DNA from: Trypanosoma brucei | Taxonomy: Eukaryota | Assembly (NCBI GenBank): GCA_000002445.1 | Contig: CM000208.1 | Location: 1,696,001 to 1,760,000 of the forward strand | Length of the DNA: 64,000 nucleotides | Reading direction: 5' to 3' | Part shown: positions 1-64,000 of the stretch, piece after piece | Layout: each line of letters begins with the position of its first letter | Numbering within the stretch: position 1 is the first letter of the stretch | Program-made: the position numbers and the translations under genes | The notes under the pieces: generated by a model | The model's database searches: none | The model's input: the letters and a program-made list of their open reading frames with translations, nothing else | What the model was told of the DNA's origin: nothing

Positions 1-2
1 GC

Positions 3-1052
3 AAGACAATTCTTTTTGCAAACATTGCTGCCATAATTATAAACATCATTTCAGCTCTTTTGGCGTATCGATCAGGCTATATTGTGGCTTCTGCTGTAAT
101 GATGACATTATGTGCCCTGCACATACTGTGGTTTTACTTTGCACGGCACCGAATTCCTTTTGCTGCAGAACTTCTCAAGGCCTCTATCGATGTGTTGTCT
201 GGCTACAAGGCGGTATATTTATTCAATGTCATGTTATGTGTTGGTTGCACAGGATTACTTATACTGTGGGCAAACGCTTTTATGTGGGCGTTTCGGAGGG
301 TTAAATGGGAGACATCCGCTTCTTTCGGGTGGCCTCTGCTTGTGTTCCTTATGCTTTTCTTATTTTGGACATCGCAGGTGACAACTAATCTGATGCATGT
401 AACAACTGCTGGACTTACTGCTACATGGTACTTTGCTGGTAAGGAGAATATGCCAAAGAATCCCACCCTCGCCTCATTCAAGCGAGGTACCACCACAAGC
501 TTCGGCTCCATTTGCTTTGGGTCACTGCTTGTGGCAATTATCCGTCTCATACGGTGGCTCGTGTCAACCGCAGAAGACAGTGAACATGAAATATTACGCT
601 GTATATTCCTTTGTATTATTGGTTGTTTGGAGAGTTTGATGGAATACTTCAACACATACGCATTTGTTCATGTTGCCATCTATGGTTGTGGGTACATTGA
701 AGCAGCGAAAATGACATGGGAGTTGTGTAAACAGTGTGTGTTTTCTGCCCTATTCAATGACACTCTGATTGATGTAACACTCGGGCTACTTGCTACTTGT
801 GGTTCGCTACTGGTTGGTAGTGTTTTTGGTTTTCTCTTAAAATCCTGGGCAGCATTCGCGTTTGGTTTTGCCGTTTCTATATTGGTTCACCTCCTCATAT
901 TCTCCCCCGTGGGTAGTGCTGTAACCACCTTATTCGTATGTTATGCGGAAGTGCCTGAGGGCCTTGAGCACTCATCCCCTGACTTGTACGCGGCTCTTCA
1001 GAGAACTGACCAAAACGGCACATCAAATGGAGCAGCACCTCCACGTGTGTAA
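3..1052 (+). CDS. Choline-transporter-like (CTL/SLC44/PNS1 family) membrane protein, copy 1; 5'-partial, the gene begins upstream of the window
   Basis: The reading frame is open back to the window edge. The C-terminal block '...TAGLTATWYFAGKENMPKNPTLASFKRGTTTSFGSICFGSLLVAIIRLIRW...RCIFLCIIGCLESLMEYFNTYAFVHVAIYGCGY' fits the CTL/PNS1 signature I recall (WYF...FGS.AFGSL..A.....R.....CC.WCLE.F..F.N.NAY...AIYG). It is near-identical to copies 2 and 3. Confidence 0.7.
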   Translation, partial: KTILFANIAAIIINIISALLAYRSGYIVASAVMMTLCALHILWFYFARHRIPFAAELLKASIDVLSGYKAVYLFNVMLCVGCTGLLILWANAFMWAFRRVKWETSASFGWPLLVFLMLFLFWTSQVTTNLMHVTTAGLTATWYFAGKENMPKNPTLASFKRGTTTSFGSICFGSLLVAIIRLIRWLVSTAEDSEHEILRCIFLCIIGCLESLMEYFNTYAFVHVAIYGCGYIEAAKMTWELCKQCVFSALFNDTLIDVTLGLLATCGSLLVGSVFGFLLKSWAAFAFGFAVSILVHLLIFSPVGSAVTTLFVCYAEVPEGLEHSSPDLYAALQRTDQNGTSNGAAPPRV

Positions 1053-1569
1053 AACTTCTTAAGCTCATGCATATAAGGAGGATATGTGTTTGTCTCTCTT
1101 CTGCAAAAACTTTCCCTCCCATACCCAATTTCGCACACTCGCACCGTGTGAAGAAGAGTCAAATATCTTTTGTTTTTGATTCACTATATATAATGCACTG
1201 AAGCGTGTGTTATGCATGCAAATAAATTGATAACATCGCTGACTCTTCTTTTTGTTCTATTATATTACTCTGTTCGATTTGCTCTTGACTATTTTGTATT
1301 TTCTTTCCGTTTCATGTGATGGATGCGAGGGACATAACCACAACATATTGAATGTGTCGCGGTGTAAACTGCTCTGCTGTGAGCGGTCAGTATTGAGTTA
1401 ATATTTTTGTTCCGTGTGTTGAGGAAGTTGAATAGAGTCCTGATGCAGTCCACTCATGCGGTAAGCAGTGATGCGCCTTAGTGTGAAAATTCCTTTGATA
1501 CTGTGTGATTTGCACACTTCCATTCTTCTTCGTCACTGGAAGCTGTTGCTACTGCATACTAATGCATCA

Positions 1570-1620
1570 TCATTTCCTATTTCCTTTCCTCTTCCATAAT
1601 TTTCCATTTTCTCTGTTTTG
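1570..1620 (+). promoter_or_regulatory. Polypyrimidine tract and downstream AG (candidate trans-splice acceptor) upstream of CTL copy 2
   Basis: A CT-rich run 'catttcctatttcctttcctcttccataattttccattttctctgtttt' is followed by AG dinucleotides before the ATG at 1726. This is the usual kinetoplastid mRNA-processing signal. Confidence 0.5.
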
Positions 1621-1725
1621 TAATCAAACAAATAAGATATATTGCAAGTGTACGCAATTGCTATCCAGCAACAAAGGGCTATAGACACTATTATCTCAGT
1701 GATAAGGTATTGTTTATTTCTGAAG

Positions 1726-3243
1726 ATGACGCAAAAGGGGTACGTCGGAGTTCCTGAGGAACCATACAGGTCTAAATTTACTCCTGAGGTGGGACCTTAT
1801 TATGGATTTGAAGGAGAAGGAACACATGCTGTGCCGCTACAAGGAATACCGCTATACCAAGGTGAAGGTAATAATCAAGAAGGATTGAAACGTTTTGTGG
1901 TACAAGGGTATAAGGATGTGTGGGCTGCAATATTATACATTTTATGCATTCTTGCAACTATTGGGCTTGGAATATATAATATTTGTCAGCAGGGATTGCG
2001 TAGTTTAATATCTGCTGATGTAGTAAATATTTTTTGGGCTTGTAATGATGATAGTTGTATTGACTCGGTGTGTCTTTTCTTTCTTCTTGCTTTTGCTTTT
2101 TCAGTTATTGTATGTTTGTCCTCTTTGTCGTTGATGAAACGTTTTGCTAGCGGAATAATCAAGGGTTGCAACGTTATTTTGCTTATTTTTTATGTCGTTG
2201 CTTTCCTTTTTTCGGTATGGGCACTTAATAACGCTTTTGCTATTCCATGGTTTTGTATGCTGGTTGTGCATTTACTTTGGCTTTTCTTTGCAGGTCGGCG
2301 TATTCCTCTCGCTGCTGAGCTTCTGAAAAGCTCTTCTACTGTGGTATGTAACTACAAAGCACTGTGCGCAGTCAACGCCGTCCTGTTTGGTGCACATGTC
2401 TTTTTCAGTGTTATGTGGGCGTCTGTTATGAAACCACTATATGCGCAGCTGGCGAAGATGGAGTTAAATCCGAGCGCTGGTGGAGCTCGCAATGAGGAAG
2501 ATTTGACTCTCAACATTCTATTCCTAAGCTTGCTTGCTCTGCTGTTCGTCATGTTTTGGGCGACGCAGGTGACAACTAATCTGATGCATGTAACAACTGC
2601 TGGACTTACTGCTACATGGTACTTTGCTGGTAAGGAGAATATGCCAAAGAATCCCACCCTCGCCTCATTCAAGCGAGGTACCACCACAAGCTTCGGCTCC
2701 ATTTGCTTTGGGTCACTGCTTGTGGCAATTATCCGTCTCATACGGTGGCTCGTGTCAACCGCAGAAGACAGTGAACATGAAATATTACGCTGTATATTCC
2801 TTTGTATTATTGGTTGTTTGGAGAGTTTGATGGAATACTTCAACACATACGCATTTGTTCATGTTGCCATCTATGGTTGTGGGTACACTGAAGCAGCGAA
2901 AATGACATGGGAGTTGTGTAAACGGTGTTCTTGTGCTGCTTTGTTTAATGACAGACTGATTGATGTGACATTATTTGTTGCTTCATTTATTGGTTCGCTA
3001 CTGGTTGGTGTTATCGTCGGTCTTGTGTCTGCATCGGGAGGTGGATTTGCGTTTGGTTTCACCGTTTCTATATTGGTTCACCTTTTCATATTCTCCCCCG
3101 TGGGTAGTGCTGTAACCACCTTATTCGTATGTTATGCGGAAGTGCCTGAGGGCCTTGAGCACTCATCCCCTGACTTGTACGCGGCTCTTCAGAGAACTGA
3201 CCAAAACGGCACATCAAATGGAGCAGCACCTCCACGTGTGTAA
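1726..3243 (+). CDS. Choline-transporter-like (CTL/SLC44/PNS1 family) membrane protein, copy 2, full length
   Basis: The ORF runs 1642–3243, and the first ATG after the pyrimidine tract is at 1726 (MTQKGYVGVPEE...). It has multiple hydrophobic segments and the CTL C-terminal signature. The last ~150 nt of CDS plus ~590 nt downstream are identical to copy 1. Confidence 0.75.
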   Translation: MTQKGYVGVPEEPYRSKFTPEVGPYYGFEGEGTHAVPLQGIPLYQGEGNNQEGLKRFVVQGYKDVWAAILYILCILATIGLGIYNICQQGLRSLISADVVNIFWACNDDSCIDSVCLFFLLAFAFSVIVCLSSLSLMKRFASGIIKGCNVILLIFYVVAFLFSVWALNNAFAIPWFCMLVVHLLWLFFAGRRIPLAAELLKSSSTVVCNYKALCAVNAVLFGAHVFFSVMWASVMKPLYAQLAKMELNPSAGGARNEEDLTLNILFLSLLALLFVMFWATQVTTNLMHVTTAGLTATWYFAGKENMPKNPTLASFKRGTTTSFGSICFGSLLVAIIRLIRWLVSTAEDSEHEILRCIFLCIIGCLESLMEYFNTYAFVHVAIYGCGYTEAAKMTWELCKRCSCAALFNDRLIDVTLFVASFIGSLLVGVIVGLVSASGGGFAFGFTVSILVHLFIFSPVGSAVTTLFVCYAEVPEGLEHSSPDLYAALQRTDQNGTSNGAAPPRV

Positions 3244-3760
3244 AACTTCTTAAGCTCATGCATATAAGGAGGATATGTGTTTGTCTCTCTTCTGCAAAAA
3301 CTTTCCCTCCCATACCCAATTTCGCACACTCGCACCGTGTGAAGAAGAGTCAAATATCTTTTGTTTTTGATTCACTATATATAATGCACTGAAGCGTGTG
3401 TTATGCATGCAAATAAATTGATAACATCGCTGACTCTTCTTTTTGTTCTATTATATTACTCTGTTCGATTTGCTCTTGACTATTTTGTATTTTCTTTCCG
3501 TTTCATGTGATGGATGCGAGGGACATAACCACAACATATTGAATGTGTCGCGGTGTAAACTGCTCTGTTGTGAGCGGTCAGTATTGAGTTAATATTTTTG
3601 TTCCGTGTGTTGAGGAAGTTGAATAGAGTCCTGATGCAGTCCACTCATGCGGTAAGCAGTGATGCGCCTTAGTGTGAAAATTCCTTTGATACTGTGTGAT
3701 TTGCACACTTCCATTCTTCTTCGTCACTGGAAGCTGTTTCTACTGCATACTAATGCATCA

Positions 3761-3812
3761 TCATTTCCTATTTCCTTTCCTCCTCCATCATTTTCCATTT
3801 TCTCTGTTTTTT
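3761..3812 (+). promoter_or_regulatory. Polypyrimidine tract (candidate splice acceptor) upstream of CTL copy 3
   Basis: This is the same CT-rich element as 1570–1620, repeated as part of the 2.2-kb tandem unit. Confidence 0.45.
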
Positions 3813-3916
3813 AATCAAACAAATAAGATATATTGCAAGTGTACGCAATTGCTATCCAGCAACAAAGGGCTATAGACACTATTATCTCAGTGATAAGGTA
3901 TTGTTTATTTCTGAAG

Positions 3917-5470
3917 ATGACGCAAAAGGGGTACGTCGGAGTTCCTGAGGAACCATACAGGTCTAAATTTACTCCTGAGGGGGGACCTTATTATGGATTT
4001 GAAGGAGAAGGAACACATGCTGTGCCGCACAAGGGAATACCGCTATACCAGGTGAAGGTTAATATCAAAAAGGGATTGAAACGTTTTGTGGTCAAGGGTA
4101 TTAGGGATGTGTGGGCTGCAATTTAATACATTTATGCATTTCTTGCAACTATTGGCTTTGCGTGGTATAATACTTTTTCTCAAAATTTTTCTGAAATTAT
4201 ATAGGATAGTGTTGGAAAGTTATTCTGGCGCAGTTCTGACGAATGCTTTACTGTTTTTCTCTCTGTTCTTTTCTTTGTTTCTTCTGTCAGTTCAGTAATT
4301 TTATCCTTGTTTTCTTTATCGTTGATGAAGCGCTTTCCACATGATATGATCATCACGGCAAACCTTCTATTCTTTGCCGTGTGCATTGTTGGTTTTTTGT
4401 TGTCTATTCTTTGGGGAAATCTTTATTTACTTCTTTTATGTTTGGGTCTTTTTATTGTGCATTGGTTATGTTTTACGGAGTTGCGGAACCGCGTTCCATT
4501 CGCTGCTGAGCTTCTGAAAAGCTCTTCTACTGTGGTATGTAACTACAAAGCACTGTGCGCAGTCAACGTCGTCCTCTTTGGTATGTTTACCCTTTTTCTG
4601 GTTTTGTGGTGCTCCGCTTTCTCTGCACTGAGCAATGTGTTGAGTAAACAACCAGACCCGAGCAGTGGTGTGAGTGGTAAACGAGGCAATTCATTTTTGA
4701 TTATTTCTGTATATTTACTGCACCTAATGTTGCTGTTTGTCATGTTTTGGGCGACGCAGGTGACAACTAATCTGATGCATGTAACAACTGCTGGACTTAC
4801 TGCTACATGGTACTTTGCTGGTAAGGAGAATATGCCAAAGAATCCCACCCTCGCCTCATTCAAGCGAGGTACCACCACAAGCTTCGGCTCCATTTGCTTT
4901 GGGTCACTGCTTGTGGCAATTATCCGTCTCATACGGTGGCTCGTGTCAACCGCAGAAGACAGTGAACATGAAATATTACGCTGTATATTCCTTTGTATTA
5001 TTGGTTGTTTGGAGAGTTTGATGGAATACTTCAACACATACGCATTTGTTCATGTTGCCATCTATGGTTGTGGGTACACTGAAGCAGCGAAAATGACATG
5101 GGAGTTGTATAAACGGTGTTCTTGTGCTGCTTTGTTTAGTTGTTTTTTTGTTGACGCTATGTTGTGTCTATTTGCAGTACTAAGCGCCCTTCTTGTTTGT
5201 GCTGTTGTTTGTACTGCTTATGGTTTAGTCTTTGATTTATCGTTTGGTATTTTGCATATTACCGCTGAAATCTTCGTATTCAGTTTTGGTGTTTGTATGT
5301 TGGTTCACCTCTTCGTCTTTTCTTCCGTAACCAGTGCTGTAACCACCTTATTCGTATGTTATGCGGAAGTGCCTGAGGGCCTTGAGCACTCATCCCCTGA
5401 CTTGTACGCGGCTCTTCAGAGAACTGACCAAAACGGCACATCAAATGGAGCAGCACCTCCACGTGTGTAA
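3917..5470 (+). pseudogene. Choline-transporter-like gene copy 3 with a frameshifted N-terminal region; either a pseudogene or an N-terminally truncated variant (intact ORF 4307–5470)
   Basis: ATG at 3917 encodes MTQKGYVGVPEE... as in copy 2, but the frame terminates at 4126. Homology then continues in a second frame (4086–4298) and a third (4307–5470, containing 'SLSLMKRF' as in copy 2). Compared with copy 2 there is a visible 1-nt deletion near 4118–4125. The C-terminal 387 aa are intact and carry the CTL signature. Confidence 0.5.
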
Positions 5471-6107
5471 AACTTCTTAAGCTCATGCATATAAGGAGGA
5501 TATGTGTTTGTCTCTCTTCTGCAAAAACTTTCCCTCCCATACCCAATTTCGCACACTCGCACCGTGTGAAGAAGAGTCAAATATCTTTTGTTTTTGATTC
5601 ACTATATATAATGCACTGAAGCGTGTGTTATGTATGCAAATAAATTGATAACATCGCTGACTCTTCTTTTTGTTCTATTATATTACTCTGTTCGATTTGC
5701 TCTTGACTATTTTGTATTTTCTTTCCGTTTCATGTGATGGATGCGAGGGACATAACCACAACATATTGAATGTGTCGCGGTGTAAACTGCTCTGTTGTGA
5801 GCGGTCAGTATTGAGTTAATATTTTTGTTCCGTGTGTTGAGGAAGTTGAATAGAGTCCTGATGCAGTCCACTCATGCGGTAATAGGAGTGACATTCCAAT
5901 GTTTGTACATTATTTGTGTCGTTTTAAATTTATTACGTCTTTTTTTTTTTTGTGTGTGTGTGTGCTTCTTGTCTTTCTGATGTTGTGGTGATGTCTTCTA
6001 TCTGTTTTTTTTTCAGTTTCTATTCATTGCTTAATATTGTTTTTTTACTTCTTTTTTATTGTTGGTGTAGATACGGATTGTAGAAGTCGTGTTGTTGGTC
6101 TGCCTGA

Positions 6108-6761
6108 ATGCGTGCGCTGTTTGGCGGTTTTGTCTTTGTTGTTGGTAACGATGTGCCGCAAGAGGTGCTTTCTCTAGTCGTTGCTTGTGGGGGTCGAGTG
6201 TGCAGGGAACTCACAGCTGCCACTACGCATGGCTTAGTTGTTGGACCTGAGTGCGGGGATTCTATTGATGTTGAACAATTACGCGGCCTGCGGATTCCAA
6301 TACTTCGAACTCATTGGATACGTGCGTGTGTAGCTGCTTTACGTATTTTGCCGATGAAAGGGGCAGCTGCTGCGTTCGACCCTTTTCTTTTTGATTCTTT
6401 ATTGTTTACAACTACGATGATGCGATGTGACCTGAAGGATCGTGTTGCTGCTCTTATTATTTTTTTGGGAGGTTCCTATTCTCCTCATCTTACCATCAGC
6501 ACTGATGTAGTGCTGGTTGGAGATGATGCGGTGGAGTCAATTAGTGGGAGTGATTGCGTTGTTGACGTTTCGCTTGTTGATAAGTCGCATCGTGGTCCCG
6601 CGAAACCTTTGGGTGCTGCAAATGCGGGCGTTAAGCGTGGTGTGCGTAGCTCAAAGTTAAAGCTGGCCGCAAGTCGCTCAATTCCATGTGTGAATTTGGT
6701 TTGGTTACAAAAGTGTATTTCCACTGGACAGGTGCATCTTCCCGTGACTGGGGGGTTGTGA
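6108..6761 (+). CDS. Hypothetical protein, possible tandem BRCT-like domains
   Basis: A 217-aa ORF sits in the same orientation as its neighbours. Two segments (FVFVVGNDVPQEVLSLVVACGGRV...THGLVVG...IPILRTHWIRAC and LIIFLGGSYSPHLTISTDVVLVG...IPCVNLVWLQKCISTG) resemble the BRCT pattern (hydrophobic–GG–TH/TD–I/V–W). Similarity is weak. Confidence 0.35.
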   Translation: MRALFGGFVFVVGNDVPQEVLSLVVACGGRVCRELTAATTHGLVVGPECGDSIDVEQLRGLRIPILRTHWIRACVAALRILPMKGAAAAFDPFLFDSLLFTTTMMRCDLKDRVAALIIFLGGSYSPHLTISTDVVLVGDDAVESISGSDCVVDVSLVDKSHRGPAKPLGAANAGVKRGVRSSKLKLAASRSIPCVNLVWLQKCISTGQVHLPVTGGL

Positions 6762-7902
6762 TGGTGCCTAGGGCCATTATTTATTATTTTTTTTACATTA
6801 GATATTACCATAGATCTTTTAATTGTGCTTTCTGTTTCGTACGTTTTATTAAGTTTCTTTTTCATTTCGTAAGCTGGTGTTCTGTTTTGAACATGTACTT
6901 TGCGGCACAAAGATTATCGTTGAAGAAAGTGTGTTTTGTACTTTTCGTTAAGTTATTATTCTTGTTGAGAGCTTAGCGACGCGTATCGTACAGAAAGTTT
7001 GCTAACTTTTCCACCACTGGTGTTGATGAATGGAGCAGCCGGGCTTGTTTGCACAGGGGGTGTGATGTTGACGTGTGCCTAGATATTAGATTGTGGATTT
7101 TCCTAGAAAAGAGAAAGGTTTGTATGCGGTGGAAGTGTCTGATGCGCGGTTTCGACCAGCGGGCCGACATTTGACAGAAGAGATTCTTCAGAGCTATTTA
7201 TTCCCGATTGAAGAGTTTCAGTTGTTTTATTTCTTTTTTAAAGTTTCATCTCTCTTTTTCTTCAGTGTGCGGTTCCCTTCTTCTCAGTTGACTTTCGGTG
7301 ACTCTGTTTCATTGCGCCCTTCTCGGTTATGTTGCTTCGTGCATATCCGTTGTTTCTTTTTTCTCCCCTTCTCTTGTCATCTTGCTTTGACTAGTTTCAT
7401 TCACAGGAAGGTTGATAATCGTCTCCACCCCGTTTTTTTTTTTGTGTTACTCATCATTTCGGAGGGGAATTGCTCATGTAACGGGGTCTCCGTTTAAAAG
7501 CGCTTCTTTTTTTTTTAAAAAAAACTCTACATTTCCTTTTTGTATTGAATGTTGTCGTTGGTTTCAACTGCCTTTCTCTTCTGTATTGCTGGGGACTTTT
7601 ATTCGTTTGTGAACTTTTTTTTTGTTTTCGGGCCCGTTTAGAAGGAAAGAAAAAAGGGAACTATATTTCTGTGTAGGCAGACGGGCGGGCTCACCACCGC
7701 AGATTGAGGCCGCGGTGATTGGGACTTGGCAAGCACCCTAAGGAAAGGCTGTCAACAAAATAGTTGTAATAAAGCCGAAACATTTGTGTGTGTGCGTGAG
7801 AGAAGGGGGGGGGAAACAGAAGAGGAGGCACTTAGAACAATAGTAAAAGCATCGTAGGGGAAACGGGTGAGGGGTTTGTGATAACAGGACGCCGGCAACC
7901 AA

Positions 7903-9678
7903 TTGATAATGTCGACCGCGCCTCCCAATCTGTTTAGCACAGTGGCAGCCTACATGGACGCGATTCTCCCCGCAGACAACGCAATGAAGGTTTTGCTGGT
8001 GGACGAAGCCACCCTTCATATAATCTCCATGGTGCGCTCGCAGACATTTTTACTCAGCAGGGGTGTGTTTCTTGTAGCGCGCGTCGATAACCACTCGCAA
8101 CGAAAGTGCATGGGGAACATGCGCTGTGTTGTGTTTATCCGACCGCAAGTTCTTAGTGTTAATGCGGTATGTGATGAACTCCGCAATCCAAAGTATGAGA
8201 GCTATGCCATTTACTTCAGTGCAGCAGCTCCATCAGAGCTACTCGATTCCTTAGCTTGCGCTGATGTGAGGGGTGTCGTGAGGTCAGTCTGCGAGGTGTT
8301 CTGCGACTTTGTTACACTGAATGCCGATGCGTTTGTCACCGCTGCCCCTGTTCCCAATGTGTTGCTACCTGGATTTATGAACTCTGGGTCATTGAAACGT
8401 GTGGCTGAGGGCATTGCGTCCACCTTTGTGGCTCACCGACGGCGCCCATACGTGCGTTATGATCAGCGGAGTGCTTTCGCTCGGAGCCTGGCAACGGTGC
8501 TCAATGATGTTCTAGGAGAAAACATTGAACTGTATGATTACAAGAGCAAGGATACCGTGTTGTTGATACTGGACCGGAACAGTGATGCCCTTACGCCTCT
8601 CATTACGCCATGGACGTACCAATCCATGCTCAACGAGCACGTAGGCCTTCAGTACAACCGACTACACTTCTCTGCTGCTACGTCTCAGAACAATCAGGAA
8701 CAAAAAGGGAGCGAAGAGGGGGAGGGAGAGTACGTGTTTTCACCAAATGATGATTCCTTTTTTGCCGCGAATATGTTTGCAAACTGGGGGGATCTGTGCC
8801 AGAACGTAAAGGAATTTGTCGACAAATGCAAATCAACGATCAATATTGATCGGAATACGGCCACAATGGATGAAATAAAGGATTACGTGCAACGGATTTC
8901 ACACACTAAGAGCATGGCGGGCTCAGTGGAAAAGCACGCTACAGTTGTAACGCACCTTTCATCAGAGATTAAGAAGCGTGGACTGCTCGAAACATCGCTT
9001 CTCGAGCAACACATGATCGTTGCTAATGACCCAACGGGGCATTGGAACCGCCTCCAGGATTTTGTTTGCCAGCGCAACCGCGGCAGTGGCGACGGTGTGG
9101 CGACTGTCACCGACATCGTCCGCTTATGCTTGATTTATCACCTGAAGTATGAAAAACCCCACCAACCATCGCGTGTGACAGAGGTGCTAAGGGGCCTAGG
9201 GGCAAACTACGGAGATCTATTGCGCAAACTACGCCAGTACAACGGTGACAGGCCGACTGAAGAGCTCTTTGGTGCCACTGGCGTCATAGCAACAATAGTT
9301 AAAAGCTTTGTTGATTCGGAGAATATTTATACACAGCACGAGGCAGTGTTGAAACGAACGCTACTGCAACTCTTCAGCGGTCGGCTACCCGTAGAGCAGT
9401 ATCCGTATCTCGGCCCCTCTTCACCTGGGAACGCTGGTGCATCTTGTTTTCACCAGCCTCAGCAACCGTTCACGTTCAAACCGAAGGAAGTGATTGTTTT
9501 TATGTGCGGTGGATATACTTATTCCGAGGCGGCGGTAATTAATGCTATTAACACGGGTTCAGCATATACCGGCTCAGCCGCAAGTAGTCTTCCACAAGGT
9601 CCTGTGCACGCCTGCATCGGTGGGACTGGAGTCCTTAACAGTGAAACCTTCCTGAGCCTGCTAGCAGCGCACGCATGA
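7903..9678 (+). CDS. VPS45: Vacuolar protein sorting-associated protein 45 (Sec1/Munc18 family)
   Basis: Blocks align closely with my memory of human VPS45: 'MKVLLVDEATLHIISMV', 'LRNPKYESYAIYFS', 'LLILDRNSDALTPLITPWTYQSMLNEHVGLQYNRL', 'ENIYTQHEAVLKRTLLQLFSGRLPVEQYPYLGPSS' and 'VIVFMCGGYTYSEAAVINAIN'. Length is 591 aa. Confidence 0.85.
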   Translation: MIMSTAPPNLFSTVAAYMDAILPADNAMKVLLVDEATLHIISMVRSQTFLLSRGVFLVARVDNHSQRKCMGNMRCVVFIRPQVLSVNAVCDELRNPKYESYAIYFSAAAPSELLDSLACADVRGVVRSVCEVFCDFVTLNADAFVTAAPVPNVLLPGFMNSGSLKRVAEGIASTFVAHRRRPYVRYDQRSAFARSLATVLNDVLGENIELYDYKSKDTVLLILDRNSDALTPLITPWTYQSMLNEHVGLQYNRLHFSAATSQNNQEQKGSEEGEGEYVFSPNDDSFFAANMFANWGDLCQNVKEFVDKCKSTINIDRNTATMDEIKDYVQRISHTKSMAGSVEKHATVVTHLSSEIKKRGLLETSLLEQHMIVANDPTGHWNRLQDFVCQRNRGSGDGVATVTDIVRLCLIYHLKYEKPHQPSRVTEVLRGLGANYGDLLRKLRQYNGDRPTEELFGATGVIATIVKSFVDSENIYTQHEAVLKRTLLQLFSGRLPVEQYPYLGPSSPGNAGASCFHQPQQPFTFKPKEVIVFMCGGYTYSEAAVINAINTGSAYTGSAASSLPQGPVHACIGGTGVLNSETFLSLLAAHA

Positions 9679-10090
9679 TGTGCCGCCCTCGCCTGTTTTG
9701 GCGGGGACATTGCGCCTCCGCATGGTGGTATGAATAAACGAAACCAAAATACGGTGCGCGGGGGGGGGCGCAAAACGGTGGGGATATGTTTTTGGTGAGC
9801 AAGCTGTCAGCTACAATCCTTGCTTTTGTTTTCCTTTCACGATCTATACAAGAATAAAATCCTTCAGTAACCGGATGCTGACTTGCGTTGATGGTGTGTA
9901 CGTGCATAGCACCTTCACTGTTTAATGGGTCATACCCCTTACCGTATCATATATATCCACCTTGTCCTTCCTGCTCCTTTCTCTTATGCGTTTCCATTCT
10001 GTCTTGTTGCTTCTGCTGCTGTTGACATCTCAACGTTTGGTCAGAGGGAGTAACTTACCCTCCAGCATCGTTGGTTGAGGTGGCGTACGC

Positions 10091-13000
10091 ATGCCTTCAA
10101 CGTCCTCAACAGCAATTTTGGTTGCGCCCAGGGGACCCACTGTGCGTGAGAAGGGTGATCAAATCCCATCATTAGTCGAGCTTCTTTTGGAGTTATCAAG
10201 TTCTGTAAGTGGCGATTTTGCTAGTGGATTCCAACGCGGCTGCCCCGCAGCAGCTTTGGGCACAGGGAACGTAACTTGTGTGAGTGCGGCCCATCCTTCC
10301 TCTACCTCCTCGGATGGTTCGTGGAGTAACTCAGTGCGCGTGCCGCGCAAGCGACGCCGACACGTGCTGGATGCATTCTTCGATACGGCCGCCTGTTGCC
10401 CGACATCGTCGCCCGCGCCCCTTCGCCGCCGCATACGTGAGCTATTCCGTAACGCGAAGCAGAATGTTCTTCACACAGCGAAAACCCACGCCTCCATGCT
10501 GGAGCTGCTTTGCTCTCTAATTGCCCCCTGTGTTGTGCGTAACTGCAGTGCGCCGAATGGAACGGACGATAGGGAGCTTTCGGAAGCAGAATTGATGCTG
10601 TATATCGTCCTTCGGACAAGCATTGCCGCCGCGCCCACGTGGCAGAAACCGCCCGTCGTTCCGCGCTGCTGGTTGTCATCGTCAATAACGGCAATCGTGG
10701 AGCGGTCAGTTGAGATACAACAAGCTCTGTGCTGGTCCTGTGACCCCGACCCCGTCGTGACTGCAGTTTTGGGTATAAATGCTGTTGAACACAGGCGTTT
10801 GGCACTAAGCTCATTTAATTTCTCCCAGTGGTTGAATGATTTGCCCTGTCACGTTGACGGTGTGAGGGGCGCTGCCGCTTCGTCGCCTAGTGAAGGCTCA
10901 AGGTTAACAGGATTCAGTCGTTATAGCAAGACTCACTGCTCTTGGGTTGCGGTGGAGAGTGAAGATGTGCGGCGGCTGTTTGAAAGGAAGCGGACGCACG
11001 TAATGGCTAGCGAGGAAGGGCCGGCAGCCTGCCAGTATGGGTGGTTAATGGAGGGTTCAAGCGCGTGTGGAACATCCCCACTGGATGTCGCTTCCCGTAG
11101 TATTGCAGACGATTTAACCAGTTCGTGTTTTTCGCTGTTCCGTGAGGTTTACCCGTCTCACTCACCCTTCTGTTCCCTCCTGTACGTCGCACTTCACAGG
11201 AGTGTTATTGGGCGGCAGGACCCTTACTTGCTGTTGTCCTTACGGCAAGAAAACTCGGATTACAAAGATTCACCTACGAACTCATTGTCACCTCCATTCA
11301 GGTCTCCACTACTACCGCGCGTGTTTGCTACACCAGGGGCGCCTTCCTCATCCTTTCCCTGCATCACGGTGAGCGCGGAGTTTCTTTGCTCGGTTCGTTG
11401 CAGCAAAGGATGCAAGGATCTGGGGGGTAAGGCTTCTCAGTCGTCAATCACCGACGGCACCGAAGCGTTTGAAGCCGCAAGCACGGTTTGCTCCAGGGGT
11501 GTCATGGCCATGTTGCAGTGGAGTTGTCGCTGTGGAACATTGTTCCTCCGACTCCTTCACCTTTGCGACGTTGCCGAACGTCCGGAGTTTCGAGTGGCCC
11601 TTGGATTGTACGGCAGGAGTGCCATCACCGCCTTACGCAGATTGCTTTTCCATTTGCAGCGCCTCGTGGTGGACATCTCTGAACGACCCGGAGGTCCACG
11701 CGGCGTATCATTTTCGGAGCTAGTGCTGGCGAGTCAACGCCTCCGTCCCGTGGTGGAGGATGTAATAACGCTGAGTGATATCTTTCACGTGCATGCCGAG
11801 GCTGCATGGGATCCCGATACTGCCATTAGGGAAATTTCGTCAGCCACACTACTTTCGGCACTTCATGGGCACTACCAGCGGCGGCTAACAAACAAACTCG
11901 GATGCGGTACCAGTCCTGGCGTCTCACGGGCGCAACCGGACGTTGTTGGGAATGTGTTCATCTCTGTGCTACAGCCACTGCACAAAACGCTGTGGATGTG
12001 GATTTGTAGGGGTGAGTTGCACGACCCCTTCGATGAGTTCTTTGTTGTTGCGTCGGCTGGTGCTCCGGGTTTGAGCTACTCTGTGGATGTCTCACCCCAG
12101 AGACTCCCTAGTTTCATTTCAGTGGAGGCTGCGCACAAAATTCTACATGCCGGCATTAGCCTCCGTGCTCTCCGTATTGCCACGCTTCATATCCAGGAGT
12201 GTGTGGAAAAAAACCAAAGGGGTCAACGGGGGTTGGTTGAGGATGTTGACGCTGCTGCCATGCTTCGGAGTAAGGTGGAAGATGCGGCTCGCATCAAAGG
12301 CTTCCTTCAAGACTTCATGAAGGCGCTTACTGGTTATCAGCGCTCTAAAGAGCTTTTGTCAACCCCAATGGTAGATTTGTTGCTGAAAGAAGGTGAGCTG
12401 CCGTACTGGCACACTTTTTATCGTGCCTGCAGTGGGATATTACTTCCCTCTTGTGGCGACGTGGCGAGCGATGAAGCTAAAAATGATGAACCCGAGAACG
12501 GCACCGCTGGTTGGGAGGGATCTTCTCTGGTGGTGCTCGAGGAGTCCCAACAGCCAGGTGAAGTTGGACCTAGCGGCTCATTTGGATCATCGGACCAAAG
12601 ATCGGTGAGCGTCGTTGGTGTAGAGGTCGTATCAATGAGTGCAAGCGTGTCACACTCGACCGGGGCTGCGTCGCCGCCACAGGGAACAATGTCGGTGGAT
12701 ACAACTTTTGCTACTGGAGCCGTAGGCAAAGGGGAAACGGGTGCGTCAACGACTCAGGCAACGTTGTGTCGTGAGTACGAATTGGGGTTGCTCCACCGCC
12801 AAACGAGGCAGCGGTTACAACAGTGGAAGGCACAGCGACAGTCCCTTAACTTATCTCGTGCCTCCGCCATATCAAGAACCGTTGATGAGCTGGCCGACTT
12901 CTATGAAAATGCGAGAAGGATCGGACCACTACGTTGTGGGGCTCCTGGCAGGTGGACTGAGGAGGAAAGTATCGGGATGGATGAGGGTGCCCCTGACCAC

Positions 13001-15274
13001 AACATACTTTATAGGATCGTGGAGCCCTTGCGACAGGTCCCCCTGATAAACGTCGAAGAGGATGGTGCTGTGGACAACCTTACAATCGCTTCCCCACTCT
13101 GCAACGTCTCCGCTGGCGAAAGTGGTACAGTCTCGGTTTCATGTTCTCTGACATCACTGGGTTGTGCGTCCAAGTCGAGGTTACCGCCCCGACGTAGCAG
13201 CCGCGGTGAAGTTATCGTAGGAGCGTCTTCTACCGGCTTCGGCCACTTGAGTGGATGTGGTTCTGTCCGTGGTGGAGGTGAAGCGGCGGTTGTGGCGGCA
13301 TCCGATCCGTTTGTGCACTCACCGGAGATGTATGTTGTGGCTGATATCAATGATGATGAGTACCTGATGAAACGCGCGGGGCCCCACGTCACCGACACAA
13401 GTGCAGCGGATGAGTTAATTGCTCTTCTTGATGCGAAGGAAGCGACGATTCGAAACTATGATATCTCAAGCGAAGAGTACCAGCGAGGGTGCGAGGCAGC
13501 GGCGCTAGAAATTCTCCGGTCTGTGGAACGGTGTGATGGTGGCAGCGTTGCAGGTGCCGGCCGCATTATCAGCAATGTTTGGTGGACTGACCCAACAGAT
13601 TGTGAAGAAGATGCTGCATATTTACAAAACAGTTATGAGGAAGGCAAAGATGGCCCCACTGTGGCTGACATCCCGTCGTTAAGTGCGTCACCAAACACCG
13701 CAAAGACCCTCACAGAGAGACAGGCAAAAAATTTGCTGCATTGTTCACATTACTATCTTTCACTTGGTCACTTTACAGCAAACTATTTGACGCACAAAGC
13801 AGTCCAAATATTGTTATTGGAGCCTTACGGTATTCTTTACAGGATGACGCGCCAATTTCTTGATGTTTGCCTCTTGCAGAGTAGTCGTGTCGCGGACCGC
13901 ATAACCGGATTGTGGCAGCAGGTGATGCGGGGGTCACTTGAAAAGGGACATTTTAACGCGCTCGGGGCATTGGCGACTTTGAACAATGCCTTTGTGGAAG
14001 AATGGGAGCATTGTGTACCCTACGGGAGCGATACCATACAGCTAAGAGTGGGTCTTGCTCCCGTCGGTGTTGAGAGGAACAGGAAGAGAGCCGTCGACGA
14101 GGTTGAAAGTGAGGTTGAAGGATGTAAGGATGAAGGCACAAGCGGAGAGTTAGTCCTCAGCGGCACAACGTTTCGTAGGCGGGCACGGAATCCATCAACA
14201 TCACGATCCCCAAAAGCTGACCGGAACGAAGAAGGTACCGGCAAAGGAGTGACGTCGGTTTTGGTACCGGATAATCCCTTTGACTTCATTTCCCGACTGT
14301 GTTTGTTCCAGGAGAGAGCAGACGTCAGCTTGTGGCCTATTCCGGAGAATGCAGTGTCTGCGTATGGTGATCTTTTCAGCACCCTGCTTTTCTGGAGCTC
14401 CGTGTCACAACTCATCACACGCGTATGGTGTATCGGCATTAAATCAGATACACCGGAAGTGTTTTTCTTCTGTAATGCATCGCGTTCGGTGCTAAATGCT
14501 GTGTCTCAACACGTATGGTACCTCGTCAGTGGCCGCGCCCGTGAGTACTGGTTGTCACTGAGGTGTGGTTCAAGCACTATTTACGCCTATAGAAGAATAG
14601 AAGATTTCACCACTGGCCACGCTGCCTTCCTGGAATACTGCTCCTTCGCCGCTATGCTAACTCCTATCTTTGCGAGTGCTAGGCGGCATGTGTATGAAAT
14701 GGTTCAACAGTTAGAGGAGGTAGAGCGACTGCTTCTCCTTGTCGTAGAGAGGAGGACGGTTGCACAAACTGCACAGGAAGAACATCTCCAGCCGGATTCC
14801 AACTCCCCTTCTGTGGAGGTGATTGGAAAAGGACAGTCCAACAAGAACAAGCAAAAAGTGAAAAGCAAAAGCAAGAAAACAACAAAGAAGGCTGGTCCAG
14901 TAGCTGATCGTCACTCAGAACCCCAACCTGGAAGTCCGAAGAAACCCAGGGAACGTCTCAAGGAAGGGTCAAAAGCCCCCCATGAAGTGAATACTAAAAC
15001 GTACCCAGTGGATTATCGGCGGAAGGTACGTGATACCATCCGCAGGCGCCTTCGCTCCTTCGCAGAGATGACGGGGGCGCTAATAGAGGGTCTGTGCTTC
15101 GCGCGGGACAGCATTGCAGATACGGGACAGAAGGATGTGAAAGTGACTGAAGATGAGGAGGAAGAGGAAGAGGGACTTCGGGGTAACGCGCAGGCGGTGG
15201 CGCGCGCCACCGCGTTGACATCTCTAATCCGACTGCTGGAGTCGATGTACGCTTCGATAAACAATAGAATTTAG
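10091..15274 (+). CDS. Large gamma-tubulin complex component (Spc97/Spc98/GCP family) with long N-terminal extension and Ser/Lys-rich insertions
   Basis: This is a 1727-aa ORF. The GRIP1-like motif 'LHKTLWMWICRGELHDPFDEFFVV' is followed by a region with GCP-like hydrophobic periodicity and a GRIP2-like C-terminal region (LTGLWQQVMRGSL...LNNAFVEEWEHC). Which GCP paralogue it is cannot be told from the sequence alone. Confidence 0.55.
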   Translation: MPSTSSTAILVAPRGPTVREKGDQIPSLVELLLELSSSVSGDFASGFQRGCPAAALGTGNVTCVSAAHPSSTSSDGSWSNSVRVPRKRRRHVLDAFFDTAACCPTSSPAPLRRRIRELFRNAKQNVLHTAKTHASMLELLCSLIAPCVVRNCSAPNGTDDRELSEAELMLYIVLRTSIAAAPTWQKPPVVPRCWLSSSITAIVERSVEIQQALCWSCDPDPVVTAVLGINAVEHRRLALSSFNFSQWLNDLPCHVDGVRGAAASSPSEGSRLTGFSRYSKTHCSWVAVESEDVRRLFERKRTHVMASEEGPAACQYGWLMEGSSACGTSPLDVASRSIADDLTSSCFSLFREVYPSHSPFCSLLYVALHRSVIGRQDPYLLLSLRQENSDYKDSPTNSLSPPFRSPLLPRVFATPGAPSSSFPCITVSAEFLCSVRCSKGCKDLGGKASQSSITDGTEAFEAASTVCSRGVMAMLQWSCRCGTLFLRLLHLCDVAERPEFRVALGLYGRSAITALRRLLFHLQRLVVDISERPGGPRGVSFSELVLASQRLRPVVEDVITLSDIFHVHAEAAWDPDTAIREISSATLLSALHGHYQRRLTNKLGCGTSPGVSRAQPDVVGNVFISVLQPLHKTLWMWICRGELHDPFDEFFVVASAGAPGLSYSVDVSPQRLPSFISVEAAHKILHAGISLRALRIATLHIQECVEKNQRGQRGLVEDVDAAAMLRSKVEDAARIKGFLQDFMKALTGYQRSKELLSTPMVDLLLKEGELPYWHTFYRACSGILLPSCGDVASDEAKNDEPENGTAGWEGSSLVVLEESQQPGEVGPSGSFGSSDQRSVSVVGVEVVSMSASVSHSTGAASPPQGTMSVDTTFATGAVGKGETGASTTQATLCREYELGLLHRQTRQRLQQWKAQRQSLNLSRASAISRTVDELADFYENARRIGPLRCGAPGRWTEEESIGMDEGAPDHNILYRIVEPLRQVPLINVEEDGAVDNLTIASPLCNVSAGESGTVSVSCSLTSLGCASKSRLPPRRSSRGEVIVGASSTGFGHLSGCGSVRGGGEAAVVAASDPFVHSPEMYVVADINDDEYLMKRAGPHVTDTSAADELIALLDAKEATIRNYDISSEEYQRGCEAAALEILRSVERCDGGSVAGAGRIISNVWWTDPTDCEEDAAYLQNSYEEGKDGPTVADIPSLSASPNTAKTLTERQAKNLLHCSHYYLSLGHFTANYLTHKAVQILLLEPYGILYRMTRQFLDVCLLQSSRVADRITGLWQQVMRGSLEKGHFNALGALATLNNAFVEEWEHCVPYGSDTIQLRVGLAPVGVERNRKRAVDEVESEVEGCKDEGTSGELVLSGTTFRRRARNPSTSRSPKADRNEEGTGKGVTSVLVPDNPFDFISRLCLFQERADVSLWPIPENAVSAYGDLFSTLLFWSSVSQLITRVWCIGIKSDTPEVFFFCNASRSVLNAVSQHVWYLVSGRAREYWLSLRCGSSTIYAYRRIEDFTTGHAAFLEYCSFAAMLTPIFASARRHVYEMVQQLEEVERLLLLVVERRTVAQTAQEEHLQPDSNSPSVEVIGKGQSNKNKQKVKSKSKKTTKKAGPVADRHSEPQPGSPKKPRERLKEGSKAPHEVNTKTYPVDYRRKVRDTIRRRLRSFAEMTGALIEGLCFARDSIADTGQKDVKVTEDEEEEEEGLRGNAQAVARATALTSLIRLLESMYASINNRI

Positions 15275-15644
15275 TCGCTGAAGATGAACACAGGAAAGGC
15301 TGAAGGAGGATTATTTTCATTCGTCCTTGCTTCGCTGGTCTTCCCATCCAGCCATTGGGGACACATTTTCTGGTCGTTTTGGGGCCTCTTACCAGTTGCC
15401 ATGCACTTTCTTTTTTTTTTTTTCACTGCTGTCTTTTGTCTGCGTTGATTGCTACAGATCATTGTATAGTTCATCTGAGTGAGGTGCCGCGTTTGTTCGT
15501 TTGTTTTCTTGATGGGATGTGTAAAGGGTGTTCCATATCACCTCCCTGAGCCCCTGTTCGTCCAGTGGAAGGGGCTACTCGAAGAATGTGGGTCTTTCTC
15601 TCGATCTTCCATTAAATTATGCCAGCACAATGCCATTGTCATTT

Positions 15645-15680
15645 TTACTCCCCTTTATTCTCTCAGTTCTTTCTTTTTTT
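15645..15680 (+). promoter_or_regulatory. Polypyrimidine tract and AG (candidate splice acceptor) upstream of DRG gene
   Basis: 'ctttattctctcagttctttcttttttttcccacag' lies immediately before the DRG ATG at 15738. Confidence 0.5.
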
Positions 15681-15737
15681 TCCCACAGGTAAGTCATTGG
15701 CTCCCGTGATTAGCAGCAAGCTGCCGGGGCGGAGGTC

Positions 15738-16844
15738 ATGTCCAATTTGCAGAAGATAAATGACATCGAGGCAGAGATCGCGCGGACGCAGAAGAACAAA
15801 GCGACGATGGCGCATCTTTGCCAACTGAAGGCCCGTCTTGCACAGCTGAAGCGCGAACTCATCGCCTCTGAGTCAAAGAAAGGAGGCGCAAAGGGTGAAG
15901 GTTTTGATGTGCAGAAGACTGGAGACGCCCGCATCGGTTTCATCGGGTTCCCTTCCGTGGGGAAGTCTACTCTTCTCACTAAACTCACATCCACACATTC
16001 CGAAGTGGCAGCGTACGAGTTCACTACGCTCACTTGTGTGCCCGGTGTTGTGAGCTATCGCGGTGCGAAGCTTCAAATGCTTGATTTACCAGGAATTATT
16101 GAGGGTGCTAAGGATGGTAAAGGTCGAGGTCGACAAGTTATTGCTGTTGCACGTACCTGCTCCCTTATTCTTATTGTGCTTGACATCGCGAAACCGCTTC
16201 AGCACAAACTTATCATTGAGCGTGAGCTTGATGGATTCGGCATCCGCCTGAACAAGAAACCACCCAACATCGATATCCGGAAGAAGGACCGTGGTGGTAT
16301 TAGTATCTCTTCTACATGTCCATTAACCCACCTTGACAATGAAACCATTAAAACGATACTTGGTGAGTATCGCATGAGTAACGCGGACGTTATGTTGCGC
16401 GGGGATTATACGGCAGATGAATTAATTGACGCGATTGAGGGAAACCGTATTTATATTCCTTGTATTTATGTTCTTAACAAAATCGATCAGATCAGTATAG
16501 AGGAGCTTGATATTGTCTCCCGCATCCCACACAACTGCCCCATCAGTGCACACCACTCGTGGAACATCGATGGACTTTTGGAGTGTATATGGGACCACCT
16601 GAACTTCATTCGTCTCTACACGAAACCGCGTGGGCAGGTGCCCGACTACGACGAGCCGGTTATCCTCAAAAAGGCGCCACAACCCACGGTGGAGCGGTTT
16701 TGCCTGCGGTTGCATCGCCAGATGATGAAGAGTTTCAAGCACGCGTGGGTTTGGGGAGCCAGCGTGAAGCATCAACCGCAACGCGTAGGGAAGGACCATC
16801 TTCTTGAGGATGAGGATGTGGTGCAGGTTGTGAAGAAGGTTTAG
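15738..16844 (+). CDS. DRG1: Developmentally regulated GTP-binding protein 1 (Obg-family GTPase)
   Basis: The sequence is near-colinear with DRG1 as I remember it: '[30 protein letters not shown]', '[19 protein letters not shown]', '[16 protein letters not shown]', '[34 protein letters not shown]', '[24 protein letters not shown]' and '[18 protein letters not shown]'. Length is 368 aa. Confidence 0.92.
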
Positions 16845-16983
16845 GAGTTTCATTGGTTGTGTGAATGTGGAGAGGACGGAGGGATAACGAAAGGGCACAG
16901 CGAAGTTGCCATTCGAACTCTGAAGGTACGGAGAGCAAACACTCTTTCTGTTTTATCCCTCCACCTGCTTGTTTACTTGTTTG

Positions 16984-17028
16984 GGTACTTGTCTGTCTGT
17001 CTGTGTGTGTGTGTGTGTGTGTGTGTGA
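16984..17028. repeat. (TCTG)n/(TG)n microsatellite
   Basis: The run 'cttgtctgtctgtctgtgtgtgtgtgtgtgtgtgtgtg' is directly visible in the DRG–GUK intergenic region. Confidence 0.9.
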
Positions 17029-17794
17029 AGGCGATGCGTGACTGGAATGTATTTTCCTAAACACTACTCGGTTATTACGGTTACATACAAAATGCTGAAA
17101 AAGAAATATATACATCAACAGGGAAGTAAACAATAATAAAAATAAAGGTGATGAAGGGTGGGAGAAAGAAAAAAAATAGGAGCACTGTCCTCACGAGGCT
17201 AGTTTAGTGCTCTTACCTTTTCTTTCCTTGTTTACGTATTATTCGTGGCTGGTGTAAAAAGAAGTAAAAAAAAGAACAAAGGAAGAGGACAGCAACTGCA
17301 GCTACCCTGCAAGCGAAGGAGCGCATCCGGCATCCCGCGACCGGTGAGTGTGCGCGGGTCGTTGTTTCGTGTTAATGTTTTCATTACTTTAGCCTGGGTT
17401 GAGCCAAATTTCTTTACTTTTTTTCTTTCCTTTTCTTCCCTTTGGTTAGCCCTCCCACGCGCTGGGATCGTTTCGGGGTGTCATTATCGACGCTAACCAT
17501 ACATCGTTCAGTCTCCCGGGAAGTTATAGGTTTTTGAATAGACAAAAAAACATATCAACAGAAGCAAGTGTTTAAAAGAGCAAACAAAAGAAGAGGGTCG
17601 AAAGGTGCTGAGGTGTAAGGAAGATTGTGTGTTTTTTTCACTCTTTTCTTCCGAAATACCATCGTCCCTCTTGTTTTATTTTTAAATATCCAACGGATTT
17701 CAACGCACCGTGTGTGTGCGCGCGTACTGGTGCTATACACGAGCTACATAGATAAACGCCGTGTCGCGCCGCGCTCCGCAATCGACTTTTTAAC

Positions 17795-18589
17795 ATGTTG
17801 CCCCCTCCCCACCCGAGGGAAGATGAAGATTTGACTCGACAAAGACATTCTCCAGCGCATATCATCGTTTTTGTGGGTCCAAGTGGCTGCGGAAAGTCAA
17901 CACTAGCAGATGAGATTATGAAAAGGTGGCCGAACCGGTTCGCCTTTAGTGTCAGTCACACAACTCGCAAGCCGCGTAAGAACGAAGTGAATGGGAAACA
18001 CTACCACTTTGTTTCTAAGGAAAAGTTTCTTCAACTGCTTGCCGACGGTTTGTTTGCCGAGCACAGTAAAAGCTTCACAAAAGCGAAGCGAAACACAAGT
18101 GACGATTGCGGGCCGCGGGGTTCTGGCGCTGAGGAGGACGACGAAGACACAGTCTACTACGGGACCTCAAAGATGGCGCTCCACGATGTTCTTTCCAACG
18201 GACGAATTGTTCTGATGGATACAGACATCAGTGGGGCTATTAAGATAAAGAGATACTGCGATGAGATTAACACACAACTTACGGGCAAGACTGAGCAATC
18301 CGTCGTGCAGTCGAATGCGGGTGTTATACGACGGTTGCAGTTGCACCTTATCTTTGTTAAATGCCCAAACCTGGAGGTGGGGGAGCAACGGTTGCGCAAC
18401 CGGGGAACGGAGACTTTGACGTCGCTTCAACGTCGCTTCCTGTCAAATAGGCAGTGTATTCAGTGGTACAATGCACACACCGGTTTCTTTAACCTCACGT
18501 TGGTTAATGATACACTGGAACGATGTCTAGAAGATCTTTTTTCCTACGTGAGTGGAAAGATACTTTGCTCACCGAGCAGTAAGTTGTGA
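17795..18589 (+). CDS. GUK: Guanylate kinase
   Basis: There is a P-loop 'VFVGPSGCGKSTL' followed by 'FSVSHTTRKPRKNEVNGKHYHFVSKEKF', which fits the guanylate kinase signature (TTR.PR.GE..G..Y.FV). An acidic insertion (GSGAEEDDED) precedes the LID-like region. Length is 264 aa. Confidence 0.75.
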   Translation: MLPPPHPREDEDLTRQRHSPAHIIVFVGPSGCGKSTLADEIMKRWPNRFAFSVSHTTRKPRKNEVNGKHYHFVSKEKFLQLLADGLFAEHSKSFTKAKRNTSDDCGPRGSGAEEDDEDTVYYGTSKMALHDVLSNGRIVLMDTDISGAIKIKRYCDEINTQLTGKTEQSVVQSNAGVIRRLQLHLIFVKCPNLEVGEQRLRNRGTETLTSLQRRFLSNRQCIQWYNAHTGFFNLTLVNDTLERCLEDLFSYVSGKILCSPSSKL

Positions 18590-19526
18590 ATAGCAAAGGG
18601 GGGAGTGTTTGTTTGTCGTGTTTAGTTGTCTGCGTTGTTATCATGTGGAAGAGTGAGCGAATATCACCTTTGAGGGGAGGGATAACGATGACTCACATTT
18701 CAATATTTCTTATCCGAGTATTCAATGTAATTTCCTGCGAAATGGTGGGTTGGAGGCGGAAACCAATGTCTAATTTTCTTCGTTTAAGACGTAATGATTT
18801 AAGTGGACAGAGGGGAGCGATTGGAGTTTTCGACTATATATATATTATATATATGCTTGTTCGTGTATGTGAGCGTATAAGCACGAGGAATCGTCATAAT
18901 GAGGGTGAAAGCTGGTTACCTAATTCCCATCCCTCCTCTTAATTGTGCATATAAAAATTAACCATGGCGGAGAGGGGTGCCGCATAATGACGTTAATTTC
19001 AATACCGTTGGTTACGGCATCGCTTTGACCCCGTGGCATAGGAGCTTATTTGCCGGACCGTGTTTTAACAATGGGGAGCTGGGGTGTCCACTCAGAAGTT
19101 GGCGGGGTAACAACTTTGCAATCTGCGTATTTCGTATTCTTCCCTCTGGGAGAAGGAAAGAAGGGGCCGTTTGGACTTCTGTTTTTTTTTCTGTATATCC
19201 GCTCTGGTTCGCTGTTGTTCTGCACGCCATGCTTTAAGCCTCGAGGGGCTGTATATTTTTCGCGGTTCATCATTTTCTTGTTTTCATTTTCTCGTCGTTT
19301 TGATTTTTTTTCTACTATCGCCTGCCTCCAAAGAAATCGTGTGAGTGGGCTGTATCCCGTACGTTCCACTTAAGTTTCTTCCCTCTTCATTTTGGATCTC
19401 TTCATATTGCTGTTTGTCCAATACTCTCCTCTTGGCACACATCCATCTCTTCGAACTAGCTGTTCACGTATTACGGTACGTATTCACAAAGTAAAATAAA
19501 ATAAACTACGCAAATTACCCCCGTCT

Positions 19527-20471
19527 ATGGGTTCGACGTCGTCCGCTTGTAGGAGACTGGAAACGGCATGCAGGACCGGTGAGAATGTAGCCGATGCCGT
19601 TGAGGCATTCCGAACGGATCTCCAGGAAAAAATAGAGCAGAATGACGAGCAAGCCAGTGGAGACATGATAAAGGAAGCCATGAAGGAAGCTGTTTTGCCA
19701 CATCGGTGCGATTCTGCTGCATTGGCCGTTGGCGCGGAGTTGCTAAAGTTTCTTGCACACTTCGATCACAAGCGAGACCGAAAAGCACTGGATGCTATTC
19801 ATGAAATGAACGCTGCCTTCATGACTATTCCTGAAAGTGAAATGACGTCGGGGTGGCGCAACGCTCAGGTAAATTTTCTTACCTCAGCGTTTCAGGCATG
19901 GATCCAAGGTGGAGGGCCAATTGTCATACGGGAGGAGTGCAGGGACACCGACATCGAACAAGAAGGAATAGTGTATATAAATGAAGAACTCTGCAGCGTT
20001 TTTCTACGTTTTTCTAGGTGGGATAAAACACTCACTACTGGTAACCGCAGTCACGCCCTGGCTGCTTCGGCCTACAAAATTAGTCACCAATGCGGGACCA
20101 AGCTGGAACTCGTTGCAGCTGCTGTTGAGGAGGTACAAAGCCTACTAAAGGAAGAAGAGAAGCCATTCCTTATCGCTCGCACAGTTTATGGCGTGTTGGC
20201 AGCAACTTCTGAAAACCCGAAAATATCATCGCAGTATGCACTAAAGTTGGCGGGGCAACTGCTGCGGGCGGATGCGTTGACCGCGGGCCCTTCCGCGATT
20301 TCTAGTTTCCTTCACGATATTCTGAAAATACTAGAGATAAAAGCATTGGCGTTGCAGGCAGATCGGGAGGCGGAGCTCTGTAAGGTAGTGGAAGTTCTCT
20401 GTAGGGTATACAAACGGAGCCTCATGTTGTTGGGTGACCTGAATTGGGTTGAACTAGTGAAACAATTTTAA
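19527..20471 (+). CDS. Hypothetical protein with N-terminal MGxxxS (N-myristoylation consensus) and Cys8
   Basis: This 314-aa ORF has coding-like composition. It begins MGSTSSAC, with Gly2 and Ser6 matching the NMT consensus and a nearby Cys that could be palmitoylated. I recognise no other domain. Confidence 0.45.
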   Translation: MGSTSSACRRLETACRTGENVADAVEAFRTDLQEKIEQNDEQASGDMIKEAMKEAVLPHRCDSAALAVGAELLKFLAHFDHKRDRKALDAIHEMNAAFMTIPESEMTSGWRNAQVNFLTSAFQAWIQGGGPIVIREECRDTDIEQEGIVYINEELCSVFLRFSRWDKTLTTGNRSHALAASAYKISHQCGTKLELVAAAVEEVQSLLKEEEKPFLIARTVYGVLAATSENPKISSQYALKLAGQLLRADALTAGPSAISSFLHDILKILEIKALALQADREAELCKVVEVLCRVYKRSLMLLGDLNWVELVKQF

Positions 20472-20939
20472 CTGTAGTGTTGAAAATTTGGACAAGTGAG
20501 TTTGATTGTGGAGTTCGCTGTGATACACTCTTCGGAGAGAAGGCAGAGGATAATAGAGCAATTCCACACACTAGGTTGATTTGCCTGTGGTGCAAACTAT
20601 ATGCCGTTGCTTTCTATTGACATTGTTCCCTACGAAGCACAATTTTTTTGTCATTTCTTTATTATCTTTCATGTTTTGCTGCACTTTACTGCTGTCAAGC
20701 TATCGGGGGTTTGAAACTATCCTTTGAGTTGGCCTTAGGTGGGAATATTCGGACTCACCCCACACCTCAAGCGAGGGTCTTGTCCTTCCAGTTGCCTTTT
20801 GGTAACGACAAACGAACATGTGTATCTTGGCGTGAGAGGAGTTCACAGTTATGGATACATTTTTGTTCCACTCATTTTGCTCCTTCCTTCCGTTGTTTTT
20901 ATCGCTGTGGGACTTCCCTAACCCTAACCCTCAATAGGT

Positions 20940-22340
20940 ATGGAAAAGAAAGGATCGGGAAGGGGTGCCGGTGCGCGGGAGAGCAAATCATCCGCTGTTG
21001 CAGCAACTTGCAAGCACCAACACCCCTTGCCACCCTCGAAACCCGGTGGTGTTGAGGGAACAGGTGCCGTTGAGACGGGAACCATCAAGGAGGAAGTGGC
21101 TTCACGTGATAAGATACGGGAACGCCGCAACTGGCTCATTTATGAGCTTTACGTCCGACAGGAATACAGTCAGTGCTGTGCAGTTATTGATGCACAGTTG
21201 GCGGAGTGTAATGGCACATGCGAGTATGCTTTGTTCGTAAAGGGGTTGCTTACGAGGCGGAGTGGCGACTTGACGATATCATTCCAACATTTTCAGAAGG
21301 CGTTGACTCTTAATCCCGGGAGTCCCGCTTGTCTGCAACAGCTCGCTCAAACCTCCCTTCTGCTTGGCAAGTTTTATGAAGCGATCGAAAGTTTCCAGAG
21401 GGCTGAGGAGGCACGTGCAGCACGGGGTTTTAGGAAAGACTGGTCACTGCAATATGGAGTAGGTCTTTGCTACGAGTATATGAGGGAGTACCGGAAGGCA
21501 GAAGAGGCCTTTGTGAGCTCCATGCAGATACAGCGATTTGACTGCACAGTGCTGCGATTGAGTAAAGTTCTTGTATTACAGAAGCAGCACTCGCGCGCTA
21601 TTAGTTTGCTTGAAGAAGCTGTCTTAGGATCTCCTGACAATCCCGATATGCTAACGGTACTGGGTTTGCTTTATCTACGGGTAGACAGACCCGCAAAAGC
21701 CTTCAACTACTTGGGAAGATGCCTAATCTTGAACTCGTCCGACTCTAGGGCAACCATGGCGGCTGCGAGCATTATGCAAGAGAATGGAGAGTTTGGTGTG
21801 GCGCTAAACAAGTACCGAGTGGCCGTGCCAAAGCTTCCATCCTCTGCTTGCCTATGGAGCAATATTGGGATGTGTTTCTTTGGTCAGAAGAACATGCACG
21901 CGGCCGTCGCATGCCTGCGGAGGGCAGCCTCTTTGTCTCCATTTGAGTGGCGTATCGCATACAACCTAGGTCTCGTATTTTTACACCTCAAGCAGTACGC
22001 TTCCGCTTTTCACTACCTTTCTGCATCGACTCACTTGCACGGGAAGTATGCGTTGGCCTTCATGCACATTGGTGTCTGCCTTGCGCTAATGAGCGACTCG
22101 GACAATGCCTGTGCAGCGTATAATCGCGCGATTTCCATACAAGACGATCCACTTATTAGATTGAACTACTGCATCACTCTCGTTCACTGCGGGAAGGATG
22201 CAGAGGCTCGTGATCAGTTAGATAAGTTCATACAGATGAGGGAGCGAGGAAAGGAAAATTCTCAGCAGCATCCACAGCTAGATGTGGGACCAGTCGTTCC
22301 AAGGGCGTTAACCCTCCTTACGGCAAAGCTACGCAAATGA
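20940..22340 (+). CDS. BBS4: Bardet-Biedl syndrome 4 protein homologue (BBSome TPR subunit)
   Basis: There are long colinear matches to BBS4 as I recall it: 'RRNWLIYELYVRQEY..C.AVIDAQLAE..G.CEYALFVKGL', 'DWSLQYGVGLCYEYMREY', 'LGLLYLRVDRPAKAFNYLG', 'AAASIMQENGEFGVALNKYRVA', 'LWSNIGMCFFGQKNMHAAVACLRRAASLSPFEWRIAYNLGLVFLHLKQYASAFHYLSA'. It is built of TPR repeats throughout. Confidence 0.85.
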   Translation: MEKKGSGRGAGARESKSSAVAATCKHQHPLPPSKPGGVEGTGAVETGTIKEEVASRDKIRERRNWLIYELYVRQEYSQCCAVIDAQLAECNGTCEYALFVKGLLTRRSGDLTISFQHFQKALTLNPGSPACLQQLAQTSLLLGKFYEAIESFQRAEEARAARGFRKDWSLQYGVGLCYEYMREYRKAEEAFVSSMQIQRFDCTVLRLSKVLVLQKQHSRAISLLEEAVLGSPDNPDMLTVLGLLYLRVDRPAKAFNYLGRCLILNSSDSRATMAAASIMQENGEFGVALNKYRVAVPKLPSSACLWSNIGMCFFGQKNMHAAVACLRRAASLSPFEWRIAYNLGLVFLHLKQYASAFHYLSASTHLHGKYALAFMHIGVCLALMSDSDNACAAYNRAISIQDDPLIRLNYCITLVHCGKDAEARDQLDKFIQMRERGKENSQQHPQLDVGPVVPRALTLLTAKLRK

Positions 22341-22878
22341 TGAACGTAGGTGACTGCAAGTACAGTGGCGGTATGTGCGTGTGATTGGGAGAGCTATTCT
22401 CATTCGCTGGTGGTGGCACTGAAGAAAGGATCAATGGGGAAGAAGGAAACGGATGTCATACCATGGAGTTTAGGTGATGTGGCAAAGGTAAAGGACATAC
22501 GTCTGTTTGCTTGAGCAGGTCCTCGCGCACGTTGTCGTGCCCGTGAAGCCATCCAGGAAGAATTTCACGCGCGTATAGATACACAACCATATATCCCTAC
22601 TGGAGGATTATAAAAGCATGTTTAGGCTTATACGGGTGAAACGAAGTGAGGAGTGTGGCGGGGCAAAACGCAACTGCCTCCCAAACCCTAGTTTATTCCT
22701 TTTTTTAAACTGTCATCCTGTACCCTCTTCCACATACATAAACTGTTGTTTTCTTTTTGAATGGAACCGGTCGTTGTCGTGCAGCACAATAATTCGCTCG
22801 TTTACTGGAATATCTTTTGCTTTCCACATTACAACGGTGCAAGTGGCGGGAATCAACTAGTAAGGTCTTGTTGAAAAG

Positions 22879-23808
22879 TTGGAGAGGGATAGGGAACAAC
22901 GAAAGGCGATTCGTCAAAGGATGGAGCCACTGGAAAAGCTACAGAGTGAAATCGACCGTCTCAAAAGGGAGATTGCAGTGTTATCGTGTGCAGAAGACGA
23001 AGAGGCCCTCCGTGACATTTATGATGAGTTTCGTATGGATATTAAAGAGCACTACAGCAACTCTATTGGGGTGTATGTCTTGAAGTGCTTCACCGTGCCA
23101 ATTATTGTGGGTATCTGTGTTTTCCTATTTTGGCTCTCGTACGAAAACATTCGCTCGTGGTGGATGCGGAAGTCCGTGACAAAGGGGCTGAACAACATCT
23201 CTATTGTTGCGGATGAAATATCAGAACGCAAACTAACGCAGGCGGCGTGGAGGTCCACGCGCCGGCGTGTCTGCTTTTTCGTAGTGATCAAATGTTTTAT
23301 TGCCGTCACCTGTATTTTCTTCTTTGTTGGAATGCGTTTCCTCATGGAGGCATCAGTACGTGTTTGGTTGAGAAATGTACTTGTACCATCCATGGAAGAA
23401 AACGTGACGGCCTACGATAGCCCAGTGGGTACTAGCAACGATTTCAATCCCATGTCGGGAATCAGATATGAAGTCCACAACTTCCTGGCGTCTCTGCTTG
23501 GCCTTGACTGGGTAAGAGATTTGCAAAGCGTGTATCTGTTTTATCTTTTTGGACCCGGCCTCTTGGCTTTCGGCCTCGGTGTTATGCGCTCTGCTGCGAT
23601 TGATATGATGGCACTTGGCGAGAAATTCAGTTTGCCGTTGGATACACTCAAGATGTACCGCACGAAGAAGAAGGAGGTGTACGATCTGCAGATGCAAAAG
23701 CGTGTGGAGGAAGTGATGACCAAATTATATGCACTTGCCGATCCCTCTATCCCGTTGCTAGAGGAGGACAAGCGCGTGGACGACGAGGAGGAAATGCCGG
23801 GCGAGTAG
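22879..23808 (+). CDS. Hypothetical membrane protein (N-terminal coiled-coil, 2–3 predicted TM segments, acidic C-terminus)
   Basis: A 309-aa ORF with hydrophobic stretches 'VPIIVGICVFLFWL', 'VCFFVVIKCFIAVTCIFFFVG' and 'LFYLFGPGLLAFGLGV'. I recognise no family confidently. Confidence 0.4.
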   Translation: MERDREQRKAIRQRMEPLEKLQSEIDRLKREIAVLSCAEDEEALRDIYDEFRMDIKEHYSNSIGVYVLKCFTVPIIVGICVFLFWLSYENIRSWWMRKSVTKGLNNISIVADEISERKLTQAAWRSTRRRVCFFVVIKCFIAVTCIFFFVGMRFLMEASVRVWLRNVLVPSMEENVTAYDSPVGTSNDFNPMSGIRYEVHNFLASLLGLDWVRDLQSVYLFYLFGPGLLAFGLGVMRSAAIDMMALGEKFSLPLDTLKMYRTKKKEVYDLQMQKRVEEVMTKLYALADPSIPLLEEDKRVDDEEEMPGE

Positions 23809-25334
23809 TTGCAGCCGCACTTATTTTTGTTTGGTGTTTCTCCGTTGTAGTTTGTTTGTTTTGTTTGTTTGTAGAATCCCTTCACGGTGAAAATGTACTC
23901 ATCAGCGGCTGTCCATAAGTAAATAATGTGATATGTGCTCCTACACGGACGCGACAAGTTGTCGCTATTTTGGCTTTGTTCCTTCTTCTTTCATTTATGG
24001 ATGCTGACGAGCGGTGTGGGAGAAGTGAGTGAAGAGCAATCGCATGGGGGGAAAAAAGGGAACTGATGTATGCGGTTGGTAGAGGTGGATGTAAACGAGT
24101 GGAGTGGCCGTTTCTGTGTTCCAAAAAAAAAGTTACCGTAAGAAAAGTTTTGGTTTGTGCGCTGTGTTTTATCGTATGGGGCCCAACGGATAAATTCCTA
24201 CCAACTGGTACTGCGCAGTGCGAAAGAAGCATTCCTTTTCTCTTTTGTCTCATTGTAAAAAAAAAAAAAGAAACGAATTTACGTCAAGTTGTGTGTGTGT
24301 GTTTCTGTGTGCGTGCTTATTTGTTTTATATTCTTTCCTCTGTGGTACAGCTTTCTTTGCCTCCCTCTTGACGTTACGCTCGGGAGAGAAAAGGACTCCT
24401 TTCTTCCACAGCGTTTCCGGCGGTACCTTCCCTCATACATGAAGCAGGTAAATTTTATGTACCGACGGCCGGGTGCGGGTCGTGGTGATATACCTCTGAC
24501 CAGTAATGTGTTGTTATTGCGTTTGTTTTATTTTACTTTGTTTATTTGCTTCCCCCATTTAACTTCCTCTTTTCTTTTCTTTTCTTTTTACACCATCCAT
24601 GCTTCTTTTTCATTTCATTCTTATGCAAAAATTCCCTCGACAGGGGCTGTAGTAACATTCGCGATCTCGAGATTTAAAGCTTAATGAGGCTAATAGCTGC
24701 AGATGATATTATTTCTTTCGGTCAGTCTGTGTGCTAAGCTTTCGAGGAGGGGATATCGACAGAAAGTTATGCCTACATGGGTTTCTTGTGTTATATACAT
24801 GTTTAATTGGGCGATGTGCATGTTAAGATACTTCACCTTTACGCAGTTAATGAAATAAGAGGAACTGTGGTGATAATATTGCTGGTTTGGTGCCACGTTC
24901 CTATAGTCACTGGCGGCCGAATGCTGTGGAATGTTAAAACTCCGTTTGTGTAAGCGTACGTGTGTTTGTATTCGACTCTTAATGTGGTATCCAGAGTAAC
25001 ACAAATGCATAAAGGGTGTGGTGTGCAATTTGTTGCAGCACTATTACTTTCCTCTGCAACGAGGAGATGTCAACGTAAAATAAATAAATAAAATAGTAAG
25101 ACTAGATGCTAGCACACTACCACTAACAGTGTGCTTGGCGCACCGTTTCACACCCTTACAACTTTCTGGGTTTCTGATATTTCTTGCGCTTCTCTAAACT
25201 TTTTCTTTTGTGGAGAAGAGTGCCTTTGCACAACCAAAAGTGTGTGCGAAGGAGGGTCTAGTGGTGAAACGGCATAAACAGGTCGTAGCGGAGGAAGGGA
25301 AGGATAATTTGCGCTAAACTGTGGAAAGGGTGAC

Positions 25335-26297
25335 ATGAATCGTACGGGTGGGTCGGTATATGCACATGCGCTATCGCAGTTTGCTGTTTGCAGACAGCCA
25401 TGGAATGAATATATTGGCCTTCTCACAAAGCAGGACTCTACACCTTACCACACAGAACCGCAAGAAAAACCAGCATACAGGGGTCGCAAGCAAGGGCGGG
25501 AGGGATGGCTTTTTGGGCAGCAGGTGCAACTGCACTATCACCGCTTTCCCGACGAACAACTCATCACAAATCTCTCTCGTTGGCGCACCGGTGAGACGGT
25601 AGGAGATATTGCCATGCAACAGTTCCGCAATGCACAACCATTCGACATTGAAGATAAGGACCCACAAGGGGTGCAGAGACCATCACCTGAAGTTTATATG
25701 AAGCTTAACTACAAGAATCCCGCCACCATATCTCGTTTCTTAACTAGGACGGGTCACATGTACCCGGCTGACATTCTTCCACTCAACCCTGAGGCTGTAG
25801 TAAAGCTTCGCGTAGCGAAGGCGCAGGCCATTCGCATTGGCCTCTACCCACGCTTTGGAAACCCTTTCTGGTTTCGCTCGCAAAAATTCAGACCGAAGGC
25901 GTACCAGGAGAATTATGACCCGACGACGTACTCCACAAAGCGCACCGTTGAACATTTTGCGTATAACTGGGTCCAAACCGACCGCATACGGCGCTATTTT
26001 AGGGAACTTGAGGCTGTGCACACGAGCGGTTCTGCCAGTGCCCGTGGCAGTGGTGGTGGCACAACGGCAGAGCACAAGCAGCAGGATCAGTTTTACTCGC
26101 CCGAGAATCAACCGATTTCTCTGCATCGGAATAATATATCGTACATGGAGGATGTTGGGCGCTCAGTGAAGAATCCAACCGTACCGGGACTCATGTCGAC
26201 AAAAGGTATGAAGAAGAAGTTCCACAATCTGTATTCCTCAACATCGACGAAGCGCATGGGTTTCTCGAACCCGACACTGGGTATCAAGAAGGTGTAA
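25335..26297 (+). CDS. Putative mitochondrial ribosomal protein S18-like (bS18m) with long extensions
   Basis: The segment 'KNPATISRFLTRTGHMYPADILPLNPEAVVKLRVAKAQAIRIGLYP' resembles the bS18 core motif (IS.FI.E.GKI.PRR.TG...K.QR.L..AIKRAR.L.LLP). The rest of the 320-aa protein has no recognisable similarity. Confidence 0.45.
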   Translation: MNRTGGSVYAHALSQFAVCRQPWNEYIGLLTKQDSTPYHTEPQEKPAYRGRKQGREGWLFGQQVQLHYHRFPDEQLITNLSRWRTGETVGDIAMQQFRNAQPFDIEDKDPQGVQRPSPEVYMKLNYKNPATISRFLTRTGHMYPADILPLNPEAVVKLRVAKAQAIRIGLYPRFGNPFWFRSQKFRPKAYQENYDPTTYSTKRTVEHFAYNWVQTDRIRRYFRELEAVHTSGSASARGSGGGTTAEHKQQDQFYSPENQPISLHRNNISYMEDVGRSVKNPTVPGLMSTKGMKKKFHNLYSSTSTKRMGFSNPTLGIKKV

Positions 26298-26770
26298 AGG
26301 AGGTCTTATCCGCCTGTGTTTACACAGCTTTCGTCAAAACTCCTCCTATTTGATTATTTTCTGTTTGTTGAAATGATTACGTTTGGTGTCTTCATGCTGT
26401 ATACCTATATATATATAAATATATATTCTTTTTATAGTGACTGCTCCGGCTCTGTCAATCGTATTTGCCCATTTTATTCTGACACACTGTTCTCTTTTTT
26501 TTTTTTCGTAGTGATGTAGTAGTGGTATTTATGCGAAATTTTGACTTGTTGGGGGGACCCCTCATAGTAGCCACCACTGAATAATACACAGTACTCCAAA
26601 GAGGAGTAGAGAAGTTCGTGAATGATGCACTTTCATCTGTAAAACAAGGTCCACTATCTCAAATATGTGAACGGAAGTACAAGTAGGGAGCAAATGTAGC
26701 TGACTATTGCGGCACCAACATGTGTGCACGTAGCTTTGCAAGACCTACTGAGGGTTCGTAAGTGAAGCAA

Positions 26771-26840
26771 TTTTTTTTTTTGTTGTTTCTCTTCTCTCCT
26801 CATTTCCTCATTACCTTTTTTTTCTTTCTGCACTTCTTCG
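26771..26840 (+). promoter_or_regulatory. Long polypyrimidine tract (candidate splice acceptor region) upstream of endonuclease V gene
   Basis: 'ttttttttttgttgtttctcttctctcctcatttcctcattaccttttttttctttctgcacttcttcg'. The long ORF 26762–27955 begins inside this tract, so the true start is downstream. Confidence 0.5.
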
Positions 26841-27004
26841 TACTGCAAGGTGATGCCTCAGTGTGCCCGCGGTTGCTTCTGTGGTGGTGTTTTTCTGTAA
26901 GGTCAAACAATCAACCCTCCGCCTCGTATTTTCCGGCGTCACGGCACCAGAAAGCGAACCTGTTGGGGTTCCTTGCGGGGTACATAAACACAGGAACTGA
27001 ACAT

Positions 27005-27955
27005 ATGGGTGTGGGAGAAATGAGTGAAGTTACCGCGACAAAGTTGGACATGTGGGCTTCCATGCAAAAAAGGTTGGCCGCTGAGGTGTGTGTACCCAAC
27101 ACCAATGGAATGGTGGAACTTTACGAGGAAGGTACTGAGTGTGTAAAGGCTCCACGCGACTCCTTCTTGCTTCCCCACCACCTTGTGGAAGAGTTTGCAT
27201 CTTCTGCAATTGGACCACAACTTGAACGCGATGAACGCCGTCGGGGAAGGCACTCCCCTCCCATTCTCCGCCACGTCGGCGGCGTTGACATATCCTTTAT
27301 TCAGGGAGGTGATACCGCAGTTGCTTGTCTTGCCGTGATGGAGTATCCGTCTATGAAAGTGTGCCGTACTTTTGTTCAGCGTTGTGAGGTCAAGGAACCA
27401 TATATAACGTCTTACCTCGCGTTCCGGGAGGCGGGCCCACTGGTGCAGTTGATTGAGAGCGTACGTGATGAGTTATTTGAAGAGGCATGTTTCCCCCAAC
27501 TTCTACTAGTTGATGGTTGTGGCGTGCACCATCCACTTCGATGTGGACTTGCAAGTCACTTGGGAGTTGTATTGGATATTCCCACCGTTGGATGCGCTAA
27601 GAAGTTCCTGTCGATAGATGGGATTACACGCGACTCTATGGATGCTCGTTTTGCAGAGGAACACACCGTAGCATCACGTCGATTTGAAGGTACATACCTT
27701 TCCAGTAGCTCGGGGGTGTGCGAGGCTTGCTTCGTACCTATAATTGGCGAGAGTGGAAGACTTTGGGGTTATGCGGCTACGCCCAACCGTCGAGTTAAAA
27801 ACCCCATTTTCATTTCGCCTGGGAACCGCGTCGGATATGCAGAGGCCGCAGCGCTGGCTGTTTCCATGTGCAAATATCGTGTTCCCGAACCCATCCGCGC
27901 TGCCGACTTGCACTCGCGTGAGTTTATCCGACGGATTCAACTAAATGAATGCTGA
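27005..27955 (+). CDS. ENDOV: Endonuclease V (deoxyinosine 3'-endonuclease)
   Basis: The EndoV signature is present: 'VGGVDISFIQGGDTAVACLAVMEYPSMKV', 'PYITSYLAFREAGPLVQLIE', 'LLLVDGCGVHHPLRCGLASHLGVVLDIPTVGCAKKFL', 'PIFISPGNRVGYAEAAAL', 'RVPEPIRAADLHSREFIRR'. It parallels human ENDOV (VGGVDVSF...YVSGFLAFREVP...LLVDGNGVLHHRGFGVACHLGV...PCVGVAKKLL...RIPEPVRQADICSREHIR). The start is taken as the ATG at 27005, the first after the pyrimidine tract. Confidence 0.85.
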   Translation: MGVGEMSEVTATKLDMWASMQKRLAAEVCVPNTNGMVELYEEGTECVKAPRDSFLLPHHLVEEFASSAIGPQLERDERRRGRHSPPILRHVGGVDISFIQGGDTAVACLAVMEYPSMKVCRTFVQRCEVKEPYITSYLAFREAGPLVQLIESVRDELFEEACFPQLLLVDGCGVHHPLRCGLASHLGVVLDIPTVGCAKKFLSIDGITRDSMDARFAEEHTVASRRFEGTYLSSSSGVCEACFVPIIGESGRLWGYAATPNRRVKNPIFISPGNRVGYAEAAALAVSMCKYRVPEPIRAADLHSREFIRRIQLNEC

Positions 27956-28447
27956 GCGGCCACGGGACGTTGAACGCTTGTTTCTCATGTATTTTTGCGT
28001 GTAACAGTGGCGGGAAAGAAGAAGAAGAGGAGGCAGAATGGGGGTGTGGCTGAAGAGGTTGGTACCACTAGTTGATGTATTTGAACGCTCTGGGAAGGAG
28101 GGGGAAACACGTTGAGTCATCGCATCCCCCCTTTGCAGTTCTCCTTTTCACTATGTTTTTCCCCACATCCACTTCCGCAGCCAGGAATGGGGATACGCAT
28201 TTCTGGTGTGGTCGTTTTACATCGCTTTCCCTTTCCATGTTCTCCTCTTTGTGGGAACCCGGGGCAGTGTTTGATGGTGGCGTTTGTGCAAACCTACTAG
28301 TTAACTGAGGGTCATTTGTGCATTTATTTTCGAAACAACAACAACAACAAAAACATCAACACCACTTTGCTTTTAAAAAAAAAATGAAAAAATAAGGTAC
28401 ACGAAAAATTCCACAGAAACAGATAGCTTGCCCACGGTTGGTAGGGA

Positions 28448-29545
28448 ATGATATTTTTACTGTTCATAAGCTTTATTGGTTGGGTACTCTGGTCCCTGTA
28501 CTCCCTCTTGTCGTACCGCCGCGTGTCTGTAGCGGGGAAGACTGTGGTGATTACAGGCGGCTCCGTAGGCATTGGAAAGCACCTTGCGCTTCATTTCCTT
28601 CGGCTTGGCGCGACCGTGCATGTATGGGACGACAACAAGGAGAAACTGTCACAGTTGTCTAAGGAGGCACTGCTGATTCCCTCTCCTCGGCCAACCAAAA
28701 GTGCAAACTGTGACACAGAAGGGTTAACGGAAACGAGCGCAAACGAGCTTGAGGGTAACGACTGCTTGAAGACAGTTGTTGTTGATTTGTCCAATCGGTT
28801 TCATCTGCACCGTCTAGTGAAGCAGGTTGGAACCGTCCATATCGTCGTTAATGCGGCACTAAATGTGAGCAGCAAGGCGTTTTTGGACCATGCTGACAAC
28901 GCTATTGAACGCATCCTGCACGTCAACGCTTTGTGCCCCCTTATCCTCGCAAGAGCCTTCCTCCCGGCGATGTTGGAGCGTCGGGACGGGTACTTCGTCA
29001 CTATTACGGATGCGAACGGGTTGCTGGGAAACGCGTCACAGCCGGATTTCGCTGCCTCACAATGGGCGGCCGTTGGTGCGCACGAGAGCATCCAAATGCT
29101 AATTAGAGAAAATGGATGCTGCGGCAAGGTTCGTACGACATTGTTATGTCCGTACAATGTTGTGAGTAGTCAACCAACGTTACTACGGACACCATCACCG
29201 TTCTCTTCTTCTAGAGTAATGAACACAGCAGACGCGGCAAACACCGCAGAGGGGCAGTCAGTAAACACCATAAGGAGGTCTCGTATTCTGGGTTACTTCC
29301 TTTCAATCTTTAGGCGCCCTGTTACCCCGGAGGAGGCGGCAGAGGCCTGCGTTTGGGCCATCACACACGGTGTGGAACGGCTGTATATCCCGTACAGCCT
29401 GCTGTTCCTGACCCTTTTCAGGTTTTTACCGGTTCCGTGGTTTATGTGGGTGATTTCCCCGTCCACCCAAAGTACCAATGTAGAGACCAGCAAGGGGAAT
29501 TGTCCAAGCGAAAGTGACAGTAGCAGGAGTAGTTCGGAGAAATGA
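28448..29545 (+). CDS. Membrane-anchored short-chain dehydrogenase/reductase (SDR) family protein
   Basis: There is an N-terminal hydrophobic anchor (IFLLFISFIGWVLWSLYSLL), then the Rossmann motif 'GKTVVITGGSVGIGKHLA' (TGxxxGxG), and an NAALN-like 'VVNAALNVS'. The catalytic Tyr/Lys region is less clear. An Ser-rich C-terminal tail follows. Confidence 0.65.
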   Translation: MIFLLFISFIGWVLWSLYSLLSYRRVSVAGKTVVITGGSVGIGKHLALHFLRLGATVHVWDDNKEKLSQLSKEALLIPSPRPTKSANCDTEGLTETSANELEGNDCLKTVVVDLSNRFHLHRLVKQVGTVHIVVNAALNVSSKAFLDHADNAIERILHVNALCPLILARAFLPAMLERRDGYFVTITDANGLLGNASQPDFAASQWAAVGAHESIQMLIRENGCCGKVRTTLLCPYNVVSSQPTLLRTPSPFSSSRVMNTADAANTAEGQSVNTIRRSRILGYFLSIFRRPVTPEEAAEACVWAITHGVERLYIPYSLLFLTLFRFLPVPWFMWVISPSTQSTNVETSKGNCPSESDSSRSSSEK

Positions 29546-30540
29546 GCAAGCAACTTCTGCTCCCACTACGTTGAGATCTGTCGTTGTTGTGTCTTTGGCT
29601 GTGATAATTTGGTTGGTCGTGCAATGGCTGGTGCAGTTGGTTTCGTATTTCAGTGTGGGTTTGGGGGAAATAGATGATGTTGCAGGACGTTTTTTTTTTT
29701 GTATTTACAAGTGATTGGGAATACTTCGACCAATATTTATCTCTTCCGACAGGGTTATCGACGAGAGGCGACGGGCATGAATCTTGTGGCCACGAGTAGT
29801 TGCTTTTTTATCCTTTGGTTGTCCTTAAGAGCGTATGTGGCAGTCTAAGTGCTCTTTCACTTTCGATTTGCATGGGCTTTTCAGCTCCACAAATTTCTTT
29901 TTCTTTTATATAAATGTCGGGGATCACATGGAGAAGGATGGCGACGATGAGCGATTGCGTTCGTATCCTGCGTTGGTGGTTATTCAATTTACAACTGGAT
30001 TTATGGCTAGTGCATGTACCCTGATGTGGCTCGTGGTGGCGTGGGAGTTGTTCACATTAGGGCCAATGAATTTGTTAATAGCCGTGCGCGGAAGCACGTA
30101 TCGTTTACTCCGATCTTTCGAGTGCATATGTGCTGTATTGCTGAAAAGGATGGATATGTGTTTGATTTAGGTTTAGATGGACTAGGGTCATTTCCGTACC
30201 GCGGTAGTTGGGGGGATGGGCTCTCACCTCACTTTGGAGTGTGTTTTATTGTTCTATCCTTTACTGATGCAGTGACTTTTTAAAATCCTTCCCCTATCGT
30301 TTTTCTTTTCGTTGCAGTTAGAGGTGAAGTCGCAGTCCTTTCGTTTGTTTTGCCGTCACGTGGGGTAAACATGAGAGAGCTGCGCACGGAGAGCTTGGTT
30401 GATGTTTGCCACGTGTTGTTTTCCCATCTGCGTGGGAAGCTAATACTTGGTGAAAGTGGGGTACATGAGCATGGGGAAAGAGGCATTAGGTATGGCATGT
30501 GTAGAGCTGCACTTTGGTGTATACTTGAAGCCCAGTCTGC

Positions 30541-30580
30541 GAGTGTGTGTGTGTGTGTGTATGTGTGTGTGTGTGTGCTT
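30541..30580. repeat. (TG)n microsatellite
   Basis: 'gagtgtgtgtgtgtgtgtgtatgtgtgtgtgtgtgtgc' lies upstream of GAPDH. Confidence 0.9.
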
Positions 30581-30725
30581 TCTTTGTTAATTTTGGCTCC
30601 ATTTTTTCTTTTTCTTTTTTTTCATTGCATCCTTCCGAAACGTGTGCACTGGTGTCTGCACACACGTTTGGCACCTTGTGGCTGTGGGGAAGATTCCATA
30701 ATTTGACAGCTCCAAAAACAATTAA

Positions 30726-31748
<1,023 letters not shown>

Positions 31749-32367
31749 GAAAGTGGGCTTTTAGCCACTTCTTTTCTTTTTTGTTGCGTTTTACCCCCTA
31801 CTCATCAAGGTAAAATGCTCTCGCTTCAAACATTCAACCCGAAAGCAACCACGACGAGTGCCAATAGGAGATTGGCCGGGGGAAGCAGGAGGTACTTATA
31901 TCTTTTTCAATTCAACAAATTTATGGGGATATAACGCGCAATTTGTGGAGTTCTGTGACACAATTAAAAGGGGTCAGTTTTTTTTGTTTTTCTCTTGCAT
32001 CAAACAATACCCTCCAGGAAAATTAAAGCGGCGGGAGATTATAGCTAAGTGACTTCACAGAGGCACCAAAGGATGCCGTTAGCACAAAAAAACAGATTTC
32101 ATATGTACTACATGTCACACGAAAAAAAAAGAGAGTTAATTTCAGGAGTAGTATACTAAAAGAGCAGCCAAAAAACCAGAATAAAATGAGGAAACTTTTG
32201 ATACAAACACAAGAAAAAGTTTGTACGCCATTATTTGCTTAAATTTATCAAACATCAGATACAACCCGTTAGTATTAAACCCAGCCTGCGACAATTGCAA
32301 CACAACATTTAAAAATGTTCTCTCCTTATTTCATAACGAAAAGTGAAGTGCACAACACAGCACCAAC

Positions 32368-32682
32368 GCTGATAGAACATCAGGCAGCAAGGGTGACGCT
32401 ACTGCCAAATGCGCCATAAGTGATGCCTACACGAGGAGTGCCATTAAGGCTTTTGCCTCCAACTTTCCAGAGGAACTGAACCGCGTTTTCATAGCCCATG
32501 GGTTGCTTGACGAGAACGTTCACTTCTGTCACACGAGCGTTGTGGTTAATGCCATGATCGACGCGGGCAAACCGTGCTGCAGCGTTGTTTACCCTGGTGA
32601 GCGCCACTCCCTTCGGAAGAAGAAGGCATCGCGACTACACCATGACGCGATGCTCGCAAAGACACTTATGGAGGTGCTTTAA
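32368..32682 (+). pseudogene. Relic 3'-terminal fragment (last ~100 codons) of the DPP8-like serine peptidase gene, a duplicate of 42103–42417
   Basis: Nucleotides 32368–32682 are essentially identical to the last 315 nt of the peptidase CDS at 39865–42417 (…DGTSGSKGDATAKCAISDAY…LAKTLMEVL*). Upstream of 32368 the similarity stops and there is no ORF continuation. Confidence 0.8.
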
Positions 32683-34960
32683 TTGTGGACTACTTGCGTT
32701 GTGTAGTGTACTGGTAGCGGTTGCTTAATTACGAGGGAAACATGCTTGTTGCACATCTGTGTGGCTGGGGATGTGCTTGACCAATAATGATGATAACATC
32801 TGCGGCAGTGCTCGCGTGCACTTTAATTTATTTTTGTATGGGAAGAGTCACACACCATTTCTACCTTCCCTGCCTTCCGTGCTACAGTAGTTGTACCCGT
32901 TTCCGCTGTGCTGCAACCAATATGTTCATTTCACTATGCATTTCCAATACACACACACACACATGCACATACATTTTCCTTCTAGTATATGTACCGTAGC
33001 ACCACAACGAATGCCCACCACCCTTGTGAGAATGATGAGATTGCCATCATACTATTGGAAGACGAGTCTGAACCCTGATGCATTTTATCATGCGGCACTG
33101 ACGATCTTACATTGCGGTTAGTTGTGATCCCCTTGCCCATGTGTTTTTGTATGCTGCTTGCAGGAACGTGGCAGGCCACCGAGGTCACACTCGTGCTTCG
33201 CGTGGTTCAACAACATGGTCCCAGATTGTAGGTTCTTTGTTACTGGTGTGTATGATGAGAAACCTATTTTTATGTAACTCGGGAGAACTGAGCATATTAC
33301 CTGATGAGTAAACAATCAATCGTTAGATAGTAGCACTGATGTTACCTCTTGGTTTTATGTGTGTTGTAACTTTCCACTGTTGTCATTATCATCCCCTTTA
33401 ATAGCGAGTGGTCTTTGTGTGCATCTCCGCAAACCACTCGTCTACACCGGGGGAAAGATAAACGAGTGGAATGTTGTTAGTGTTGTGTGTCTGTGTCCGT
33501 CGTACTAGTAAAGGATGATGAGGATGCGGCCACCCCACGCGACGTGATGCGGTGTGTTGTTGACACTGCAGGCGTGTAGTTTCCCCTCCGCTGCCGTTGC
33601 AAAAGCAAACCCATTTTGGGCAACATACGCAGCCGCGCGCCACAAGACGCCTCCACCGCTCGACGGGGTGCCGCCATGACGCGGGTCCCGAGCCAAAGTC
33701 CCTCGCCCGAATTTCCGAAGGCAGTGAGTGCCTCGCGTGGGGAGACCTGCGCGCAGTAAAACCTCGTGCCGCTGGCGGTGCGGGGGCCACCGGCTGTGGT
33801 GGTTGATCCCCTCTGGTGGATCCCACAGCAGCAACTACGCGGGCCGTACTTTCGTCGGTGCGAGACTCCCCACCCGGTGGTATGAATGGCGGGCACCACT
33901 GAGTACACGTATAGCCATGAGCGGCATGTGCAGAAGAGGGCTTACAAAGGAGGCAGCGCGAGCGAGCGAATGGGTAACACTGGCGCGCTGCAGAGAAAGC
34001 AGCATCATTTCACCGCATCCGTTTGCGGGCGTGTGGTGCGCACCCGCTGACTCGCATATGCGTTCACATTCACCTCCTCCTTCTTTTCTCATTTTTATCC
34101 CCTACTTGAGAACAGATACAAACTACCCCACCTTGCCATACCCCTTCACACACCTATTATGTATTGTACCTGCACCATCACGTGATGAGCATTCAATTCA
34201 CATCGCGACACACCGATGATTCAAATGAGTGAGCTACGAATGGAATAAATTAAATCGAGAAAGAACAGCTGAGATGCCTACGTGCTTGTGCGCTTGTGCT
34301 ACTTCCCCTCTTGTAGTCCCCCTTCTATACCTGTGTCGTCGTCATTCCATCTTAATCGAAGGTGATGTCTGTTCCTGATGACGAGCACTCATTTCAAGCT
34401 GCGCGAGCATAAGCGTGTTGCTCCGTGGTCGGGTGACGTGCGAGACACCGCTCACACCCTATTACTGTGATGGGTGCCCACTAGCCTTGTGAGAATGATG
34501 AGATTGCCATCATACTATTGGAAGACGAGTCTGAACCCTGATGCATTTTATCATGCGGCACTGACGATCTTACATTGCGGTTAGTTGTGATCCCCTTGCC
34601 CATGTGTTTTTGTATGCTGCTTGCAGGAACGTGGCAGGCTACCGAGGTCACACTCGTGCTTCGCGTGGTTCAACAACATGGTCCCAGATTGTAGGTTCTT
34701 TGTTACTGGTGTGTATGATGAGAAACCTATTTTTATGTAACTCGGGAGAACTGAGCATATTACCTGATGAGTAAACAATCAATCGTTAGATAGTAGCACT
34801 GATGTTACCTCTTGGTTTTATGTGTGTTGTAACTTTCCACTGTTGTCATTATCATCCCCTTTAATAGCGAGTGGTCTTTGTGTGCATCTCCGCAAACCAC
34901 TCGTCTACACCAGGGGAAAGATAAACGAGTGGAATGTTGTTAGTGTTGTGTGTCTCTGTG
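32368..34960 (+). repeat. Segmental duplication copy 1: peptidase 3' fragment + direct repeat A (33012–33493) + GC-rich non-coding core B (33494–34467) + direct repeat A' (34468–34953)
   Basis: The block is repeated at 42103–44343 at roughly 99% identity; the ORF track shows matching spurious ORFs at 32380/42115, 33398/43133, 33728/43463 and so on. A and A' are ~99% identical to each other (spurious ORFs 33118–33315 and 34581–34778 differ by 1 aa). Confidence 0.9.
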
Positions 34961-35599
34961 CTTTGAGTTGCCTCCGGTGTTCTTAACCTCAGACTCTGCT
35001 CTTACAGTTTCCGGTTTATCGTTTTTTTTCCTTTTGCCTTCATGTAAATATCTTTTTTTTTATCCTCTTGTGTGAACTTTGTACGGATGCTTTCCATCAC
35101 GGTACAACATAAGTGAGGTGTGTATTTTGTGATGTAATGTGGTTCTCGCGAGTGACGACTGGCCGTTGACCGGTTTGATCATAATAGCGAGTACATTAGC
35201 GCTTCATGATGTTTGTCTTTGCCCTGACGGTGTGGCACTGCAGAACGGGACAAGCTAACGTATCTGTGCTATGTTTTTGTCTGTACGTGCATATAAGATT
35301 TGTTTACCCGACGTTATATATTTGTTTGTGTTCGTTATTGTACACGTGTCTCTTCGCTGCTTGCACGATCCTCTTGCTACAAGAGCGGACGACCGTAGCT
35401 GCATCGGTAATAACTCCAACTGCTTTACCTCACTTTTCTGTTCCTTGTGTGGTAAGCAAACTGGCAAAGGTCTTAGCGGTTCGTGTGATTAGCAACGAAT
35501 CAGTAGCGATAGCCACCACCGTATCGTTTCGAATAGACACACGGCGAAAGGTGAAGGGACGTGTGTTACATTGAGTAAAATTGCAGAGGCACAGTATCG

Positions 35600-36685
35600 T
35601 TGATTATGTCGGCCGGATCTCGTGGCCCACTTTCCCTGCTCATTGCCCGTGAACGTGATGCCAATGGTGTGAATGGCGATGTGAATGCAACGGCTGGACG
35701 CCTGCGTGACCGATACGATGGGAAGGGTGCCTCCGCCAGTGAGCGACGGCAGGATGCGACATCGCTGACCAACGAGTACTACGATATCGTTACAGATTTC
35801 TATGAATACGGTTGGGGGCAAAACTTCCACTTTGCTCCTCGGTACATGAATGAGACGTTCTACGAATCACTCGCACGGTATGAGTACTTTCTTGCGTACC
35901 ATGCTCAGTTCAAACCGACGGACACTGTGCTAGACGTTGGCTGCGGGATTGGTGGGCCAGCACGAAACATGGTACGGTTCACATCGTGCAACGTGATGGG
36001 TGTAAATAATAATGAGTATCAAATAAATCGCGCGCGGCAGCACGATTCCCGCTACGGGATGAGCGGTAAAATTAACTACACTAAGACCGACTTCTGTAAC
36101 ATGTGCTTTGGCGACAACGAGTTCGACGGAGCATACGCCATCGAGGCGACATGCCACTCAGAGAGTAAGGTAAAGTGCTATAGTGAAGTGTTTCGCGCTA
36201 TCAAACCTGGTGCCTACTTTATGCTGTACGAGTGGTGTTTGACGGACCTGTATGACCCGGCAAATGAGGAACACCAGCGTGTCCGGCATGGTATCGAACT
36301 TGGCGACGGTCTTCCTGAACTCGACACGATGCGGCAGGTTGTCGCAGCGGTAAAGGCCGCCGGTTTCGTTGTGGAAGAGAGCTTTGACATGGCGGAACGA
36401 TTCGAAAGTGGCGAGCCGAAGAGCGTCCCGTGGTATGAGCCACTGCAGGGGAGTTACACGTCGCTGAGTGGACTTCGGGCGACCCCTGCAGGGCGCTGGT
36501 TGACGAGTGTAACATGTCGTTTGCTCGAGGCTGTGCGCCTCGCACCGGCAGGTACATGTAAGGCGACAGAGATCCTCGAAGAAGGAGCGGTGAACCTTGT
36601 CAAGGGGGGCGAACTTGGGATATTCACGCCATCCTTCTTTGTGAAGGCGCGTAAACCGCGTCTTGGGGAAGAGCTGTCGTGCTAA
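35600..36685 (+). CDS. SMT: Sterol 24-C-methyltransferase (ERG6/SMT)
   Basis: 'YYDIVTDFYEYGWGQNFHFAP' is an SMT hallmark. The SAM-binding motif I 'VLDVGCGIGGP' and the sterol-MT C-terminal domain (YEWCLTDLYDP, ...GDGLPEL) are both present. Length is 361 aa. Confidence 0.9.
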   Translation: MIMSAGSRGPLSLLIARERDANGVNGDVNATAGRLRDRYDGKGASASERRQDATSLTNEYYDIVTDFYEYGWGQNFHFAPRYMNETFYESLARYEYFLAYHAQFKPTDTVLDVGCGIGGPARNMVRFTSCNVMGVNNNEYQINRARQHDSRYGMSGKINYTKTDFCNMCFGDNEFDGAYAIEATCHSESKVKCYSEVFRAIKPGAYFMLYEWCLTDLYDPANEEHQRVRHGIELGDGLPELDTMRQVVAAVKAAGFVVEESFDMAERFESGEPKSVPWYEPLQGSYTSLSGLRATPAGRWLTSVTCRLLEAVRLAPAGTCKATEILEEGAVNLVKGGELGIFTPSFFVKARKPRLGEELSC

Positions 36686-38147
36686 CTGTGGCCGGGGACT
36701 ATTGGTGTTTTCTTTAGAGGGTAGCAGTCTCATTTGCTCCATATGTGAGAGTGCCCTTCAGCTTCATCTCGGCACAGAGGCCGCACGCTGTGAAGTAGTG
36801 CTTGTTTGGCAGGAAGGGGAGCGGTCAGTTTTGTTGCGGTCGACGTGGTGGTGGGTGTAACCGCTGTACGTATCAGTTAGCGTATTTTTAACCATATATT
36901 CCCCCTATTTCTCTATACTGTGAAGCACACACGTGCGCGGACACACTAATTATTATACGCACGCATATACGAGGCGTTACGGTGTATCGCGTTCCACCAC
37001 TTGCGCGTGACGGGACCCTTTGATCGTATTTAAATGCTGGTGTCTTCCACATACTCCTTCCTTCAGTCTGCCTTCAACTCCGGTGAGGCGGCTGTGACTT
37101 GCGTGAATGCGAGTGAGAGTGTGTTATGAACAGCAACGGACGGAATGAAGTTACTTGCATCCTGGTCAATACTGGACAGATGTGTGCCGATGTTCCGGCC
37201 TCGCCCCGGGTGTGGGTCGTTGACGGCACGAGTGGACGGGCGTGCCGCCGCCATTTGCGTGTCTTCCTTGTTCTTAATTTTCTCCGTTATTTTATATTTA
37301 TTTGTTAGCAATGGATTTCGGTGGTGATCGGTACGCGCGCGAACGAATATGTAATCCGCTGTTATTATTTGTTTTTGTTTTCGTTTTATTTTACCGGACG
37401 CACGGTGAGAGTGGTATGGCTGCGTTCTACACCCCACGATGTGTGAAAACGATATGCAGACCTGAACAGCTTTGCGGTGCGAAGTCCTGCAGCTCACCTA
37501 TGACTGTTGGTAGGCGTACGCACGGTTGTAAAAGTGTCACAAGGTTTGTTTATCGTGGCGGAGTCGATGGTAGAACGACCGCAGCGTGCCTTCGGCCATT
37601 TGCGTCATTGTGCATGCTTGGGTGGGCATGAGAGGTGTGAGTCCTCTTGGGGAGACGTGTGCTTGGCAGAGGCCTCTCTGCAATGAATTTACCAACAGTG
37701 TTATTTTCCCGTAGGTTTTGAGCCCTGTTGCACTTCTCTGACCGGCTTTCATCCCCTTAACCGCTACCCTCTTCCGTTTTGTAACTGAATCAGTATGTGT
37801 GCAGCACCATCTACATGGATCTGGTGTCTGTATATTCACACATATGCTTCCTTCCTCCTAATTGTTGATTGTTCTTCCGTTTGCGGGGTGGCATTTGGCT
37901 ATTGGGTGTGAAACACCGTGCCCGCAAGTATGTTGCTGATTTTTTCCCAACTACCTGCACCCTATTCAAACTGTTCTTTTCTGTTACTTTTCCATATGCT
38001 CCCTTTGTAGCCATTGAACGGTAAGCGTAAACAGCGTTGGCGCGTGCTTCCTCCAGAATCATTTATCTAATAAGGTCGGGGGTGTGAAGAAACATAAGTG
38101 GTTACTGACCCTTAACGCAGTGTCTTTGCAGTGAGCCTCACTGAAGC

Positions 38148-39110
38148 ATGGTAACACCCGAGCAAGCTGCCCTTATCGAGGGGGCGTTCCGTTCGATGGA
38201 CCGTGACGGTACGGGGCTGGTGCGACTTGAGGATATTTTCCGTGTCTTCGATGACTCGAGACATCCTCGTGTTCGCGACGGTGAGCTGGCTCCAGCAGCG
38301 ACGCGTGACATGCTGATGCACCAGTTTGGCGCAACCGCGCAGGCACACGGTGGCGTCTCGTTTGATGTGTTCATGCGCTTCCACGAACGTATGGCCGAAG
38401 ATGCAGCTGTTGCGAAGGTGAATGATAAAGAGTTGTTCCTCACGGACACCATAATTGGTGTCTGGCGCCTGGGCACGCTCCTTCAACCGACCCTCATTCG
38501 ACCTCTCTTTCCCGTTAATGTTCGTCCAAGCGGATTATACGCAACTCAGTACATGTCACTTGTGTGGGTAGACGAAGTCGCTGGTCCGGGGTCGTTCGTT
38601 GTACACGTCGTTCGCGATGTTGTGCGGCCGATATTCTCCCGGGGTGACCTACCGCCACAGTTACGTGGCATGTTCGCCTACCCGACAGAACTTGCAGGCA
38701 TGAAGATTATCGAGGAGCGCTTGCAGATCGCCACCCAACGATGGCTGGACTTTGTGTGGGAATACGAAGAAGGCAAGCACGCTGCCGTTCCTGGCATTAT
38801 ATCGGCTCGCGTCGATCCCGATACGCTTCCACAGTACCTCCGTGACATGATTGTGGAACATGATGTGGCAAAAGCGATACCTTCGCTGTTCTTTGTGCCA
38901 ACATCTGTGGCTGTTAACCCCATGTACAAGCGTTCAAGCGAGGAGTATGGCTACGGAGTTCCTGAAGAAGTAAAGCGTATGAGCAGGTGGAAGGACCTTA
39001 CCTATTCTGGTCAGGCGTGTGGGCTGATATACCATGGCCGCGTGGGAAAGTTCACAAGGGAACGGCTGAACGCGCCCGTACAGGATGTGGCTAGTGCAAT
39101 GAACATTTGA
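38148..39110 (+). CDS. Hypothetical protein with one N-terminal EF-hand-like loop
   Basis: This is a 320-aa ORF. 'FRSMDRDGTGLVRLEDIFRVFD' fits the EF-hand loop pattern (DxDGxGxIxxxE). The remainder is unrecognised. Confidence 0.4.
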   Translation: MVTPEQAALIEGAFRSMDRDGTGLVRLEDIFRVFDDSRHPRVRDGELAPAATRDMLMHQFGATAQAHGGVSFDVFMRFHERMAEDAAVAKVNDKELFLTDTIIGVWRLGTLLQPTLIRPLFPVNVRPSGLYATQYMSLVWVDEVAGPGSFVVHVVRDVVRPIFSRGDLPPQLRGMFAYPTELAGMKIIEERLQIATQRWLDFVWEYEEGKHAAVPGIISARVDPDTLPQYLRDMIVEHDVAKAIPSLFFVPTSVAVNPMYKRSSEEYGYGVPEEVKRMSRWKDLTYSGQACGLIYHGRVGKFTRERLNAPVQDVASAMNI

Positions 39111-39864
39111 GGGACGCAATTCCGCTTTCCAACGTTTTGTTGCTTATGTATATGCTGGTTGCGGTGGTGTGTGTAATTTCCATTCGCTTATACACGGGCC
39201 GCTTGGTTGCTTTGGGAGAGACGGTTGACTTTCTTTACCGTGATGTTGCCCGCCGTTATAGTAACCCTACATTTTTCAATTGTTGTACCCTTCTGTTTTT
39301 ACCCCGCCATTATTTTAGTACCCATGCTATTGAGAGTTTTACTGGAATGGGAGTAATGGGGAAGTGTAGCTTAATATTTCTATACTTTCTCAAAAAATGA
39401 TGGACGTATTTGATTGATGTAGTGTCGATTTACATTGTGCCATTGCCGCGGTTTTATGAGCTGATCACAATCCCATTGTTTGTAGGTTGTGGAAGACCAG
39501 CGGCGGTCAGACAAAGGCGGTCGATGGTGGAACTCGTGGGCATGTCTACGGGTTGTGTAGTACGTGGGTGCGCAAGTGGGCATTACTCGTTGTTCTTATA
39601 CTTTGTGTTCTACCTTTGTGAAGTATGCCCCTTAAACAGCTTACCTGTAGCTCTATGCATCTATAGCTGTCAGTTCGCCACCCTTGCCAGCTTGGTGTGA
39701 GCATCTTTTCTTACTTGCAACAGCTTGTGTCTTGCGTTTTTCCTCTAACCTCCGCATCCCTAACCCTTAATGAGTGGGTATCTACTTTTTTGTTTTTAGT
39801 AACGAGCTTCATCACCTAGAAATAGTCCACCTCACGTAGTCAGTCAGGAAGAGAGGGGTGTAAA

Positions 39865-42417
39865 ATGCCGACCTTGCCTTTGTCGAAATATATTGATGAA
39901 CTAAAAGCTCTTGAGGGGCTCCTCGCTGTAGATGGGAAGCCTCGTATGTTGAAGTTTGTTGGTGATCAGCTGTATTGGCTGCAGGGTATGGATCAGGAAC
40001 TTTACAGTGTAAATATTGCAGATCACAACGCAACCCCGAGTCGCGTCATTGATCGCTGTCGGAAAGGTTGCACAGCTGCAGAAGGCAAGGAAGGTTCCAC
40101 TGTTGAGACAAAGGAGGAGGAGTTGCTGCGGGAGCGGCTGCGATCTCGCGTGACGGGCATCAGCAGCTACCGTGTACGGTGCAGGGACGGTGCTGTTTTC
40201 TTCACAAGTGGAGCAAACATATTTCTATACCGCCCCGCAAGCGGCAAACCACCGCTGAAAGTACTTGACTATATCGGTGATGAGGAACTGAAGCAACGCT
40301 TCTCCTCAGAGAAGAAACCATTTCTCTGCATTGAATACTTTTCCCACTTGGCGAATGATGCGGGTGCATGTGATTCAACCAAGGAGCGTGCCGACGTGAT
40401 CTCTTTTGTGTACAGCAATAACTTGTATATTGCGACCGTTGTGGAAGGTAGTGGTGAGGCCAGCCACTCAAGGGAACCACCCTTGAGGGTGAATGTGGAA
40501 TGCGTGACAACTTTCGGCGACGAGTTACACAGTTGTGGGGACGCCGACTACATTATCCAGGAGGAATTCGGTCGTTACACCGGGCACTACGCCACAGCTG
40601 AATATGTGCTGTTCAGCTATACAGACGTGTCCATGCTGCGCGAGGTGATGCTAATTGACGGTTCGACTGACTCTGGTGTGGAAAAGATGCCGTACTGCCG
40701 TGTTGGTGACCCGAATGCCCGCACTGTGCTCGTAGTGTACGAAAGGCGGACAAAGCGTTATCGTGTTGTCCCGAGCAGTGCTATTGCAGCCATTGCACCG
40801 TGGGCGGAGTACATGCCTCGGTTTGGGTTTAAGGACGAACACACCATTTACTTTTCTGTTCTCAGTCGCACGCAGGAGAAAATGTCTCTCCTTTCGTGCC
40901 GTATTAACTCTCTACCTGTTGTTGATGCGGAAGCACTTGCATCGTGCTTTTCCGAAGCAGCGCGTGACACTGATGTCGCAGCGGTGGCTGCAGGAACAAC
41001 ACTGGCTACCCGTGCGGCGACAGTCAATCTCACCACAGAGTGGCACCAGCATATACCGTGGGCATGGGTAGATGTCCAACCCGGTGTCGCACTTCACCTT
41101 TGCGGCAAGTATGAAGTGCTCGTTCGCCACGCCAATGAGAGTGAGAGTGCGCACAGTCATGTGTACGCCCGTGCTCAAGGGGGTGATGAGGGTTCGTGGC
41201 GACCACTTACCTGTGGCGCTTGGAACGTGAGAGCTGGAGGCCTTATAGTGAAGGACGACAGGGTTTTCTTCCTTGCTAATGCAAGAAACAGGCTGGAGAG
41301 TGTGCTATACAGCGTTGTGATAAACCTGGATGCAGGTCCTGTTTCTGCCGAGGAGCTGACACAGCTAACACCCTCCGGCGAGCACGTGTACTCTTTCGCA
41401 GTGTTGAACAATACACTTTGCTATGTGTCGAGCACTGCGACCACACCAGCAGAGCTTCACATCTCCTCAATAAACAACCCTGGAAGCCGCTGGGTCGTTC
41501 CGACGCGGCATCTGTGGGATGATACCAGCGAAAAGGCAGTCACCCCACGTACAACGCTCGAGGGACTCACCGTCCCGCACATTATCAACATCGTGAACCG
41601 CCGTGGTGTTCCACTCAGTGGCCGACTGTTTGTATCTCCTCACGCGGCACTAGGTAAGCTGAACCCTTTAGCAATGTATATCTATGGTGGTCCCCACGCA
41701 CAACTCGTGTACGACAGTGACTTCGACGGTGCCTGCAAGCCAATTTTCCAGATGCTGGCGAGCTTTGGTATATCCGTACTTGTCGCTGACGGTCAAATGA
41801 GCAATGCGAATGGCCTACGGGACCATAGCATCTGCAAGCACAGCATGGGGAGCTTTGAGACCTCCGATTACGTGGATTGGGTGCGGCACATGACAAACTG
41901 CAAGGAACTACCGTGTGGGTTTTGTGCGGATCCTGAACGGGTTGCCATCTTCGGCTGGTCGTATGGAGGTTATGCAACACTGCTTGCAATGTCGCAGGCT
42001 CCAGATGTGTTTAAGATAGGGTTTGCAGGGGCACCTGTGGGGGATTGGACTCTCTATGACACTGGATACACAGAGCGCTATATGGGTCTGCTGCACACCA
42101 ACGCTGATGGAACATCAGGCAGCAAGGGTGACGCTACTGCCAAATGCGCCATAAGTGATGCCTACACGAGGAGTGCCATTAAGGCTTTTGCCTCCAACTT
42201 TCCAGAGGAACTGAACCGCGTTTTCATAGCCCATGGGTTGCTTGACGAGAACGTTCACTTCTGTCACACGAGCGTTGTGGTTAATGCCATGATCGACGCG
42301 GGCAAACCGTGCTGCAGCGTTGTTTACCCTGGTGAGCGCCACTCCCTTCGGAAGAAGAAGGCATCGCGACTACACCATGACGCGATGCTCGCAAAGACAC
42401 TTATGGAGGTGCTTTAA
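39865..42417 (+). CDS. Dipeptidyl-peptidase 8-like serine peptidase (prolyl oligopeptidase family S9, alpha/beta-hydrolase C-terminal domain)
   Basis: This 850-aa ORF has a beta-propeller-like N-terminal two thirds and a C-terminal catalytic domain. The catalytic domain carries the nucleophile elbow 'IFGWSYGGYATLLAMSQ' (GWSYGG), a downstream Asp (HGLLDENVHFCHT) and a His (PGERHSL) in the S9 order Ser–Asp–His. Confidence 0.8.
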   Translation: MPTLPLSKYIDELKALEGLLAVDGKPRMLKFVGDQLYWLQGMDQELYSVNIADHNATPSRVIDRCRKGCTAAEGKEGSTVETKEEELLRERLRSRVTGISSYRVRCRDGAVFFTSGANIFLYRPASGKPPLKVLDYIGDEELKQRFSSEKKPFLCIEYFSHLANDAGACDSTKERADVISFVYSNNLYIATVVEGSGEASHSREPPLRVNVECVTTFGDELHSCGDADYIIQEEFGRYTGHYATAEYVLFSYTDVSMLREVMLIDGSTDSGVEKMPYCRVGDPNARTVLVVYERRTKRYRVVPSSAIAAIAPWAEYMPRFGFKDEHTIYFSVLSRTQEKMSLLSCRINSLPVVDAEALASCFSEAARDTDVAAVAAGTTLATRAATVNLTTEWHQHIPWAWVDVQPGVALHLCGKYEVLVRHANESESAHSHVYARAQGGDEGSWRPLTCGAWNVRAGGLIVKDDRVFFLANARNRLESVLYSVVINLDAGPVSAEELTQLTPSGEHVYSFAVLNNTLCYVSSTATTPAELHISSINNPGSRWVVPTRHLWDDTSEKAVTPRTTLEGLTVPHIINIVNRRGVPLSGRLFVSPHAALGKLNPLAMYIYGGPHAQLVYDSDFDGACKPIFQMLASFGISVLVADGQMSNANGLRDHSICKHSMGSFETSDYVDWVRHMTNCKELPCGFCADPERVAIFGWSYGGYATLLAMSQAPDVFKIGFAGAPVGDWTLYDTGYTERYMGLLHTNADGTSGSKGDATAKCAISDAYTRSAIKAFASNFPEELNRVFIAHGLLDENVHFCHTSVVVNAMIDAGKPCCSVVYPGERHSLRKKKASRLHHDAMLAKTLMEVL

Positions 42418-44343
42418 TTGTGGACTACTTGCGTTGTGTAGTGTACTGGTAGCGGTTGCTTAATTACGAGGGAAACATGCTTGTTGCACATCTGTGTGGC
42501 TGGGGATGTGTTTGACCAATAATGATGATAACATCTGCGGCAGTGCTCGCGTGCACTTTAATTTATTTTTGTATGGGAAGAGTCACACACCATTTCTACC
42601 TTCCCTGCCTTCCGTGCTACAGTAGTTGTACCCGTTTCCGCTGTGCTGCAACCAATATGTTCATTTCACTATGCATTTCCAATACACACACACACACATG
42701 CACATACATTTTCCTTCTAGTATATGTACCGTAGCACCACAACGAATGCCCACCACCCTTGTGAGAATGATGAGATTGCCATCATACTATTGGAAGACGA
42801 GTCTGAACCCTGATGCATTTTATCATGCGGCACTGACGATCTTACATTGCGGTTAGTTGTGATCCCCTTGCCCATGTGTTTTTGTATGCTGCTTGCAGGA
42901 ACGTGGCAGGCTACCGAGGTCACACTCGTGCTTCGCGTGGTTCAACAACATGGTCCCAGATTGTAGGTTCTTTGTTACTGGTGTGTATGATGAGAAACCT
43001 ATTTTTATGTAACTCGGGAGAACTGAGCATATTACCTGATGAGTAAACAATCAATCGTTAGATAGTAGCACTGATGTTACCTCTTGGTTTTATGTGTGTT
43101 GTAACTTTCCACTGTTGTCATTATCATCCCCTTTAATAGCGAGTGGTCTTTGTGTGCATCTCCGCAAACCACTCGTCTACACCGGGGGAAAGATAAACGA
43201 GTGGAATGTTGTTAGTGTTGTGTGTCTGTGTCCGTCGTACTAGTAAAGGATGATGAGGATGCGGCCACCCCACGCGACGTGATGCGGTGTGTTGTTGACA
43301 CTGCAGGCGTGTAGTTTCCCCTCCGCTGCCGTTGCAAAAGCAAACCCATTTTGGGCAACATACGCAGCCGCGCGCCACAAGACGCCTCCACCGCTCGACG
43401 GGGTGCCGCCATGACGCGGGTCCCGAGCCAAAGTCCCTCGCCCGAATTTCCGAAGGCAGTGAGTGCCTCGCGTGGGGAGACCTGCGCGCAGTAAAACCTC
43501 GTGCCGCTGGCGGTGCGGGGGCCACCGGCTGTGGTGGTTGATCCCCTCTGGTGGATCCCACAGCAGCAACTACGCGGGCCGTACTTTCGTCGGTGCGAGA
43601 CTCCCCACCCGGTGGTATGAATGGCGGGCACCACTGAGTACACGTATAGCCATGAGCGGCATGTGCAGAAGAGGGCTTACAAAGGAGGCAGCGCGAGCGA
43701 GCGAATGGGTAACACTGGCGCGCTGCAGAGAAAGCATCATCATTTCACCGCATCCGTTTGCGGGCGTGTGGTGCGCACCCGCTGACTCGCATATGCGTTC
43801 ACATTCACCTCCTCCTTCTTTTCTCATTTTTATCCCCTACTTGAGAACAGATACAAACTACCCCACCTTGCCATACCCCTTCACACGCCTATTATGTATT
43901 GTACCTGCACCATCACGTGATGAGCATTCAATTCACATCGCGACACACCGATGATTCAAATGAGTGAGCTACGAATGGAATAAATTAAATCGAGAAAGAA
44001 CAGCTGAGATGCCTACGTGCTTGTGCGCTTGTGCTACTTCCCCTCTTGTAGTCCCCCTTCTATACCTGTGTCGTCGTCATTCCATCTTAATCGAAGGTGA
44101 TGTCTGTTCCTGATGACGAGCACTCATTTCAAGCTGCGCGAGCATAAGCGTGTTGCTCCGTGGTCGGGTGACGTGCGAGACACCGCTCACACCCTATTAC
44201 TGTGATGGGTGCCCACTAGCCTTGTGAGAATGATGAGATTGCCATCATACTATTGGAAGACGAGTCTGAACCCTGATGCATTTTATCATGCGGCACTGAC
44301 GATCTTACATTGCGGTTAGTTGTGATCCCCTTGCCCATGTGTT
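42103..44343 (+). repeat. Segmental duplication copy 2: intact peptidase 3' end + A (42747–43228) + GC-rich core B (43229–44202) + truncated A' (44203–44343)
   Basis: This is a near-identical copy of 32368–34608, offset by 9735 bp. Similarity to copy 1 ends at ~44343, where unique sequence ('ttttatctctttgtgttttttttt') begins. Confidence 0.9.
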
Positions 44344-44382
44344 TTATCTCTTTGTGTTTTTTTTTGACATTAGTTTGTACGC

Positions 44383-44937
44383 ATGTCGTCTTTAGACTCT
44401 GTTAGAGAAGATATCCTCGATGTTTTTCATATTTTTGATGAAGACGGATCGGGCAGCATTACTATGCAAGAGCTCAAAAGGGCAATTTACACAATAACTG
44501 GAATTCGTATATCGCGTATTGATCTTTCCATACTGGTTCGGACATGTAAAGAAGAGATGTTGAAGGAGTCTGCCAGGAAATCGGAAGCTGGTGCTAATGT
44601 AGCTGGAAAAGCGGGGGAAAAGTTGTGGACACCTGAACCGGAGTCTGAGGTGAACACTGTTGATCCTCAGTTGTTTGCAGCTGTTGTGTTGAAGACGTTG
44701 AATAGACGAACGCAGGAGCAGGAACTGCTTTTTACCTTCCGTCTTCTCGAAGATAAGGATTATCCAGGTTTTATTACGAAAGATAGTTTGAAACGGGCAT
44801 CTGCAGATATTGACGAGCATTTGACAGATCAGGAGGTGAATGAGATGTTTGACAAACTTGTCACCGGGGTGTCCGCTGCTGCAATCGATTTTGTAACTTT
44901 TTCTTCGCTGATGGAAACACTACGAAAGTCGATTTAG
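44383..44937 (+). CDS. Small EF-hand calcium-binding-like protein
   Basis: A 184-aa ORF. 'FHIFDEDGSGSITMQELKRAI' is a canonical EF-hand loop, and there is a second degenerate EF-like region 'FRLLEDKDYPGFITKDSLKRA'. Confidence 0.5.
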   Translation: MSSLDSVREDILDVFHIFDEDGSGSITMQELKRAIYTITGIRISRIDLSILVRTCKEEMLKESARKSEAGANVAGKAGEKLWTPEPESEVNTVDPQLFAAVVLKTLNRRTQEQELLFTFRLLEDKDYPGFITKDSLKRASADIDEHLTDQEVNEMFDKLVTGVSAAAIDFVTFSSLMETLRKSI

Positions 44938-45534
44938 TTGCCGGAGTTTGTGTCTGCTTCTGTTGCGTGCAGCTTTTGTGGTGCTTCTTATTTATATTTC
45001 ATTGAGGTTGGGTCGCGCCCGTGAAAGTGCTCTGCTCTGACATATTTGTATATGTTTCTAATAGTTTTAGCTTGTTGCTTCATTCCTTCGCATTGTTGGG
45101 TGGCAGCAACGGAGAGGCTCCGTTTTTCATCTCTTTCTGCTCTTTTGCAGTGTTCTACCGGATGCTGCTGGATGTTATTTTCGTCTGTTTGTTTGTTTGT
45201 TTTTTCGTTCCCCTGTTTGCTTTCTCGAGAATTGATGGATGTACATGTGTGTTCTTTCTTTCGTTGGAGTATGTCATGTCAGAGGTTGGAGGTATTCTTT
45301 TCTCAAGGACGCTTGGATGAGGCTGATTCTTTTTTTTGTCACTTTTCACGCCCTTTGGTTAGCTTAGTCACTGTCTCATAAGGAGGGAAGGGGGTCACGT
45401 AAGGAGGGGTCGGCGACAGCAAGGATAACAGAACAAAAACTGCTGCGGGGTGAAAGCAAAAAGTCCTCTTGTTTTATAGTAAAAAAAAAAAAAGAAGAGG
45501 TGTAGAACCGTTGTCTCCCCCACAAAAGTTTGCA

Positions 45535-45981
45535 ATGACTGGCAATTCGCATTGTGTCTTGTGTAAGCGTTCCTTTGGCATTTTTTTGTGGAAACACAAA
45601 TGTGCGAAGTGTAATAGAAATGTCTGCGACGATTGTGCACCGAAAGTGAGTGGAGTGAGAAAATGTGAAGAGTGTTCCGCAGTGAAACCGGCTGACAGTA
45701 GCGCAAAGACCCCAGCGAACCAACCGCGTGTTCAGGGGTCAGAGGAAAATCCCGTCCTTGAAGCTGCCATGCGCCGCAGACAACAACACATGCTCGGAGT
45801 GGGGCCAAATACTGTTAACTCAGAGGAAAAAATTAGGCTGCTAACAGAGATTACTACAATCCTGAAACAGCGTGGAGAAGACGAACCGTTCGGTCTTCGC
45901 TCTATGGACGAAACAAAGCTGCGTGTTTACCTTCGGCATATTCGAGAAAAATACGGGATTACGGCTGTTAAACAATCATAG
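45535..45981 (+). CDS. Hypothetical small protein with N-terminal Cys-rich (FYVE/zinc-ribbon-like) motif
   Basis: 'CVLCKRSFGIFLWKHKCAKCNRNVCDDCAPKVSGVRKCEEC' contains four CxxC pairs. The ORF 45469–45981 begins in an A-run, so the ATG at 45535 is taken as the start. Confidence 0.45.
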   Translation: MTGNSHCVLCKRSFGIFLWKHKCAKCNRNVCDDCAPKVSGVRKCEECSAVKPADSSAKTPANQPRVQGSEENPVLEAAMRRRQQHMLGVGPNTVNSEEKIRLLTEITTILKQRGEDEPFGLRSMDETKLRVYLRHIREKYGITAVKQS

Positions 45982-47356
45982 GACCAGCAGCGATACGATG
46001 CGCATTTCCCAGACCATTTTTTGTACCCCATTGATGAGGATGTGGGAAAAGAAAAAGATGAATACAGTGCGGCTGCCAGACGTATGTGCCTCTTAATTGC
46101 ACGCAGCAATGTGCGCATTTTGTAGTCTGCTCCGTAATGACTTGTTTGATATTTCTTACGAGTTGTGGCAGCCTGCGACTTAACACGCTTGTGGTAACAC
46201 CCAGACCATATCATGCGCGGGAGTTGGTGGCAAACAGTCCGTCGTTGCCTCCCTAAATATTTTTTTTTGTGTCAGCTCCCTTTCTTTCAGTAATGGAAAG
46301 GACATGTTTAAACGAAATGTGAGGTGAATAATTGCATTGCCGTTTTGAAGGTGTGTGTTTTTCTCCCCGCTGGTGATCTGGCAACGCCAGGACCAATGAC
46401 AGTTCTCGTGTGATGTCATGATGATTGAAACCGGGTCGTGTAAGTGCGTAAAATCATCATCGAGTGTATCGCGGGCTCACAGGATCCAATCAATGGGGGA
46501 GAGGAGAAAATATTGATTTGATTGCAGGAATTAAAGTGTGACACCGCCCCGGTGCTGGAGAGAGATAGAGAAGTCGTGGAGATATTATGAATTCTGTAAT
46601 GGAATATCTTTTCTCTTGCGCAAACTCCTCCAGGACGGAAAGGCGACAGTTGTGTTTTGTTTGCTTTGTGAGGTATTTGGTGTTGGTGTCTGTTTACAAT
46701 GGAATAAAGGGAGAAAAGGTTGGGTGCATCAAAAAGCATCTGAAGGAAGGCAGTGGACATTTTCGAGAATGTAGGAAAAGAGAGATATCCATACTTTTTT
46801 TTCTTTTACCTTGTGCCGTGGATGGTGCCGAATTGTGGAGGTATTCTATTTTCTTTTGTACCTTTATATAATATGTAGGATGGGCAGTTATCATTATTAG
46901 CGTCCGGAGATTTTTAAAACGTTACTTTGTGTGTGTCGAACATTTTTGGGGGAACACAGTATTTATTGTTTTTTTCCGTCGGGGCGGTTGGTCGTTTTGT
47001 GAATGCAGCTTCCCGGTTATTTTCAAGTTCGTTTCCGAATATGTCACGTGGAGTTGAACGCTATGTGGCAGTGTTAACGTTGTTCGCGTGGCATTTCGTA
47101 AGCATGATGTGTTCAGTTTCCAGAAACTTGTGCATATATATATATATCCTATATTATTTTCTGCAAAATGCCTTCATTCACATTTACCATTCACCGTCGC
47201 CGTTTCCTTTTTTCTCTGGAAGCCGAGTGGCATCCTGCACTCGCCAAAACCAGTAATAGAAAAGAAAGTAGGGTACTCATAGCGAACTGCGTAAGCGCCG
47301 GCGTGTGCGCTTCGCAGAACATAGAGAAGTTGTGGAAGGCGCGCTGTAGGTTTGAC

Positions 47357-48355
47357 ATGAAGACAGTATACATTGTAGCGATGTGCGCAGGCGGTGGCGG
47401 ACTTCTTTGTATCCTCTTGGTAATCACCATATGCGTCCTCCGCAAGCGAACGAAGACGAGCAATACCGACGACGACGACAGCGCCGCGCAAAGTGGATGT
47501 GCACTTCACTACATAGATATGTCCGGTAATGAACGCGTCCTTGATGTGAACGCATTGGGTGCCAGAGACGGAATCACACTGTTGGCCACTATTGCTAATC
47601 ACTGCGGCGTGCAAGACTCTTCGGCGATTGCACTCACGTATGTGAATGATGCTCGTCGGTGTGTTGAAGTCGATCCTGATCTTCTGCTCCGAAGCGATGG
47701 GGAGTTGTCCGACCGGCTGATGCAGAGCAAGTTTTTCCCACTAAGGCTGGGATGGCGTGTGAAGCCACCACAACCAGAACAGAAAAGGCACCAAAAACAG
47801 CGTGTCGATGAGGACGCTAAGGCTTGTAGTGCTGAGGAAAGCCGTATTGCAACAAGAATCCACGAATGCCCTCAAGAGATGGCGAATGGCAGCTACAAGG
47901 ATGTAGTTGGCTCCACCCCGCTTCCACTTATTCTACCAACCAACTCGCACATCACATCCAGCAACCCCATAACAATTACTGCGGCACAGTACACCGTTGA
48001 AGGCTCTAACTACGTGCTGGATGTGAACACTGTCGTCGCGATGCAAGAGGCGTTACGTCAGCATACGCCCCGGTCCATTTTACTGGAAGATGGCTCAGTT
48101 ATACTTGTCGACCCCGCGAGGCGAACGGTGTGCTTGAGAACTCCTCAAGGCAATCAATGCGCGGTAACGGAGCATCCAGCTGGTGAACTCAAATATACCA
48201 TTGATAACAAGGGCGCTGGCCAGTGGTACCCATATAGATGTCCCATATATTTGCCACCCGGGCGGTGGTGTGTGAGGGCGGAGGCTTCGAGTGCGGATCA
48301 TCGTCGCGTTCGAACAACCTCCCGAGTTTTCACAGTAGATGTTGTTGAGAAATGA
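47357..48355 (+). CDS. Hypothetical protein with N-terminal signal-anchor/TM segment
   Basis: The ORF runs 47168–48355. The ATG at 47357 gives MKTVYIVAMCAGGGGLLCILLVITICVLRKR (a TM segment followed by a basic stop-transfer). I recognise no domain. Confidence 0.4.
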   Translation: MKTVYIVAMCAGGGGLLCILLVITICVLRKRTKTSNTDDDDSAAQSGCALHYIDMSGNERVLDVNALGARDGITLLATIANHCGVQDSSAIALTYVNDARRCVEVDPDLLLRSDGELSDRLMQSKFFPLRLGWRVKPPQPEQKRHQKQRVDEDAKACSAEESRIATRIHECPQEMANGSYKDVVGSTPLPLILPTNSHITSSNPITITAAQYTVEGSNYVLDVNTVVAMQEALRQHTPRSILLEDGSVILVDPARRTVCLRTPQGNQCAVTEHPAGELKYTIDNKGAGQWYPYRCPIYLPPGRWCVRAEASSADHRRVRTTSRVFTVDVVEK

Positions 48356-49094
48356 TAGATCACATACCGAGAGGTGATACTACGCAACGATAGCGAGATA
48401 AGCGGATATAATTTTCATTTGTCGTCGTCAATGTTGTTGTTGTTGTTGTTTTGGTTCTAATTTTTTTTTTTTTGGTGCGAGCGCTACTTCATTGTCTATG
48501 TGGAAAGCACCCAGTTCAGTGGTTTGACTTGTGCCACTGTTACCACCGGTTATTTATTTATTGTCTTACCCCTTTATTTTCTACTTGAACATGTATTTCA
48601 AACTTCTTGTGTTCCTGTGAGTATTCCCCCAAACCGGGTTCCCAATTACGCATATTTTTGATGGTGATGATGATGATATGTTGTATCCTAACATAAATAA
48701 GTTGGCTCGAAAGAAGTGGAAATATATAAATGAACAACGAATGTTAAGAGCGGGGAATCTGTCGGTAATTAACGTCTTTGGTATCGTTGGGTGCGTCTGT
48801 ATTGATATGTAGAACGAAATGTCCCTCTGCAAACAGATTTCTTACGGTAAACACCTTCCGTTTCGGACCGAAAAGTTGTTGGATTTTTTGTCTTTGTTTT
48901 TTTTTTCTTGCTTGGGCGGCTATCATATTCCGATACGGCTCTTTATTATTATTTCTCGCCCTTTTTTTTCTCTGCAGACTCCTTTGTTCCCACCTCGCCC
49001 GTGTATTGCGCTTCCCGTGGGGGGTAAAGGGGTAAGAAGGTGGCGGCACATAGCTGTTCAGGTGAAAAAAAAAGAGGAAAACGAAAGTGTTGCA

Positions 49095-50735
49095 ATGAAC
49101 ATTTCTGATATCGTGGGAGAGGTGATAACTGATGCAGTGGACGACAGACACTACTCGCACCTGGAGGCATTACTTGAGCATAACATTGATGAATTAATTA
49201 GGCGGTACCATGTCCTTGTGGGGCCCCTCAAAACATTAATGGAGATGGAATGCGGAGAGGCTGCTGCAGTGAATGGACCCTCACCCAAGAGCCACACGGG
49301 TGGGTCCGAGTTTCCGCAATGCTTCGCCATGGGCATGACATATTTCAGCCTTGCCATCATGCGAGGGCATGCTGCGGGAGGGATCGAAGATAGTGAAATC
49401 TCCTCTTTGATACTAACACTTGTGGAGCAGCATCTGTTATCACAGACATCAGGGGCATATAAACAACTCCGAGGTCATGCGCACGCGCTTCAACGCTTCG
49501 GGCAGTTGCTGAAGGGATATGTTGATCTTCTAGATCACAGCGATGTTGGGAATCACCTCCGTAAGCTTAGTTATCTTCAGAGTGCGGTGACGCTCTTTTC
49601 CCCATCAACTAACCATCTCACCGTTGCTCACCCACTTCTGGTGCGGGAGGCGGCGCGCAGTAACTGTCCAGCCCCTGCTCTGACTGTCATGCGGCAGCCA
49701 ATATTAGAATTATCGTGTGGAGAAACTGGCGCTGGACTCGCTTGTTGTTGTTCTTATTATTACGAGGGCGGCCTCTTGCTAGCCGCTATGCAGTGTTGGG
49801 AGTCGTCGGTTTCGTGGCTGCGAAACTCTCTGTCATTAGTGAAGGTTGTGTCGCGTGTGGGGAGTCCAGAACTTAAGGTAGTTTCCGCGACACCTTCTCT
49901 TTCTCCGGATGATACCGGTAACATCATAGTGTCTGCAACAAAAGCGTTCGTTCTCCTCTGCATTAGTGTCTACGGGGATTGGGGTGACGCTGCAGATCAC
50001 ATGAGAGTTCAGCAAGTTATTCAGCAGTATCGAAATAGCAATGTGGGATCGTACGTACGCCTGCTGGTGGCTGCGCAACGCCGTGATTTTGGGCAGTGGC
50101 ACACAATCAAAAGAAACTTTTCACCTGTTTGGGAACAGGATGGAACCGTGTCTCTTCTCGCCACAGCTGAATCACGACTGCAGCGGCACGTTGTCCTTGA
50201 TATCGCGAAAGTTTACAGTCGTGTGCGTCTCTCGACCATCGCGTCGGCGCTTCGTGTGTGTTGTCTCAGCGAGACAGAAGGTGGCGGCAACACATCAAGT
50301 GGTAGTGGTGACTCTGGGGAAAGCACACAAGGGAAAATTAACGCCGTTGAGCTGCTTTTATCAATGCGGGAAGATGGGGAACTCATCGCATCAGTCGAGC
50401 ATGTGCCTCGTAGGGAAGAGAGTGAAGAAGAAGCAGAGTTGAGTGAAGCGGAGGAAACGGCAGGTGATATTTCTGCGCAGCAACAGCATCTGGCTGTCAG
50501 GCTCGCTATTCCACCGAGGCGGATTCCTGCTGAGTTAGGTGAGAGTTGCAAAGTGTTCCATGATTTATACAGGCAGGGTGGAGAAAACCAGCACGTCATA
50601 GATGCGAAGATACAAGGAGTGTTGCACGGCGAAATTGAGCGGTGCAAGAGGGCGTATGCGGCACTGATGAAGGTGGCAATGGGTTCACGCGGCGTGGTGC
50701 CACCAGAATGTGAAGAAGCCCAAGTGATCGTGTGA
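49095..50735 (+). CDS. Hypothetical protein, possible PCI-domain-like C-terminal region
   Basis: The ORF runs 48819–50735. Its upstream part translates a pyrimidine tract, so the start is taken at ATG 49095 (MNISDIVGEV...). The region 'VVLDIAKVYSRVRLSTIASALRV' resembles the winged-helix end of PCI domains. Support is weak. Confidence 0.35.
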   Translation: MNISDIVGEVITDAVDDRHYSHLEALLEHNIDELIRRYHVLVGPLKTLMEMECGEAAAVNGPSPKSHTGGSEFPQCFAMGMTYFSLAIMRGHAAGGIEDSEISSLILTLVEQHLLSQTSGAYKQLRGHAHALQRFGQLLKGYVDLLDHSDVGNHLRKLSYLQSAVTLFSPSTNHLTVAHPLLVREAARSNCPAPALTVMRQPILELSCGETGAGLACCCSYYYEGGLLLAAMQCWESSVSWLRNSLSLVKVVSRVGSPELKVVSATPSLSPDDTGNIIVSATKAFVLLCISVYGDWGDAADHMRVQQVIQQYRNSNVGSYVRLLVAAQRRDFGQWHTIKRNFSPVWEQDGTVSLLATAESRLQRHVVLDIAKVYSRVRLSTIASALRVCCLSETEGGGNTSSGSGDSGESTQGKINAVELLLSMREDGELIASVEHVPRREESEEEAELSEAEETAGDISAQQQHLAVRLAIPPRRIPAELGESCKVFHDLYRQGGENQHVIDAKIQGVLHGEIERCKRAYAALMKVAMGSRGVVPPECEEAQVIV

Positions 50736-51241
50736 GCAGGTTTTGACCGTGAGTCATGACTGAAATGTGTAAACAGTAACAGGATATGTTTGCGTTGGTA
50801 TACAAAATGTTTTGGACACGATTTTCATTTTACACGCTGCACTTGATTCTGTACTGGCCCTGAGCGGTCGCCCAACACCACTTAGTGAGTGTTTCCACTT
50901 TTTCATCTTTATCGGTGGCTGCTGGGCGTGCCCTTCCCCTTGGTGGTTGTTTGAAGTTGTTCGTTGATGTGCTTCTGTTTTCGTAATCCCTTTCTTTTTT
51001 TCGTTTCCATCGGTAGGTTGTGAAACACGAGGTCGAGAAGGCGCAACATTCACATATGTACCCACGGAGTAGGGTCGCCCACTAAAGTGACGGAACACTA
51101 AAAGAACTGGGGCTCCTTGCAGAAGAGAAAGAGGGCAGGTGCATACTGAAGGTCTTGTGTCCGTGTATTTGTGAAGAGCCCACATTCTTGAGTAATAACA
51201 CACACAGTAGTTTACCTTTTCAATTTTTTTTTATAAAAAAT

Positions 51242-52549
51242 ATGTTCCTTTTGCCAAGGGAAGTAATGAGGAAGTACGCCATATTTTCCTTAGCAATCAT
51301 ACTGTTGCTATTTACAGTAGTGAGCAGTGAGCCTGGTGAGCGCGATGCGGAGTCCGGGGTGAAGAGAGGGGACGAAAAGCAGAACCTCGTCCTCACTAAG
51401 CTAATTGTTCTCAACCGTCATGGTCACCGCGCCCCTAACGCCCCCTACTGGTCCATGTGCCCCAACGACAGAAAAAACCGCCGCAAGTACAACGTTGGCG
51501 CGGAGGACCTTACGGCGCGCGGCATGAAGGAGGAGTATGAATTGGGGGAGTATTTACGGAACGCGTATCGCGACTTTATTGGACCTCGCTTCAACCGAAG
51601 TCGGCACTTCCTGCGCGCCGTGGGCGAACCCCGAATTCTGCAGTCCGCTCAGGCGGTTGCCCAAGGGCTCTTTCCTGATGGTTATGGGCCCGGTGGCTAT
51701 CTTCCGCGACAACCTCAGTTTGTGCCCGTATTTTCTGATATGGATACTCATGAATATCTTCTCGACGACGTACCGTGCTTCCGCCGCGCTGAGAGGGATA
51801 TGCGCAGATGGTTGAACACTAGCTTGAGTGACTTCATTGCTGACCCTAAAGTCAGCGAGGTGTTAAACTATATGAAACGGATGTGTGGGGTGTCTGAGAA
51901 GGACATGCCACCCGTATATGCTTTTCTGAAAACTGTAGCCGACGGGATGACATTCAATGCCGATTTCGGACTGAGCGTGTGCCATGGGAAGGTAACACCC
52001 GAAATGCTCTTCAAAATACGCAAAGTATCACTACGACTTCTTATGGCGCGACTTTATCACACTGACGAGCAACAAACCTACACCTCTGTAGATTTACCAT
52101 ACCGGATACTCTATATGCTAAATCGGTCAACCTCCCCAGGTGCGAAGGGAGTGAACGATTACTCCGACACAGAGCAGGAAGCCATCCTGTATTTTATGCA
52201 TCGCGAGGCCCTGTACGCTGTTGGAGAGTTCTTTGGTTTCACATTTAATGTCCCAGGTCTGCCGCACGGGGAGCTGCCAGTGGCTTCTACAATTGTATGG
52301 GAGCGGTTGGTTCCTGAGAAGAGCGTCGGGGAAGAGATTGTGCCATCAAGAACGTACGTGCGTCTCATACTATGGACACCAAAGGATGGTACAGCCACGG
52401 TTGCCATACCGCACTGCAGAACACCCCAGCTTTGCACACTCAAAGAACTTCAGGATATATACAGTGCGCGGGTGAAGCGCACTGGATCGTGGTTGAAGCT
52501 GTGCAACTTCACAATCACAGAATTAGACCATGACACGGACATTCGTTAG
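51242..52549 (+). CDS. Histidine acid phosphatase (membrane-bound/secreted acid phosphatase-like)
   Basis: There is an N-terminal signal peptide (MRKYAIFSLAIILLLFTVVSS), then the catalytic motif 'LNRHGHRAPN' (RHGxRxP). The size (~435 aa) and Cys pattern are typical of branch-2 histidine phosphatases. The downstream HD motif is not unambiguously located. Confidence 0.7.
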   Translation: MFLLPREVMRKYAIFSLAIILLLFTVVSSEPGERDAESGVKRGDEKQNLVLTKLIVLNRHGHRAPNAPYWSMCPNDRKNRRKYNVGAEDLTARGMKEEYELGEYLRNAYRDFIGPRFNRSRHFLRAVGEPRILQSAQAVAQGLFPDGYGPGGYLPRQPQFVPVFSDMDTHEYLLDDVPCFRRAERDMRRWLNTSLSDFIADPKVSEVLNYMKRMCGVSEKDMPPVYAFLKTVADGMTFNADFGLSVCHGKVTPEMLFKIRKVSLRLLMARLYHTDEQQTYTSVDLPYRILYMLNRSTSPGAKGVNDYSDTEQEAILYFMHREALYAVGEFFGFTFNVPGLPHGELPVASTIVWERLVPEKSVGEEIVPSRTYVRLILWTPKDGTATVAIPHCRTPQLCTLKELQDIYSARVKRTGSWLKLCNFTITELDHDTDIR

Positions 52550-53483
52550 CCTAGTTTCCACACTGACAACCAGCCAGCAGACGTTCTGGAGTTCATCCGT
52601 CAATGGCACTGGTATTGTTAAGGGAATATACATATATATATATATATAGTACGTGTGTATGTCGGGGGGATGCAGCGAGGCAGGATCGGATAGATTATTA
52701 CGAGGACAAGAGCAGAGCGACGTGCATCCTGCTTCGTGAGAGAGGACGACAAAAGAAAGAAATTAAAGAATTGAAGGGAGGAAATCCCACAGACACGCAC
52801 GTAACAAACACTGGCAGTCACAACGTGCCATCATACAAGTTCGTTTCTGACAAAGCAATAATCACAGGAGAGCGTGGTCGGGGGGGGGGTCAGCCCGCAT
52901 CCAAATGCCCCTATTCATGTCCCAATGCTCACATGCATATATGAATTTAATCTATAATTTGCCAGATGGAGAACCATCGGCACGTTGGGGGGAGAAGGTC
53001 GTTGAGAAATACTACAGATATTTCCTATTTTACCTGTAAAGTTCTCTCCTCCTCTCCCCTTACTCCCCCTTTCCAGTATTTCAATAAGGATCCGGCACCT
53101 ATTGGTTCCCTTTGAAAAGGGAAGGGTGAGACAACTGTGGTGTATTTTTTCTGGGGACTGGACACCTGATACGTTGTTGCTGGTGGGCTGTGATGCGGCC
53201 CTTCCGTGTTTTACAACTATGACCCTCCATGCCTTATTCTGATATAATTTGTTCAATCGTTGTCGTTCCCCTTTGTCTCTCCTTCTACGGTGCCGGTGCA
53301 GAAGCAGAATAACGAAACAATAAAAGTGTGACCGCTCGCTTCACCCAAGTCGACCACGGAAAACGTCACGCTTGTACTGTACGCGGGTTCTGGTGCATGG
53401 ACTGAGTTTTGATCGCGTTATTTTGTTTTAACTGTCATAACTGCTCAGGACAAACGACCAAGAGGAAATATAATACTTGCCTC

Positions 53484-54290
53484 ATGGATCCATCGAAGCG
53501 CATATGCCTGAAGAATATCCCACCCGAATGCACAAAACGTGAGATTGCGGAGTTCATCCGCAATCGCACCGGAGGCCAACCACACAGCATTGACCTCGGG
53601 CTTGACAGCAACGGCCGTGTGCGCCGCTACGCACATTTCTCAGTTGAAGGGGCGAAAAATGTCGTCTCAGCACTCACGGGGGCCACGTGGAAAGGTGTCA
53701 CAGTGAGTGCACTCCACGCCAATCCTCATTATACCTACCGTCTGGCCGAGTCACGACGGCGGCGCGAGCACTTGGAATCAGAGGAGAAGCAACAGAGAGA
53801 AGAATTATTGAGGAGAAAAACGGAGCGATGGCTTGCGAAGACGGGTGGTGAATTACCAAAGGGAAGGCCACCAAAACCTTTTTTCGCGTCGAGACAACGT
53901 TACGCAGAGGTGGCCTCTGAAATAGCGAAAAAGAGCAGAGAAGAACACAGGGCAAAGCGCTTGCAGGGTCGTATGCAACAAACTGTCGGAGGCCCCAGTC
54001 GACGGTGGGCTAGAGAGAGTCTAATAGATAAAGCAACGAGTGGACCAGTGCAACCCGGGGTGTCCTTTTCTAATTATTTGCGAAGCAGTTCGCATTGTGA
54101 GCACGAGGGTGGAAGTACAGACCCCAACTCAAGGGTTCTAAAACGTCAGAAGACGGAACGTGCGGGAAACCCGGCCATGAAACCGGTTCAGCAGCAGGAA
54201 ACACCGCAGACAGTCGGACCCACAAGGGAAGAAAGGAAATTGAGTGGTCTAAAGGCGAAACTGGAGGCGTTACGCGCCAAAATGAAGTAA
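53484..54290 (+). CDS. RRM-domain RNA-binding protein with basic/coiled-coil C-terminal tail
   Basis: 'RICLKNIPPECTKREIAEFI' is RNP2-like, followed by '...RRYAHFSVEGAKNVVSALTGATWKGVTV' (RNP1-like). The Lys/Arg/Glu-rich tail is typical of nucleolar RRM proteins. Confidence 0.5.
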   Translation: MDPSKRICLKNIPPECTKREIAEFIRNRTGGQPHSIDLGLDSNGRVRRYAHFSVEGAKNVVSALTGATWKGVTVSALHANPHYTYRLAESRRRREHLESEEKQQREELLRRKTERWLAKTGGELPKGRPPKPFFASRQRYAEVASEIAKKSREEHRAKRLQGRMQQTVGGPSRRWARESLIDKATSGPVQPGVSFSNYLRSSSHCEHEGGSTDPNSRVLKRQKTERAGNPAMKPVQQQETPQTVGPTREERKLSGLKAKLEALRAKMK

Positions 54291-54745
54291 AGGTTGGGGC
54301 AACTGCTGTGTGCGTGACACGGTAGTCCAACCCACCACCCAGGAAAGACACTAGGTGCGAATCTTCACATTTTCAGTTTTCTGGTAGCTTTGAACCGTGT
54401 TGAGGGGATGGCAGTTTGATTGGGTCGGCCACAGTGAAACTCTTCTCCCGAGAACCTTCTCAGTACTCCCTTACAAGGAAGTGAAGGTCGAATGATCACG
54501 CGCCTACATGGCCCGGTGACGCTGTGTGATAACGCCGTCAGGTGCGGAAACACTGAAGAAAGATAAAACAAGGTGGTATTAACATTTCGCGTGGTTTTCA
54601 AAGAATTATTGCCCCTAAACGCAGTTGCTTTCCACCTCGTAAAAGGTTACAAGTTAAACTTGGGAGGGAAGGGCGCAGCGAGACGGTGGAATGCCCATAT
54701 GCGCTCGTGGTAGCTTCTGGTGTATTTCTTATCTGCGGGGGGCAG

Positions 54746-54762
54746 GGGGGGGGGGGGTTACC
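54746..54762. repeat. Homopolymeric G tract
   Basis: 'ggggggcagggggggggggggtt' is directly visible. Other G/C homopolymers lie at 9757–9768 (G12 interrupted), 52871–52882 (G11) and 57257–57270 (C13). Confidence 0.9.
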
Positions 54763-55003
54763 GCGTCGGTCACACTGCAATGTTCTCTTTTTTATGCATG
54801 CGGTACGTGAACGGAGAAACGTTGCGGGACGAAAGTAAGCAGCATCAAAGTAAAGTTTGGCTATTCAACCTTTGAGTGCCGTCATTCTTAGTAACTTTTC
54901 CTGCACCGCCGCTGGGGCACAGGGATCGTTGAAGCTACAAAAAGATTAGTTAAAGTGGGGCGACCCAATGATGAATTGATCCTTTCTCTCATCTACTTTT
55001 TAT

Positions 55004-56419
55004 TTGATGCGCTGCTTCTACCTGGCTGATGTAGATAGGATGGTGGGTTGCAGAAGGTTGTGGACAGGCGCTCTGTCAACTTTTCGGGTAATCGTCCGTC
55101 ACGCGACAGACGTAGTGGGCCGTCTCTCTAACAGTGCTGCCGAACGCTGCATTCTGTGGAACTATGGACTGGACGGGAAAACCCCACCGGAATGCCGTTT
55201 CCACCAGCAGGAAACACCTGAGGAACCGCATCACAGGTGTGAGGTGGTAGCACTCGTTTTCTTGGGGCAGTGCTTAACTTCTTTCATGAATGGATCTTAC
55301 CAGCCAACACTGATCACCATCTACGGCAGTGTTGTATCTTCCCTCACTCCATTCAAACGCCATCTGGAGCAGTTTGCAGAAAATGTGCAGTTCTATCGTC
55401 TGTTTCTTCAAGGCTCGGGCACTCTAGTGTGCGGTGCATGTGATGCTCCCCTTTTGGTGTGGCTGGTAATGCCGTGGGAGAAAGATGGACCAGCCATACA
55501 TAAGTTCGTTATCAGGCTTGCTCAGTCATTGCGTTGCAATGCGCTGGTCGTAGCAGTGCCCCTCAATGGCTCATGTGGGCAGAAAGAGACTGTAAAGCGC
55601 CTTTCTGTCTTGCTAGAGTTGGGAAGGCAAAGAGCGCGCGCACAGCGGGTTGTCCTTGGCGGAAGTAACCTAGCAGGGATGTTTGTTTTACTATACCTAC
55701 AGGAACGATACAGCTCCCTACGCTTAGGTCCTTACGCCGCGGCAGCGCCCGAAACGGCACACCGCGCGGTGTGCTGCAGTGTGATTCTCGTTGATCCGTT
55801 TGTTGGGTGGGAAGTTGCCCATCTCTTTCACACCAACGCACCCCAACGTTCTGCGTTTCAGGGAGTGTCGGATGCGAACCGAGATTCGATACCGCCAAAC
55901 CCACCACAAGCGTACTCCGCTCGTTCCCCACCATCCACCCCGATTTCTGTAAAGGATCGTTTCAAACATGCCGTGATGATGGCGAGTGGCTCCCGCGTCC
56001 GAAAGTGGTTTCCTCCGGCCATCGCGTACGAGGCACCGCCGATGGTTTTGCTTGGGAAGGAGTCCGGAATGTGGATAGAAGAGCTGCGTGACTTCAATGC
56101 GAAGGTGGATCGGTTTTGTGTCGAGGAGAACAGGCACAGGGTGCTTTTCTTCCCATATTCCATTAGAACCACAGCCGCAGGTATGCTGGTATCGGTGAAC
56201 TGCCGTGTGGAATTGGAGCGGATGCTGCGTATGGTGGAGGGTTTCATCATCCGGCACCTTTCACGAGACGGTTGGTGTGCGGGTGTCCGACATTCCAACA
56301 CTCCATTCAACTGGGGAGAGCCAATGGAAAGGCAACGGTCCCCAGCTGGGGAAGTAACGATATGGGCAGCGTTGCCGCCGTCACAGAGAGGAGTAGTTGA
56401 GACATCGGGGAGAAGATGA
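55004..56419 (+). CDS. Hypothetical protein
   Basis: A 471-aa ORF in the same orientation as its neighbours. I recognise no motifs, and the start codon is uncertain (alternative ATG at 55040). Confidence 0.35.
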   Translation: MMRCFYLADVDRMVGCRRLWTGALSTFRVIVRHATDVVGRLSNSAAERCILWNYGLDGKTPPECRFHQQETPEEPHHRCEVVALVFLGQCLTSFMNGSYQPTLITIYGSVVSSLTPFKRHLEQFAENVQFYRLFLQGSGTLVCGACDAPLLVWLVMPWEKDGPAIHKFVIRLAQSLRCNALVVAVPLNGSCGQKETVKRLSVLLELGRQRARAQRVVLGGSNLAGMFVLLYLQERYSSLRLGPYAAAAPETAHRAVCCSVILVDPFVGWEVAHLFHTNAPQRSAFQGVSDANRDSIPPNPPQAYSARSPPSTPISVKDRFKHAVMMASGSRVRKWFPPAIAYEAPPMVLLGKESGMWIEELRDFNAKVDRFCVEENRHRVLFFPYSIRTTAAGMLVSVNCRVELERMLRMVEGFIIRHLSRDGWCAGVRHSNTPFNWGEPMERQRSPAGEVTIWAALPPSQRGVVETSGRR

Positions 56420-57663
56420 AACAGGGGGAGCGAAGTTGGGCAGAGAAAGTGGAAAAGTCGACAATGCCACGTGGATCTACTTCACATCCCAACGTTGCCC
56501 GTGTTTATAAGTTGGCCCTCAACTTATTATCGACCTTCTTTTCGCGCACAGGTGTAACTTACTGGTGCGATATCGGTGTCTCTCTACTTCCCTTCTCTCC
56601 GTCTAACATATATATTAAGTGATTAGGTCCATTTTATTTTATTTTATTGCTCATCTATTTGTTCTGTTCCCCTCGCTCATTTGGTTCGTTACGAATGTCG
56701 TGATCTTTATTTTTTTTTTCAGAATATATGATCGTCAATTGAAACACACAAACAACGATGACAACAGTGAGACAGAGCACATGATTGTTGCTTGGTTTCT
56801 TCACTCCCATAATTTGTGGACCCACATCATATACGTATGTGGGGAACCATATGTATATCTATTTGCTCCTTTACACATGTGTATATCTGTGTGTGTGTGT
56901 ATTTTTATTTTATTCTACCTACCTACTTACTTTAAACAATCCACACACTCCCAAGAAAAAAAAGGGGGCCTTGCGATGGTGTGTGCATATGTTTGTGCGT
57001 AACATCCTCTGCGAATGTGGACTCTCAACCCTGTGATCAAGAAGAAAGGAGAAAAAAGAATTGAAGTGTTGGGTAATAGCTCCAAAAGGGGGGAAAGTAG
57101 GTAAGACTTTCGACCCGCGCGAAAAAGTGGATCTCCATCGTTTTGCTTTTTTTTTTGTTTTTTTTTTTGCAGTTGCCATTGCATTTTGTTGTTATACCCA
57201 CTATCTCTTTCCTTCAAGCGCACTCCGGCATCGCGGTGTGTCTTACTCTAAAGGCATACCCCAACCCCCCCCCCCAAAAAAAAGATACAAAGCGGATTGA
57301 CACTAACGTCTCGCAGCAATCATTTTCTTCGTTGGTGTGTAAAAGAAAGAGAGAGGAAGAAAAAAAATGTGTAGATGTGCATCTGCCTTTGGGATGTGTG
57401 GCGCGCACTTTGAATTTATCAGATGCAGGAGCTGAGGCAAAAAGGGGGGAGTGATGCATTTGGTTCCTATCGTTCCTTTTCCTATCTCGTTTGTTTTTTT
57501 TTTTTGGTTACAAGCTCTCTTTTTGTGATTGTCATGAATTTTTTTTTGCTTGTTTTGTCCCTCCGAGTGATATAAGTGCTGATCTTCCGTTCATCTCATT
57601 TTTCGCACTTACCTTTTTGCCATTTATTTACGTGCATATGCAAGTTTTAGGTGTCGCACGCAA

Positions 57664-59316
57664 ATGGCAACATCCATTCAGCAAAATCCATTGCGGGTGC
57701 GCACGCTAGAAGTCCTGTGGCATTGGAGGGAAATCGACGATGAGGCGCTGCAGTTTGGTCTCCAGGGAGGTAGTATCGAAGGTATTGTTTCTATAGATTA
57801 CAATCGAGTAGAAGATCGCATAGTTACTTCAGGTGGCGACAGATACATACGCCTATGGAACCTCAATATCGCTGCAATTGACCGGTGGCTTAAAAATAGT
57901 GAGAGCGGCATGGAAGATTGCGTTCAGTTTATATGTGGTGGGGTAACACCGTGGATGCCTTTGACCGCACGGTGGGCACCAAACGGCCGTCTTATCGCCT
58001 CGGGCCACTGTGATGGAAAAATATGCCTGTGGTGGAAGGAGAGCAGTAGAGATGGTGAGCCTGAGCAATGGAAGGATTATAGACATCTTTCCGGACACGT
58101 GATTGATGTGCACGATGTGTGCTTCTCGCCAGACTCGCGTTACCTCCTCAGTGCCGGTGGTGATGGGACGGTTGTGCTGCACGATCTTGAGGGAAGCACC
58201 ATGCCGGTGGTGCAGCTTCAGGAGGCACACAGCAAGTTTTGTCGTGGTGTGGCGTGGGATCCTTGGATGCACTATGTTGCTAGTTGCGGCAGTGGGCCAG
58301 CGTTGTATATTATGCAAGGGCCGAAGCACGGAGCGAAGCGAGCCTCTCTGGTATCCCAGCGAAAGGCACAGGGAGATTTTATTGGCGAGTCGTGTAGTGC
58401 ATCATATCGACGCCTTGCATGGTCGCCGGATGGTGCGATTCTTGCGGTACCGTACGGTAAAGTTTCGCAACACAAACACTCACGTTCCGCTTGCAGTGGT
58501 GGTGGGTCGGAAGATGCGACAGCTGGAGCCGCTGCGGGAGAGGACCGTTGGAAGAATTCTATGGTACATTGCGTTTACATGTACATACGTAACGCTCCGG
58601 ATAAAGTTGCAGCCCGCTTAACGGTGCGGGGTGATGCGGAGGTGCGAGGTGTACAATGGGCCCCGTGTTTCCTGGAACCCATAGATGAAATAACGTGTAA
58701 TGAAGAACAAAACGACACGACTGCAGCTGAGGTAAGCAACCAAGCGAGAAAAAGTGGACCCACAGCAGAAGAAAAAGGTTCGTGGGGCCCCGCTGATTAC
58801 CGCATGGCATTAGCAGTATGGACTGCAGATGCTGTCATGGTATATACCACAGACAGTGAAGTTCGGCACAGTGACTTCACGGATTTACATATGCGCAGCA
58901 TCTACGATGTGGCATGGAGCCCTGACGCATCTTACCTTTTAACGGCTGGACTTGATGGTTACATTACCGTCATATCAACTGGCGGTTCTCTCGGTGTTGC
59001 CCACCGTTTGCCTTTGTTCTCCAAGAAACCAACGACAAGGAGGTTGTGCACCGTGTTGCAGAATGTGAAAACGGAAAGTGAAACGTTGGGACCAGGGAGA
59101 GGAGCAACAAAAACGACTAATGCAGCAACGAAAAAGGAACCCGTTGGTGGTGAAGAGGCGGAAAACGCGAGCAGTAACACTGTCGTGCACGCGCCGGTGA
59201 AAAAGAAAAAGAAGTTAGAGCCACAAGCGCAGGAAATGTATCCGGCAAAAGAGGAACCAGATACTGCTGTGAGCCTTGGTGAGCTTTCCAAACTTATGGA
59301 TAACCTCAACGATTAA
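57664..59316 (+). CDS. WD40-repeat protein, CAF-1 p60 (CHAF1B)/HIRA-like
   Basis: N-terminal WD repeats with the pattern typical of the CAF1B/HIRA family: 'VLWHW...IVSIDYN...RIVTSGGDRYIRLWNL', 'WAPNGRLIASGHCDGKICLW', 'LSGHVIDVHDVCFSPDSRYLLSAGGDGTVVLHDL', 'VAWDPWMHYVASCGS'. The length (550 aa) and the acidic/basic C-terminal tail also fit. Confidence 0.5.
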   Translation: MATSIQQNPLRVRTLEVLWHWREIDDEALQFGLQGGSIEGIVSIDYNRVEDRIVTSGGDRYIRLWNLNIAAIDRWLKNSESGMEDCVQFICGGVTPWMPLTARWAPNGRLIASGHCDGKICLWWKESSRDGEPEQWKDYRHLSGHVIDVHDVCFSPDSRYLLSAGGDGTVVLHDLEGSTMPVVQLQEAHSKFCRGVAWDPWMHYVASCGSGPALYIMQGPKHGAKRASLVSQRKAQGDFIGESCSASYRRLAWSPDGAILAVPYGKVSQHKHSRSACSGGGSEDATAGAAAGEDRWKNSMVHCVYMYIRNAPDKVAARLTVRGDAEVRGVQWAPCFLEPIDEITCNEEQNDTTAAEVSNQARKSGPTAEEKGSWGPADYRMALAVWTADAVMVYTTDSEVRHSDFTDLHMRSIYDVAWSPDASYLLTAGLDGYITVISTGGSLGVAHRLPLFSKKPTTRRLCTVLQNVKTESETLGPGRGATKTTNAATKKEPVGGEEAENASSNTVVHAPVKKKKKLEPQAQEMYPAKEEPDTAVSLGELSKLMDNLND

Positions 59317-59770
59317 ATATTCACCTCCATCATTCCCCCTAAACTATAATTTGGCCAAATCTTTGGTCTTAGAAAAAGTTATCACACACAAATAGAAAAA
59401 GGATAAGAGGTATATTACTCAGTCAGATGCTAGCATTTGTTATTGTCGTTGGTATTTAATTTTTCCCATGTCTTCAACCGCCTATAACTTACGTTTGTAC
59501 TGACGAATTTGTGCAAATGCGCCGCCTCAATAAGCCACGTAGCGGCGGATCGGGACGGGTGCGTGAAGTTGGTTGTGTGCCATTAACTTTTTAAACTAGT
59601 ACTCCTGCTCTTCCCTGTAAACTCCACTCTCACTCTGCACCAGACGCAACAGAAGAAAGGAAAAGGTAAAATAAAGGGAAACTAATATTGAGGAATATTT
59701 CTCCTTTTTTTCATATTAAGTTTTGTTAAGGGCGGCAGTGCAACTGGGGGCGGGTGGGGTCGTAATTTAA

Positions 59771-62422
59771 ATGATGTCCATCCCAAACCTCACGGATGCA
59801 CCAGGTGGAATACTCATAGCGCACAGCCACAACCAGTCAACGAGCGCCGTGCCTTCTGGCGGTTCAGTGGATCCTAACAATGATGTCCGCGGTAACATAA
59901 CGCGCCTTACTGCGCGCGCAAGGCAACTGTTGGTTAGCGACATAGACACGCGAGTTGTCCGAAACGGCCTCAGCACATACGAAATGTCGCGCAAAACAGC
60001 CACGGATGCACGGTTGTGGGCACAGGTAGCTGGTCAAGCAACCTCTTCACAGGCATCAGTAGAACTCTTTATGGCAAGCCTCGGTTTCAACCTTCAGGAG
60101 CAGCTGCGTCTCCTTCATCAATTACACACCAACCAACTGCCTATTGTAGGGAGAAACCAGTTGGATAGCCTCGATGCACCGTGGGATACACAAGCGAGTG
60201 ACGAACTGGGCACCGCACTGGAGGTGTTTGTGGCGAACCGTCGTCACGAGATCATGCAACGGAGTGTAGACGAGATGCACCAACGCGTAGGTGAGATGAT
60301 GCAAGAGCGCTCGGAGGCCATCATACGCTCTTCGTGGGAAAAGTACAGTGTTGAAATTGCAGATGTTTTTGAAACCGCTTCATTAAAGGCTGGAAGCGGT
60401 GGTGGCAGGGGAGGAAACAGCAGGAACAGCATCAGCAACGGCCAGTTGATGCATGCTAGTACACTTGGGGGGGCAGTTAACGGTGTAGCCGCTGCGGGCA
60501 CCGCGTTGCAGTCTCATGCAGGTGTTGTAGCGCTGCTAAACGGTCGTGACACCGCATCGACGAAGGCCCTCGCCAAAGTTTCTGCCTTTGCGCACATCGT
60601 TCACACTCAGCCGCCGCAAAAATGGAGTTCACACTTTACCAATCACGTTGTTGACGACACTCCAAATTCAGTGGAGGAGGTGGCCGTTCTGTGGACCACC
60701 GTTGGGCACATCTTGCAGCCCATAATAGAACGTGGCTCTGCAGCGACATCAATAACTTACGTCAGCTCCAGCCGGCGGGTGATGGAACGGAAGGCTTTGG
60801 CGGCGGTTTTCTCCATCATGCTGAAGGTCGAGTCAGATCGCCTCTCTGATATGGAAAACATGCACGCAACCCGCTTCATCGGCGTTGTGGAGCGCTACAC
60901 TTCTTCATCTAATCCGTGGGCACACATATTTACCTCGATGCGCTGCGGCCGCTACGATGCGGCGGCAGCCATTGCGGCTGCTGCTGGTTTCGGTTTAGTG
61001 GAAAAGACTCTTAGTTCCTATGCCTCGGGGAACGTGATGGAACAGTACACACCGTCTTGCCCGTTAGAACTTCGTGCTCTTTATTCAGAGGATTGCACAC
61101 GCTCAGATCCCTACAGACATACTGTTCTCTTTCTGTTGCTTGCGGGGAAAACTGGGGAGAGCAATGAGGTGGTTCAATCGACAGTAGCGTCATTGTCGTC
61201 AAAGGTTGCCCGGTCGCTGGAAGACACGTTATGGATACGACTTTTTTGTCTCCACACCGTTGATGCAAATAACAGTGAGAAGATACAGTCCTTGTCAGAT
61301 ATGCAGCGGTTACTGTTAGATGATATGCAGGATCTGGTCGCACTGACACGCGGTAATGTTGTTCGTTTGGCGTCTTTAATGTTCCATGCATTATTGCCGT
61401 CCTCGGGGGTTCGACTGCTGACGGAAAATGACTCCACATACGTCGATGGTGTCCACCTCGCGATGTGCTTTCACAACAGCAAGATGCTCCAATGCAGTGA
61501 TGCGGAGGTTCCACTCGACCTTAGCCGTGCCATACAGCAGTACTGCTCCATCGCACTACTCGACGCCGACAGACGTCGGATGAATGCTTCCCAAGTAGGA
61601 CCAGCCATTTTCTGGTACTTCTTTCGCACTGGTCTTATTGACACGTTTGTGGACTACTGCAGTAACGAATTGGTGTGTGCGAAGCTATTTGGTCAGCGTG
61701 CTGGTGGTGGCAGTAACGATGGTGCGCTCTTTCAACACGGGGGTGTACCCCCCAACGAACTTTTGGATGCAATGGTGCGCATCGCTGAGGACGCAATCGC
61801 ACGGGGAAAGACAGAGCTTGCGGTACATGTACTAACGGTGTTGGACCATGCTGCCACACTCGTTTCGGATGACGCTCGATCAGGGTATGCACTCAGCCGC
61901 GCTGTGCAGAAGATTTGCCCAGCACTCGCACAGGCATTTCACAATGAACCTACGAGTGAAAGTGCAAATCTCTTCGTGCACGCCGCCGTTCTTCGGGAGC
62001 GGTTGGCGCAAACGAAATGTGTAATTCCATCGGCCCAGACGGACACTTTCCACCTGCTGTGCCGGATGGGCGAAGTGCACGCTAACGCCGTGCGCGGTAA
62101 CGCCGAGATGGCAGTACGATGCTTCTGTAACCTTCCTTTTGTCCCGGCAAGTCCCGCCGATGTTGAGCGGTGTGCAGAACTTTTTGATACAGCACCAGAC
62201 ACCGTGGCAACTGCGGCGCCACCGATCATTATCCACGCACTGCGGCAGTTGTTGCGTCTTGTGAAAGAGCAGAGGGCGTTGCATGATGGGGCGAGTGACG
62301 AACTGCTGTTGCAACGAAATCAGGCACAGCAAATTATTGCATGGGTGCGTCGCTGGAAGAGGCATATGAACCGCTCTCTCTTAGATGAGCTAATCGTTCT
62401 AGAGCGGTTGTTTGTGCAGTGA
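59771..62422 (+). CDS. Nucleoporin of the Nup93/Nic96 family (candidate)
   Basis: This is an 883-aa all-helical protein. Local matches to human NUP93 as I recall it: 'FTSMRCGRYDAAAAIA' vs 'YYCMRCGDLLAASQVV', and 'LWTTVGHIL...SSRRVMERKALAAVFS' vs 'MWTMVKQMT...SSVEVRMEFVRQALAYLE'. It has an N-terminal coiled-coil-like region. Confidence 0.55.
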   Translation: MMSIPNLTDAPGGILIAHSHNQSTSAVPSGGSVDPNNDVRGNITRLTARARQLLVSDIDTRVVRNGLSTYEMSRKTATDARLWAQVAGQATSSQASVELFMASLGFNLQEQLRLLHQLHTNQLPIVGRNQLDSLDAPWDTQASDELGTALEVFVANRRHEIMQRSVDEMHQRVGEMMQERSEAIIRSSWEKYSVEIADVFETASLKAGSGGGRGGNSRNSISNGQLMHASTLGGAVNGVAAAGTALQSHAGVVALLNGRDTASTKALAKVSAFAHIVHTQPPQKWSSHFTNHVVDDTPNSVEEVAVLWTTVGHILQPIIERGSAATSITYVSSSRRVMERKALAAVFSIMLKVESDRLSDMENMHATRFIGVVERYTSSSNPWAHIFTSMRCGRYDAAAAIAAAAGFGLVEKTLSSYASGNVMEQYTPSCPLELRALYSEDCTRSDPYRHTVLFLLLAGKTGESNEVVQSTVASLSSKVARSLEDTLWIRLFCLHTVDANNSEKIQSLSDMQRLLLDDMQDLVALTRGNVVRLASLMFHALLPSSGVRLLTENDSTYVDGVHLAMCFHNSKMLQCSDAEVPLDLSRAIQQYCSIALLDADRRRMNASQVGPAIFWYFFRTGLIDTFVDYCSNELVCAKLFGQRAGGGSNDGALFQHGGVPPNELLDAMVRIAEDAIARGKTELAVHVLTVLDHAATLVSDDARSGYALSRAVQKICPALAQAFHNEPTSESANLFVHAAVLRERLAQTKCVIPSAQTDTFHLLCRMGEVHANAVRGNAEMAVRCFCNLPFVPASPADVERCAELFDTAPDTVATAAPPIIIHALRQLLRLVKEQRALHDGASDELLLQRNQAQQIIAWVRRWKRHMNRSLLDELIVLERLFVQ

Positions 62423-63043
62423 AGCGTTATATTTCGATACTGGTGAACACTCCCTCCCCCCTTCTCTAGTGAGTTGAATGACCGAATAGGGGAACAAATG
62501 GGAGGACACGAAATCAGTTGGGTCTTGCTGAACAGTTGGGGAAGCTTGAAAGAATAAAGGTAGGGTTAGGGAGGCAAGTTTTCTGACGGGGGAATATGAG
62601 GTGTGTTGAAGTGATTCTGTTGGTACCAGACCTGAAGGCAGAAAATAGCAAAATACAAAGCAAAGAGGAAGAGAAGGTCGACCGGAGCGATCTCTTGTCA
62701 TTTTTCTAGCACCTTCTTTAACACGCTATACATGGTTTTGGCTATGGTTCTCGCCTGGAGCTTTAGAGGGGGCGGTAACTTGTTGATTGGGTGAAGGAGG
62801 GAGGTGAACGTTAAAAGAAGACTGAAATCATATGATGGGTGGACACATCGTGCCCTCTTGTGCCGCCAGGCGCCAGTCTACCTAATGTGCTTGCGGTAAA
62901 CTGTCTCACCACGCTTTATATGGCGTGAACGCCGTGAAAGTCGTGCTGTAAGACCTTCAGATGTAACTTATCTTCTCGACATCACAACTATTAGGGCAGA
63001 AGTGTTGTTTAGCTCCCCAGAAAGGGGGAAGGGTGTTACTCCC

Positions 63044-63748
63044 ATGCAGCAGCGTCTTGTTCTCATTGCTACTGACTTTGTAACGCTCTACCAAGAGGCC
63101 CTCAGCCGACAACTACTAACTCCCGCTGCGTTGACACCCGATGCGTTCAAGGATCTCTTTGATCGTATTAACGTAGAATATATGCACTATGCAGGTGCCG
63201 GTGCGACGCAGCCATACTTCGAAGATGTTGTGGAGAATCTGTTGCAGCTTGCTGCAGCGTACATCACACTGCCGCCCGACGCTGCTCCTAACAGCCGAGC
63301 CTTTGGGGTTTATTTGACCTTTTTCCTGTATGCCACGCAGCCAGCCATCGAAACATCACCAGTAAAGGTGCAAATTTCTCTGGGAACTCTACAAAGGTAC
63401 GTGGAAGATATAGATTCCACAGCACGAGACAACCAGGGAGTGATAACAAGCCTCGGTTGCCGCGTGTCAGACGGCGAAAAGCGGCTCCTGTTGGCGCTAC
63501 ACAAGTCTGGGGCCCTGAAGGTCATGCCCTTTATCGATGACTCGCTCTACGTGCGTACTCTAATTGAAGTGCATGAGCAAGCGGGTCTTCCACTACTCAC
63601 ATGTGTGGCTCCCCAGCGGTCAAATCCAAGTCCACACATTGCATTGGAGGGGGGAACATGTGTAGACGATGATCTATCAAATCAACTCCATGCATACAGG
63701 GAAATGAGGCGTCGCATTAACACTGAAAGTCTGCTGAAGCGTAAATGA
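63044..63748 (+). CDS. Hypothetical protein
   Basis: The ORF runs 63002–63748. The first ATG after the upstream AG is at 63044 (MQQRLVLIATDF...). I recognise no family. Confidence 0.35.
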   Translation: MQQRLVLIATDFVTLYQEALSRQLLTPAALTPDAFKDLFDRINVEYMHYAGAGATQPYFEDVVENLLQLAAAYITLPPDAAPNSRAFGVYLTFFLYATQPAIETSPVKVQISLGTLQRYVEDIDSTARDNQGVITSLGCRVSDGEKRLLLALHKSGALKVMPFIDDSLYVRTLIEVHEQAGLPLLTCVAPQRSNPSPHIALEGGTCVDDDLSNQLHAYREMRRRINTESLLKRK

Positions 63749-64000
63749 GTGTAATGCTTCGGTGCTGTTTGCAGTTGCAGTTGCAGATGCAGATGTGCCA
63801 GTCGCTCTTAATGAAATATTCCATTCTTGTTTTGATAAGTACTGTTCTTGGTTACTTCTTCGCTGTTTAAACGTAACTGCTCGTATTTTTTTTTTATTTC
63901 CTGGTGTAAACACGTAAATCGGCATGGTTGCGACACAACACGATTAGGCGGAACTAGGTGGCTTACTCACCTTTACACAAATACGTGGAGAGGAGGAGGG

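What the first reader, a model, noticed from the sequence alone, without database searches (positions are those of the whole stretch)
1..5880. Mosaic tandem array of three choline-transporter-like genes on a ~2.2-kb repeat unit
Three consecutive CTL/PNS1-family genes end at 1052, 3243 and 5470, a spacing of 2191 and 2227 bp. Each is followed by an essentially identical ~590-bp 3' flank and pyrimidine tract, and they share an identical ~340-bp internal block (2550–2890 and its equivalents). Their N-terminal halves, one internal loop and the penultimate TM region differ sharply between copies. Alternating identical and divergent blocks like this is what gene conversion or segmental homogenisation over a diversifying family produces. 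The array ends near 5880, where similarity to the other unit flanks stops.
Basis: partly seen in the sequence, partly recalled or inferred. Interest (0 to 1): 0.6.

Follow-up and report, generated by a model that had tools for sequence, protein, structure and literature searches.

The report
Known mosaic transporter-like gene array, T. brucei
This is the tail end of a tandem array of choline-transporter-like membrane-protein genes on Trypanosoma brucei chromosome 10. Some blocks are kept identical by recombination between copies while others stay very different, and the array and its mosaic nature were already published in 2007 and 2010.

Summary
Three head-to-tail PF04515 (Choline_transpo) genes end at 1052, 3243 and 5470, and identical and highly divergent blocks alternate along them.

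The window is T. brucei brucei TREU927 chromosome 10. The array is "array 103 / Tb10.70.0040 (DUF580)" of Jackson 2007. The T. b. gambiense genome paper later listed it among arrays with recombination breakpoints and subspecies-specific mosaics.

- Between paralogues, the share of synonymous sites that differ (pS) is 0–0.03 in the constant blocks and 0.54–0.76 (saturated) in the main variable block.
- The non-coding spacers are 99% identical.
- One variable block is closer to a T. congolense gene than to its own neighbours, while the constant blocks are homogenised within each species.
- T. equiperdum carries a 505/517-type chimeric last copy.

Corrections:
- The array has five units in TREU927. 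The window cuts it and shows only 2.5.
- The third flank shares only 412 nt with the spacers and has its own pyrimidine tract.
- The third gene is not intact here. A 270-nt patch (3981–4250) carries 19 substitutions and 14 strictly alternating ±1 indels, most likely poor reference sequence.

The family name does not give the function: RNAi reportedly left choline uptake unaffected. The finding is ordinary and already known.

The parts
3..1052 (+). C-terminal 349 codons plus stop of the '490b'-type CTL gene. It is the third unit of the array and its 5' part lies outside the window.
   Evidence: PF04515 hit at E = 4.7e-67. Identical over the aligned part to the TREU927 490-aa protein P0003. Colinear with T. 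equiperdum copy 3.
1053..1725 (+). Inter-unit spacer 1: 3' UTR, a pyrimidine-rich tract at about 1540-1625, the presumed trans-splice acceptor, and the 5' UTR of the next gene.
   Evidence: 5 mismatches in 673 nt against spacer 2. The tract is 72% pyrimidine. The splice and polyadenylation roles are inferred from trypanosomatid gene organisation, not tested.
1726..3243 (+). Intact 505-aa CTL gene, the fourth unit. It equals EAN78089.1 / XP_822917.1 / Q38AT1.
   Evidence: Exact sequence match in the protein collection. PF04515 at E = 1.1e-68. Matches the PNS1 structure 9f63 at E = 4.7e-29. About 10-11 hydrophobic spans.
2548..2947 (+). Constant core block D in copy 2. Its equivalents are 373-732 in copy 1 and 4739-5138 in copy 3. 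It encodes the family's most conserved segment (VTTNLMHV...SFGSICFGSLLVA...YFNTYAFV).
   Evidence: 399 of 400 identical between copies 2 and 3, and 359 of 360 between copies 1 and 2. pS is 0-0.026 among paralogues.
1960..2547 (+). Variable block C in copy 2 (TM1 end to TM6, including the loop before TM6). Its equivalent in copy 3 is about 4150-4738. It contains a conserved 69-nt island, 2309-2377 = 4500-4568.
   Evidence: 16-28 identities per 40 columns. pS is 0.54-0.76 and pN is 0.32-0.53. The island is 69 of 69 identical.
2948..3105 (+). Variable block E in copy 2 (the last two TM helices). Its equivalents are 733-914 in copy 1 and 5139-5332 in copy 3, the latter with 36 extra nt.
   Evidence: For the 505-type against the 517-type, pS is 0.64.
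3244..3916 (+). Inter-unit spacer 2.
   Evidence: 5 mismatches in 673 nt against spacer 1.
3917..5470 (+). The 517-type CTL copy, fifth and last unit. It is disrupted in this sequence by two in-frame stops and local frameshifts. The longest ORF, 4307-5470, still hits PF04515.
   Evidence: The orthologue in T. b. gambiense DAL972 is an intact 517-aa gene, P0002. No TREU927 protein accession falls between EAN78089 and EAN78090, so I infer it is not annotated as coding.
3981..4250 (+). Aberrant patch in copy 3: 19 substitutions, 7 one-base insertions and 7 one-base deletions relative to T. b. gambiense. The indels alternate strictly and net to zero.
   Evidence: The remaining 1220 nt of the gene differ at only 3 positions. 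Part of the patch lies where all other copies, including window copy 2, are identical.
5471..5882 (+). Terminal shared 3' flank. The array boundary lies at 5882/5883.
   Evidence: 1 mismatch in 411 nt against spacer 2, then 64 of 100 mismatches beyond the boundary.

Best explanation
The region is the 3' end of a five-unit, head-to-tail array of choline-transporter-like (SLC44/PNS1-family, PF04515) membrane-protein genes on chromosome 10 of Trypanosoma brucei brucei TREU927. It lies inside a single same-strand polycistronic transcription unit.

The paralogue types are old. Recombination between misaligned units (gene conversion and unequal crossing-over) keeps overwriting some segments: the spacers and UTRs, a short N-terminal island, the roughly 350-400-nt conserved core and the C-terminal tail. 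These segments stay nearly identical within a species.

Recombination does not erase the N-terminal TM bundle or the last two TM helices. These have diverged so far that they remain copy-specific. I infer that the divergence itself blocks heteroduplex formation, and that selection may also retain distinct isoforms.

Each unit carries the same 3' UTR, spacer and 5' UTR. I therefore infer that the copies are processed and regulated alike, and that the array yields a small set of isoforms with one invariant core. The substrate is unknown. The name 'choline transporter' is a family label only.
For: Identity of the locus:
- The 505-aa product and the downstream BRCT protein exactly equal TREU927 proteins EAN78089.1 and EAN78090.1.
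- Every ORF of 250 aa or more in the 64-kb window is on the + strand.

Family:
- PF04515 at E = 1e-64 to 1e-68.
- Yeast PNS1 structure 9f63 at E = 5e-29.

Mosaic structure:
- Breakpoints mapped.

Homogenisation rather than selection:
- pS is 0-0.026 in blocks D and F, against 0.54-0.76 in block C and up to 0.64 in block E.
- The spacers differ at 5 of 673 nt and the terminal flank at 1 of 411.

Old paralogues with species-specific homogenisation:
- In block C, the T. brucei 490a type is 58% identical to T. congolense P0007, 51-52% to its own neighbours and 28-29% to the 505 and 517 types.
- In blocks D and F, the T. brucei copies are 92-100% identical to each other and 71-84% to T. congolense.
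- The two T. congolense proteins are 87% and 96% identical to each other in D and F, but only 37% in C.

Ongoing recombination:
- Copy content differs between assemblies. DAL972 has 489/490a/505/517 and T. equiperdum has 489/490a/490b/505.
- The last T. equiperdum copy is 505-type up to about codon 435 of the alignment, then identical to the 517 type (0 of 45 mismatches against 12 of 45).

Published:
- Array 103 'Tb10.70.0040', chromosome 10, 1641891-1649912, 4 annotated copies (5 in Table S1), DUF580, one gene-conversion event scored (PMC1855330).
- PHI p<0.001, 4 LRT and 6 GARD breakpoints, 3 shared and 1+1 unique isoforms (PMC2854126).
Against: No direct evidence here shows which recombination mechanism dominates, conversion or unequal crossing-over. 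Nothing shows that the variable blocks are kept by selection rather than merely shielded by their divergence. dN/dS cannot be interpreted because dS is saturated.

Block D is also the most conserved part of the family across eukaryotes, so purifying selection adds to its amino-acid identity. It does not explain the synonymous identity.

The trans-splicing and polyadenylation sites, and equal regulation of the copies, are inferred and not shown. The five-unit count for TREU927 is inferred from the published coordinates and from the other two assemblies, because the window does not contain the upstream units.
Confidence: 0.9

Rival explanations
1. The identical blocks reflect only strong purifying selection on an essential transporter core. 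No recombination between copies is involved.
For: Block D holds the family's most conserved motifs. For example, SFGSICFGSLLVA is identical in yeast PNS1. Block D is 64-72% identical even to Leishmania, T. cruzi and related orthologues.
Against: Synonymous sites are also identical: pS is 0-0.026, against 0.54-0.76 next door. So are 673 nt of non-coding spacer. In blocks D and F the copies group by species, not by paralogue type.
Confidence: 0.03
2. The copies are very recent duplicates. The variable blocks arose afterwards by rapid diversifying selection or local hypermutation.
For: Surface-exposed families in African trypanosomes often evolve fast. In block C the 505 and 517 types are as far from all orthologues (21-25%) as from each other's relatives, which suggests accelerated change.
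Against: Synonymous sites in block C are saturated. The 490a block C is closer to a T. congolense gene than to its own neighbours. The same paralogue types exist in three subspecies or strains. Variation runs through the TM helices and is not confined to loops.
Confidence: 0.05
3. The array, or its mosaic pattern, is an assembly artefact in which reads from one or two genes were chimerically assembled.
For: Tandem repeats with 400-670-nt identical stretches are hard to assemble from Sanger shotgun reads. The 3981-4250 patch looks like poor-quality sequence.
Against: Three independent assemblies (TREU927, DAL972 and T. equiperdum GCA_003543875.1) carry the same distinct paralogue types in the same order. 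Window 1379-12000 is colinear with DAL972 at 99.3%. Each unit has long unique variable blocks.
Confidence: 0.02
4. Side question on copy 3. The 517-type copy is a genuine decaying pseudogene in TREU927, not an intact gene misread in the reference. This does not compete with the explanations of the array above, so its confidence is not meant to add up with theirs.
For: Two in-frame stops and frameshifts. No protein accession falls between EAN78089 and EAN78090. T. equiperdum has lost this unit altogether, so it may be dispensable.
Against: All lesions sit in one 270-nt patch: 33 events, against 3 differences in the other 1220 nt. The 14 indels are all single bases, alternate strictly between deletion and insertion, and net to zero. 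Many substitutions are adjacent multi-base swaps. This fits base-calling errors on a poor trace better than neutral decay.
Confidence: 0.3

Closest known systems
T. brucei tandem gene array 103 ('Tb10.70.0040', DUF580 hypothetical protein) of Jackson 2007 (PMC1855330) and Jackson et al. 2010 (PMC2854126)
   Same: It is the same locus:
- Chromosome 10 at about 1.64-1.65 Mb.
- First coding sequence of 1470 nt.
- 4 annotated copies, 5 in Table S1.
- 11 predicted TM helices.
- DUF580, which is PF04515.
- Concerted evolution, a scored gene-conversion event, PHI p<0.001, 4-6 breakpoints and subspecies-specific isoforms.
   Different: Nothing essential differs. What is new here is descriptive:
- Window-coordinate breakpoints.
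- Block-wise synonymous divergence.
- Block-wise comparison with T. congolense.
- The T. equiperdum 505/517 chimera.
- The suspect patch in the fifth unit.
Other mosaic tandem arrays of T. brucei membrane proteins (ISG65, amino-acid transporters, hexose transporters, GRESAG4 adenylate cyclases)
   Same: They are head-to-tail units in polycistronic clusters. They show recombination breakpoints in 31 of 35 variable arrays and carry subspecies-specific recombinant copies (PMC2854126).
   Different: This array is small, with five units. Its constant and variable blocks contrast unusually sharply: near-zero against saturated synonymous divergence within one gene.
Yeast PNS1 and animal SLC44A1-5 (CTL1-5)
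   Same: They share the PF04515 domain across the C-terminal two-thirds. The alignment to the PNS1 structure 9f63 covers residues 68-487. All are multi-span membrane proteins.
   Different: The trypanosome proteins are shorter (489-517 aa) and the loop after TM1 is only about 30 residues. No transport activity is assigned. RNAi of the T. brucei CTLs reportedly left choline uptake unaffected (Macedo et al. 2013, as cited in PMC4010794). Source names likewise describe yeast PNS1 as not affecting choline transport.

Membership tests
CTL / PNS1 / SLC44 family (Pfam PF04515 Choline_transpo, formerly DUF580) | Significant full-length match to the PF04515 profile, above the gathering score | tested here: met
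   Scores of 227, 232 and 218 bits against a cut-off of 26.9, covering profile positions 2-326 of 326.
CTL / PNS1 / SLC44 family (Pfam PF04515 Choline_transpo, formerly DUF580) | Polytopic membrane protein with about 10 TM helices | tested here: met
   Kyte-Doolittle scan of the 505-aa protein gives about 10-11 hydrophobic spans. Jackson 2007 Table S3 lists 11 TM. This is a crude method and no topology was predicted.
CTL / PNS1 / SLC44 family (Pfam PF04515 Choline_transpo, formerly DUF580) | Sequence homology to a structurally characterised member | tested here: met
   phmmer hit to yeast PNS1, PDB 9f63_A, at E = 4.7e-29, covering residues 68-487.
CTL / PNS1 / SLC44 family (Pfam PF04515 Choline_transpo, formerly DUF580) | Choline or ethanolamine transport activity | not testable with these tools
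   The literature points against it. RNAi of the T. brucei CTLs did not affect choline uptake (Macedo 2013, as cited in PMC4010794).
Tandem gene array evolving by partial gene conversion or concerted evolution | Head-to-tail units on one strand with homologous spacers | tested here: met
   Units of 2191 and 2227 nt. The spacers are 99.3% identical.
Tandem gene array evolving by partial gene conversion or concerted evolution | Sharp heterogeneity of synonymous divergence along the paralogues | tested here: met
   pS is 0-0.026 in blocks D and F, against 0.54-0.76 in block C.
Tandem gene array evolving by partial gene conversion or concerted evolution | Paralogues group by species in homogenised segments, but by type (or not at all) in non-homogenised segments | tested here: met
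   Block-wise identity matrix with T. congolense, T. vivax, T. cruzi and others. These are identities only, and no formal tree or recombination test was run here. Formal PHI, LRT and GARD tests are published.
Tandem gene array evolving by partial gene conversion or concerted evolution | Recombinant or copy-number variants between close lineages | tested here: met
   Unit content differs in DAL972 and T. equiperdum. The T. equiperdum last copy is a 505/517 chimera.

The most novel reading that the evidence does not exclude
The array may be a modular isoform generator. One invariant, recombination-maintained core (TM7-9 plus the C-terminal tail, with identical UTRs) would be combined with copy-specific N-terminal and terminal TM modules that set different substrate specificities or partner interactions. 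The fast-evolving 505 and 517 types would be African-trypanosome innovations unrelated to choline. If so, the block boundaries would mark functional module boundaries of the still poorly understood CTL fold.
Probability: 0.15. Interest if true: 0.4.

Novelty: already known. Interest (0 to 1): 0.12.

Why it matters
It matters little beyond confirmation. The locus is a clean textbook case of segmental concerted evolution. Within one gene, synonymous divergence switches between about zero and saturation at sharp breakpoints.

There are two practical points. First, the fifth unit of the TREU927 reference probably contains a 270-nt stretch of poor sequence that makes an intact gene look like a pseudogene. 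This affects annotation and read mapping in a widely used reference genome. Second, the 'choline transporter' label should not be read as the function.

Tried and rejected
- I looked for the TREU927 locus itself upstream of the window, using exact-protein look-ups of P0121 and P0003. Neither is on record, so the five-unit count rests on the published coordinates and on the DAL972 and T. equiperdum loci.
- I looked for further T. brucei-group assemblies through the BRCT neighbour. Only five Logan contigs of 1.1-1.4 kb turned up, too short to reach the array.
- Tandem Repeats Finder reports nothing, because the 2.2-kb period exceeds its 500-nt limit. No tRNAs were found.
- Full-text searches for 'choline transporter-like' with Trypanosoma brucei gave no primary paper on these genes. 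Macedo 2013 is not in the searchable library and is cited second-hand.
- I ran no further search on the 517-type N-terminus. In one search its 90% cluster (P0002) has a single member and no other close fragments appeared.
- dN/dS was considered as a test for diversifying selection and rejected, because dS is saturated in the variable blocks.
- No structure prediction was run. It would not change the verdict.
Full report
**What is there.** ORF listing and repeat finding show three same-strand ORFs ending at 1052, 3243 and 5470. Families of direct repeats are spaced 2191 and 2227 nt apart. All three ORFs match Pfam PF04515 (Choline_transpo) over the whole profile, at E = 5e-67, 1e-68 and 2e-64. 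The 505-aa product also matches the solved yeast PNS1 structure 9f63 at E = 5e-29. A hydropathy scan gives about 10-11 membrane spans.

**Where it comes from.** The 505-aa protein (1726-3243) is exactly EAN78089.1 / XP_822917.1 of Trypanosoma brucei brucei TREU927. The BRCT protein downstream (6108-6761) is exactly EAN78090.1. Every ORF of 250 aa or more in the 64-kb window lies on the + strand, as expected for a trypanosomatid polycistronic unit.

The syntenic loci in T. b. gambiense DAL972 (L002) and T. b. equiperdum (L001) each hold four CTL genes between a 396-aa gene and the BRCT gene. DAL972 has 489/490a/505/517 aa and T. equiperdum has 489/490a/490b/505 aa. Window copy 1 is the 490b type, copy 2 the 505 type and copy 3 the 517 type. 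The published TREU927 coordinates, 1,641,891-1,649,912, span 8.0 kb and four annotated copies, with five counted in another table. From these I infer that TREU927 has five units and that the window shows only the last two and a half.

**Block structure.** The map comes from pairwise and three-way alignments.
- **Spacers.** 1053-1725 and 3244-3916 are 673 nt long and differ at 5 positions.
- **Terminal flank.** 5471-5882 differs from them at 1-2 of 411 positions. It then diverges abruptly at 5882/5883, where 64 of the next 100 positions mismatch. The terminal flank lacks the spacers' pyrimidine tract. The BRCT gene has its own T-rich tract at 5925-6065.
- **Start of copies 2 and 3.** These two copies share the 5' UTR and about the first 230 nt of coding sequence.
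- **Block C (variable).** This is the end of TM1 through TM6. It contains a 69-nt identical island, 2309-2377 = 4500-4568.
- **Block D (constant).** All three copies share 373-726 = 2564-2923 = 4755-5108. Between copies 2 and 3 the identity extends to 400 nt.
- **Block E (variable).** This covers the last two TM helices, and copy 3 has 36 extra nt.
- **Block F.** The last 45 codons are identical in every copy.

**Why the identical blocks are recombinational.** I used the intact copies of DAL972 and T. equiperdum and calculated the proportion of synonymous differences between paralogues, pS, by the Nei-Gojobori method.

| Block | pS between paralogues |
|---|---|
| C (variable) | 0.54-0.76, saturated |
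| E (variable) | up to 0.64 |
| D (constant) | 0-0.026 |
| F (constant) | 0 |

Protein-level selection cannot remove synonymous differences or keep 673 nt of spacer identical.

A block-wise comparison with other trypanosomes adds the phylogenetic signature.
- In block C, the 490a type is 58% identical to a T. congolense protein. It is only 51-52% identical to its own neighbours and 28-29% to the 505 and 517 types.
- In blocks D and F, all T. brucei copies are 92-100% identical to one another and 71-84% to T. congolense.
- The two T. congolense proteins are 87% and 96% identical to each other in D and F, but only 37% in C.

The paralogue types therefore predate the split between T. brucei and T. 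congolense, and the constant blocks have been homogenised separately in each species.

Recombination is ongoing. The last T. equiperdum copy is 505-type up to about codon 435 of the alignment. It then becomes identical to the 517 type, with 0 of 45 mismatches against 12 of 45 to the 505 type. T. equiperdum has no separate 517 unit. This pattern fits an unequal exchange between the two units.

**Already published.** Jackson 2007 (PMC1855330) lists array 103, 'Tb10.70.0040', on chromosome 10. It has a 1470-nt coding sequence, 11 TM helices and the domain 'DUF580'. The paper reports mean Ds of 0.48 and Dn of 0.29, support for concerted evolution, and one scored conversion tract in the 5' UTR between copies 3 and 2.

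DUF580 is the former name of PF04515. This rests on my own knowledge. It is consistent with the 'DUF580-domain-containing' names on PF04515 hits.

[quoted passage not shown] It lists the same array with 4 and 4 annotated copies, 3 shared isoforms and 1 unique isoform in each subspecies. It reports PHI p<0.001, 4 LRT breakpoints and 6 GARD breakpoints. These counts match my reconstruction: 490b is unique to T. b. brucei, and 517 counts as unique to T. b. gambiense because the TREU927 copy is not annotated as coding.

**Copy 3 is not intact in this sequence.** Read in the gene's frame, 3917-5470 contains two stop codons. Compared with the DAL972 orthologue, the lesions lie in one patch, 3981-4250. 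The patch holds 19 substitutions, 7 one-base insertions and 7 one-base deletions. The indels alternate strictly (missing, extra, missing, and so on) and leave the total length unchanged. The remaining 1220 nt of the gene differ at only 3 positions. Part of the patch falls where all other copies, including window copy 2, are identical.

I read this as a stretch of poor-quality reference sequence inside a hard-to-assemble repeat, with probability about 0.7. A genuine pseudogene is the alternative. Read mapping would decide between them.

**Function.** The family label is not a function. A review citing Macedo et al. 2013 states that RNAi of the putative T. brucei CTLs did not affect choline uptake (PMC4010794). 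I could not read the primary paper.

Mechanistically, I commit to the following. The array sits in a polycistronic unit. Each mRNA is defined by trans-splicing after the spacer's pyrimidine tract and by polyadenylation in the shared 3' UTR; this is inferred. The array produces four or five isoforms that share one invariant core and tail and differ in the TM1-6 and TM10-11 modules. Inter-unit gene conversion and unequal crossing-over maintain the shared parts. That recombination occurs is shown. Which of the two mechanisms dominates is inferred. Whether the variable modules are kept by selection, or merely shielded by their divergence, cannot be decided, because dS is saturated.

**Verdict.** The array is real but ordinary for T. 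brucei and already described, so interest is low.

Noticed in passing
window 3981-4250: A 270-nt patch in the last CTL unit carries 19 substitutions plus 7 insertions and 7 deletions of one base, relative to T. b. gambiense. The indels alternate strictly and net to zero. The rest of the gene differs at 3 of 1220 positions. It looks like base-calling error in the TREU927 reference, making an intact 517-aa gene appear to be a pseudogene.
   Followed up: partly
window 32361-34610 and 42096-44345 (also 33012-33496 = 34475-34959): A 2.25-kb dispersed duplicate, 99.8% identical, about 9.7 kb apart. It carries H/ACA snoRNA genes TB10Cs1H1, H2 and H3 (Rfam RF01522-RF01524, 8 hits at 87-97 bits), so the known chromosome-10 snoRNA cluster is present in repeated copies.
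   Followed up: partly
L001 10001-11518 (T. b. equiperdum last CTL copy): This copy is a chimera. It is 505-type up to about codon 435 of the alignment. A 45-nt stretch then matches no sampled copy (14-24 of 45 mismatches). After that it is identical to the 517 type. T. equiperdum lacks a separate 517 unit, which suggests an unequal exchange that deleted one unit.
   Followed up: partly
window 30753-31748 and 35600-36685: A GAPDH-like ORF of 331 aa ([15 protein letters not shown]...) and a methyltransferase-like ORF of 361 aa flank the first snoRNA repeat. I identified them by eye from the translation only and ran no domain search.
   Followed up: no
window 1-64000: All 24 ORFs of 250 aa or more are on the + strand, and GC skew is positive throughout. 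The whole window lies in one polycistronic transcription unit with no strand switch.
   Followed up: no

What the first reader, a model, noticed from the sequence alone, without database searches (positions are those of the whole stretch)
3917..5470. Third CTL copy carries frameshifts in its N-terminal region
Copy 3 starts with the same MTQKGYVGVPEE... N-terminus as copy 2, but its frame stops at 4126. Homologous coding then continues in two other frames (4086–4298, then 4307–5470), and a 1-nt deletion is visible near 4118–4125. Either this is a decaying paralogue within a homogenising array, or an N-terminally truncated isoform is made from the internal ATG at 4307, or there is a sequencing error in a T-rich stretch.
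Basis: seen in the sequence. Interest (0 to 1): 0.5.

Follow-up and report, generated by a model that had tools for sequence, protein, structure and literature searches.

The report
Probable sequencing error, not frameshifted gene
The third choline-transporter-like gene in this Trypanosoma brucei TREU927 array is broken by two in-frame stop codons, not frameshifts, and they lie in a 270-base patch that looks like poor-quality base calls, so the gene is probably intact in the parasite.

Summary
The window is T. b. brucei TREU927 chromosome 10. Copy 3 (3917-5470) is the last gene of a choline-transporter-like (Pfam PF04515) tandem array.

- **Frame:** it is not frameshifted overall. Homology to copy 2 and to the intact 517-aa T. 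b. gambiense orthologue runs gaplessly in the 3917 frame for all 518 codons.
- **Disruptions:** two in-frame stops, TAA at 4124-4126 and TAG at 4202-4204.
- **Reader errors:** 4307 is in the same frame as 3917 and is TTG, not ATG. The first later ATG is at 4325. The 4086-4298 ORF is noise.
- **Where the differences lie:** 33 of the 36 differences from the gambiense gene fall in 3981-4250.
- **Their pattern:** counts per 50 nt rise 1, 3, 5, 7, 8, 9 and then drop to 0. There are five strictly alternating one-base deletion-then-insertion pairs, and 3 transitions against 20 transversions (local baseline 115:45).
- **Uniqueness:** eight other paralogue copies in three subspecies lack these changes, and no donor sequence was found.

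The best explanation (about 0.7) is a low-quality Sanger read tail carried into the reference consensus. No TREU927 protein is deposited for this gene. A real null allele remains possible (about 0.2). Interest is low.

The parts
3917..5470 (+). Copy 3 of the choline-transporter-like (CTL) array: one 518-codon reading frame (517 aa plus TAA) interrupted by two in-frame stops. It is the orthologue of the intact 517-aa T. b. gambiense gene. The probable locus ID Tb927.10.6760 is inferred by counting, not verified.
   Evidence: Translation. Pfam PF04515 at 217 bits, cutoff 26.9. 94% identity and 100% coverage to P0001. Synteny with L001/L004. VPS45 = Tb927.10.6780 and a choline transporter = Tb927.10.6730 in the literature.
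3981..4250 (+). Anomalous tract holding 33 of the 36 differences from the gambiense orthologue: 10 one-base indels in 5 deletion-then-insertion pairs, plus 23 substitutions (3 transitions, 20 transversions). Density rises 5' to 3' and stops abruptly after 4250.
4124..4126 (+). First in-frame stop, TAA at codon 70. It is TTA (Leu) in copy 2, in gambiense 517 and in all other paralogue copies. It arises from ATATTATAC becoming ATTTAATAC.
4202..4204 (+). Second in-frame stop, TAG at codon 96. It is TCG (Ser) in gambiense 517 (C to A at 4203).
4325..4327 (+). First in-frame ATG after the two stops (codon 137). This is the only possible start for a 381-aa N-terminally truncated product. The codon at 4307 is TTG.
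   Evidence: Hydropathy places TM1 at about aa 61-87 and TM2 at about aa 109-137.
4086..4298 (+). Spurious 70-aa ORF in the +1 frame of a T-rich stretch. It is not homologous to CTL proteins.
   Evidence: score 26, against 428 for the 3917 frame.
3244..3916 (+). Intergenic region upstream of copy 3. It is 668/673 identical to the one upstream of copy 2 and contains a long polypyrimidine tract, so copy 3 presumably has the same mRNA-processing signals (inference).
1726..3243 (+). Copy 2, an intact 505-aa CTL gene (EAN78089.1 / XP_822917.1).
1..1052 (+). 3' part of copy 1, the 490-aa CTL gene (EAN78088.1), cut by the window start.

Best explanation
Copy 3 is a genuine fourth member of the T. brucei chromosome-10 CTL/SLC44-like array. 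Its apparent disruption in the TREU927 reference is most likely a base-calling and assembly artefact.

The proposed cause is that a 270-nt stretch of consensus (3981-4250) was taken from the low-quality 3' tail of a single + strand Sanger read. This would have happened in a tandem repeat that is hard to assemble. The tail miscounts short homopolymers, dropping one base and gaining one a few bases later. It also miscalls bases more or less at random. These errors scramble several conserved codons and create TAA (4124) and TAG (4202). The consensus then switches to a good read at 4251.

On this reading, the real TREU927 gene encodes an intact 517-aa protein nearly identical to the T. b. gambiense one.

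- **Shown:** the frame structure, the location, spectrum, gradient and uniqueness of the differences, and the absence of a deposited protein.
- **Inferred:** that the cause is read quality. No traces or reads could be inspected.
For: 1. The window is TREU927 chromosome 10. Copy 1, copy 2 and the downstream BRCT gene are EAN78088, EAN78089 and EAN78090. These accessions are consecutive, so no protein was deposited for copy 3.
2. T. b. gambiense has an intact 517-aa orthologue at the syntenic position, of identical length.
3. 33 of the 36 differences lie in 3981-4250. The remaining 1284 nt carry 3 substitutions and no indel.
4. Counts per 50 nt from 3951 are 1, 3, 5, 7, 8, 9, then 0, 0, 0, 0. 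This is a monotonic rise with an abrupt end, as at the switch point of a mosaic consensus.
5. There are five one-base deletions, each followed 4-10 nt later by a one-base insertion, mostly in 2-4 nt homopolymers. They alternate strictly (1 in 252 orderings), so length is exactly preserved.
6. Substitutions are 3 transitions to 20 transversions. The baseline over 28 kb of the same window against gambiense is 115:45 (Fisher P = 8e-8). The patch is roughly compatible with random miscalls at 1:2 (P = 0.026).
7. In the block conserved among paralogues, eight other copies from TREU927, gambiense and T. b. equiperdum all lack the changes.
8. No better-matching donor exists in the window or in either related array.
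9. The 3' edge at 4250 lies inside copy-3-specific sequence, and 4251-4496 is identical to gambiense. The tract therefore does not follow the array's gene-conversion block boundaries.
10. No comparable tract occurs in about 44 kb of the window compared with gambiense or T. equiperdum OVI.
11. Apparent frameshifts and truncations caused by assembly errors are documented for T. brucei assemblies (PMC8445201).
Against: - No raw reads, traces or quality values for TREU927 could be examined.
- No independent T. b. brucei sequence of this copy is present in the searchable collections. P0001's cluster has one member, and TREU927 is not indexed.
- At normal shotgun depth, several good reverse reads should have covered 3981-4250. 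The explanation therefore needs locally poor or mis-sorted coverage in the repeat.
- The transition deficit is somewhat stronger than random miscalling predicts (P = 0.026). 13 of the 23 substitutions are A<->T or G<->C swaps, which I cannot explain.
- T. b. equiperdum lacks a 517-type copy altogether, so loss of this paralogue is tolerated in at least one lineage.
- All three differences outside the tract are non-synonymous. This is statistically unremarkable.
Confidence: 0.7

Rival explanations
1. Real pseudogene or null allele. Copy 3 of TREU927 truly carries the two nonsense codons and the scrambled N-terminal codons. It is a dead paralogue in a redundant array.
For: - The stops are in the deposited reference, and no protein was deposited for this gene.
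- The array is dynamic. TREU927 copy 1 is a recombinant relative to gambiense.
- T. b. equiperdum has lost the 517-type copy. Its last copy is a 505-aa chimera with a 517-like 3' end.
- The three differences outside the tract are all non-synonymous, two of them at residues conserved in all paralogues.
Against: - Decay would be spread along the gene. Instead, 92% of the differences sit in 17% of the length, and the rest is 99.8% identical to the intact orthologue with no indel.
- The 3:20 transition:transversion spectrum contradicts the local 115:45.
- Five strictly alternating, immediately compensated one-base indels are not expected without selection on the frame. Yet the intervening conserved residues are destroyed and stops are present.
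- The monotonic gradient with an abrupt end has no obvious biological cause.
- Ancient divergence followed by repair in gambiense cannot explain 4146-4250. That stretch is 517-specific and has no donor, while 4251-4496 is identical between the two subspecies.
Confidence: 0.2
2. N-terminally truncated isoform. The stops are real, and a 381-aa protein is made from the internal ATG at 4325. It keeps the whole Pfam Choline_transpo domain.
For: - The ORF downstream of the stops is intact and scores 218 bits against PF04515.
- The upstream processing signals are the same as for copy 2.
- T. brucei appears to lack nonsense-mediated decay, so such an mRNA could persist (PMC8445201).
Against: - The product would lack predicted TM1, the first loop and TM2. 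Every other family member retrieved at full length keeps these.
- Reaching ATG 4325 would require initiation at the ninth AUG of any frame from the gene's start (counted from the sequence), past the AUG at 3917 and a 69-codon ORF.
- This depends entirely on the stops being real.
Confidence: 0.04
3. True frameshifted gene, either decoded by ribosomal frameshifting or with homologous coding passing through the 4086-4298 frame.
For: Short patches of the conserved N-terminal block (GEG, QGY, LCI) do read in the third frame between each deletion and its compensating insertion (frame 2, score 60).
Against: - The 4086-4298 frame shows no homology (score 26).
- The original frame aligns gaplessly over 140 residues (score 428).
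- 4307-5470 is in the original frame.
Confidence: 0.01

Closest known systems
T. b. gambiense DAL972 517-aa choline transporter-like protein (P0001; FN554973.1 positions about 1649085-1650638; accession probably CBH15737.1, inferred from neighbouring numbers)
   Same: - Syntenic last gene of the array, directly upstream of the BRCT, VPS45 and GCP genes.
- Identical length (1554 nt).
- Identical outside 3981-4250 except for 3 substitutions.
- Carries the same copy-specific segments and the 12-aa GILHITAEIFVF insertion.
   Different: The gambiense gene is intact. It has TTA and TCG where the window has TAA and TAG, and none of the paired indels.
TREU927 copy 2 (EAN78089.1, 505 aa; probably Tb927.10.6750) and the rest of the Tb927.10.6730-6760 array
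   Same: - Same Pfam family.
- 100% identical 5' region up to 3980.
- Identical blocks at 4500-4568, 4739-5138 (one mismatch at 5109) and 5333-5487.
- 99% identical upstream intergenic region.
   Different: Copy-specific blocks are only 45-54% identical. Copy 2 is intact and has a deposited protein.
CTL/SLC44 family: yeast Pns1 (PDB 9f63) and human SLC44A1 (CTL1)
   Same: - PF04515 domain.
- Multi-pass membrane architecture.
- E = 6.5e-30 to Pns1 over residues 116-499.
   Different: About 30% identity or less. The substrate is unknown in trypanosomes. Source annotations of Pns1 homologues state that neither null mutation nor overexpression affects choline transport (names).
Apparent frameshifts and truncated ORFs caused by assembly errors in T. 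brucei genome assemblies (Cosentino, Brink and Siegel 2021, PMC8445201)
   Same: A gene looks disrupted in a reference assembly because of consensus errors, not biology.
   Different: That work concerns long-read indel errors and collapsed alleles in Lister 427. Here the suspected cause is a Sanger read tail in the 2005 TREU927 assembly, and it has not been verified.

Membership tests
CTL / SLC44 / Pns1 family (Pfam PF04515 Choline_transpo) | Match to the family profile above the curated threshold | tested here: met
   217-218 bits against a 26.9 cutoff. This holds for the conceptual full-length product and for the 4307-5467 ORF.
CTL / SLC44 / Pns1 family (Pfam PF04515 Choline_transpo) | Multi-pass membrane topology with an N-terminal TM1, a loop, TM2 and then the conserved core | tested here: inconclusive
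   A crude Kyte-Doolittle scan of the gambiense orthologue finds hydrophobic segments at about 61-87, 109-137, 140-190, 210-243, 256-284, 321-346, 353-371 and 400-483. No dedicated topology predictor or structure model was run.
CTL / SLC44 / Pns1 family (Pfam PF04515 Choline_transpo) | Sequence similarity to a structurally solved member | tested here: met
   Yeast Pns1 (9f63_A), E = 6.5e-30.
CTL / SLC44 / Pns1 family (Pfam PF04515 Choline_transpo) | Choline or other substrate transport activity | not testable with these tools
   Needs uptake assays.
Genuine (decaying) pseudogene | Disabling mutations in the reading frame | tested here: met
   TAA at 4124-4126 and TAG at 4202-4204 in the deposited sequence.
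Genuine (decaying) pseudogene | Relaxed constraint along the whole gene: scattered substitutions and uncompensated indels | tested here: not met
   Outside 3981-4250 there are 3 substitutions in 1284 nt and no indels. Intact copy 2 has 4 in 1518 nt.
Genuine (decaying) pseudogene | Mutation spectrum like the neutral spectrum of the lineage | tested here: not met
   3 transitions to 20 transversions, against 115:45 locally. Fisher P = 8e-8.
Genuine (decaying) pseudogene | Lesions reproduced in independent reads of the same strain | not testable with these tools
The collections hold no second copy-3-type sequence.
Frameshifted gene / programmed frameshift | Homology moves to another reading frame downstream of the break | tested here: not met
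   Same frame throughout. The alternative frames score 26 and 60 against 428.
Consensus error from a low-quality read tail | Discrepancies confined to one short tract, with rising density and an abrupt end | tested here: met
   Bins of 1, 3, 5, 7, 8, 9 and then 0. No other such tract in about 44 kb.
Consensus error from a low-quality read tail | Length-preserving miscounts of short homopolymers and a near-random substitution spectrum | tested here: met
   Five alternating deletion-insertion pairs with net length 0. The transition:transversion ratio of 3:20 fits 1:2 only marginally (P = 0.026) but is far from the biological ratio.
Consensus error from a low-quality read tail | Low base-quality values or single-read coverage in the original assembly | not testable with these tools

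The most novel reading that the evidence does not exclude
The tract is real. It would be a 270-bp hypermutated patch with 12% change, a strong transversion bias, tandem substitutions and paired +/-1 indels. It would have been left by highly error-prone repair or gene-conversion synthesis within a trypanosome tandem gene array, and it inactivated one paralogue in TREU927. This would be a mutational signature not described for T. brucei core genes.
Probability: 0.06. Interest if true: 0.55.

Novelty: not a real feature. Interest (0 to 1): 0.1.

Why it matters
The practical effect is on annotation. If the tract is an error, TREU927 has four intact CTL-like transporter genes rather than three plus a pseudogene. 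The locus (probably Tb927.10.6760) should then be corrected so that proteomic, RNAi and transporter-family studies include it.

The case also gives a recognisable signature for separating consensus errors from true pseudogenes in old Sanger references:
- clustering of differences in one short tract
- a 5'-to-3' gradient with an abrupt end
- length-preserving indel pairs
- a transversion excess

If the tract proved real, it would be an unusual localised mutational event worth study. Either way it does not reveal a new kind of genetic element.

Tried and rejected
Searches that gave nothing:
- **Independent copy-3 sequences:** two protein searches with shorter queries, the copy-3-specific region and the N-terminal 160 aa, returned no hits at all. 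They did not even return P0001, so they are uninformative.
- **TREU927 in the contig index:** neither P0003 nor the TREU927 BRCT protein is on record.
- **Logan contigs with the BRCT gene:** they carry only 2-112 nt upstream of the gene and never reach the array.
- **T. equiperdum OVI:** its contig ends 299 nt upstream of the BRCT gene.
- **Exact look-ups:** the 69-aa N-terminal ORF and the 381-aa ATG-4325 product are not in the 15-billion-protein collection. This is weak evidence only.
- **Literature:** searches for trypanosome CTL genes and for pseudogene lists gave nothing specific to this locus. Only VPS45 = Tb927.10.6780 and a choline transporter = Tb927.10.6730 were found. From these I inferred the locus numbering, but I have not verified it.

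Explanations rejected:
- **Gene-conversion donor for the tract:** the best match anywhere is the orthologous gambiense segment at 88%.
- **Old diverged N-terminus later repaired in gambiense:** 4146-4250 is copy-3-specific and 4251-4496 is identical between subspecies.
- **Stop-codon reassignment or readthrough:** the same genes terminate with TAA, and all neighbouring ORFs are free of internal stops.

Full report
**Identity of the region.** The window is Trypanosoma brucei brucei TREU927 chromosome 10 (4,054,025 bp).
- The translated ORFs match deposited TREU927 proteins exactly. Copy 1 (window ..-1052) is EAN78088.1 (490 aa). Copy 2 (1726-3243) is EAN78089.1 (505 aa). The BRCT-domain gene (6108-6761) is EAN78090.1. 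VPS45, a gamma-tubulin-complex protein, cytosolic GAPDH and others follow.
- All three array genes match Pfam PF04515 (Choline_transpo) at 217-232 bits.
- The closest solved structure is yeast Pns1, 9f63, at E = 6.5e-30.
- The accessions on either side of copy 3 are consecutive, so no protein was ever deposited for copy 3. The reference annotators evidently treated it as a pseudogene or left it uncalled (inference).
- The literature gives VPS45 = Tb927.10.6780 and a 'choline transporter' = Tb927.10.6730. Counting loci suggests copy 3 is Tb927.10.6760. This is inferred, not verified.

**Checking the observation.**
- Copy 3 begins at ATG 3917 with the copy-2 N-terminus.
- That frame hits TAA at 4124-4126.
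- Single-base indels are visible nearby.

The description of the frames is wrong.
- Translating 3917-5470 in one frame gives 518 codons with only two internal stops: TAA at codon 70 (4124-4126) and TAG at codon 96 (4202-4204).
- The '4307-5470' ORF is in this same frame (390 nt downstream). Its first codon is TTG, an artefact of bacterial-style ORF listing. The first ATG after the stops is 4325.
- Copy 2's first 145 residues align gaplessly to the 3917 frame with score 428. The 4086-4298 frame scores 26 and the third frame scores 60.
- The gene is therefore not frameshifted overall. The 4086-4298 ORF is noise in a T-rich stretch.

**Comparison with relatives.**
- T. b. gambiense DAL972 has a syntenic array of four genes (489, 490, 505 and 517 aa), followed by the same BRCT, VPS45 and GCP genes.
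- Its 517-aa gene (P0001) is the orthologue of copy 3. It is exactly the same length and is intact.
- T. b. equiperdum has 489, 490, 490 and 505 aa genes. The last is a chimera whose 3' end resembles the 517 type.
- A gapped alignment of copy 3 with the gambiense gene shows 36 differences, of which 33 lie between 3981 and 4250. The other 1284 nt carry three substitutions and no indel. Intact copy 2 shows a similar 4 differences in 1518 nt.

**Anatomy of the tract.**
- Event counts per 50 nt, starting at 3951, are 1, 3, 5, 7, 8, 9 and then 0, 0, 0, 0.
- There are five one-base deletions, located between 4028/4029, 4049/4050, 4063/4064, 4092/4093 and 4130/4131.
- Each deletion is followed 4-10 nt later by a one-base insertion, at 4033, 4059, 4072, 4101 and 4139. 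Most are contractions or expansions of 2-4-nt homopolymers.
- A sixth ambiguous pair at 4123/4125 creates the TAA.
- The order is strictly deletion, insertion, deletion, insertion (1 of 252 orderings). This is why the frame and the total length are preserved while 2-4 codons are scrambled each time: LQ to HK, QGEG to QVKV, NNQE to NIKK, QGYK to KGIR, IL to I-stop.
- The 23 substitutions are 3 transitions and 20 transversions, and many are adjacent doublets.
- Over 28 kb of the same window compared with gambiense, the ratio is 115 transitions to 45 transversions (Fisher P = 8e-8). Event density is 7 per kb there, against 122 per kb in the tract.
- The 3:20 ratio is marginally compatible with random miscalls at 1:2 (P = 0.026).
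- In the part of the tract that is conserved among paralogues, eight other copies from three subspecies all lack the changes.
- BLAST of the tract against the window and both related arrays finds no better donor than the orthologous gambiense segment at 88%.
- No comparable tract exists in about 44 kb of the window compared with gambiense or T. equiperdum OVI. The other dense spots there are multi-base length polymorphisms.

**Interpretation.** The combination of features above is what is expected when a mosaic consensus, of the phrap type, incorporates the degraded 3' tail of one Sanger read and then switches to a good read. That expectation rests on established knowledge of such assemblers, not on anything tested here.
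- The local context makes this plausible. The true sequence from about 3064 to 4145 would be nearly identical to 873-1954, about 1.1 kb of repeat, so shotgun reads are hard to place.
- Biological alternatives fit poorly. Neutral decay would be spread along the gene and dominated by transitions.
- Compensated frameshifts imply selection on the frame, yet conserved residues are destroyed and stops are present.
- Gene conversion needs a donor, and none is seen. The tract's 3' edge at 4250 also lies inside copy-3-specific sequence, while 4251-4496 is identical to gambiense. So the tract does not follow the array's conversion-block boundaries.
- I therefore put about 0.7 on an artefact, about 0.2 on a real null allele, and a few per cent on a truncated isoform. 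About 0.06 of the total is a genuinely hypermutated repair tract.

**Caveats.** I could not examine any TREU927 reads or traces, and the searchable collections contain no other copy-3-type sequence.
- Normal shotgun depth should have provided good reverse-strand reads over the tract, so the artefact explanation requires locally poor or mis-sorted coverage.
- The excess of A<->T and G<->C swaps (13 of 23) is unexplained.
- T. b. equiperdum's loss of the 517-type copy shows the paralogue is dispensable in at least one lineage.

**If the stops are real.**
- The upstream intergenic region is 668/673 identical to that of copy 2, with the same polypyrimidine tract. The locus would therefore likely be transcribed and trans-spliced like copy 2 (inference).
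- T. brucei reportedly lacks nonsense-mediated decay (PMC8445201).
- The only candidate product would start at ATG 4325. It would lack predicted TM1, the first loop and TM2, an architecture not seen in any full-length relative.

**Verdict.** The favoured reading is a sequencing and assembly error in an old reference. The gene family and the array are known, and the orthologue is annotated as intact in gambiense. Interest is low, and the value lies in correcting the annotation.

Noticed in passing
window 3831-5487 versus 1640-3260: Copies 2 and 3 are a sharp mosaic. Blocks at 3831-3980, 4500-4568, 4739-5138 and 5333-5487 are 100% identical apart from one mismatch at 5109. They alternate with blocks only 45-54% identical (4146-4496, 4577-4731, 5142-5334). 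This points to segmental gene conversion that homogenises some segments while copy-specific membrane segments are kept.
   Followed up: partly
window 1-1400 versus L004:1724-5271; proteins P0003, P0004, P0005: TREU927 copy 1 (490 aa) is a recombinant relative to gambiense. It has the N-terminus of the gambiense 490-aa gene but the TTAENEPSNSKSLW...SVSFLLM segment of the gambiense 489-aa gene. The intergenic region at 1215-1401 is also replaced.
   Followed up: partly
L003:1381-9365 (T. b. equiperdum CM010681.1): This array has a different composition (489, 490, 490, 505 aa). It has no 517-type gene, and the last copy carries a 517-like C-terminal segment (VVCMLVHLFVFSSVTSAVTT). This suggests unequal crossing-over.
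   Followed up: partly
window about 5247-5282: Copy 3 has a 36-nt in-frame insertion (GILHITAEIFVF) relative to copy 2. The gambiense 517-aa gene has it too.
   Followed up: no
window 203-655, 2352-2846 and 4543-5037 (- strand): Long antisense ORFs of 150-164 aa recur inside the conserved block of each CTL copy. They are probably spurious and repeat only because the underlying DNA is identical.
   Followed up: no
window 48819-50735 and 47168-48355: Deposited protein lengths differ between subspecies. The COP9-subunit-3-like protein is 638 aa in TREU927 but 546 aa in gambiense and equiperdum. A hypothetical protein is 395 aa in TREU927 and OVI, 440 aa in gambiense and 332 aa in equiperdum. These look like differences in start-codon choice or repeat length.
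   Followed up: no
window 38899-39335: This is the densest cluster of ordinary differences from gambiense outside the array (about 10 events in 270 nt). It lies at the 3' end of the EF-hand gene (38148-39110) and just beyond. T. b. equiperdum has two copies of that gene, and a Tb10.v4 'bin' copy exists in TREU927, which hints at a segmental duplication.
   Followed up: no
window 4569, 4713, 5109: The only three differences between copy 3 and the gambiense gene outside the tract are all non-synonymous: A218V, F266Y and C398Y. Two of them are at residues conserved in all paralogues.
   Followed up: partly

What the first reader, a model, noticed from the sequence alone, without database searches (positions are those of the whole stretch)
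32368..44343. 9.7-kb segmental duplication leaves a relic peptidase 3' fragment downstream of GAPDH
Segment 32368–34608 is repeated 9735 bp downstream at 42103–44343. The upstream copy begins abruptly with the last 315 nt of the DPP8-like peptidase CDS and has no upstream gene body. This indicates one-and-a-quarter units of a tandem duplication whose full unit contains SMT, the EF-hand gene and the peptidase. I recall, without being able to verify, that T. brucei TREU927 carries two full SMT/peptidase units in this neighbourhood. This window has only one SMT, so it is either a deletion or contracted allele or a collapsed assembly.
Basis: partly seen in the sequence, partly recalled or inferred. 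Interest (0 to 1): 0.6.

Follow-up and report, generated by a model that had tools for sequence, protein, structure and literature searches.

The report
Known repeat locus, collapsed in assembly
The 2.25-kb repeat and the orphan peptidase tail after GAPDH are real, old features of Trypanosoma brucei chromosome 10, made mostly of a known snoRNA/RNase MRP RNA gene cluster, and the single-unit layout here is most likely an early-assembly collapse that skips 17.6 kb including the base-J glucosyltransferase gene.

Summary
Observation confirmed. Window 32361-34610 equals 42096-44345 (2250 bp, 5 mismatches, no gaps, offset 9735), with sharp edges. The left copy starts with the last 322 nt of the DPP8-like peptidase CDS and has no gene body.

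It carries the annotated TB10Cs1 snoRNA cluster plus an RNase MRP RNA gene. The nested 1463-bp period is the cluster unit.

The window is T. b. brucei TREU927 chromosome 10 in its early (GeneDB v4 / GenBank) version. Its proteins match EAN78102-EAN78105 exactly, and published v4 snoRNA coordinates map onto it by subtracting 1,696,000.

The full locus is seen in the T. b. equiperdum long-read assembly and in later TREU927 gene numbering (Tb927.10.6880-6970). It reads GAPDH-A0-JGT-SMT1-EF1-CulF-DPP8/A1-SMT2-EF2-DPP8/A2-caltractin.

The window jumps from A0 straight into unit 2, omitting 17.65 kb. The omitted TREU927 genes exist as Tb10.v4.0246-0249. An assembly collapse is therefore the best reading (about 0.85), and a real contracted haplotype is the rival (about 0.1).

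The relic junction is shared with DAL972 and equiperdum, so it predates any contraction. Already known; low interest.

The parts
30753..31748 (+). Cytosolic GAPDH gene (Tb927.10.6880), left unique flank
   Evidence: Pfam Gp_dh_N/Gp_dh_C. Tb927.10.6880 = GAP in PMC6211221.
32361..34610 (+). Left copy of the 2250-bp direct repeat (block 'A')
   Evidence: 99.78% identical to 42096-44345. Sharp edges.
32361..32682 (+). Orphan 3' fragment of the DPP8-like peptidase CDS (1 nt + codons 745-850 + stop). No start codon, with an in-frame stop 5 codons upstream.
   Evidence: tblastn and translation. The same fragment lies at the same junction in the equiperdum and gambiense composites.
33012..34474 (+). 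One full 1463-bp unit of the TB10Cs1 small-RNA cluster: C4 33028-33104, H3 33160-33228, C1 33248-33342, H1 33389-33461, MRP RNA 33478-33998, C3 34178-34275, H2 34382-34448
   Evidence: Rfam RF01522/RF01523/RF01524 hits far above gathering score. C and D boxes found for the three C/D genes. Published Tb927_10_v4 coordinates minus 1,696,000 (PMC3091756 supplements).
33478..33998 (+). RNase MRP RNA gene, copy 1
   Evidence: Coordinates from PMC3091756 Additional file 2, citing Barth et al. 2008. About 80% identity over about 390-480 nt to T. cruzi and T. melophagium, while the spacers do not align. Conserved P4-type helix AAGUCCCUC/GAGGGCUU. The reading frame is not conserved.
34475..35014 (+). 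Partial second cluster unit (C4 34491-34567, H3 34623-34691, C1 34711-34805, H1 34852-34924). It runs past the edge of the 2250-bp repeat.
35014..35022 (.). Unit-2-type junction. Here the ancestral unit has a 3.45-kb segment with the JGT (TAGT) gene, which is absent from the window.
   Evidence: Window 29025-35014 = L001 1-5961 and 35022-39357 = L001 9413-13753. Junction sequences. JGT is absent from all 64 kb.
35606..36685 (+). Sterol 24-C-methyltransferase, the only copy in the window
   Evidence: Pfam Sterol_MT_C. Exact match to EAN78102.1.
38148..39110 (+). 320-aa conserved protein (called EF-hand domain-containing by UniRef), unit-2 paralogue type
   Evidence: Exact match to EAN78103.1. 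Its C-terminal signature RERLN..VAS is shared with equiperdum unit 2. Tb10.v4.0248 and all unit-1 copies have RERRD..VGS.
39357..39395 (.). Unit-2-type junction with a 37-bp filler. Here the ancestral unit has a 4.5-kb segment with the cullin gene TbCul-F, which is absent from the window.
39865..42417 (+). DPP8-like S9 serine peptidase, full length
   Evidence: Pfam DPPIV_N + Peptidase_S9. 100% identical to EAN78104.1/XP_822932.1 of TREU927.
42096..44345 (+). Right copy of the 2250-bp repeat: peptidase tail, 3' flank, one cluster unit (C4 42763-42839, H3 42895-42963, C1 42983-43077, H1 43124-43196, MRP 43213-43733, C3 43913-44010, H2 44117-44183) plus a terminal C4 at 44226-44302
44383..44937 (+). 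Caltractin/centrin-like EF-hand gene, right unique flank. Its polypyrimidine tract and AG start right after the repeat edge.
   Evidence: Pfam EF-hand. Exact match to EAN78105.1, named 'caltractin, putative'. Sequence.

Best explanation
The window is T. b. brucei TREU927 chromosome 10 in its early (GeneDB v4 / GenBank) version.

The 2.25-kb direct repeat is a genuine block 'A'. Each copy holds the last 322 nt of the DPP8-like peptidase CDS, its 3' flank, and the TB10Cs1 small-RNA cluster (C/D snoRNAs C4, C1, C3; H/ACA snoRNAs H3, H1, H2; and the RNase MRP RNA gene).

The cluster's ancestral home is the peptidase-to-caltractin spacer. In the T. brucei lineage an extra copy, dragging the peptidase tail with it, came to lie just after GAPDH (A0).

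I infer that unequal homologous recombination between these blocks then produced a second unit, which lost JGT and the cullin gene. The complete locus is GAPDH-A0-JGT-SMT1-EF1-CulF-DPP8/A1-SMT2-EF2-DPP8/A2-caltractin.

The window runs from GAPDH/A0 straight into unit 2. This is the result expected when an assembler merges the 99%-identical A0 and A1 blocks (2.65 kb) and drops the 17.65 kb between them.

Shown: the repeat, its contents, the strain identity, the structure of the full locus in a relative, and the existence of the missing genes in TREU927. Inferred: that the join in the window is an assembly error rather than a real haplotype, and the order of the evolutionary events.
For: (a) Repeat and edges.

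(b) Contents: Rfam TB10Cs1H1/H2/H3 at 87-97 bits against gathering scores of 45-50. C/D boxes. MRP RNA and 17 snoRNA genes in published Tb927_10_v4 coordinates fit the window after subtracting 1,696,000, including the 1463 and 9735 spacings.

(c) Strain: the window's 320-aa protein, SMT and caltractin are exact matches to the consecutive TREU927 accessions EAN78103, EAN78102 and EAN78105, and its peptidase is 100% identical to EAN78104. EAN78103 and EAN78104 are recorded on a 4,054,025-bp contig.

(d) Full locus: in T. b. equiperdum GCA_003543875.1 a 43.5-kb composite without Ns has three A blocks and two units. Window 29025-35014 is collinear with its left part and 32361-54955 with its right part, with 17.65 kb skipped.

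(e) The skipped genes are absent from all 64 kb. They exist in TREU927 as Tb10.v4.0246 (TAGT/JGT).0248 and .0249 (cullin), with SMT Q4FKJ2 between them.

(f) Later TREU927 IDs follow the two-unit order.6880 GAPDH.6900 JGT.6910 SMT.6930 TbCul-F.6940 DPP8.6950 SMT.6970 DPP8.

(g) Paralogue signatures: the window's 320-aa gene is unit-2 type and Tb10.v4.0248 is unit-1 type, the same pairing as equiperdum units 2 and 1.

(h) Outgroups have a single JGT?-SMT-EF-cullin-peptidase-[cluster]-caltractin order.

(i) The short-read T. equiperdum OVI contigs break at the edges of these repeats.
Against: No reads or clone data for TREU927 were available, so a real single-unit haplotype in this diploid strain is not excluded. 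The 'Tb10.v4' contig could in principle be the other allele.

I did not see the later TREU927 chromosome sequence. Its two-unit layout is inferred from gene-ID order in papers.

The equiperdum chromosomes were ordered against TREU927 (PMC6395869). However, the stretch used here has no gaps.

The DAL972 assembly has only unit 1, so copy number may really vary among T. brucei lineages, or that assembly is collapsed as well.

Variant analysis within block A could not locate a switch point.
Confidence: 0.85

Rival explanations
1. The window shows a real contracted allele. Homologous recombination between blocks A0 and A1 deleted 17.65 kb (JGT, SMT1, the 320-aa gene, TbCul-F and most of DPP8-1) on one TREU927 homologue. 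The early assembly happened to follow that homologue, and the Tb10.v4 contig is the other one.
For: The breakpoints lie inside 2.65 kb of about 99% identical direct repeats, which is what such a deletion would leave. Copy number differs between assemblies: DAL972 has one unit and equiperdum has two. The unit-1 genes of TREU927 were deposited on a separate contig. From my own knowledge, JGT loss is tolerated in cultured T. brucei.
Against: The later TREU927 gene numbering places both units in tandem on chromosome 10. PMC4376731 describes the two DPP8 genes as tandem copies. A collapse across the same repeats gives an identical sequence, so nothing in the window favours a real deletion. It would remove two genes that are syntenic and single-copy across trypanosomes.
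Confidence: 0.1
2. One reading: the window holds one-and-a-quarter units of a simple SMT-EF-peptidase tandem duplication. The peptidase tail after GAPDH is the stump left when the upstream unit was truncated in this genome.
For: In isolation, the layout A-M-A with a 9735-bp offset looks like 1.23 tandem units.
Against: The stump and its exact junction are present in DAL972 and equiperdum, where it is followed by JGT and a complete unit. It is therefore older than, and independent of, the window's single-unit state. The ancestral unit includes JGT and cullin. One tandem duplication gives exactly two units, not 1.23.
Confidence: 0.03
3. The single-unit layout is correct for T. brucei. The two-unit layouts (equiperdum assembly, later TREU927 numbering) are artefacts of stitching two haplotypes (a unit-1 type and a unit-2 type) in tandem.
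For: DAL972 has only unit 1 and the window only unit 2. The equiperdum chromosomes were built with TREU927 as guide.
Against: The equiperdum stretch is continuous, has its own sequence variants, and contains the DPP8-1/A1/SMT2 junction on one gap-free stretch of that assembly. That same A-to-SMT junction (35014/35022) is also in the window, directly downstream of a peptidase tail.
Confidence: 0.02

Closest known systems
T. brucei TREU927 chromosome 10 locus Tb927.10.6880-Tb927.10.6970 in the later reference numbering (two SMT genes, two DPP8-like genes, JGT, TbCul-F)
   Same: Same strain and same genes. The window proteins are exact TREU927 accessions. Gene order matches where the window has sequence.
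   Different: The window lacks the stretch that would carry .6900-.6940 (JGT, SMT1, 320-aa gene, TbCul-F, DPP8-1). One search shows JGT and cullin are absent from all 64 kb.
TB10Cs1 snoRNA cluster with the RNase MRP RNA gene (Rfam RF01522-RF01524; GeneDB Tb10_snoRNA_0001-0017; MRP RNA credited to Barth et al. 2008 in PMC3091756)
   Same: It is this cluster. All annotated genes map onto both repeat copies with the published spacing. Tandem repetition of a cluster unit is typical of trypanosomatid snoRNA genes.
   Different: Nothing differs.
Collapsed near-identical repeats in early Sanger-era or short-read trypanosome assemblies
   Same: The join lies inside 2.65 kb of about 99% identical sequence. 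The excluded piece survives as a separate contig (Tb10.v4.0246-0249). The short-read OVI assembly breaks at the same repeat edges.
   Different: The collapse removed unique single-copy genes as well as duplicated ones, because the two units are unequal (17.65 kb against 9.74 kb).
Tandem SMT gene pairs in other trypanosomatids (T. cruzi here; from my own knowledge, the Leishmania SMT pair whose recombination is linked to amphotericin B resistance)
   Same: SMT is duplicated in the same syntenic neighbourhood. T. cruzi has two adjacent SMT genes upstream of the 321-aa gene.
   Different: In T. cruzi only SMT is duplicated locally. In T. brucei a multi-gene unit bounded by small-RNA clusters is duplicated. 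The events are independent.

Membership tests
TB10Cs1 snoRNA cluster | H/ACA snoRNAs TB10Cs1H1, H2 and H3 match the Rfam covariance models above gathering score | tested here: met
   87-97 bits against gathering scores of 45-50, eight hits in the window
TB10Cs1 snoRNA cluster | C/D snoRNAs with C box (RUGAUGA) and D box (CUGA) at the annotated positions of C1, C3 and C4 | tested here: met
   Motif scan finds 33032-33101, 33252-33339, 34182-34272 and their repeat copies. These fall inside the published coordinates.
TB10Cs1 snoRNA cluster | Published genomic coordinates and unit spacing | tested here: met
   Tb927_10_v4 coordinates minus 1,696,000 reproduce the Rfam hits to within 1-6 nt (1-2 nt for H1 and H2, 6 nt at the 5' end of H3) and the 1463 and 9735 spacings (against 37)
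RNase MRP RNA | Conserved CR-I/CR-V regions forming the P4 helix | tested here: met
   AAGUCCCUC pairs with GAGGGCUU and is invariant in T. brucei, T. cruzi and T. melophagium. Invariant pairs are not covariation evidence.
RNase MRP RNA | Match to Rfam RF00030 at gathering score | tested here: not met
   Only 8.8 bits (gathering score 50) over the CR-I region. The literature notes that trypanosomatid MRP RNA escapes general searches (PMC3091756). The identification rests on the published annotation.
RNase MRP RNA | Conserved as RNA rather than as protein across species | tested here: met
   nhmmer E of about 1e-60 to T. cruzi and T. melophagium copies. tblastn matches switch frame. 14 of 139 predicted pairs show compensatory changes, from only 3 sequences.
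Assembly collapse across a repeat | The missing sequence exists elsewhere in data from the same strain | tested here: met
   TREU927 proteins Tb10.v4.0246.0248 and .0249, and SMT Q4FKJ2. Later IDs Tb927.10.6900-.6940.
Assembly collapse across a repeat | The false join lies within long near-identical repeats | tested here: met
   A0 and A1 are 99.0% identical over 2666 bp in equiperdum
Assembly collapse across a repeat | Excess read depth over the merged repeat, and discordant clone or read pairs | not testable with these tools
   No reads available
Real deletion allele by recombination between direct repeats | The deleted genes are absent, or present at half dose, in that strain | tested here: inconclusive
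   The genes are present in TREU927. Dose could not be measured.
Gene relic (truncated pseudogene) | Homology to only part of a parent gene, no start codon, and a fixed position in related genomes | tested here: met
   Codons 745-850 only, with a stop 5 codons upstream. Same junction in three T. brucei-group assemblies.

The most novel reading that the evidence does not exclude
TREU927, or some T. brucei isolates, really carries a homologue on which recombination between the small-RNA-cluster blocks has removed JGT, one SMT, TbCul-F and one DPP8 gene. That would be a natural null allele of the base-J glucosyltransferase, and would make this locus a recurrent copy-number hotspot bounded by MRP RNA/snoRNA clusters.
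Probability: 0.08. Interest if true: 0.4.

Novelty: already known. Interest (0 to 1): 0.13.

Why it matters
The main value is practical. Anyone using the GenBank/RefSeq-era TREU927 chromosome 10 will find JGT (base-J glucosyltransferase) and the cullin TbCul-F missing, and will see only one SMT and one DPP8-like gene here. This has already produced misleading labels: the DAL972 orthologues are named 'T. brucei spp.-specific protein'.

The locus also shows how a small-RNA gene cluster can act as a portable homology block that seeds a multi-gene duplication and confuses assemblers. It adds no new biology beyond what the later reference and the snoRNA literature already contain.

Tried and rejected
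(1) Exact-sequence look-ups of the window's peptidase and 320-aa protein returned nothing. Cluster membership and BLASTP later showed both are TREU927 proteins, so the empty look-ups say nothing about rarity.

(2) I first labelled GCA_003543875.1 as Lister 427 from memory. One search shows it is T. b. equiperdum (DPX39_ tags), and I corrected this.

(3) I tried to find a switch point between A0-like and A1-like sequence inside 32361-35014. The copies within each strain share strain-specific variants (concerted evolution or consensus), so no switch point could be placed.

(4) ORF 33728-34219 (163 aa), its twin at 43463-43954, and the antisense ORFs were considered as genes. I rejected them: no Pfam hit, they lie on the MRP RNA gene, and the frame is not conserved.

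(5) The T. conorhini, T. theileri and Leishmania martiniquensis loci gave synteny but no cluster or MRP hits downstream of the peptidase. These are probably collapsed or cut contigs, or the sequence is too diverged.

(6) A literature search for the assembly accessions found nothing. The two JGT papers (PMC4206709, PMC4106341) are not held.

(7) The supplements of PMC6411936 gave no later-version coordinates for the cluster.
Full report
**Observation**

A self-comparison of the window shows that 32361-34610 and 42096-44345 are 2250 bp of direct repeat. They have 5 mismatches, no gaps and an offset of 9735 bp. Identity falls to background within a few bases at both ends.

The right copy begins 322 nt before the stop of an 850-aa DPPIV/S9-type peptidase gene (39865-42417). 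The left copy therefore starts with codons 745-850 of that gene. It differs by one amino acid, has an in-frame stop five codons upstream, and has no gene body. It lies 612 bp after the GAPDH stop codon (30753-31748).

The window holds one sterol methyltransferase gene (35606-36685), one 320-aa gene (38148-39110) and one full peptidase gene. Its coordinates are a few bases too narrow.

**What the repeat contains**

There is a nested 485-bp repeat with a 1463-bp period. Translated searches with small 'proteins' annotated between the peptidase and caltractin genes of T. cruzi and T. melophagium hit this region in shifting frames. That pointed to conserved RNA rather than protein.

Rfam then found the H/ACA snoRNAs TB10Cs1H1, H2 and H3, eight hits at 87-97 bits against gathering scores of 45-50. 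A motif scan found three C/D snoRNAs per unit.

The supplements of PMC3091756 list GeneDB coordinates on Tb927_10_v4 for 17 TB10Cs1 snoRNA genes and two copies of the RNase MRP RNA gene. Subtracting 1,696,000 places every one of them on the window. The positions agree with the Rfam hits to within 1-6 nt (1-2 nt for H1 and H2, 6 nt at the 5' end of H3), and the 1463 and 9735 spacings are the same.

The cluster unit is C4-H3-C1-H1-MRP-C3-H2. The left block holds one unit plus C4-H3-C1-H1, reaching about 35014. The right block holds one unit plus C4.

The MRP assignment has independent support:
- About 80% identity over 390-480 nt to T. cruzi and T. melophagium.
- A conserved P4-type helix, AAGUCCCUC/GAGGGCUU.

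The general Rfam MRP model does not reach its threshold.

TB10Cs1C4 and TB10Cs1C1 are experimentally characterised guides for LSU rRNA methylation and processing (PMC6411936). The repeated block is therefore mainly a functional small-RNA gene cluster, and the peptidase tail is a passenger.

**Where the window comes from**

Three window proteins are exact matches to TREU927 accessions:
- The 320-aa protein is EAN78103.1.
- SMT is EAN78102.1.
- The 184-aa EF-hand protein is EAN78105.1.

The peptidase is 100% identical to EAN78104.1. EAN78103.1 and EAN78104.1 are recorded on a 4,054,025-bp contig.

Together with the v4 coordinate match, this shows the window is TREU927 chromosome 10 in its early version, positions 1,696,001-1,760,000. 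The four consecutive accessions show that this version was annotated with a single unit.

**The full locus in relatives**

In T. b. equiperdum GCA_003543875.1 (DPX39_ tags; PacBio-based, PMC6395869), a gap-free 43.5-kb composite reads as follows:

GAPDH - A0 - TAGT/JGT - SMT1 - 320aa - cullin - DPP8-1/A1 - SMT2 - 320aa - DPP8-2/A2 - caltractin

Window 29025-35014 is collinear with the left part. Window 32361-54955 is collinear with the part that starts at A1. The window therefore equals this locus minus 17.65 kb.

Unit 2 differs from unit 1 by two clean deletions. One removes the 3.45-kb JGT segment and the other the 4.5-kb cullin segment. Each has a short filler, and both junctions are shared by the window and equiperdum (window 35014/35022 and 39357/39395).

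JGT and cullin are absent from all 64 kb of the window.

T. b. gambiense DAL972 has GAPDH - A0 (relic + C4-H3-C1-H1 only) - JGT - SMT - 320aa - cullin - DPP8/A - caltractin. That is unit 1 only.

The GAPDH-flank|peptidase-tail junction is identical in all three genomes. The relic is therefore an old, fixed feature of the T. brucei group and not a by-product of the window's single-unit state.

**Outgroups**

T. cruzi, T. melophagium, T. vivax, T. conorhini and T. theileri each show one SMT(-SMT)-320aa-cullin-peptidase order. L. martiniquensis shows only the cullin-peptidase part.

In T. cruzi and T. melophagium, two to three units of the same snoRNA/MRP cluster (period 1419 and 1445 bp) lie between the peptidase and caltractin genes.

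Unit 1 therefore has the ancestral gene order, and the cluster's ancestral site is the peptidase-caltractin spacer. The copies after GAPDH and between DPP8-1 and SMT2 are T. brucei-lineage additions.

A plausible history, which is inferred, has three steps:
- A copy of the peptidase tail plus cluster was placed upstream of JGT.
- Unequal recombination between that block and the original one duplicated the intervening genes.
- The second unit then lost JGT and cullin.

Copies of A within a strain share strain-specific variants. This points to ongoing homogenisation, or, in the window, to a consensus of merged copies.

**Why the window has one unit**

The genes missing from the window exist in TREU927:
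- CAJ16957.1 is Tb10.v4.0246 (TET-associated glycosyltransferase).
- CAJ16959.1 is Tb10.v4.0248 (320-aa protein).
- CAJ16960.1 is Tb10.v4.0249 (cullin).
- SMT Q4FKJ2 lies between them.

They are the same genes, in the same order, as the skipped 17.65 kb.

Tb10.v4.0248 carries the unit-1 signature (RERRD..VGS, DASSH). The window's copy carries the unit-2 signature (RERLN..VAS). Equiperdum units 1 and 2 show the same pairing.

The later TREU927 identifiers follow the two-unit order:
- .6880 GAPDH
- .6900 JGT
- .6910 and .6950 SMT
- .6930 TbCul-F
- .6940 and .6970 'two identical tandem copies' of DPP8

The A0 and A1 blocks are 99% identical over 2.65 kb, which is enough to mislead a Sanger-era assembly. 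The short-read T. equiperdum OVI contigs end at the edges of these repeats.

I therefore rate an assembly collapse at about 0.85. A real contracted homologue in this diploid strain would give the same sequence and cannot be excluded without reads (about 0.1).

**Verdict**

The repeat and the relic are real. Their nature (a known snoRNA/MRP RNA cluster with a hitch-hiking gene tail) and the two-unit locus are already documented. The single-unit layout most likely reflects the assembly version. Interest is low. The practical caveat is that this version of the chromosome lacks JGT and TbCul-F.

Noticed in passing
window 33478-33998 and 43213-43733: Spurious ORFs overlie the RNase MRP RNA gene: 163 aa at 33728-34219 and 43463-43954, plus several antisense ORFs. 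The homologous stretch is annotated as protein-coding in T. melophagium (three 168-aa 'genes') and T. cruzi (a 152-aa 'gene' over H2/C4).
   Followed up: yes
window 33511-33565 (about 33514-33522, GGATGATGAGG): A C-box-like motif at the 5' end of the annotated 521-nt MRP RNA is conserved in T. brucei, T. cruzi and T. melophagium. It also gives a weak sub-threshold C/D hit (sR35, E = 0.7). No TB10Cs1C2 appears in the published v4 list, so a further C/D snoRNA might sit here.
   Followed up: partly
window 60-5900: Three tandem choline-transporter-like genes (Pfam Choline_transpo) form an array with a period of about 2.19 kb and 95-99% identity. This is another place where copy number could be mis-assembled.
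   Followed up: partly
window 32949-32964 (and 42684-42699): A (CA)n microsatellite in the peptidase 3' flank varies in length between the A copies and between strains. The DAL972 right-hand copy is the longest.
   Followed up: partly
L002 about 14260-16810 (T. b. equiperdum, second DPP8 copy; composite 28487-31035): The second DPP8-like copy has a frameshift near codon 726 and was not called as a gene. This is either a long-read indel error or a real pseudogene.
   Followed up: partly
L003 6214-8181 and 14643-18143 (DAL972): The JGT (TAGT) and cullin orthologues are named 'T. brucei spp.-specific protein' in DAL972, although both are syntenic across trypanosomes. The label probably arose because the genes were missing from the TREU927 chromosome used for comparison.
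   Followed up: partly
L003 about 4755-5960 (DAL972 block A0): The DAL972 copy after GAPDH lacks the MRP-C3-H2 part of the cluster (a 1463-bp difference). That assembly therefore has one MRP RNA gene, against two in the window and three in equiperdum.
   Followed up: yes
L018 1-2388 (T. cruzi): T. cruzi has two adjacent SMT genes upstream of the 321-aa gene. This is an independent local SMT duplication in the same syntenic block.
   Followed up: no
window 42306 (= 32571 in the left copy): Both window copies have A at this site. The functional peptidase copies of equiperdum and DAL972 have G, and their relics have A. This suggests gene conversion from the relic into the TREU927 peptidase gene, or a consensus of merged copies.
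   Followed up: partly

What the first reader, a model, noticed from the sequence alone, without database searches (positions are those of the whole stretch)
33012..34953. LTR-like A–B–A element: GC-rich non-coding ~1-kb core flanked by 480-bp direct repeats, present twice
A (33012–33493) and A' (34468–34953) are ~99% identical direct repeats. They bracket a visibly GC-rich ~975-bp core B that has no credible ORF on either strand; only overlapping ~140-aa nonsense ORFs, as expected for GC-rich non-coding DNA. The whole arrangement recurs at 42747–44343 with A' truncated, and the two B copies differ by only a few nucleotides. Long direct repeats flanking an internal region resemble a solo or degenerate LTR-type or other mobile-element remnant. 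Alternatively, B could be a structured non-coding RNA gene carried with a duplicated UTR. Neither explanation is covered by the protein-coding annotation.
Basis: seen in the sequence. Interest (0 to 1): 0.7.

Follow-up and report, generated by a model that had tools for sequence, protein, structure and literature searches.

The report
Known trypanosome snoRNA cluster with MRP RNA
The "LTR-like" A–B–A element is a tandemly repeated, already published small-nucleolar-RNA gene cluster (TB10Cs1) of Trypanosoma brucei chromosome 10, and its GC-rich core is the parasite's RNase MRP RNA gene, so it is a real non-coding RNA locus and not a mobile element.

Summary
The repeats are real. A (33012–33496) matches A′ (34475–34959) at 99%, and 32361–34610 matches 42096–44345 at 99.8%. 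They are not LTRs. A–B–A is 1.33 copies of a 1463-bp tandem unit, and that array sits inside a 2250-bp segmental duplication 9735 bp apart.

Rfam finds the H/ACA-like snoRNAs TB10Cs1H1, H2 and H3 far above threshold. Published GeneDB coordinates (Tb927_10_v4 minus 1,696,000) fall exactly on C/D snoRNAs C4, C1 and C3. They also place "MRP RNA (Barth et al. 2008)" at 33478–33998 and 43213–43733, which is the GC-rich core.

I checked the core independently:
- It is about 80% identical to T. cruzi and T. melophagium at the syntenic site, better than the neighbouring coding genes.
- It is recognisable in three Leishmania-group (Leishmaniinae) loci.
- It is non-coding.
- It has an invariant CR-I/CR-V P4 helix with a bulged U.
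- Its helices show compensatory changes (95.9% paired against about 42% when the partners are slid).

One extra observation: in all six species the conserved block is bounded by a C box and a D box. I could not check whether this is already published.

Verdict: already known, low interest.

The parts
32361..32682 (+). Duplicated 3' end of the DPP8-like serine peptidase gene (gene fragment). It marks the left edge of the 2250-bp segmental duplication.
   Evidence: 32361–34610 = 42096–44345 at 99.78%. The full 850-aa gene is at 39865–42417.
33012..34474 (+). One complete 1463-bp unit of the TB10Cs1 tandem array (C4-H3-C1-H1-MRP-C3-H2).
   Evidence: Searches give the start-to-start spacing of 1463. 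Searches give the gene content.
33028..33104 (+). C/D snoRNA TB10Cs1C4. Identical copies at 34491–34567, 42763–42839 and 44226–44302.
   Evidence: GeneDB coordinates 1729028–1729104 in PMC3091756 Additional file 1, minus 1,696,000. C box ATGATGA at 33032 and D box CTGA at 33098. It guides LSU-beta Gm552 according to PMC6411936.
33154..33228 (+). H/ACA-like snoRNA TB10Cs1H3. Copies at 34617–34688 and 42889–42960.
   Evidence: Rfam RF01524, 89–91 bits against a gathering score of 50. GeneDB places it at 33160–33228. AGA box at the 3' end.
33248..33342 (+). C/D snoRNA TB10Cs1C1. Copies at 34711–34805 and 42983–43077.
   Evidence: GeneDB coordinates. C box at 33252 and D box at 33336. The published silencing primers map at 33230 and 35163. 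It guides LSU-beta Cm601 and Cm609 according to PMC6411936.
33389..33461 (+). H/ACA-like snoRNA TB10Cs1H1. Copies at 34852–34924 and 43124–43196.
   Evidence: Rfam RF01522, 95–97 bits against a gathering score of 45. GeneDB coordinates.
33478..33998 (+). RNase MRP RNA gene as annotated in the literature (521 nt). An identical copy lies at 43213–43733. This is the GC-rich core.
   Evidence: PMC3091756 Additional file 2 lists MRP at Tb927_10_v4 1729478–1729998 and 1739213–1739733, citing Barth et al. 2008. The offset was calibrated on H1, H2 and H3. The two copies are identical.
33510..34055 (+). Conserved block of the MRP RNA as I delimit it, running from the C box (AUGAUGA, 33515–33521) to the D box (CUGA, 34047–34050). 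The copy lies at about 43245–43790.
   Evidence: Three-species and six-species alignments. Consensus folds pair the 5' arm with the 3' arm.
33696..33704 (+). CR-I, the 5' strand of helix P4 (AAG-U-CCCUC, with U33699 bulged).
   Evidence: Invariant in six species. It pairs with 33936–33943. There is a local Rfam RNase_MRP match at 33695–33732, model positions 71–101.
33936..33943 (+). CR-V, the 3' strand of helix P4 (GAGGGCUU, within GCAGAAGAGGGCUUA).
   Evidence: 8 of 8 pairs are standard in all six sequences.
33720..33732 (+). P8-like hairpin GGCA-GUGAG-UGCC just 3' of CR-I. Its loop resembles the MRP GARAR loop.
   Evidence: aligned to the Rfam MRP consensus GCAGAGAGUGC. The stem is invariant in six species (helix 6).
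34178..34275 (+). C/D snoRNA TB10Cs1C3. Copy at 43913–44010.
   Evidence: GeneDB coordinates. C box GTGATGA at 34182 and D box at 34269. 78% identical to T. cruzi and T. melophagium.
34382..34448 (+). H/ACA-like snoRNA TB10Cs1H2. Copy at 44117–44183.
   Evidence: Rfam RF01523, 87.3 bits against a gathering score of 50. GeneDB coordinates.
34475..34959 (+). Partial second unit of the array (C4-H3-C1-H1).
   Evidence: 98.97% identical to 33012–33496. (Rfam hits for H3 and H1).
42096..44345 (+). Second copy of the duplicated segment: the true 3' end of the DPP8-like gene followed by 1.09 array units (C4-H3-C1-H1-MRP-C3-H2-C4). The EF-hand gene follows at 44383.

Best explanation
The window is Trypanosoma brucei TREU927 chromosome 10, with window coordinate = Tb927_10_v4 coordinate minus 1,696,000. 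The element is the published snoRNA gene cluster TB10Cs1.

One 1463-bp unit encodes, on the + strand and in the sense of the surrounding polycistronic unit:
- C/D snoRNAs C4, C1 and C3
- single-hairpin H/ACA-like snoRNAs H3, H1 and H2
- a roughly 520–545-nt RNase MRP RNA between H1 and C3, which is the GC-rich core

The unit is repeated head to tail. Copy 1 has 1.33 units and copy 2 has 1.09 units, so a partial second unit looks like a flanking direct repeat. The whole array, together with the last 322 bp of the upstream peptidase gene, was then duplicated 9735 bp away.

Mechanism. Established for trypanosomatid snoRNA clusters and inferred here: the array is transcribed as part of a polycistronic precursor and cut into individual small RNAs. 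From the literature: the C/D RNAs guide 2'-O-methylation (C4: LSU-beta Gm552; C1: Cm601/Cm609) and affect LSU rRNA processing. By family assignment: the H/ACA-like RNAs guide pseudouridylation. Inferred from structure: the MRP RNA folds into a P/MRP-type catalytic core (P2, P3, P4 pseudoknot with a bulged U, P8-like hairpin) and acts in pre-rRNA cleavage.
For: Repeat geometry:
-.

snoRNA identity:
- Rfam hits for H1, H2 and H3 score 87–97 bits against gathering scores of 45–50.
- GeneDB coordinates in PMC3091756 map every annotated snoRNA onto a sequence with correctly placed C/D or AGA boxes, and give the same 9735-bp spacing for the two MRP copies.
- Published snoRNAi primers map to the locus.

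Literature on the MRP RNA:
- Papers state that T. brucei has an MRP homologue.

Independent checks of the core:
- It is about 80% identical over 393–406 nt to T. cruzi and T. melophagium at the syntenic site, while flanking coding sequence is 71–76% identical.
- nhmmer finds it in three Leishmaniinae loci.
- On a six-species alignment, 74 pairs are 95.9% standard against 39–46% when the partners are slid, and 10 pairs change on both sides against 0–3 when slid.
- P4 is invariant, and P2 shows a CG-to-UA compensatory change.
- Rfam RNase_MRP aligns locally to CR-I plus the P8-like hairpin.
- It is non-coding.
Against: - The Rfam RNase_MRP model does not recognise the RNA: the only match is local, at 8.8 bits and E = 3.1 against a gathering score of 50.
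- The P8 loop is GUGAG or GCAAG rather than GARAR.
- MFE z-scores of the core are unremarkable, at -0.7 and -1.45.
- No canonical RNase P/MRP protein subunit has been found in Euglenozoa (PMC1636426), and a 2025 paper still says that RNase MRP could not be identified in trypanosomes (PMC12702573). The assignment as MRP therefore rests on RNA features and one primary paper, Barth et al. 2008, which I could not read.
- The covariation test used only six sequences from two clades, with Leishmaniinae insertions removed, and the tested structure was derived from the same alignment.
Confidence: 0.95

Rival explanations
1. The element is a degenerate LTR retrotransposon or other mobile-element remnant: two long terminal direct repeats (A, A′) flanking a non-coding internal region (B), inserted twice.
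For: The layout of direct repeats of about 485 bp at 99% identity around a roughly 1-kb ORF-less core, present twice in 10 kb, is superficially LTR-like.
Against: - A and B are filled end to end with known small-RNA genes.
- The arrangement is a tandem array whose copy number varies between species: 2 units in T. cruzi, 3 in T. melophagium, at least 4 in L. martiniquensis.
- The array sits at the same syntenic site in every species.
- There is no target-site duplication: the flanks are ACCACAACGAA and GCTTTGAGTTG.
- There are no inverted repeats.
- The ORFs have no Pfam match.
- The second copy is explained by a segmental duplication that also carries the 3' end of the upstream gene.
Confidence: 0.01
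2. The GC-rich core is a conserved structured RNA of the RNase P/MRP superfamily but is not a functional MRP orthologue. It could be a relic or a repurposed P-like RNA, or it could work with a non-canonical protein set.
For: - CR-V (GCAGAAGAGGGCUUA) looks as much like bacterial P RNA CR-V (ACAGAACCCGGCUUA, recalled from my own knowledge) as like human MRP.
- The Rfam MRP model fails to recognise the RNA.
- No Pop/Rpp subunits have been found in Euglenozoa.
- The RNA ranges from about 545 nt to about 1.8 kb between lineages and is framed by C and D boxes, unlike any canonical MRP RNA.
Against: - T. brucei RNase P activity is fully accounted for by the PRORP proteins (PMC3807811 and PMC3858429).
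- The hairpin directly 3' of CR-I aligns to the MRP-specific P8.
- The Michaeli laboratory reports it as the MRP homologue and a review cites it as acting in early rRNA processing.
Confidence: 0.12
3. The region is merely duplicated 3'-UTR or intergenic DNA with no function of its own, and its repeats are a by-product of local gene duplication.
For: The second copy does lie in a segmental duplication that starts inside a coding gene.
Against: Intergenic DNA does not stay 78–86% identical between T. brucei and T. cruzi in discrete blocks of 60–400 nt that coincide with Rfam families and show compensatory base-pair changes.
Confidence: 0.01

Closest known systems
Trypanosoma brucei snoRNA cluster TB10Cs1 (GeneDB Tb10_snoRNA_0001–0017; Rfam RF01522, RF01523, RF01524)
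   Same: It is the same locus. Coordinates, gene order, C/D and AGA boxes, tandem reiteration and the 9735-bp second copy all match.
   Different: Nothing differs. The window simply carries no annotation.
RNase MRP RNA (Rfam RF00030; human RMRP, yeast NME1)
   Same: - CR-I (AAAGUCCC) and CR-V (GGGCUUA) form a P4 helix with a bulged U.
- P2 and P3 lie 5' of CR-I.
- A P8-like hairpin lies directly 3' of CR-I.
- It has been reported as the T. brucei MRP homologue.
   Different: - It is about twice the length of human MRP in Trypanosoma and 1.5–1.8 kb in Leishmaniinae.
- It falls far below the Rfam threshold.
- Its P8 loop is GNRAG rather than GARAR.
- It is encoded inside a polycistronic, tandemly repeated snoRNA cluster rather than as a solitary Pol III gene.
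- It is framed by C and D boxes.
- No canonical protein subunits are known in this lineage.
Trypanosoma brucei telomerase RNA, which carries a C/D snoRNA domain (Gupta et al. 2013, cited in PMC4993307)
   Same: Both are long functional ncRNAs of trypanosomes that carry C and D boxes. This suggests that C/D core proteins serve as a general biogenesis and stability module.
   Different: Telomerase RNA is trans-spliced and lies at a different locus. In the MRP RNA here, the C and D boxes sit at the two extreme ends of the conserved block and are joined by a long terminal helix. Binding of C/D proteins to this RNA was not tested here.
LTR retrotransposons or solo LTRs of kinetoplastids (VIPER/SIRE)
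   Same: Only the superficial layout of direct repeats flanking an internal region is shared.
   Different: There is no target-site duplication, no LTR termini, no gag/pol remnant and no dispersed copies, and the interval is filled with conserved RNA genes.

Membership tests
TB10Cs1 snoRNA cluster (T. brucei chromosome 10) | H/ACA-like members match the curated Rfam models TB10Cs1H1, H2 and H3 above gathering score. | tested here: met
   eight hits at 87–97 bits against gathering scores of 45–50, all full length.
TB10Cs1 snoRNA cluster (T. brucei chromosome 10) | Published genome coordinates of C1, C3, C4, H1–H3 and MRP coincide with the element. | tested here: met
   a single offset of 1,696,000 places all 17 snoRNA annotations and both MRP annotations on the repeats. 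The 1463-bp and 9735-bp spacings are reproduced.
TB10Cs1 snoRNA cluster (T. brucei chromosome 10) | C/D members carry a C box (RUGAUGA) near the 5' end and a D box (CUGA) near the 3' end. H/ACA-like members end in an AGA box. | tested here: met
RNase P/MRP RNA superfamily (Rfam clan CL00002) | The conserved regions CR-I and CR-V pair to form the long-range helix P4 with a bulged uridine. | tested here: met
   AAG(U)CCCUC at 33696–33704 pairs with GAGGGCUU at 33936–33943. All 8 pairs are standard and invariant in six species. Because they are invariant there is no covariation.
RNase MRP RNA (RF00030) | The sequence scores above the Rfam gathering threshold. | tested here: not met
   the only match is local (model positions 71–101), at 8.8 bits and E = 3.1 against a gathering score of 50.
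RNase MRP RNA (RF00030) | P2 and P3 lie 5' of CR-I, with the 3' strand of P2 lying 5' of CR-V. | tested here: met
   helix 1 (33656–33661 with 33919–33924) is 100% paired with one CG-to-UA compensatory pair between Trypanosoma and Leishmaniinae. Helix 2 (33664–33690) is 98% paired. Whether P3 has the eukaryal helix–loop–helix form was not resolved.
RNase MRP RNA (RF00030) | A P8 hairpin with a GARAR loop lies 3' of CR-I. This feature separates MRP from P RNA. | tested here: inconclusive
   the GGCA/UGCC stem is invariant and aligns to the Rfam P8, but the loop is GUGAG (T. brucei) or GCAAG (the other five), so position 2 deviates.
RNase MRP RNA (RF00030) | It is part of an RNP with Pop/Rpp proteins that cleaves pre-rRNA. 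| not testable with these tools
   The literature conflicts. PMC6411936 and PMC6562600 cite an MRP homologue that acts in rRNA processing. PMC1636426 and PMC12702573 report that no subunits or orthologue have been identified.
Box C/D snoRNA architecture (applied to the MRP RNA) | A C box at the 5' end and a D box at the 3' end, brought together by pairing of the termini. | tested here: met
   each of six species has exactly one RTGATGA at the 5' edge of the conserved block and a CTGA at the aligned 3' edge; in L008, L011 and L014 other CTGA tetramers also fall inside the scanned interval. Leishmaniinae have a 6-bp terminal stem GAGAGA/UCUCUC. Trypanosoma has only 1–3 bp there. Consensus folds pair the 5' and 3' arms.
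Box C/D snoRNA architecture (applied to the MRP RNA) | The ends of the mature RNA include both boxes, and the RNA binds SNU13, NOP56, NOP58 and fibrillarin. | not testable with these tools
   The literature annotation (33478–33998) ends 49 nt before the D box, so the ends need to be mapped experimentally.
LTR retrotransposon or solo LTR | A target-site duplication flanks the element, and there are LTR termini or inverted ends. | tested here: not met
   One search shows that the flanks differ. One search finds no inverted repeats.
LTR retrotransposon or solo LTR | The internal region has gag/pol or recognisable remnants. | tested here: not met
   the four ORFs in B have no Pfam match. B is occupied by the MRP, C3 and H2 genes.

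The most novel reading that the evidence does not exclude
The trypanosomatid RNase MRP RNA may be a chimera in which a P/MRP-type catalytic core is inserted into a box C/D snoRNA frame.

What the data show:
- A C box at the extreme 5' end and a D box at the extreme 3' end are conserved from Trypanosoma (about 545 nt) to Leishmaniinae (1.5–1.8 kb).
- The two boxes are joined by a long P1-like rod of variable length.

What this would explain:
- How the RNA is excised from, and stabilised after release from, a polycistronic snoRNA-cluster precursor.
- How an MRP RNA can persist in a lineage where no canonical Pop/Rpp proteins have been found, if C/D core proteins supply part of the protein scaffold.

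This may already be described in Barth et al. 2008, which I could not read. The name TB10Cs1C2 suggests that a C/D snoRNA was once predicted at this position.
Probability: 0.3. Interest if true: 0.55.

Novelty: already known. Interest (0 to 1): 0.2.

Why it matters
For the genome scan, this closes the finding. It is an annotated and experimentally studied ncRNA locus, not a new repeat family or mobile element.

Two practical points remain.
- The trypanosome MRP RNA is invisible to Rfam and to protein-based annotation. Public annotations even call spurious proteins over it, and papers as recent as 2025 state that RNase MRP has not been identified in trypanosomes. A covariance model built from the alignment made here would fix that.
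- If the C/D-box framing of the MRP RNA is real and unreported, it offers a concrete, testable explanation for how a ribozyme RNA survives without its canonical protein partners.

Tried and rejected
Analyses that were uninformative:
- MFE z-scores of the GC-rich core on both strands were unremarkable.
- Rfam at gathering threshold and at E ≤ 5 did not find MRP. Only a scan of the 631-nt core at E ≤ 10 gave a weak local hit.
- A metagenome scan with the 22-base CR-I pattern found nothing.

Searches that came back empty or incomplete:
- An exact-protein look-up of the window's DPP8-like gene found nothing. Its 100%-identity cluster representative did return loci.
- The T. vivax, T. theileri and Leptomonas seymouri contigs end at or just before the array.
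- The T. conorhini and T. grayi loci keep only a C4-like snoRNA at this site.

Papers I could not read:
- Barth et al. 2008 and Liang et al. 2005 are not in the held library, and the cap on papers was then reached. I therefore could not check the published MRP secondary structure, its mapped ends, or the identity of TB10Cs1C2.

Ideas considered and dropped:
- Telomerase RNA: no CCCTAA template is visible in B.
- The grumpy/RBP7 lncRNA locus: the neighbouring genes are different.
- A small conserved protein: frame-breaking indels rule it out.
- LTR element: see the rival explanations.
Full report
**Observation**

A self-comparison of the window confirms the repeats.
- 33012–33496 equals 34475–34959 (485 bp, 98.97%).
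- 32361–34610 equals 42096–44345 (2250 bp, 99.78%).
- Short further copies of the first 136 bp lie at 44210–44345.

The true register is 1463 bp. B (33497–34474) is 56% GC and its 33510–34055 part is 63%, against 48% for the window. The ORFs in B are overlapping ones of 109–163 aa on both strands and have no Pfam match. It is not an element bracketed by terminal repeats.

**What the locus is**

All large ORFs in the window are on the + strand. Those around the element are cytosolic-type GAPDH (30753–31748), sterol methyltransferase (35600–36685), a DPP8-like S9 peptidase (39865–42417) and an EF-hand protein (44383–44937). The peptidase matches the T. brucei gambiense protein at 100% identity as reported, although an exact-sequence look-up of the window's own protein found no record.

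Rfam at gathering threshold gives eight full-length hits to the trypanosomatid H/ACA-like snoRNAs TB10Cs1H1, H2 and H3, at 87–97 bits against cut-offs of 45–50. These lie in A (H3, H1) and at the 3' end of B (H2).

The supplementary tables of PMC3091756 list GeneDB coordinates for TB10Cs1C1, C3, C4 and H1–H3, and in a list of unannotated RNAs they give [quoted passage not shown]. Calibrating on the Rfam hits gives window coordinate = chromosome coordinate minus 1,696,000. With that single offset:
- every annotated snoRNA lands on a sequence with a C box 4–5 nt from its 5' end and a D box 3–4 nt from its 3' end, or with an AGA box at its 3' end;
- copy numbers match (C4 four times, C1 three times, and so on);
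- the two MRP annotations fall at 33478–33998 and 43213–43733, are identical, and are 9735 bp apart, as in the window.

Primers used to silence TB10Cs1C1 and C4 (PMC6411936 supplement) also map here. The unit order is C4-H3-C1-H1-MRP-C3-H2.

**Independent check of the GC-rich core**

I fetched the syntenic region of other trypanosomatids through orthologues of the peptidase. Between the peptidase and EF-hand genes:
- T. cruzi has a 1418-bp-period array.
- T. melophagium has three units of about 1440 bp.
- L. martiniquensis has at least four units of 2569 bp.
- An ENA trypanosomatid contig has two units of 2110 bp.

The snoRNAs are 70–86% identical between species. The core (33579–33969) is about 80% identical over 393–406 nt. 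That is better than the neighbouring coding sequences, which are 71–76% identical.

The core is not coding. Indels of 1, 2, 4, 7 and 8 nt break every frame, and substitutions show no codon phase.

Blocks conserved in all six species include GGGUCCCGAGCNAAAGUCCCUCGCCC and GCAGAAGAGGGCUUA. These have the form of CR-I and CR-V of RNase P/MRP RNAs. AAG(U)CCCUC (33696–33704) pairs with GAGGGCUU (33936–33943), leaving a bulged U, which is the hallmark of helix P4.

A scan of the core alone at a relaxed threshold aligns Rfam RNase_MRP positions 71–101 (CR-I plus the P8 hairpin) to 33695–33732. The score is only 8.8 bits with E = 3.1.

I then tested a structure on a six-species alignment of the core (A1), from which the Leishmaniinae insertions had been removed. 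The structure comprised P2, P3, the P4 pseudoknot, a P8-like hairpin and further helices.
- It has 74 pairs, of which 95.9% of cells are standard pairs, against 39–46% when the partners are slid by one to three columns.
- Ten pairs change on both sides, against 0–3 when slid.
- P4 is invariant.
- P2 carries a clean CG-to-UA switch between Trypanosoma and Leishmaniinae.

Caveats apply. There are only six sequences from two clades, and the nested helices were derived from the same alignment. MFE z-scores alone are unremarkable.

**Mechanism**

The following comes from established knowledge of trypanosomatid snoRNA clusters and from the cited papers. The array is transcribed with the surrounding + strand polycistron and processed into individual RNAs.
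- C4 guides LSU-beta Gm552, C1 guides Cm601/Cm609, and both affect LSU rRNA maturation (PMC6411936).
- The H/ACA-like RNAs guide pseudouridylation.
- The MRP RNA is cited as acting in early pre-rRNA processing.

The A–B–A appearance is simply a partial second unit. The recurrence at 42096–44345 is a segmental duplication that dragged along the last 322 bp of the peptidase gene, leaving a gene fragment at 32361–32682.

**Extra observation**

In all six species the conserved block begins with the only RTGATGA in the interval and ends, at the aligned position, with a CTGA (other CTGA tetramers occur in some of the scanned intervals). In T. brucei these are at 33515 and 34047. The span is 537–552 nt in Trypanosoma and 1515–1791 nt in Leishmaniinae.

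Leishmaniinae add a 6-bp terminal stem, GAGAGA/UCUCUC. Consensus folds in both lineages pair the 5' arm with the 3' arm into a long rod with many compensatory changes. The Trypanosoma trio alone shows 26 such pairs.

This looks like an MRP core carried in a box C/D frame, which recalls the C/D domain of trypanosome telomerase RNA. Three points weigh against over-reading it.
- The published annotation ends at 33998, before the D box.
- The terminal stem in Trypanosoma is only 1–3 bp.
- I could not read Barth et al. 2008 or Liang et al. 2005 to see whether this is already described.

**Comparison with what is known, and novelty**

The locus is the published TB10Cs1 cluster with the published MRP RNA gene, so it is already known. 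As an MRP RNA it meets the P4, P2 and P3 criteria. It fails the Rfam threshold and has a deviant P8 loop, and no canonical protein subunits are known in this lineage.

The LTR reading fails on target-site duplication, termini, internal coding remnants and dispersal.

Interest is low. The only open thread is the C/D framing of the MRP RNA.

Noticed in passing
window 39357–39395 (compare L001/L002 5019–9530): The window lacks a roughly 4.5-kb segment carrying a 1166-aa cullin gene. T. b. gambiense DAL972 and GCA_003543875.1 have this segment between the 320-aa gene and the DPP8-like gene, and it is syntenic in every other trypanosomatid locus fetched. Only 37 unmatched bases stand in its place, and tblastn finds no cullin anywhere in the window. 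This could be a strain deletion or an assembly collapse in the duplicated region.
   Followed up: partly
window 32361–32682: A 322-bp copy of the 3' end of the DPP8-like peptidase gene lies downstream of GAPDH with no upstream remainder of the gene. It is a gene fragment left by the segmental duplication. In GCA_003543875.1 (L001) the whole SMT–320aa–cullin–DPP8–snoRNA block appears to be tandemly duplicated instead.
   Followed up: partly
L008 13496–14002, 14941–15447, 16381–16887; L005 14039–14497: Public gene calls place 168-aa "proteins" over each T. melophagium MRP RNA copy, starting at the ATG inside the C box. A 152-aa "protein" is called over T. cruzi snoRNAs. These are spurious ORFs in GC-rich ncRNA genes.
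   Followed up: partly
L011 14223–15737; L014 13346–15136; L015 9917–11685: In Leishmaniinae the C-box-to-D-box block that contains the MRP core is 1.5–1.8 kb, three times the Trypanosoma length. The extra sequence is mostly in the paired 5' and 3' arms and in expansion hairpins.
   Followed up: partly
L007 12839–12926; L010 9081–9153: T. conorhini and T. grayi have only a C4-like snoRNA between the DPP8-like and EF-hand genes, with no MRP or other cluster members. Either the cluster has moved or these assemblies collapsed the array.
   Followed up: no
window 363–5882: A separate set of tandem duplications (for example 363–1968 = 2554–4158 at 95.5%, and 2540–2947 = 4731–5138 at 99.5%) overlaps ORFs 60–1052, 1642–3243 and 4307–5470. 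It looks like a tandem gene family at the start of the window.
   Followed up: no
window 34065–34120: A polypyrimidine tract (CACCTCCTCCTTCTTTTCTCATTTTTATCCCC) followed by AG dinucleotides lies just after the MRP D box and before snoRNA C3. It could be a trans-splicing or processing signal within the cluster precursor.
   Followed up: no
window 33511–33575: The name TB10Cs1C2 appears in published expression tables but not in the GeneDB coordinate list. By number order it should lie between H1 and C3, that is, inside the MRP gene. It may be an early C/D prediction anchored on the MRP C box.
   Followed up: partly
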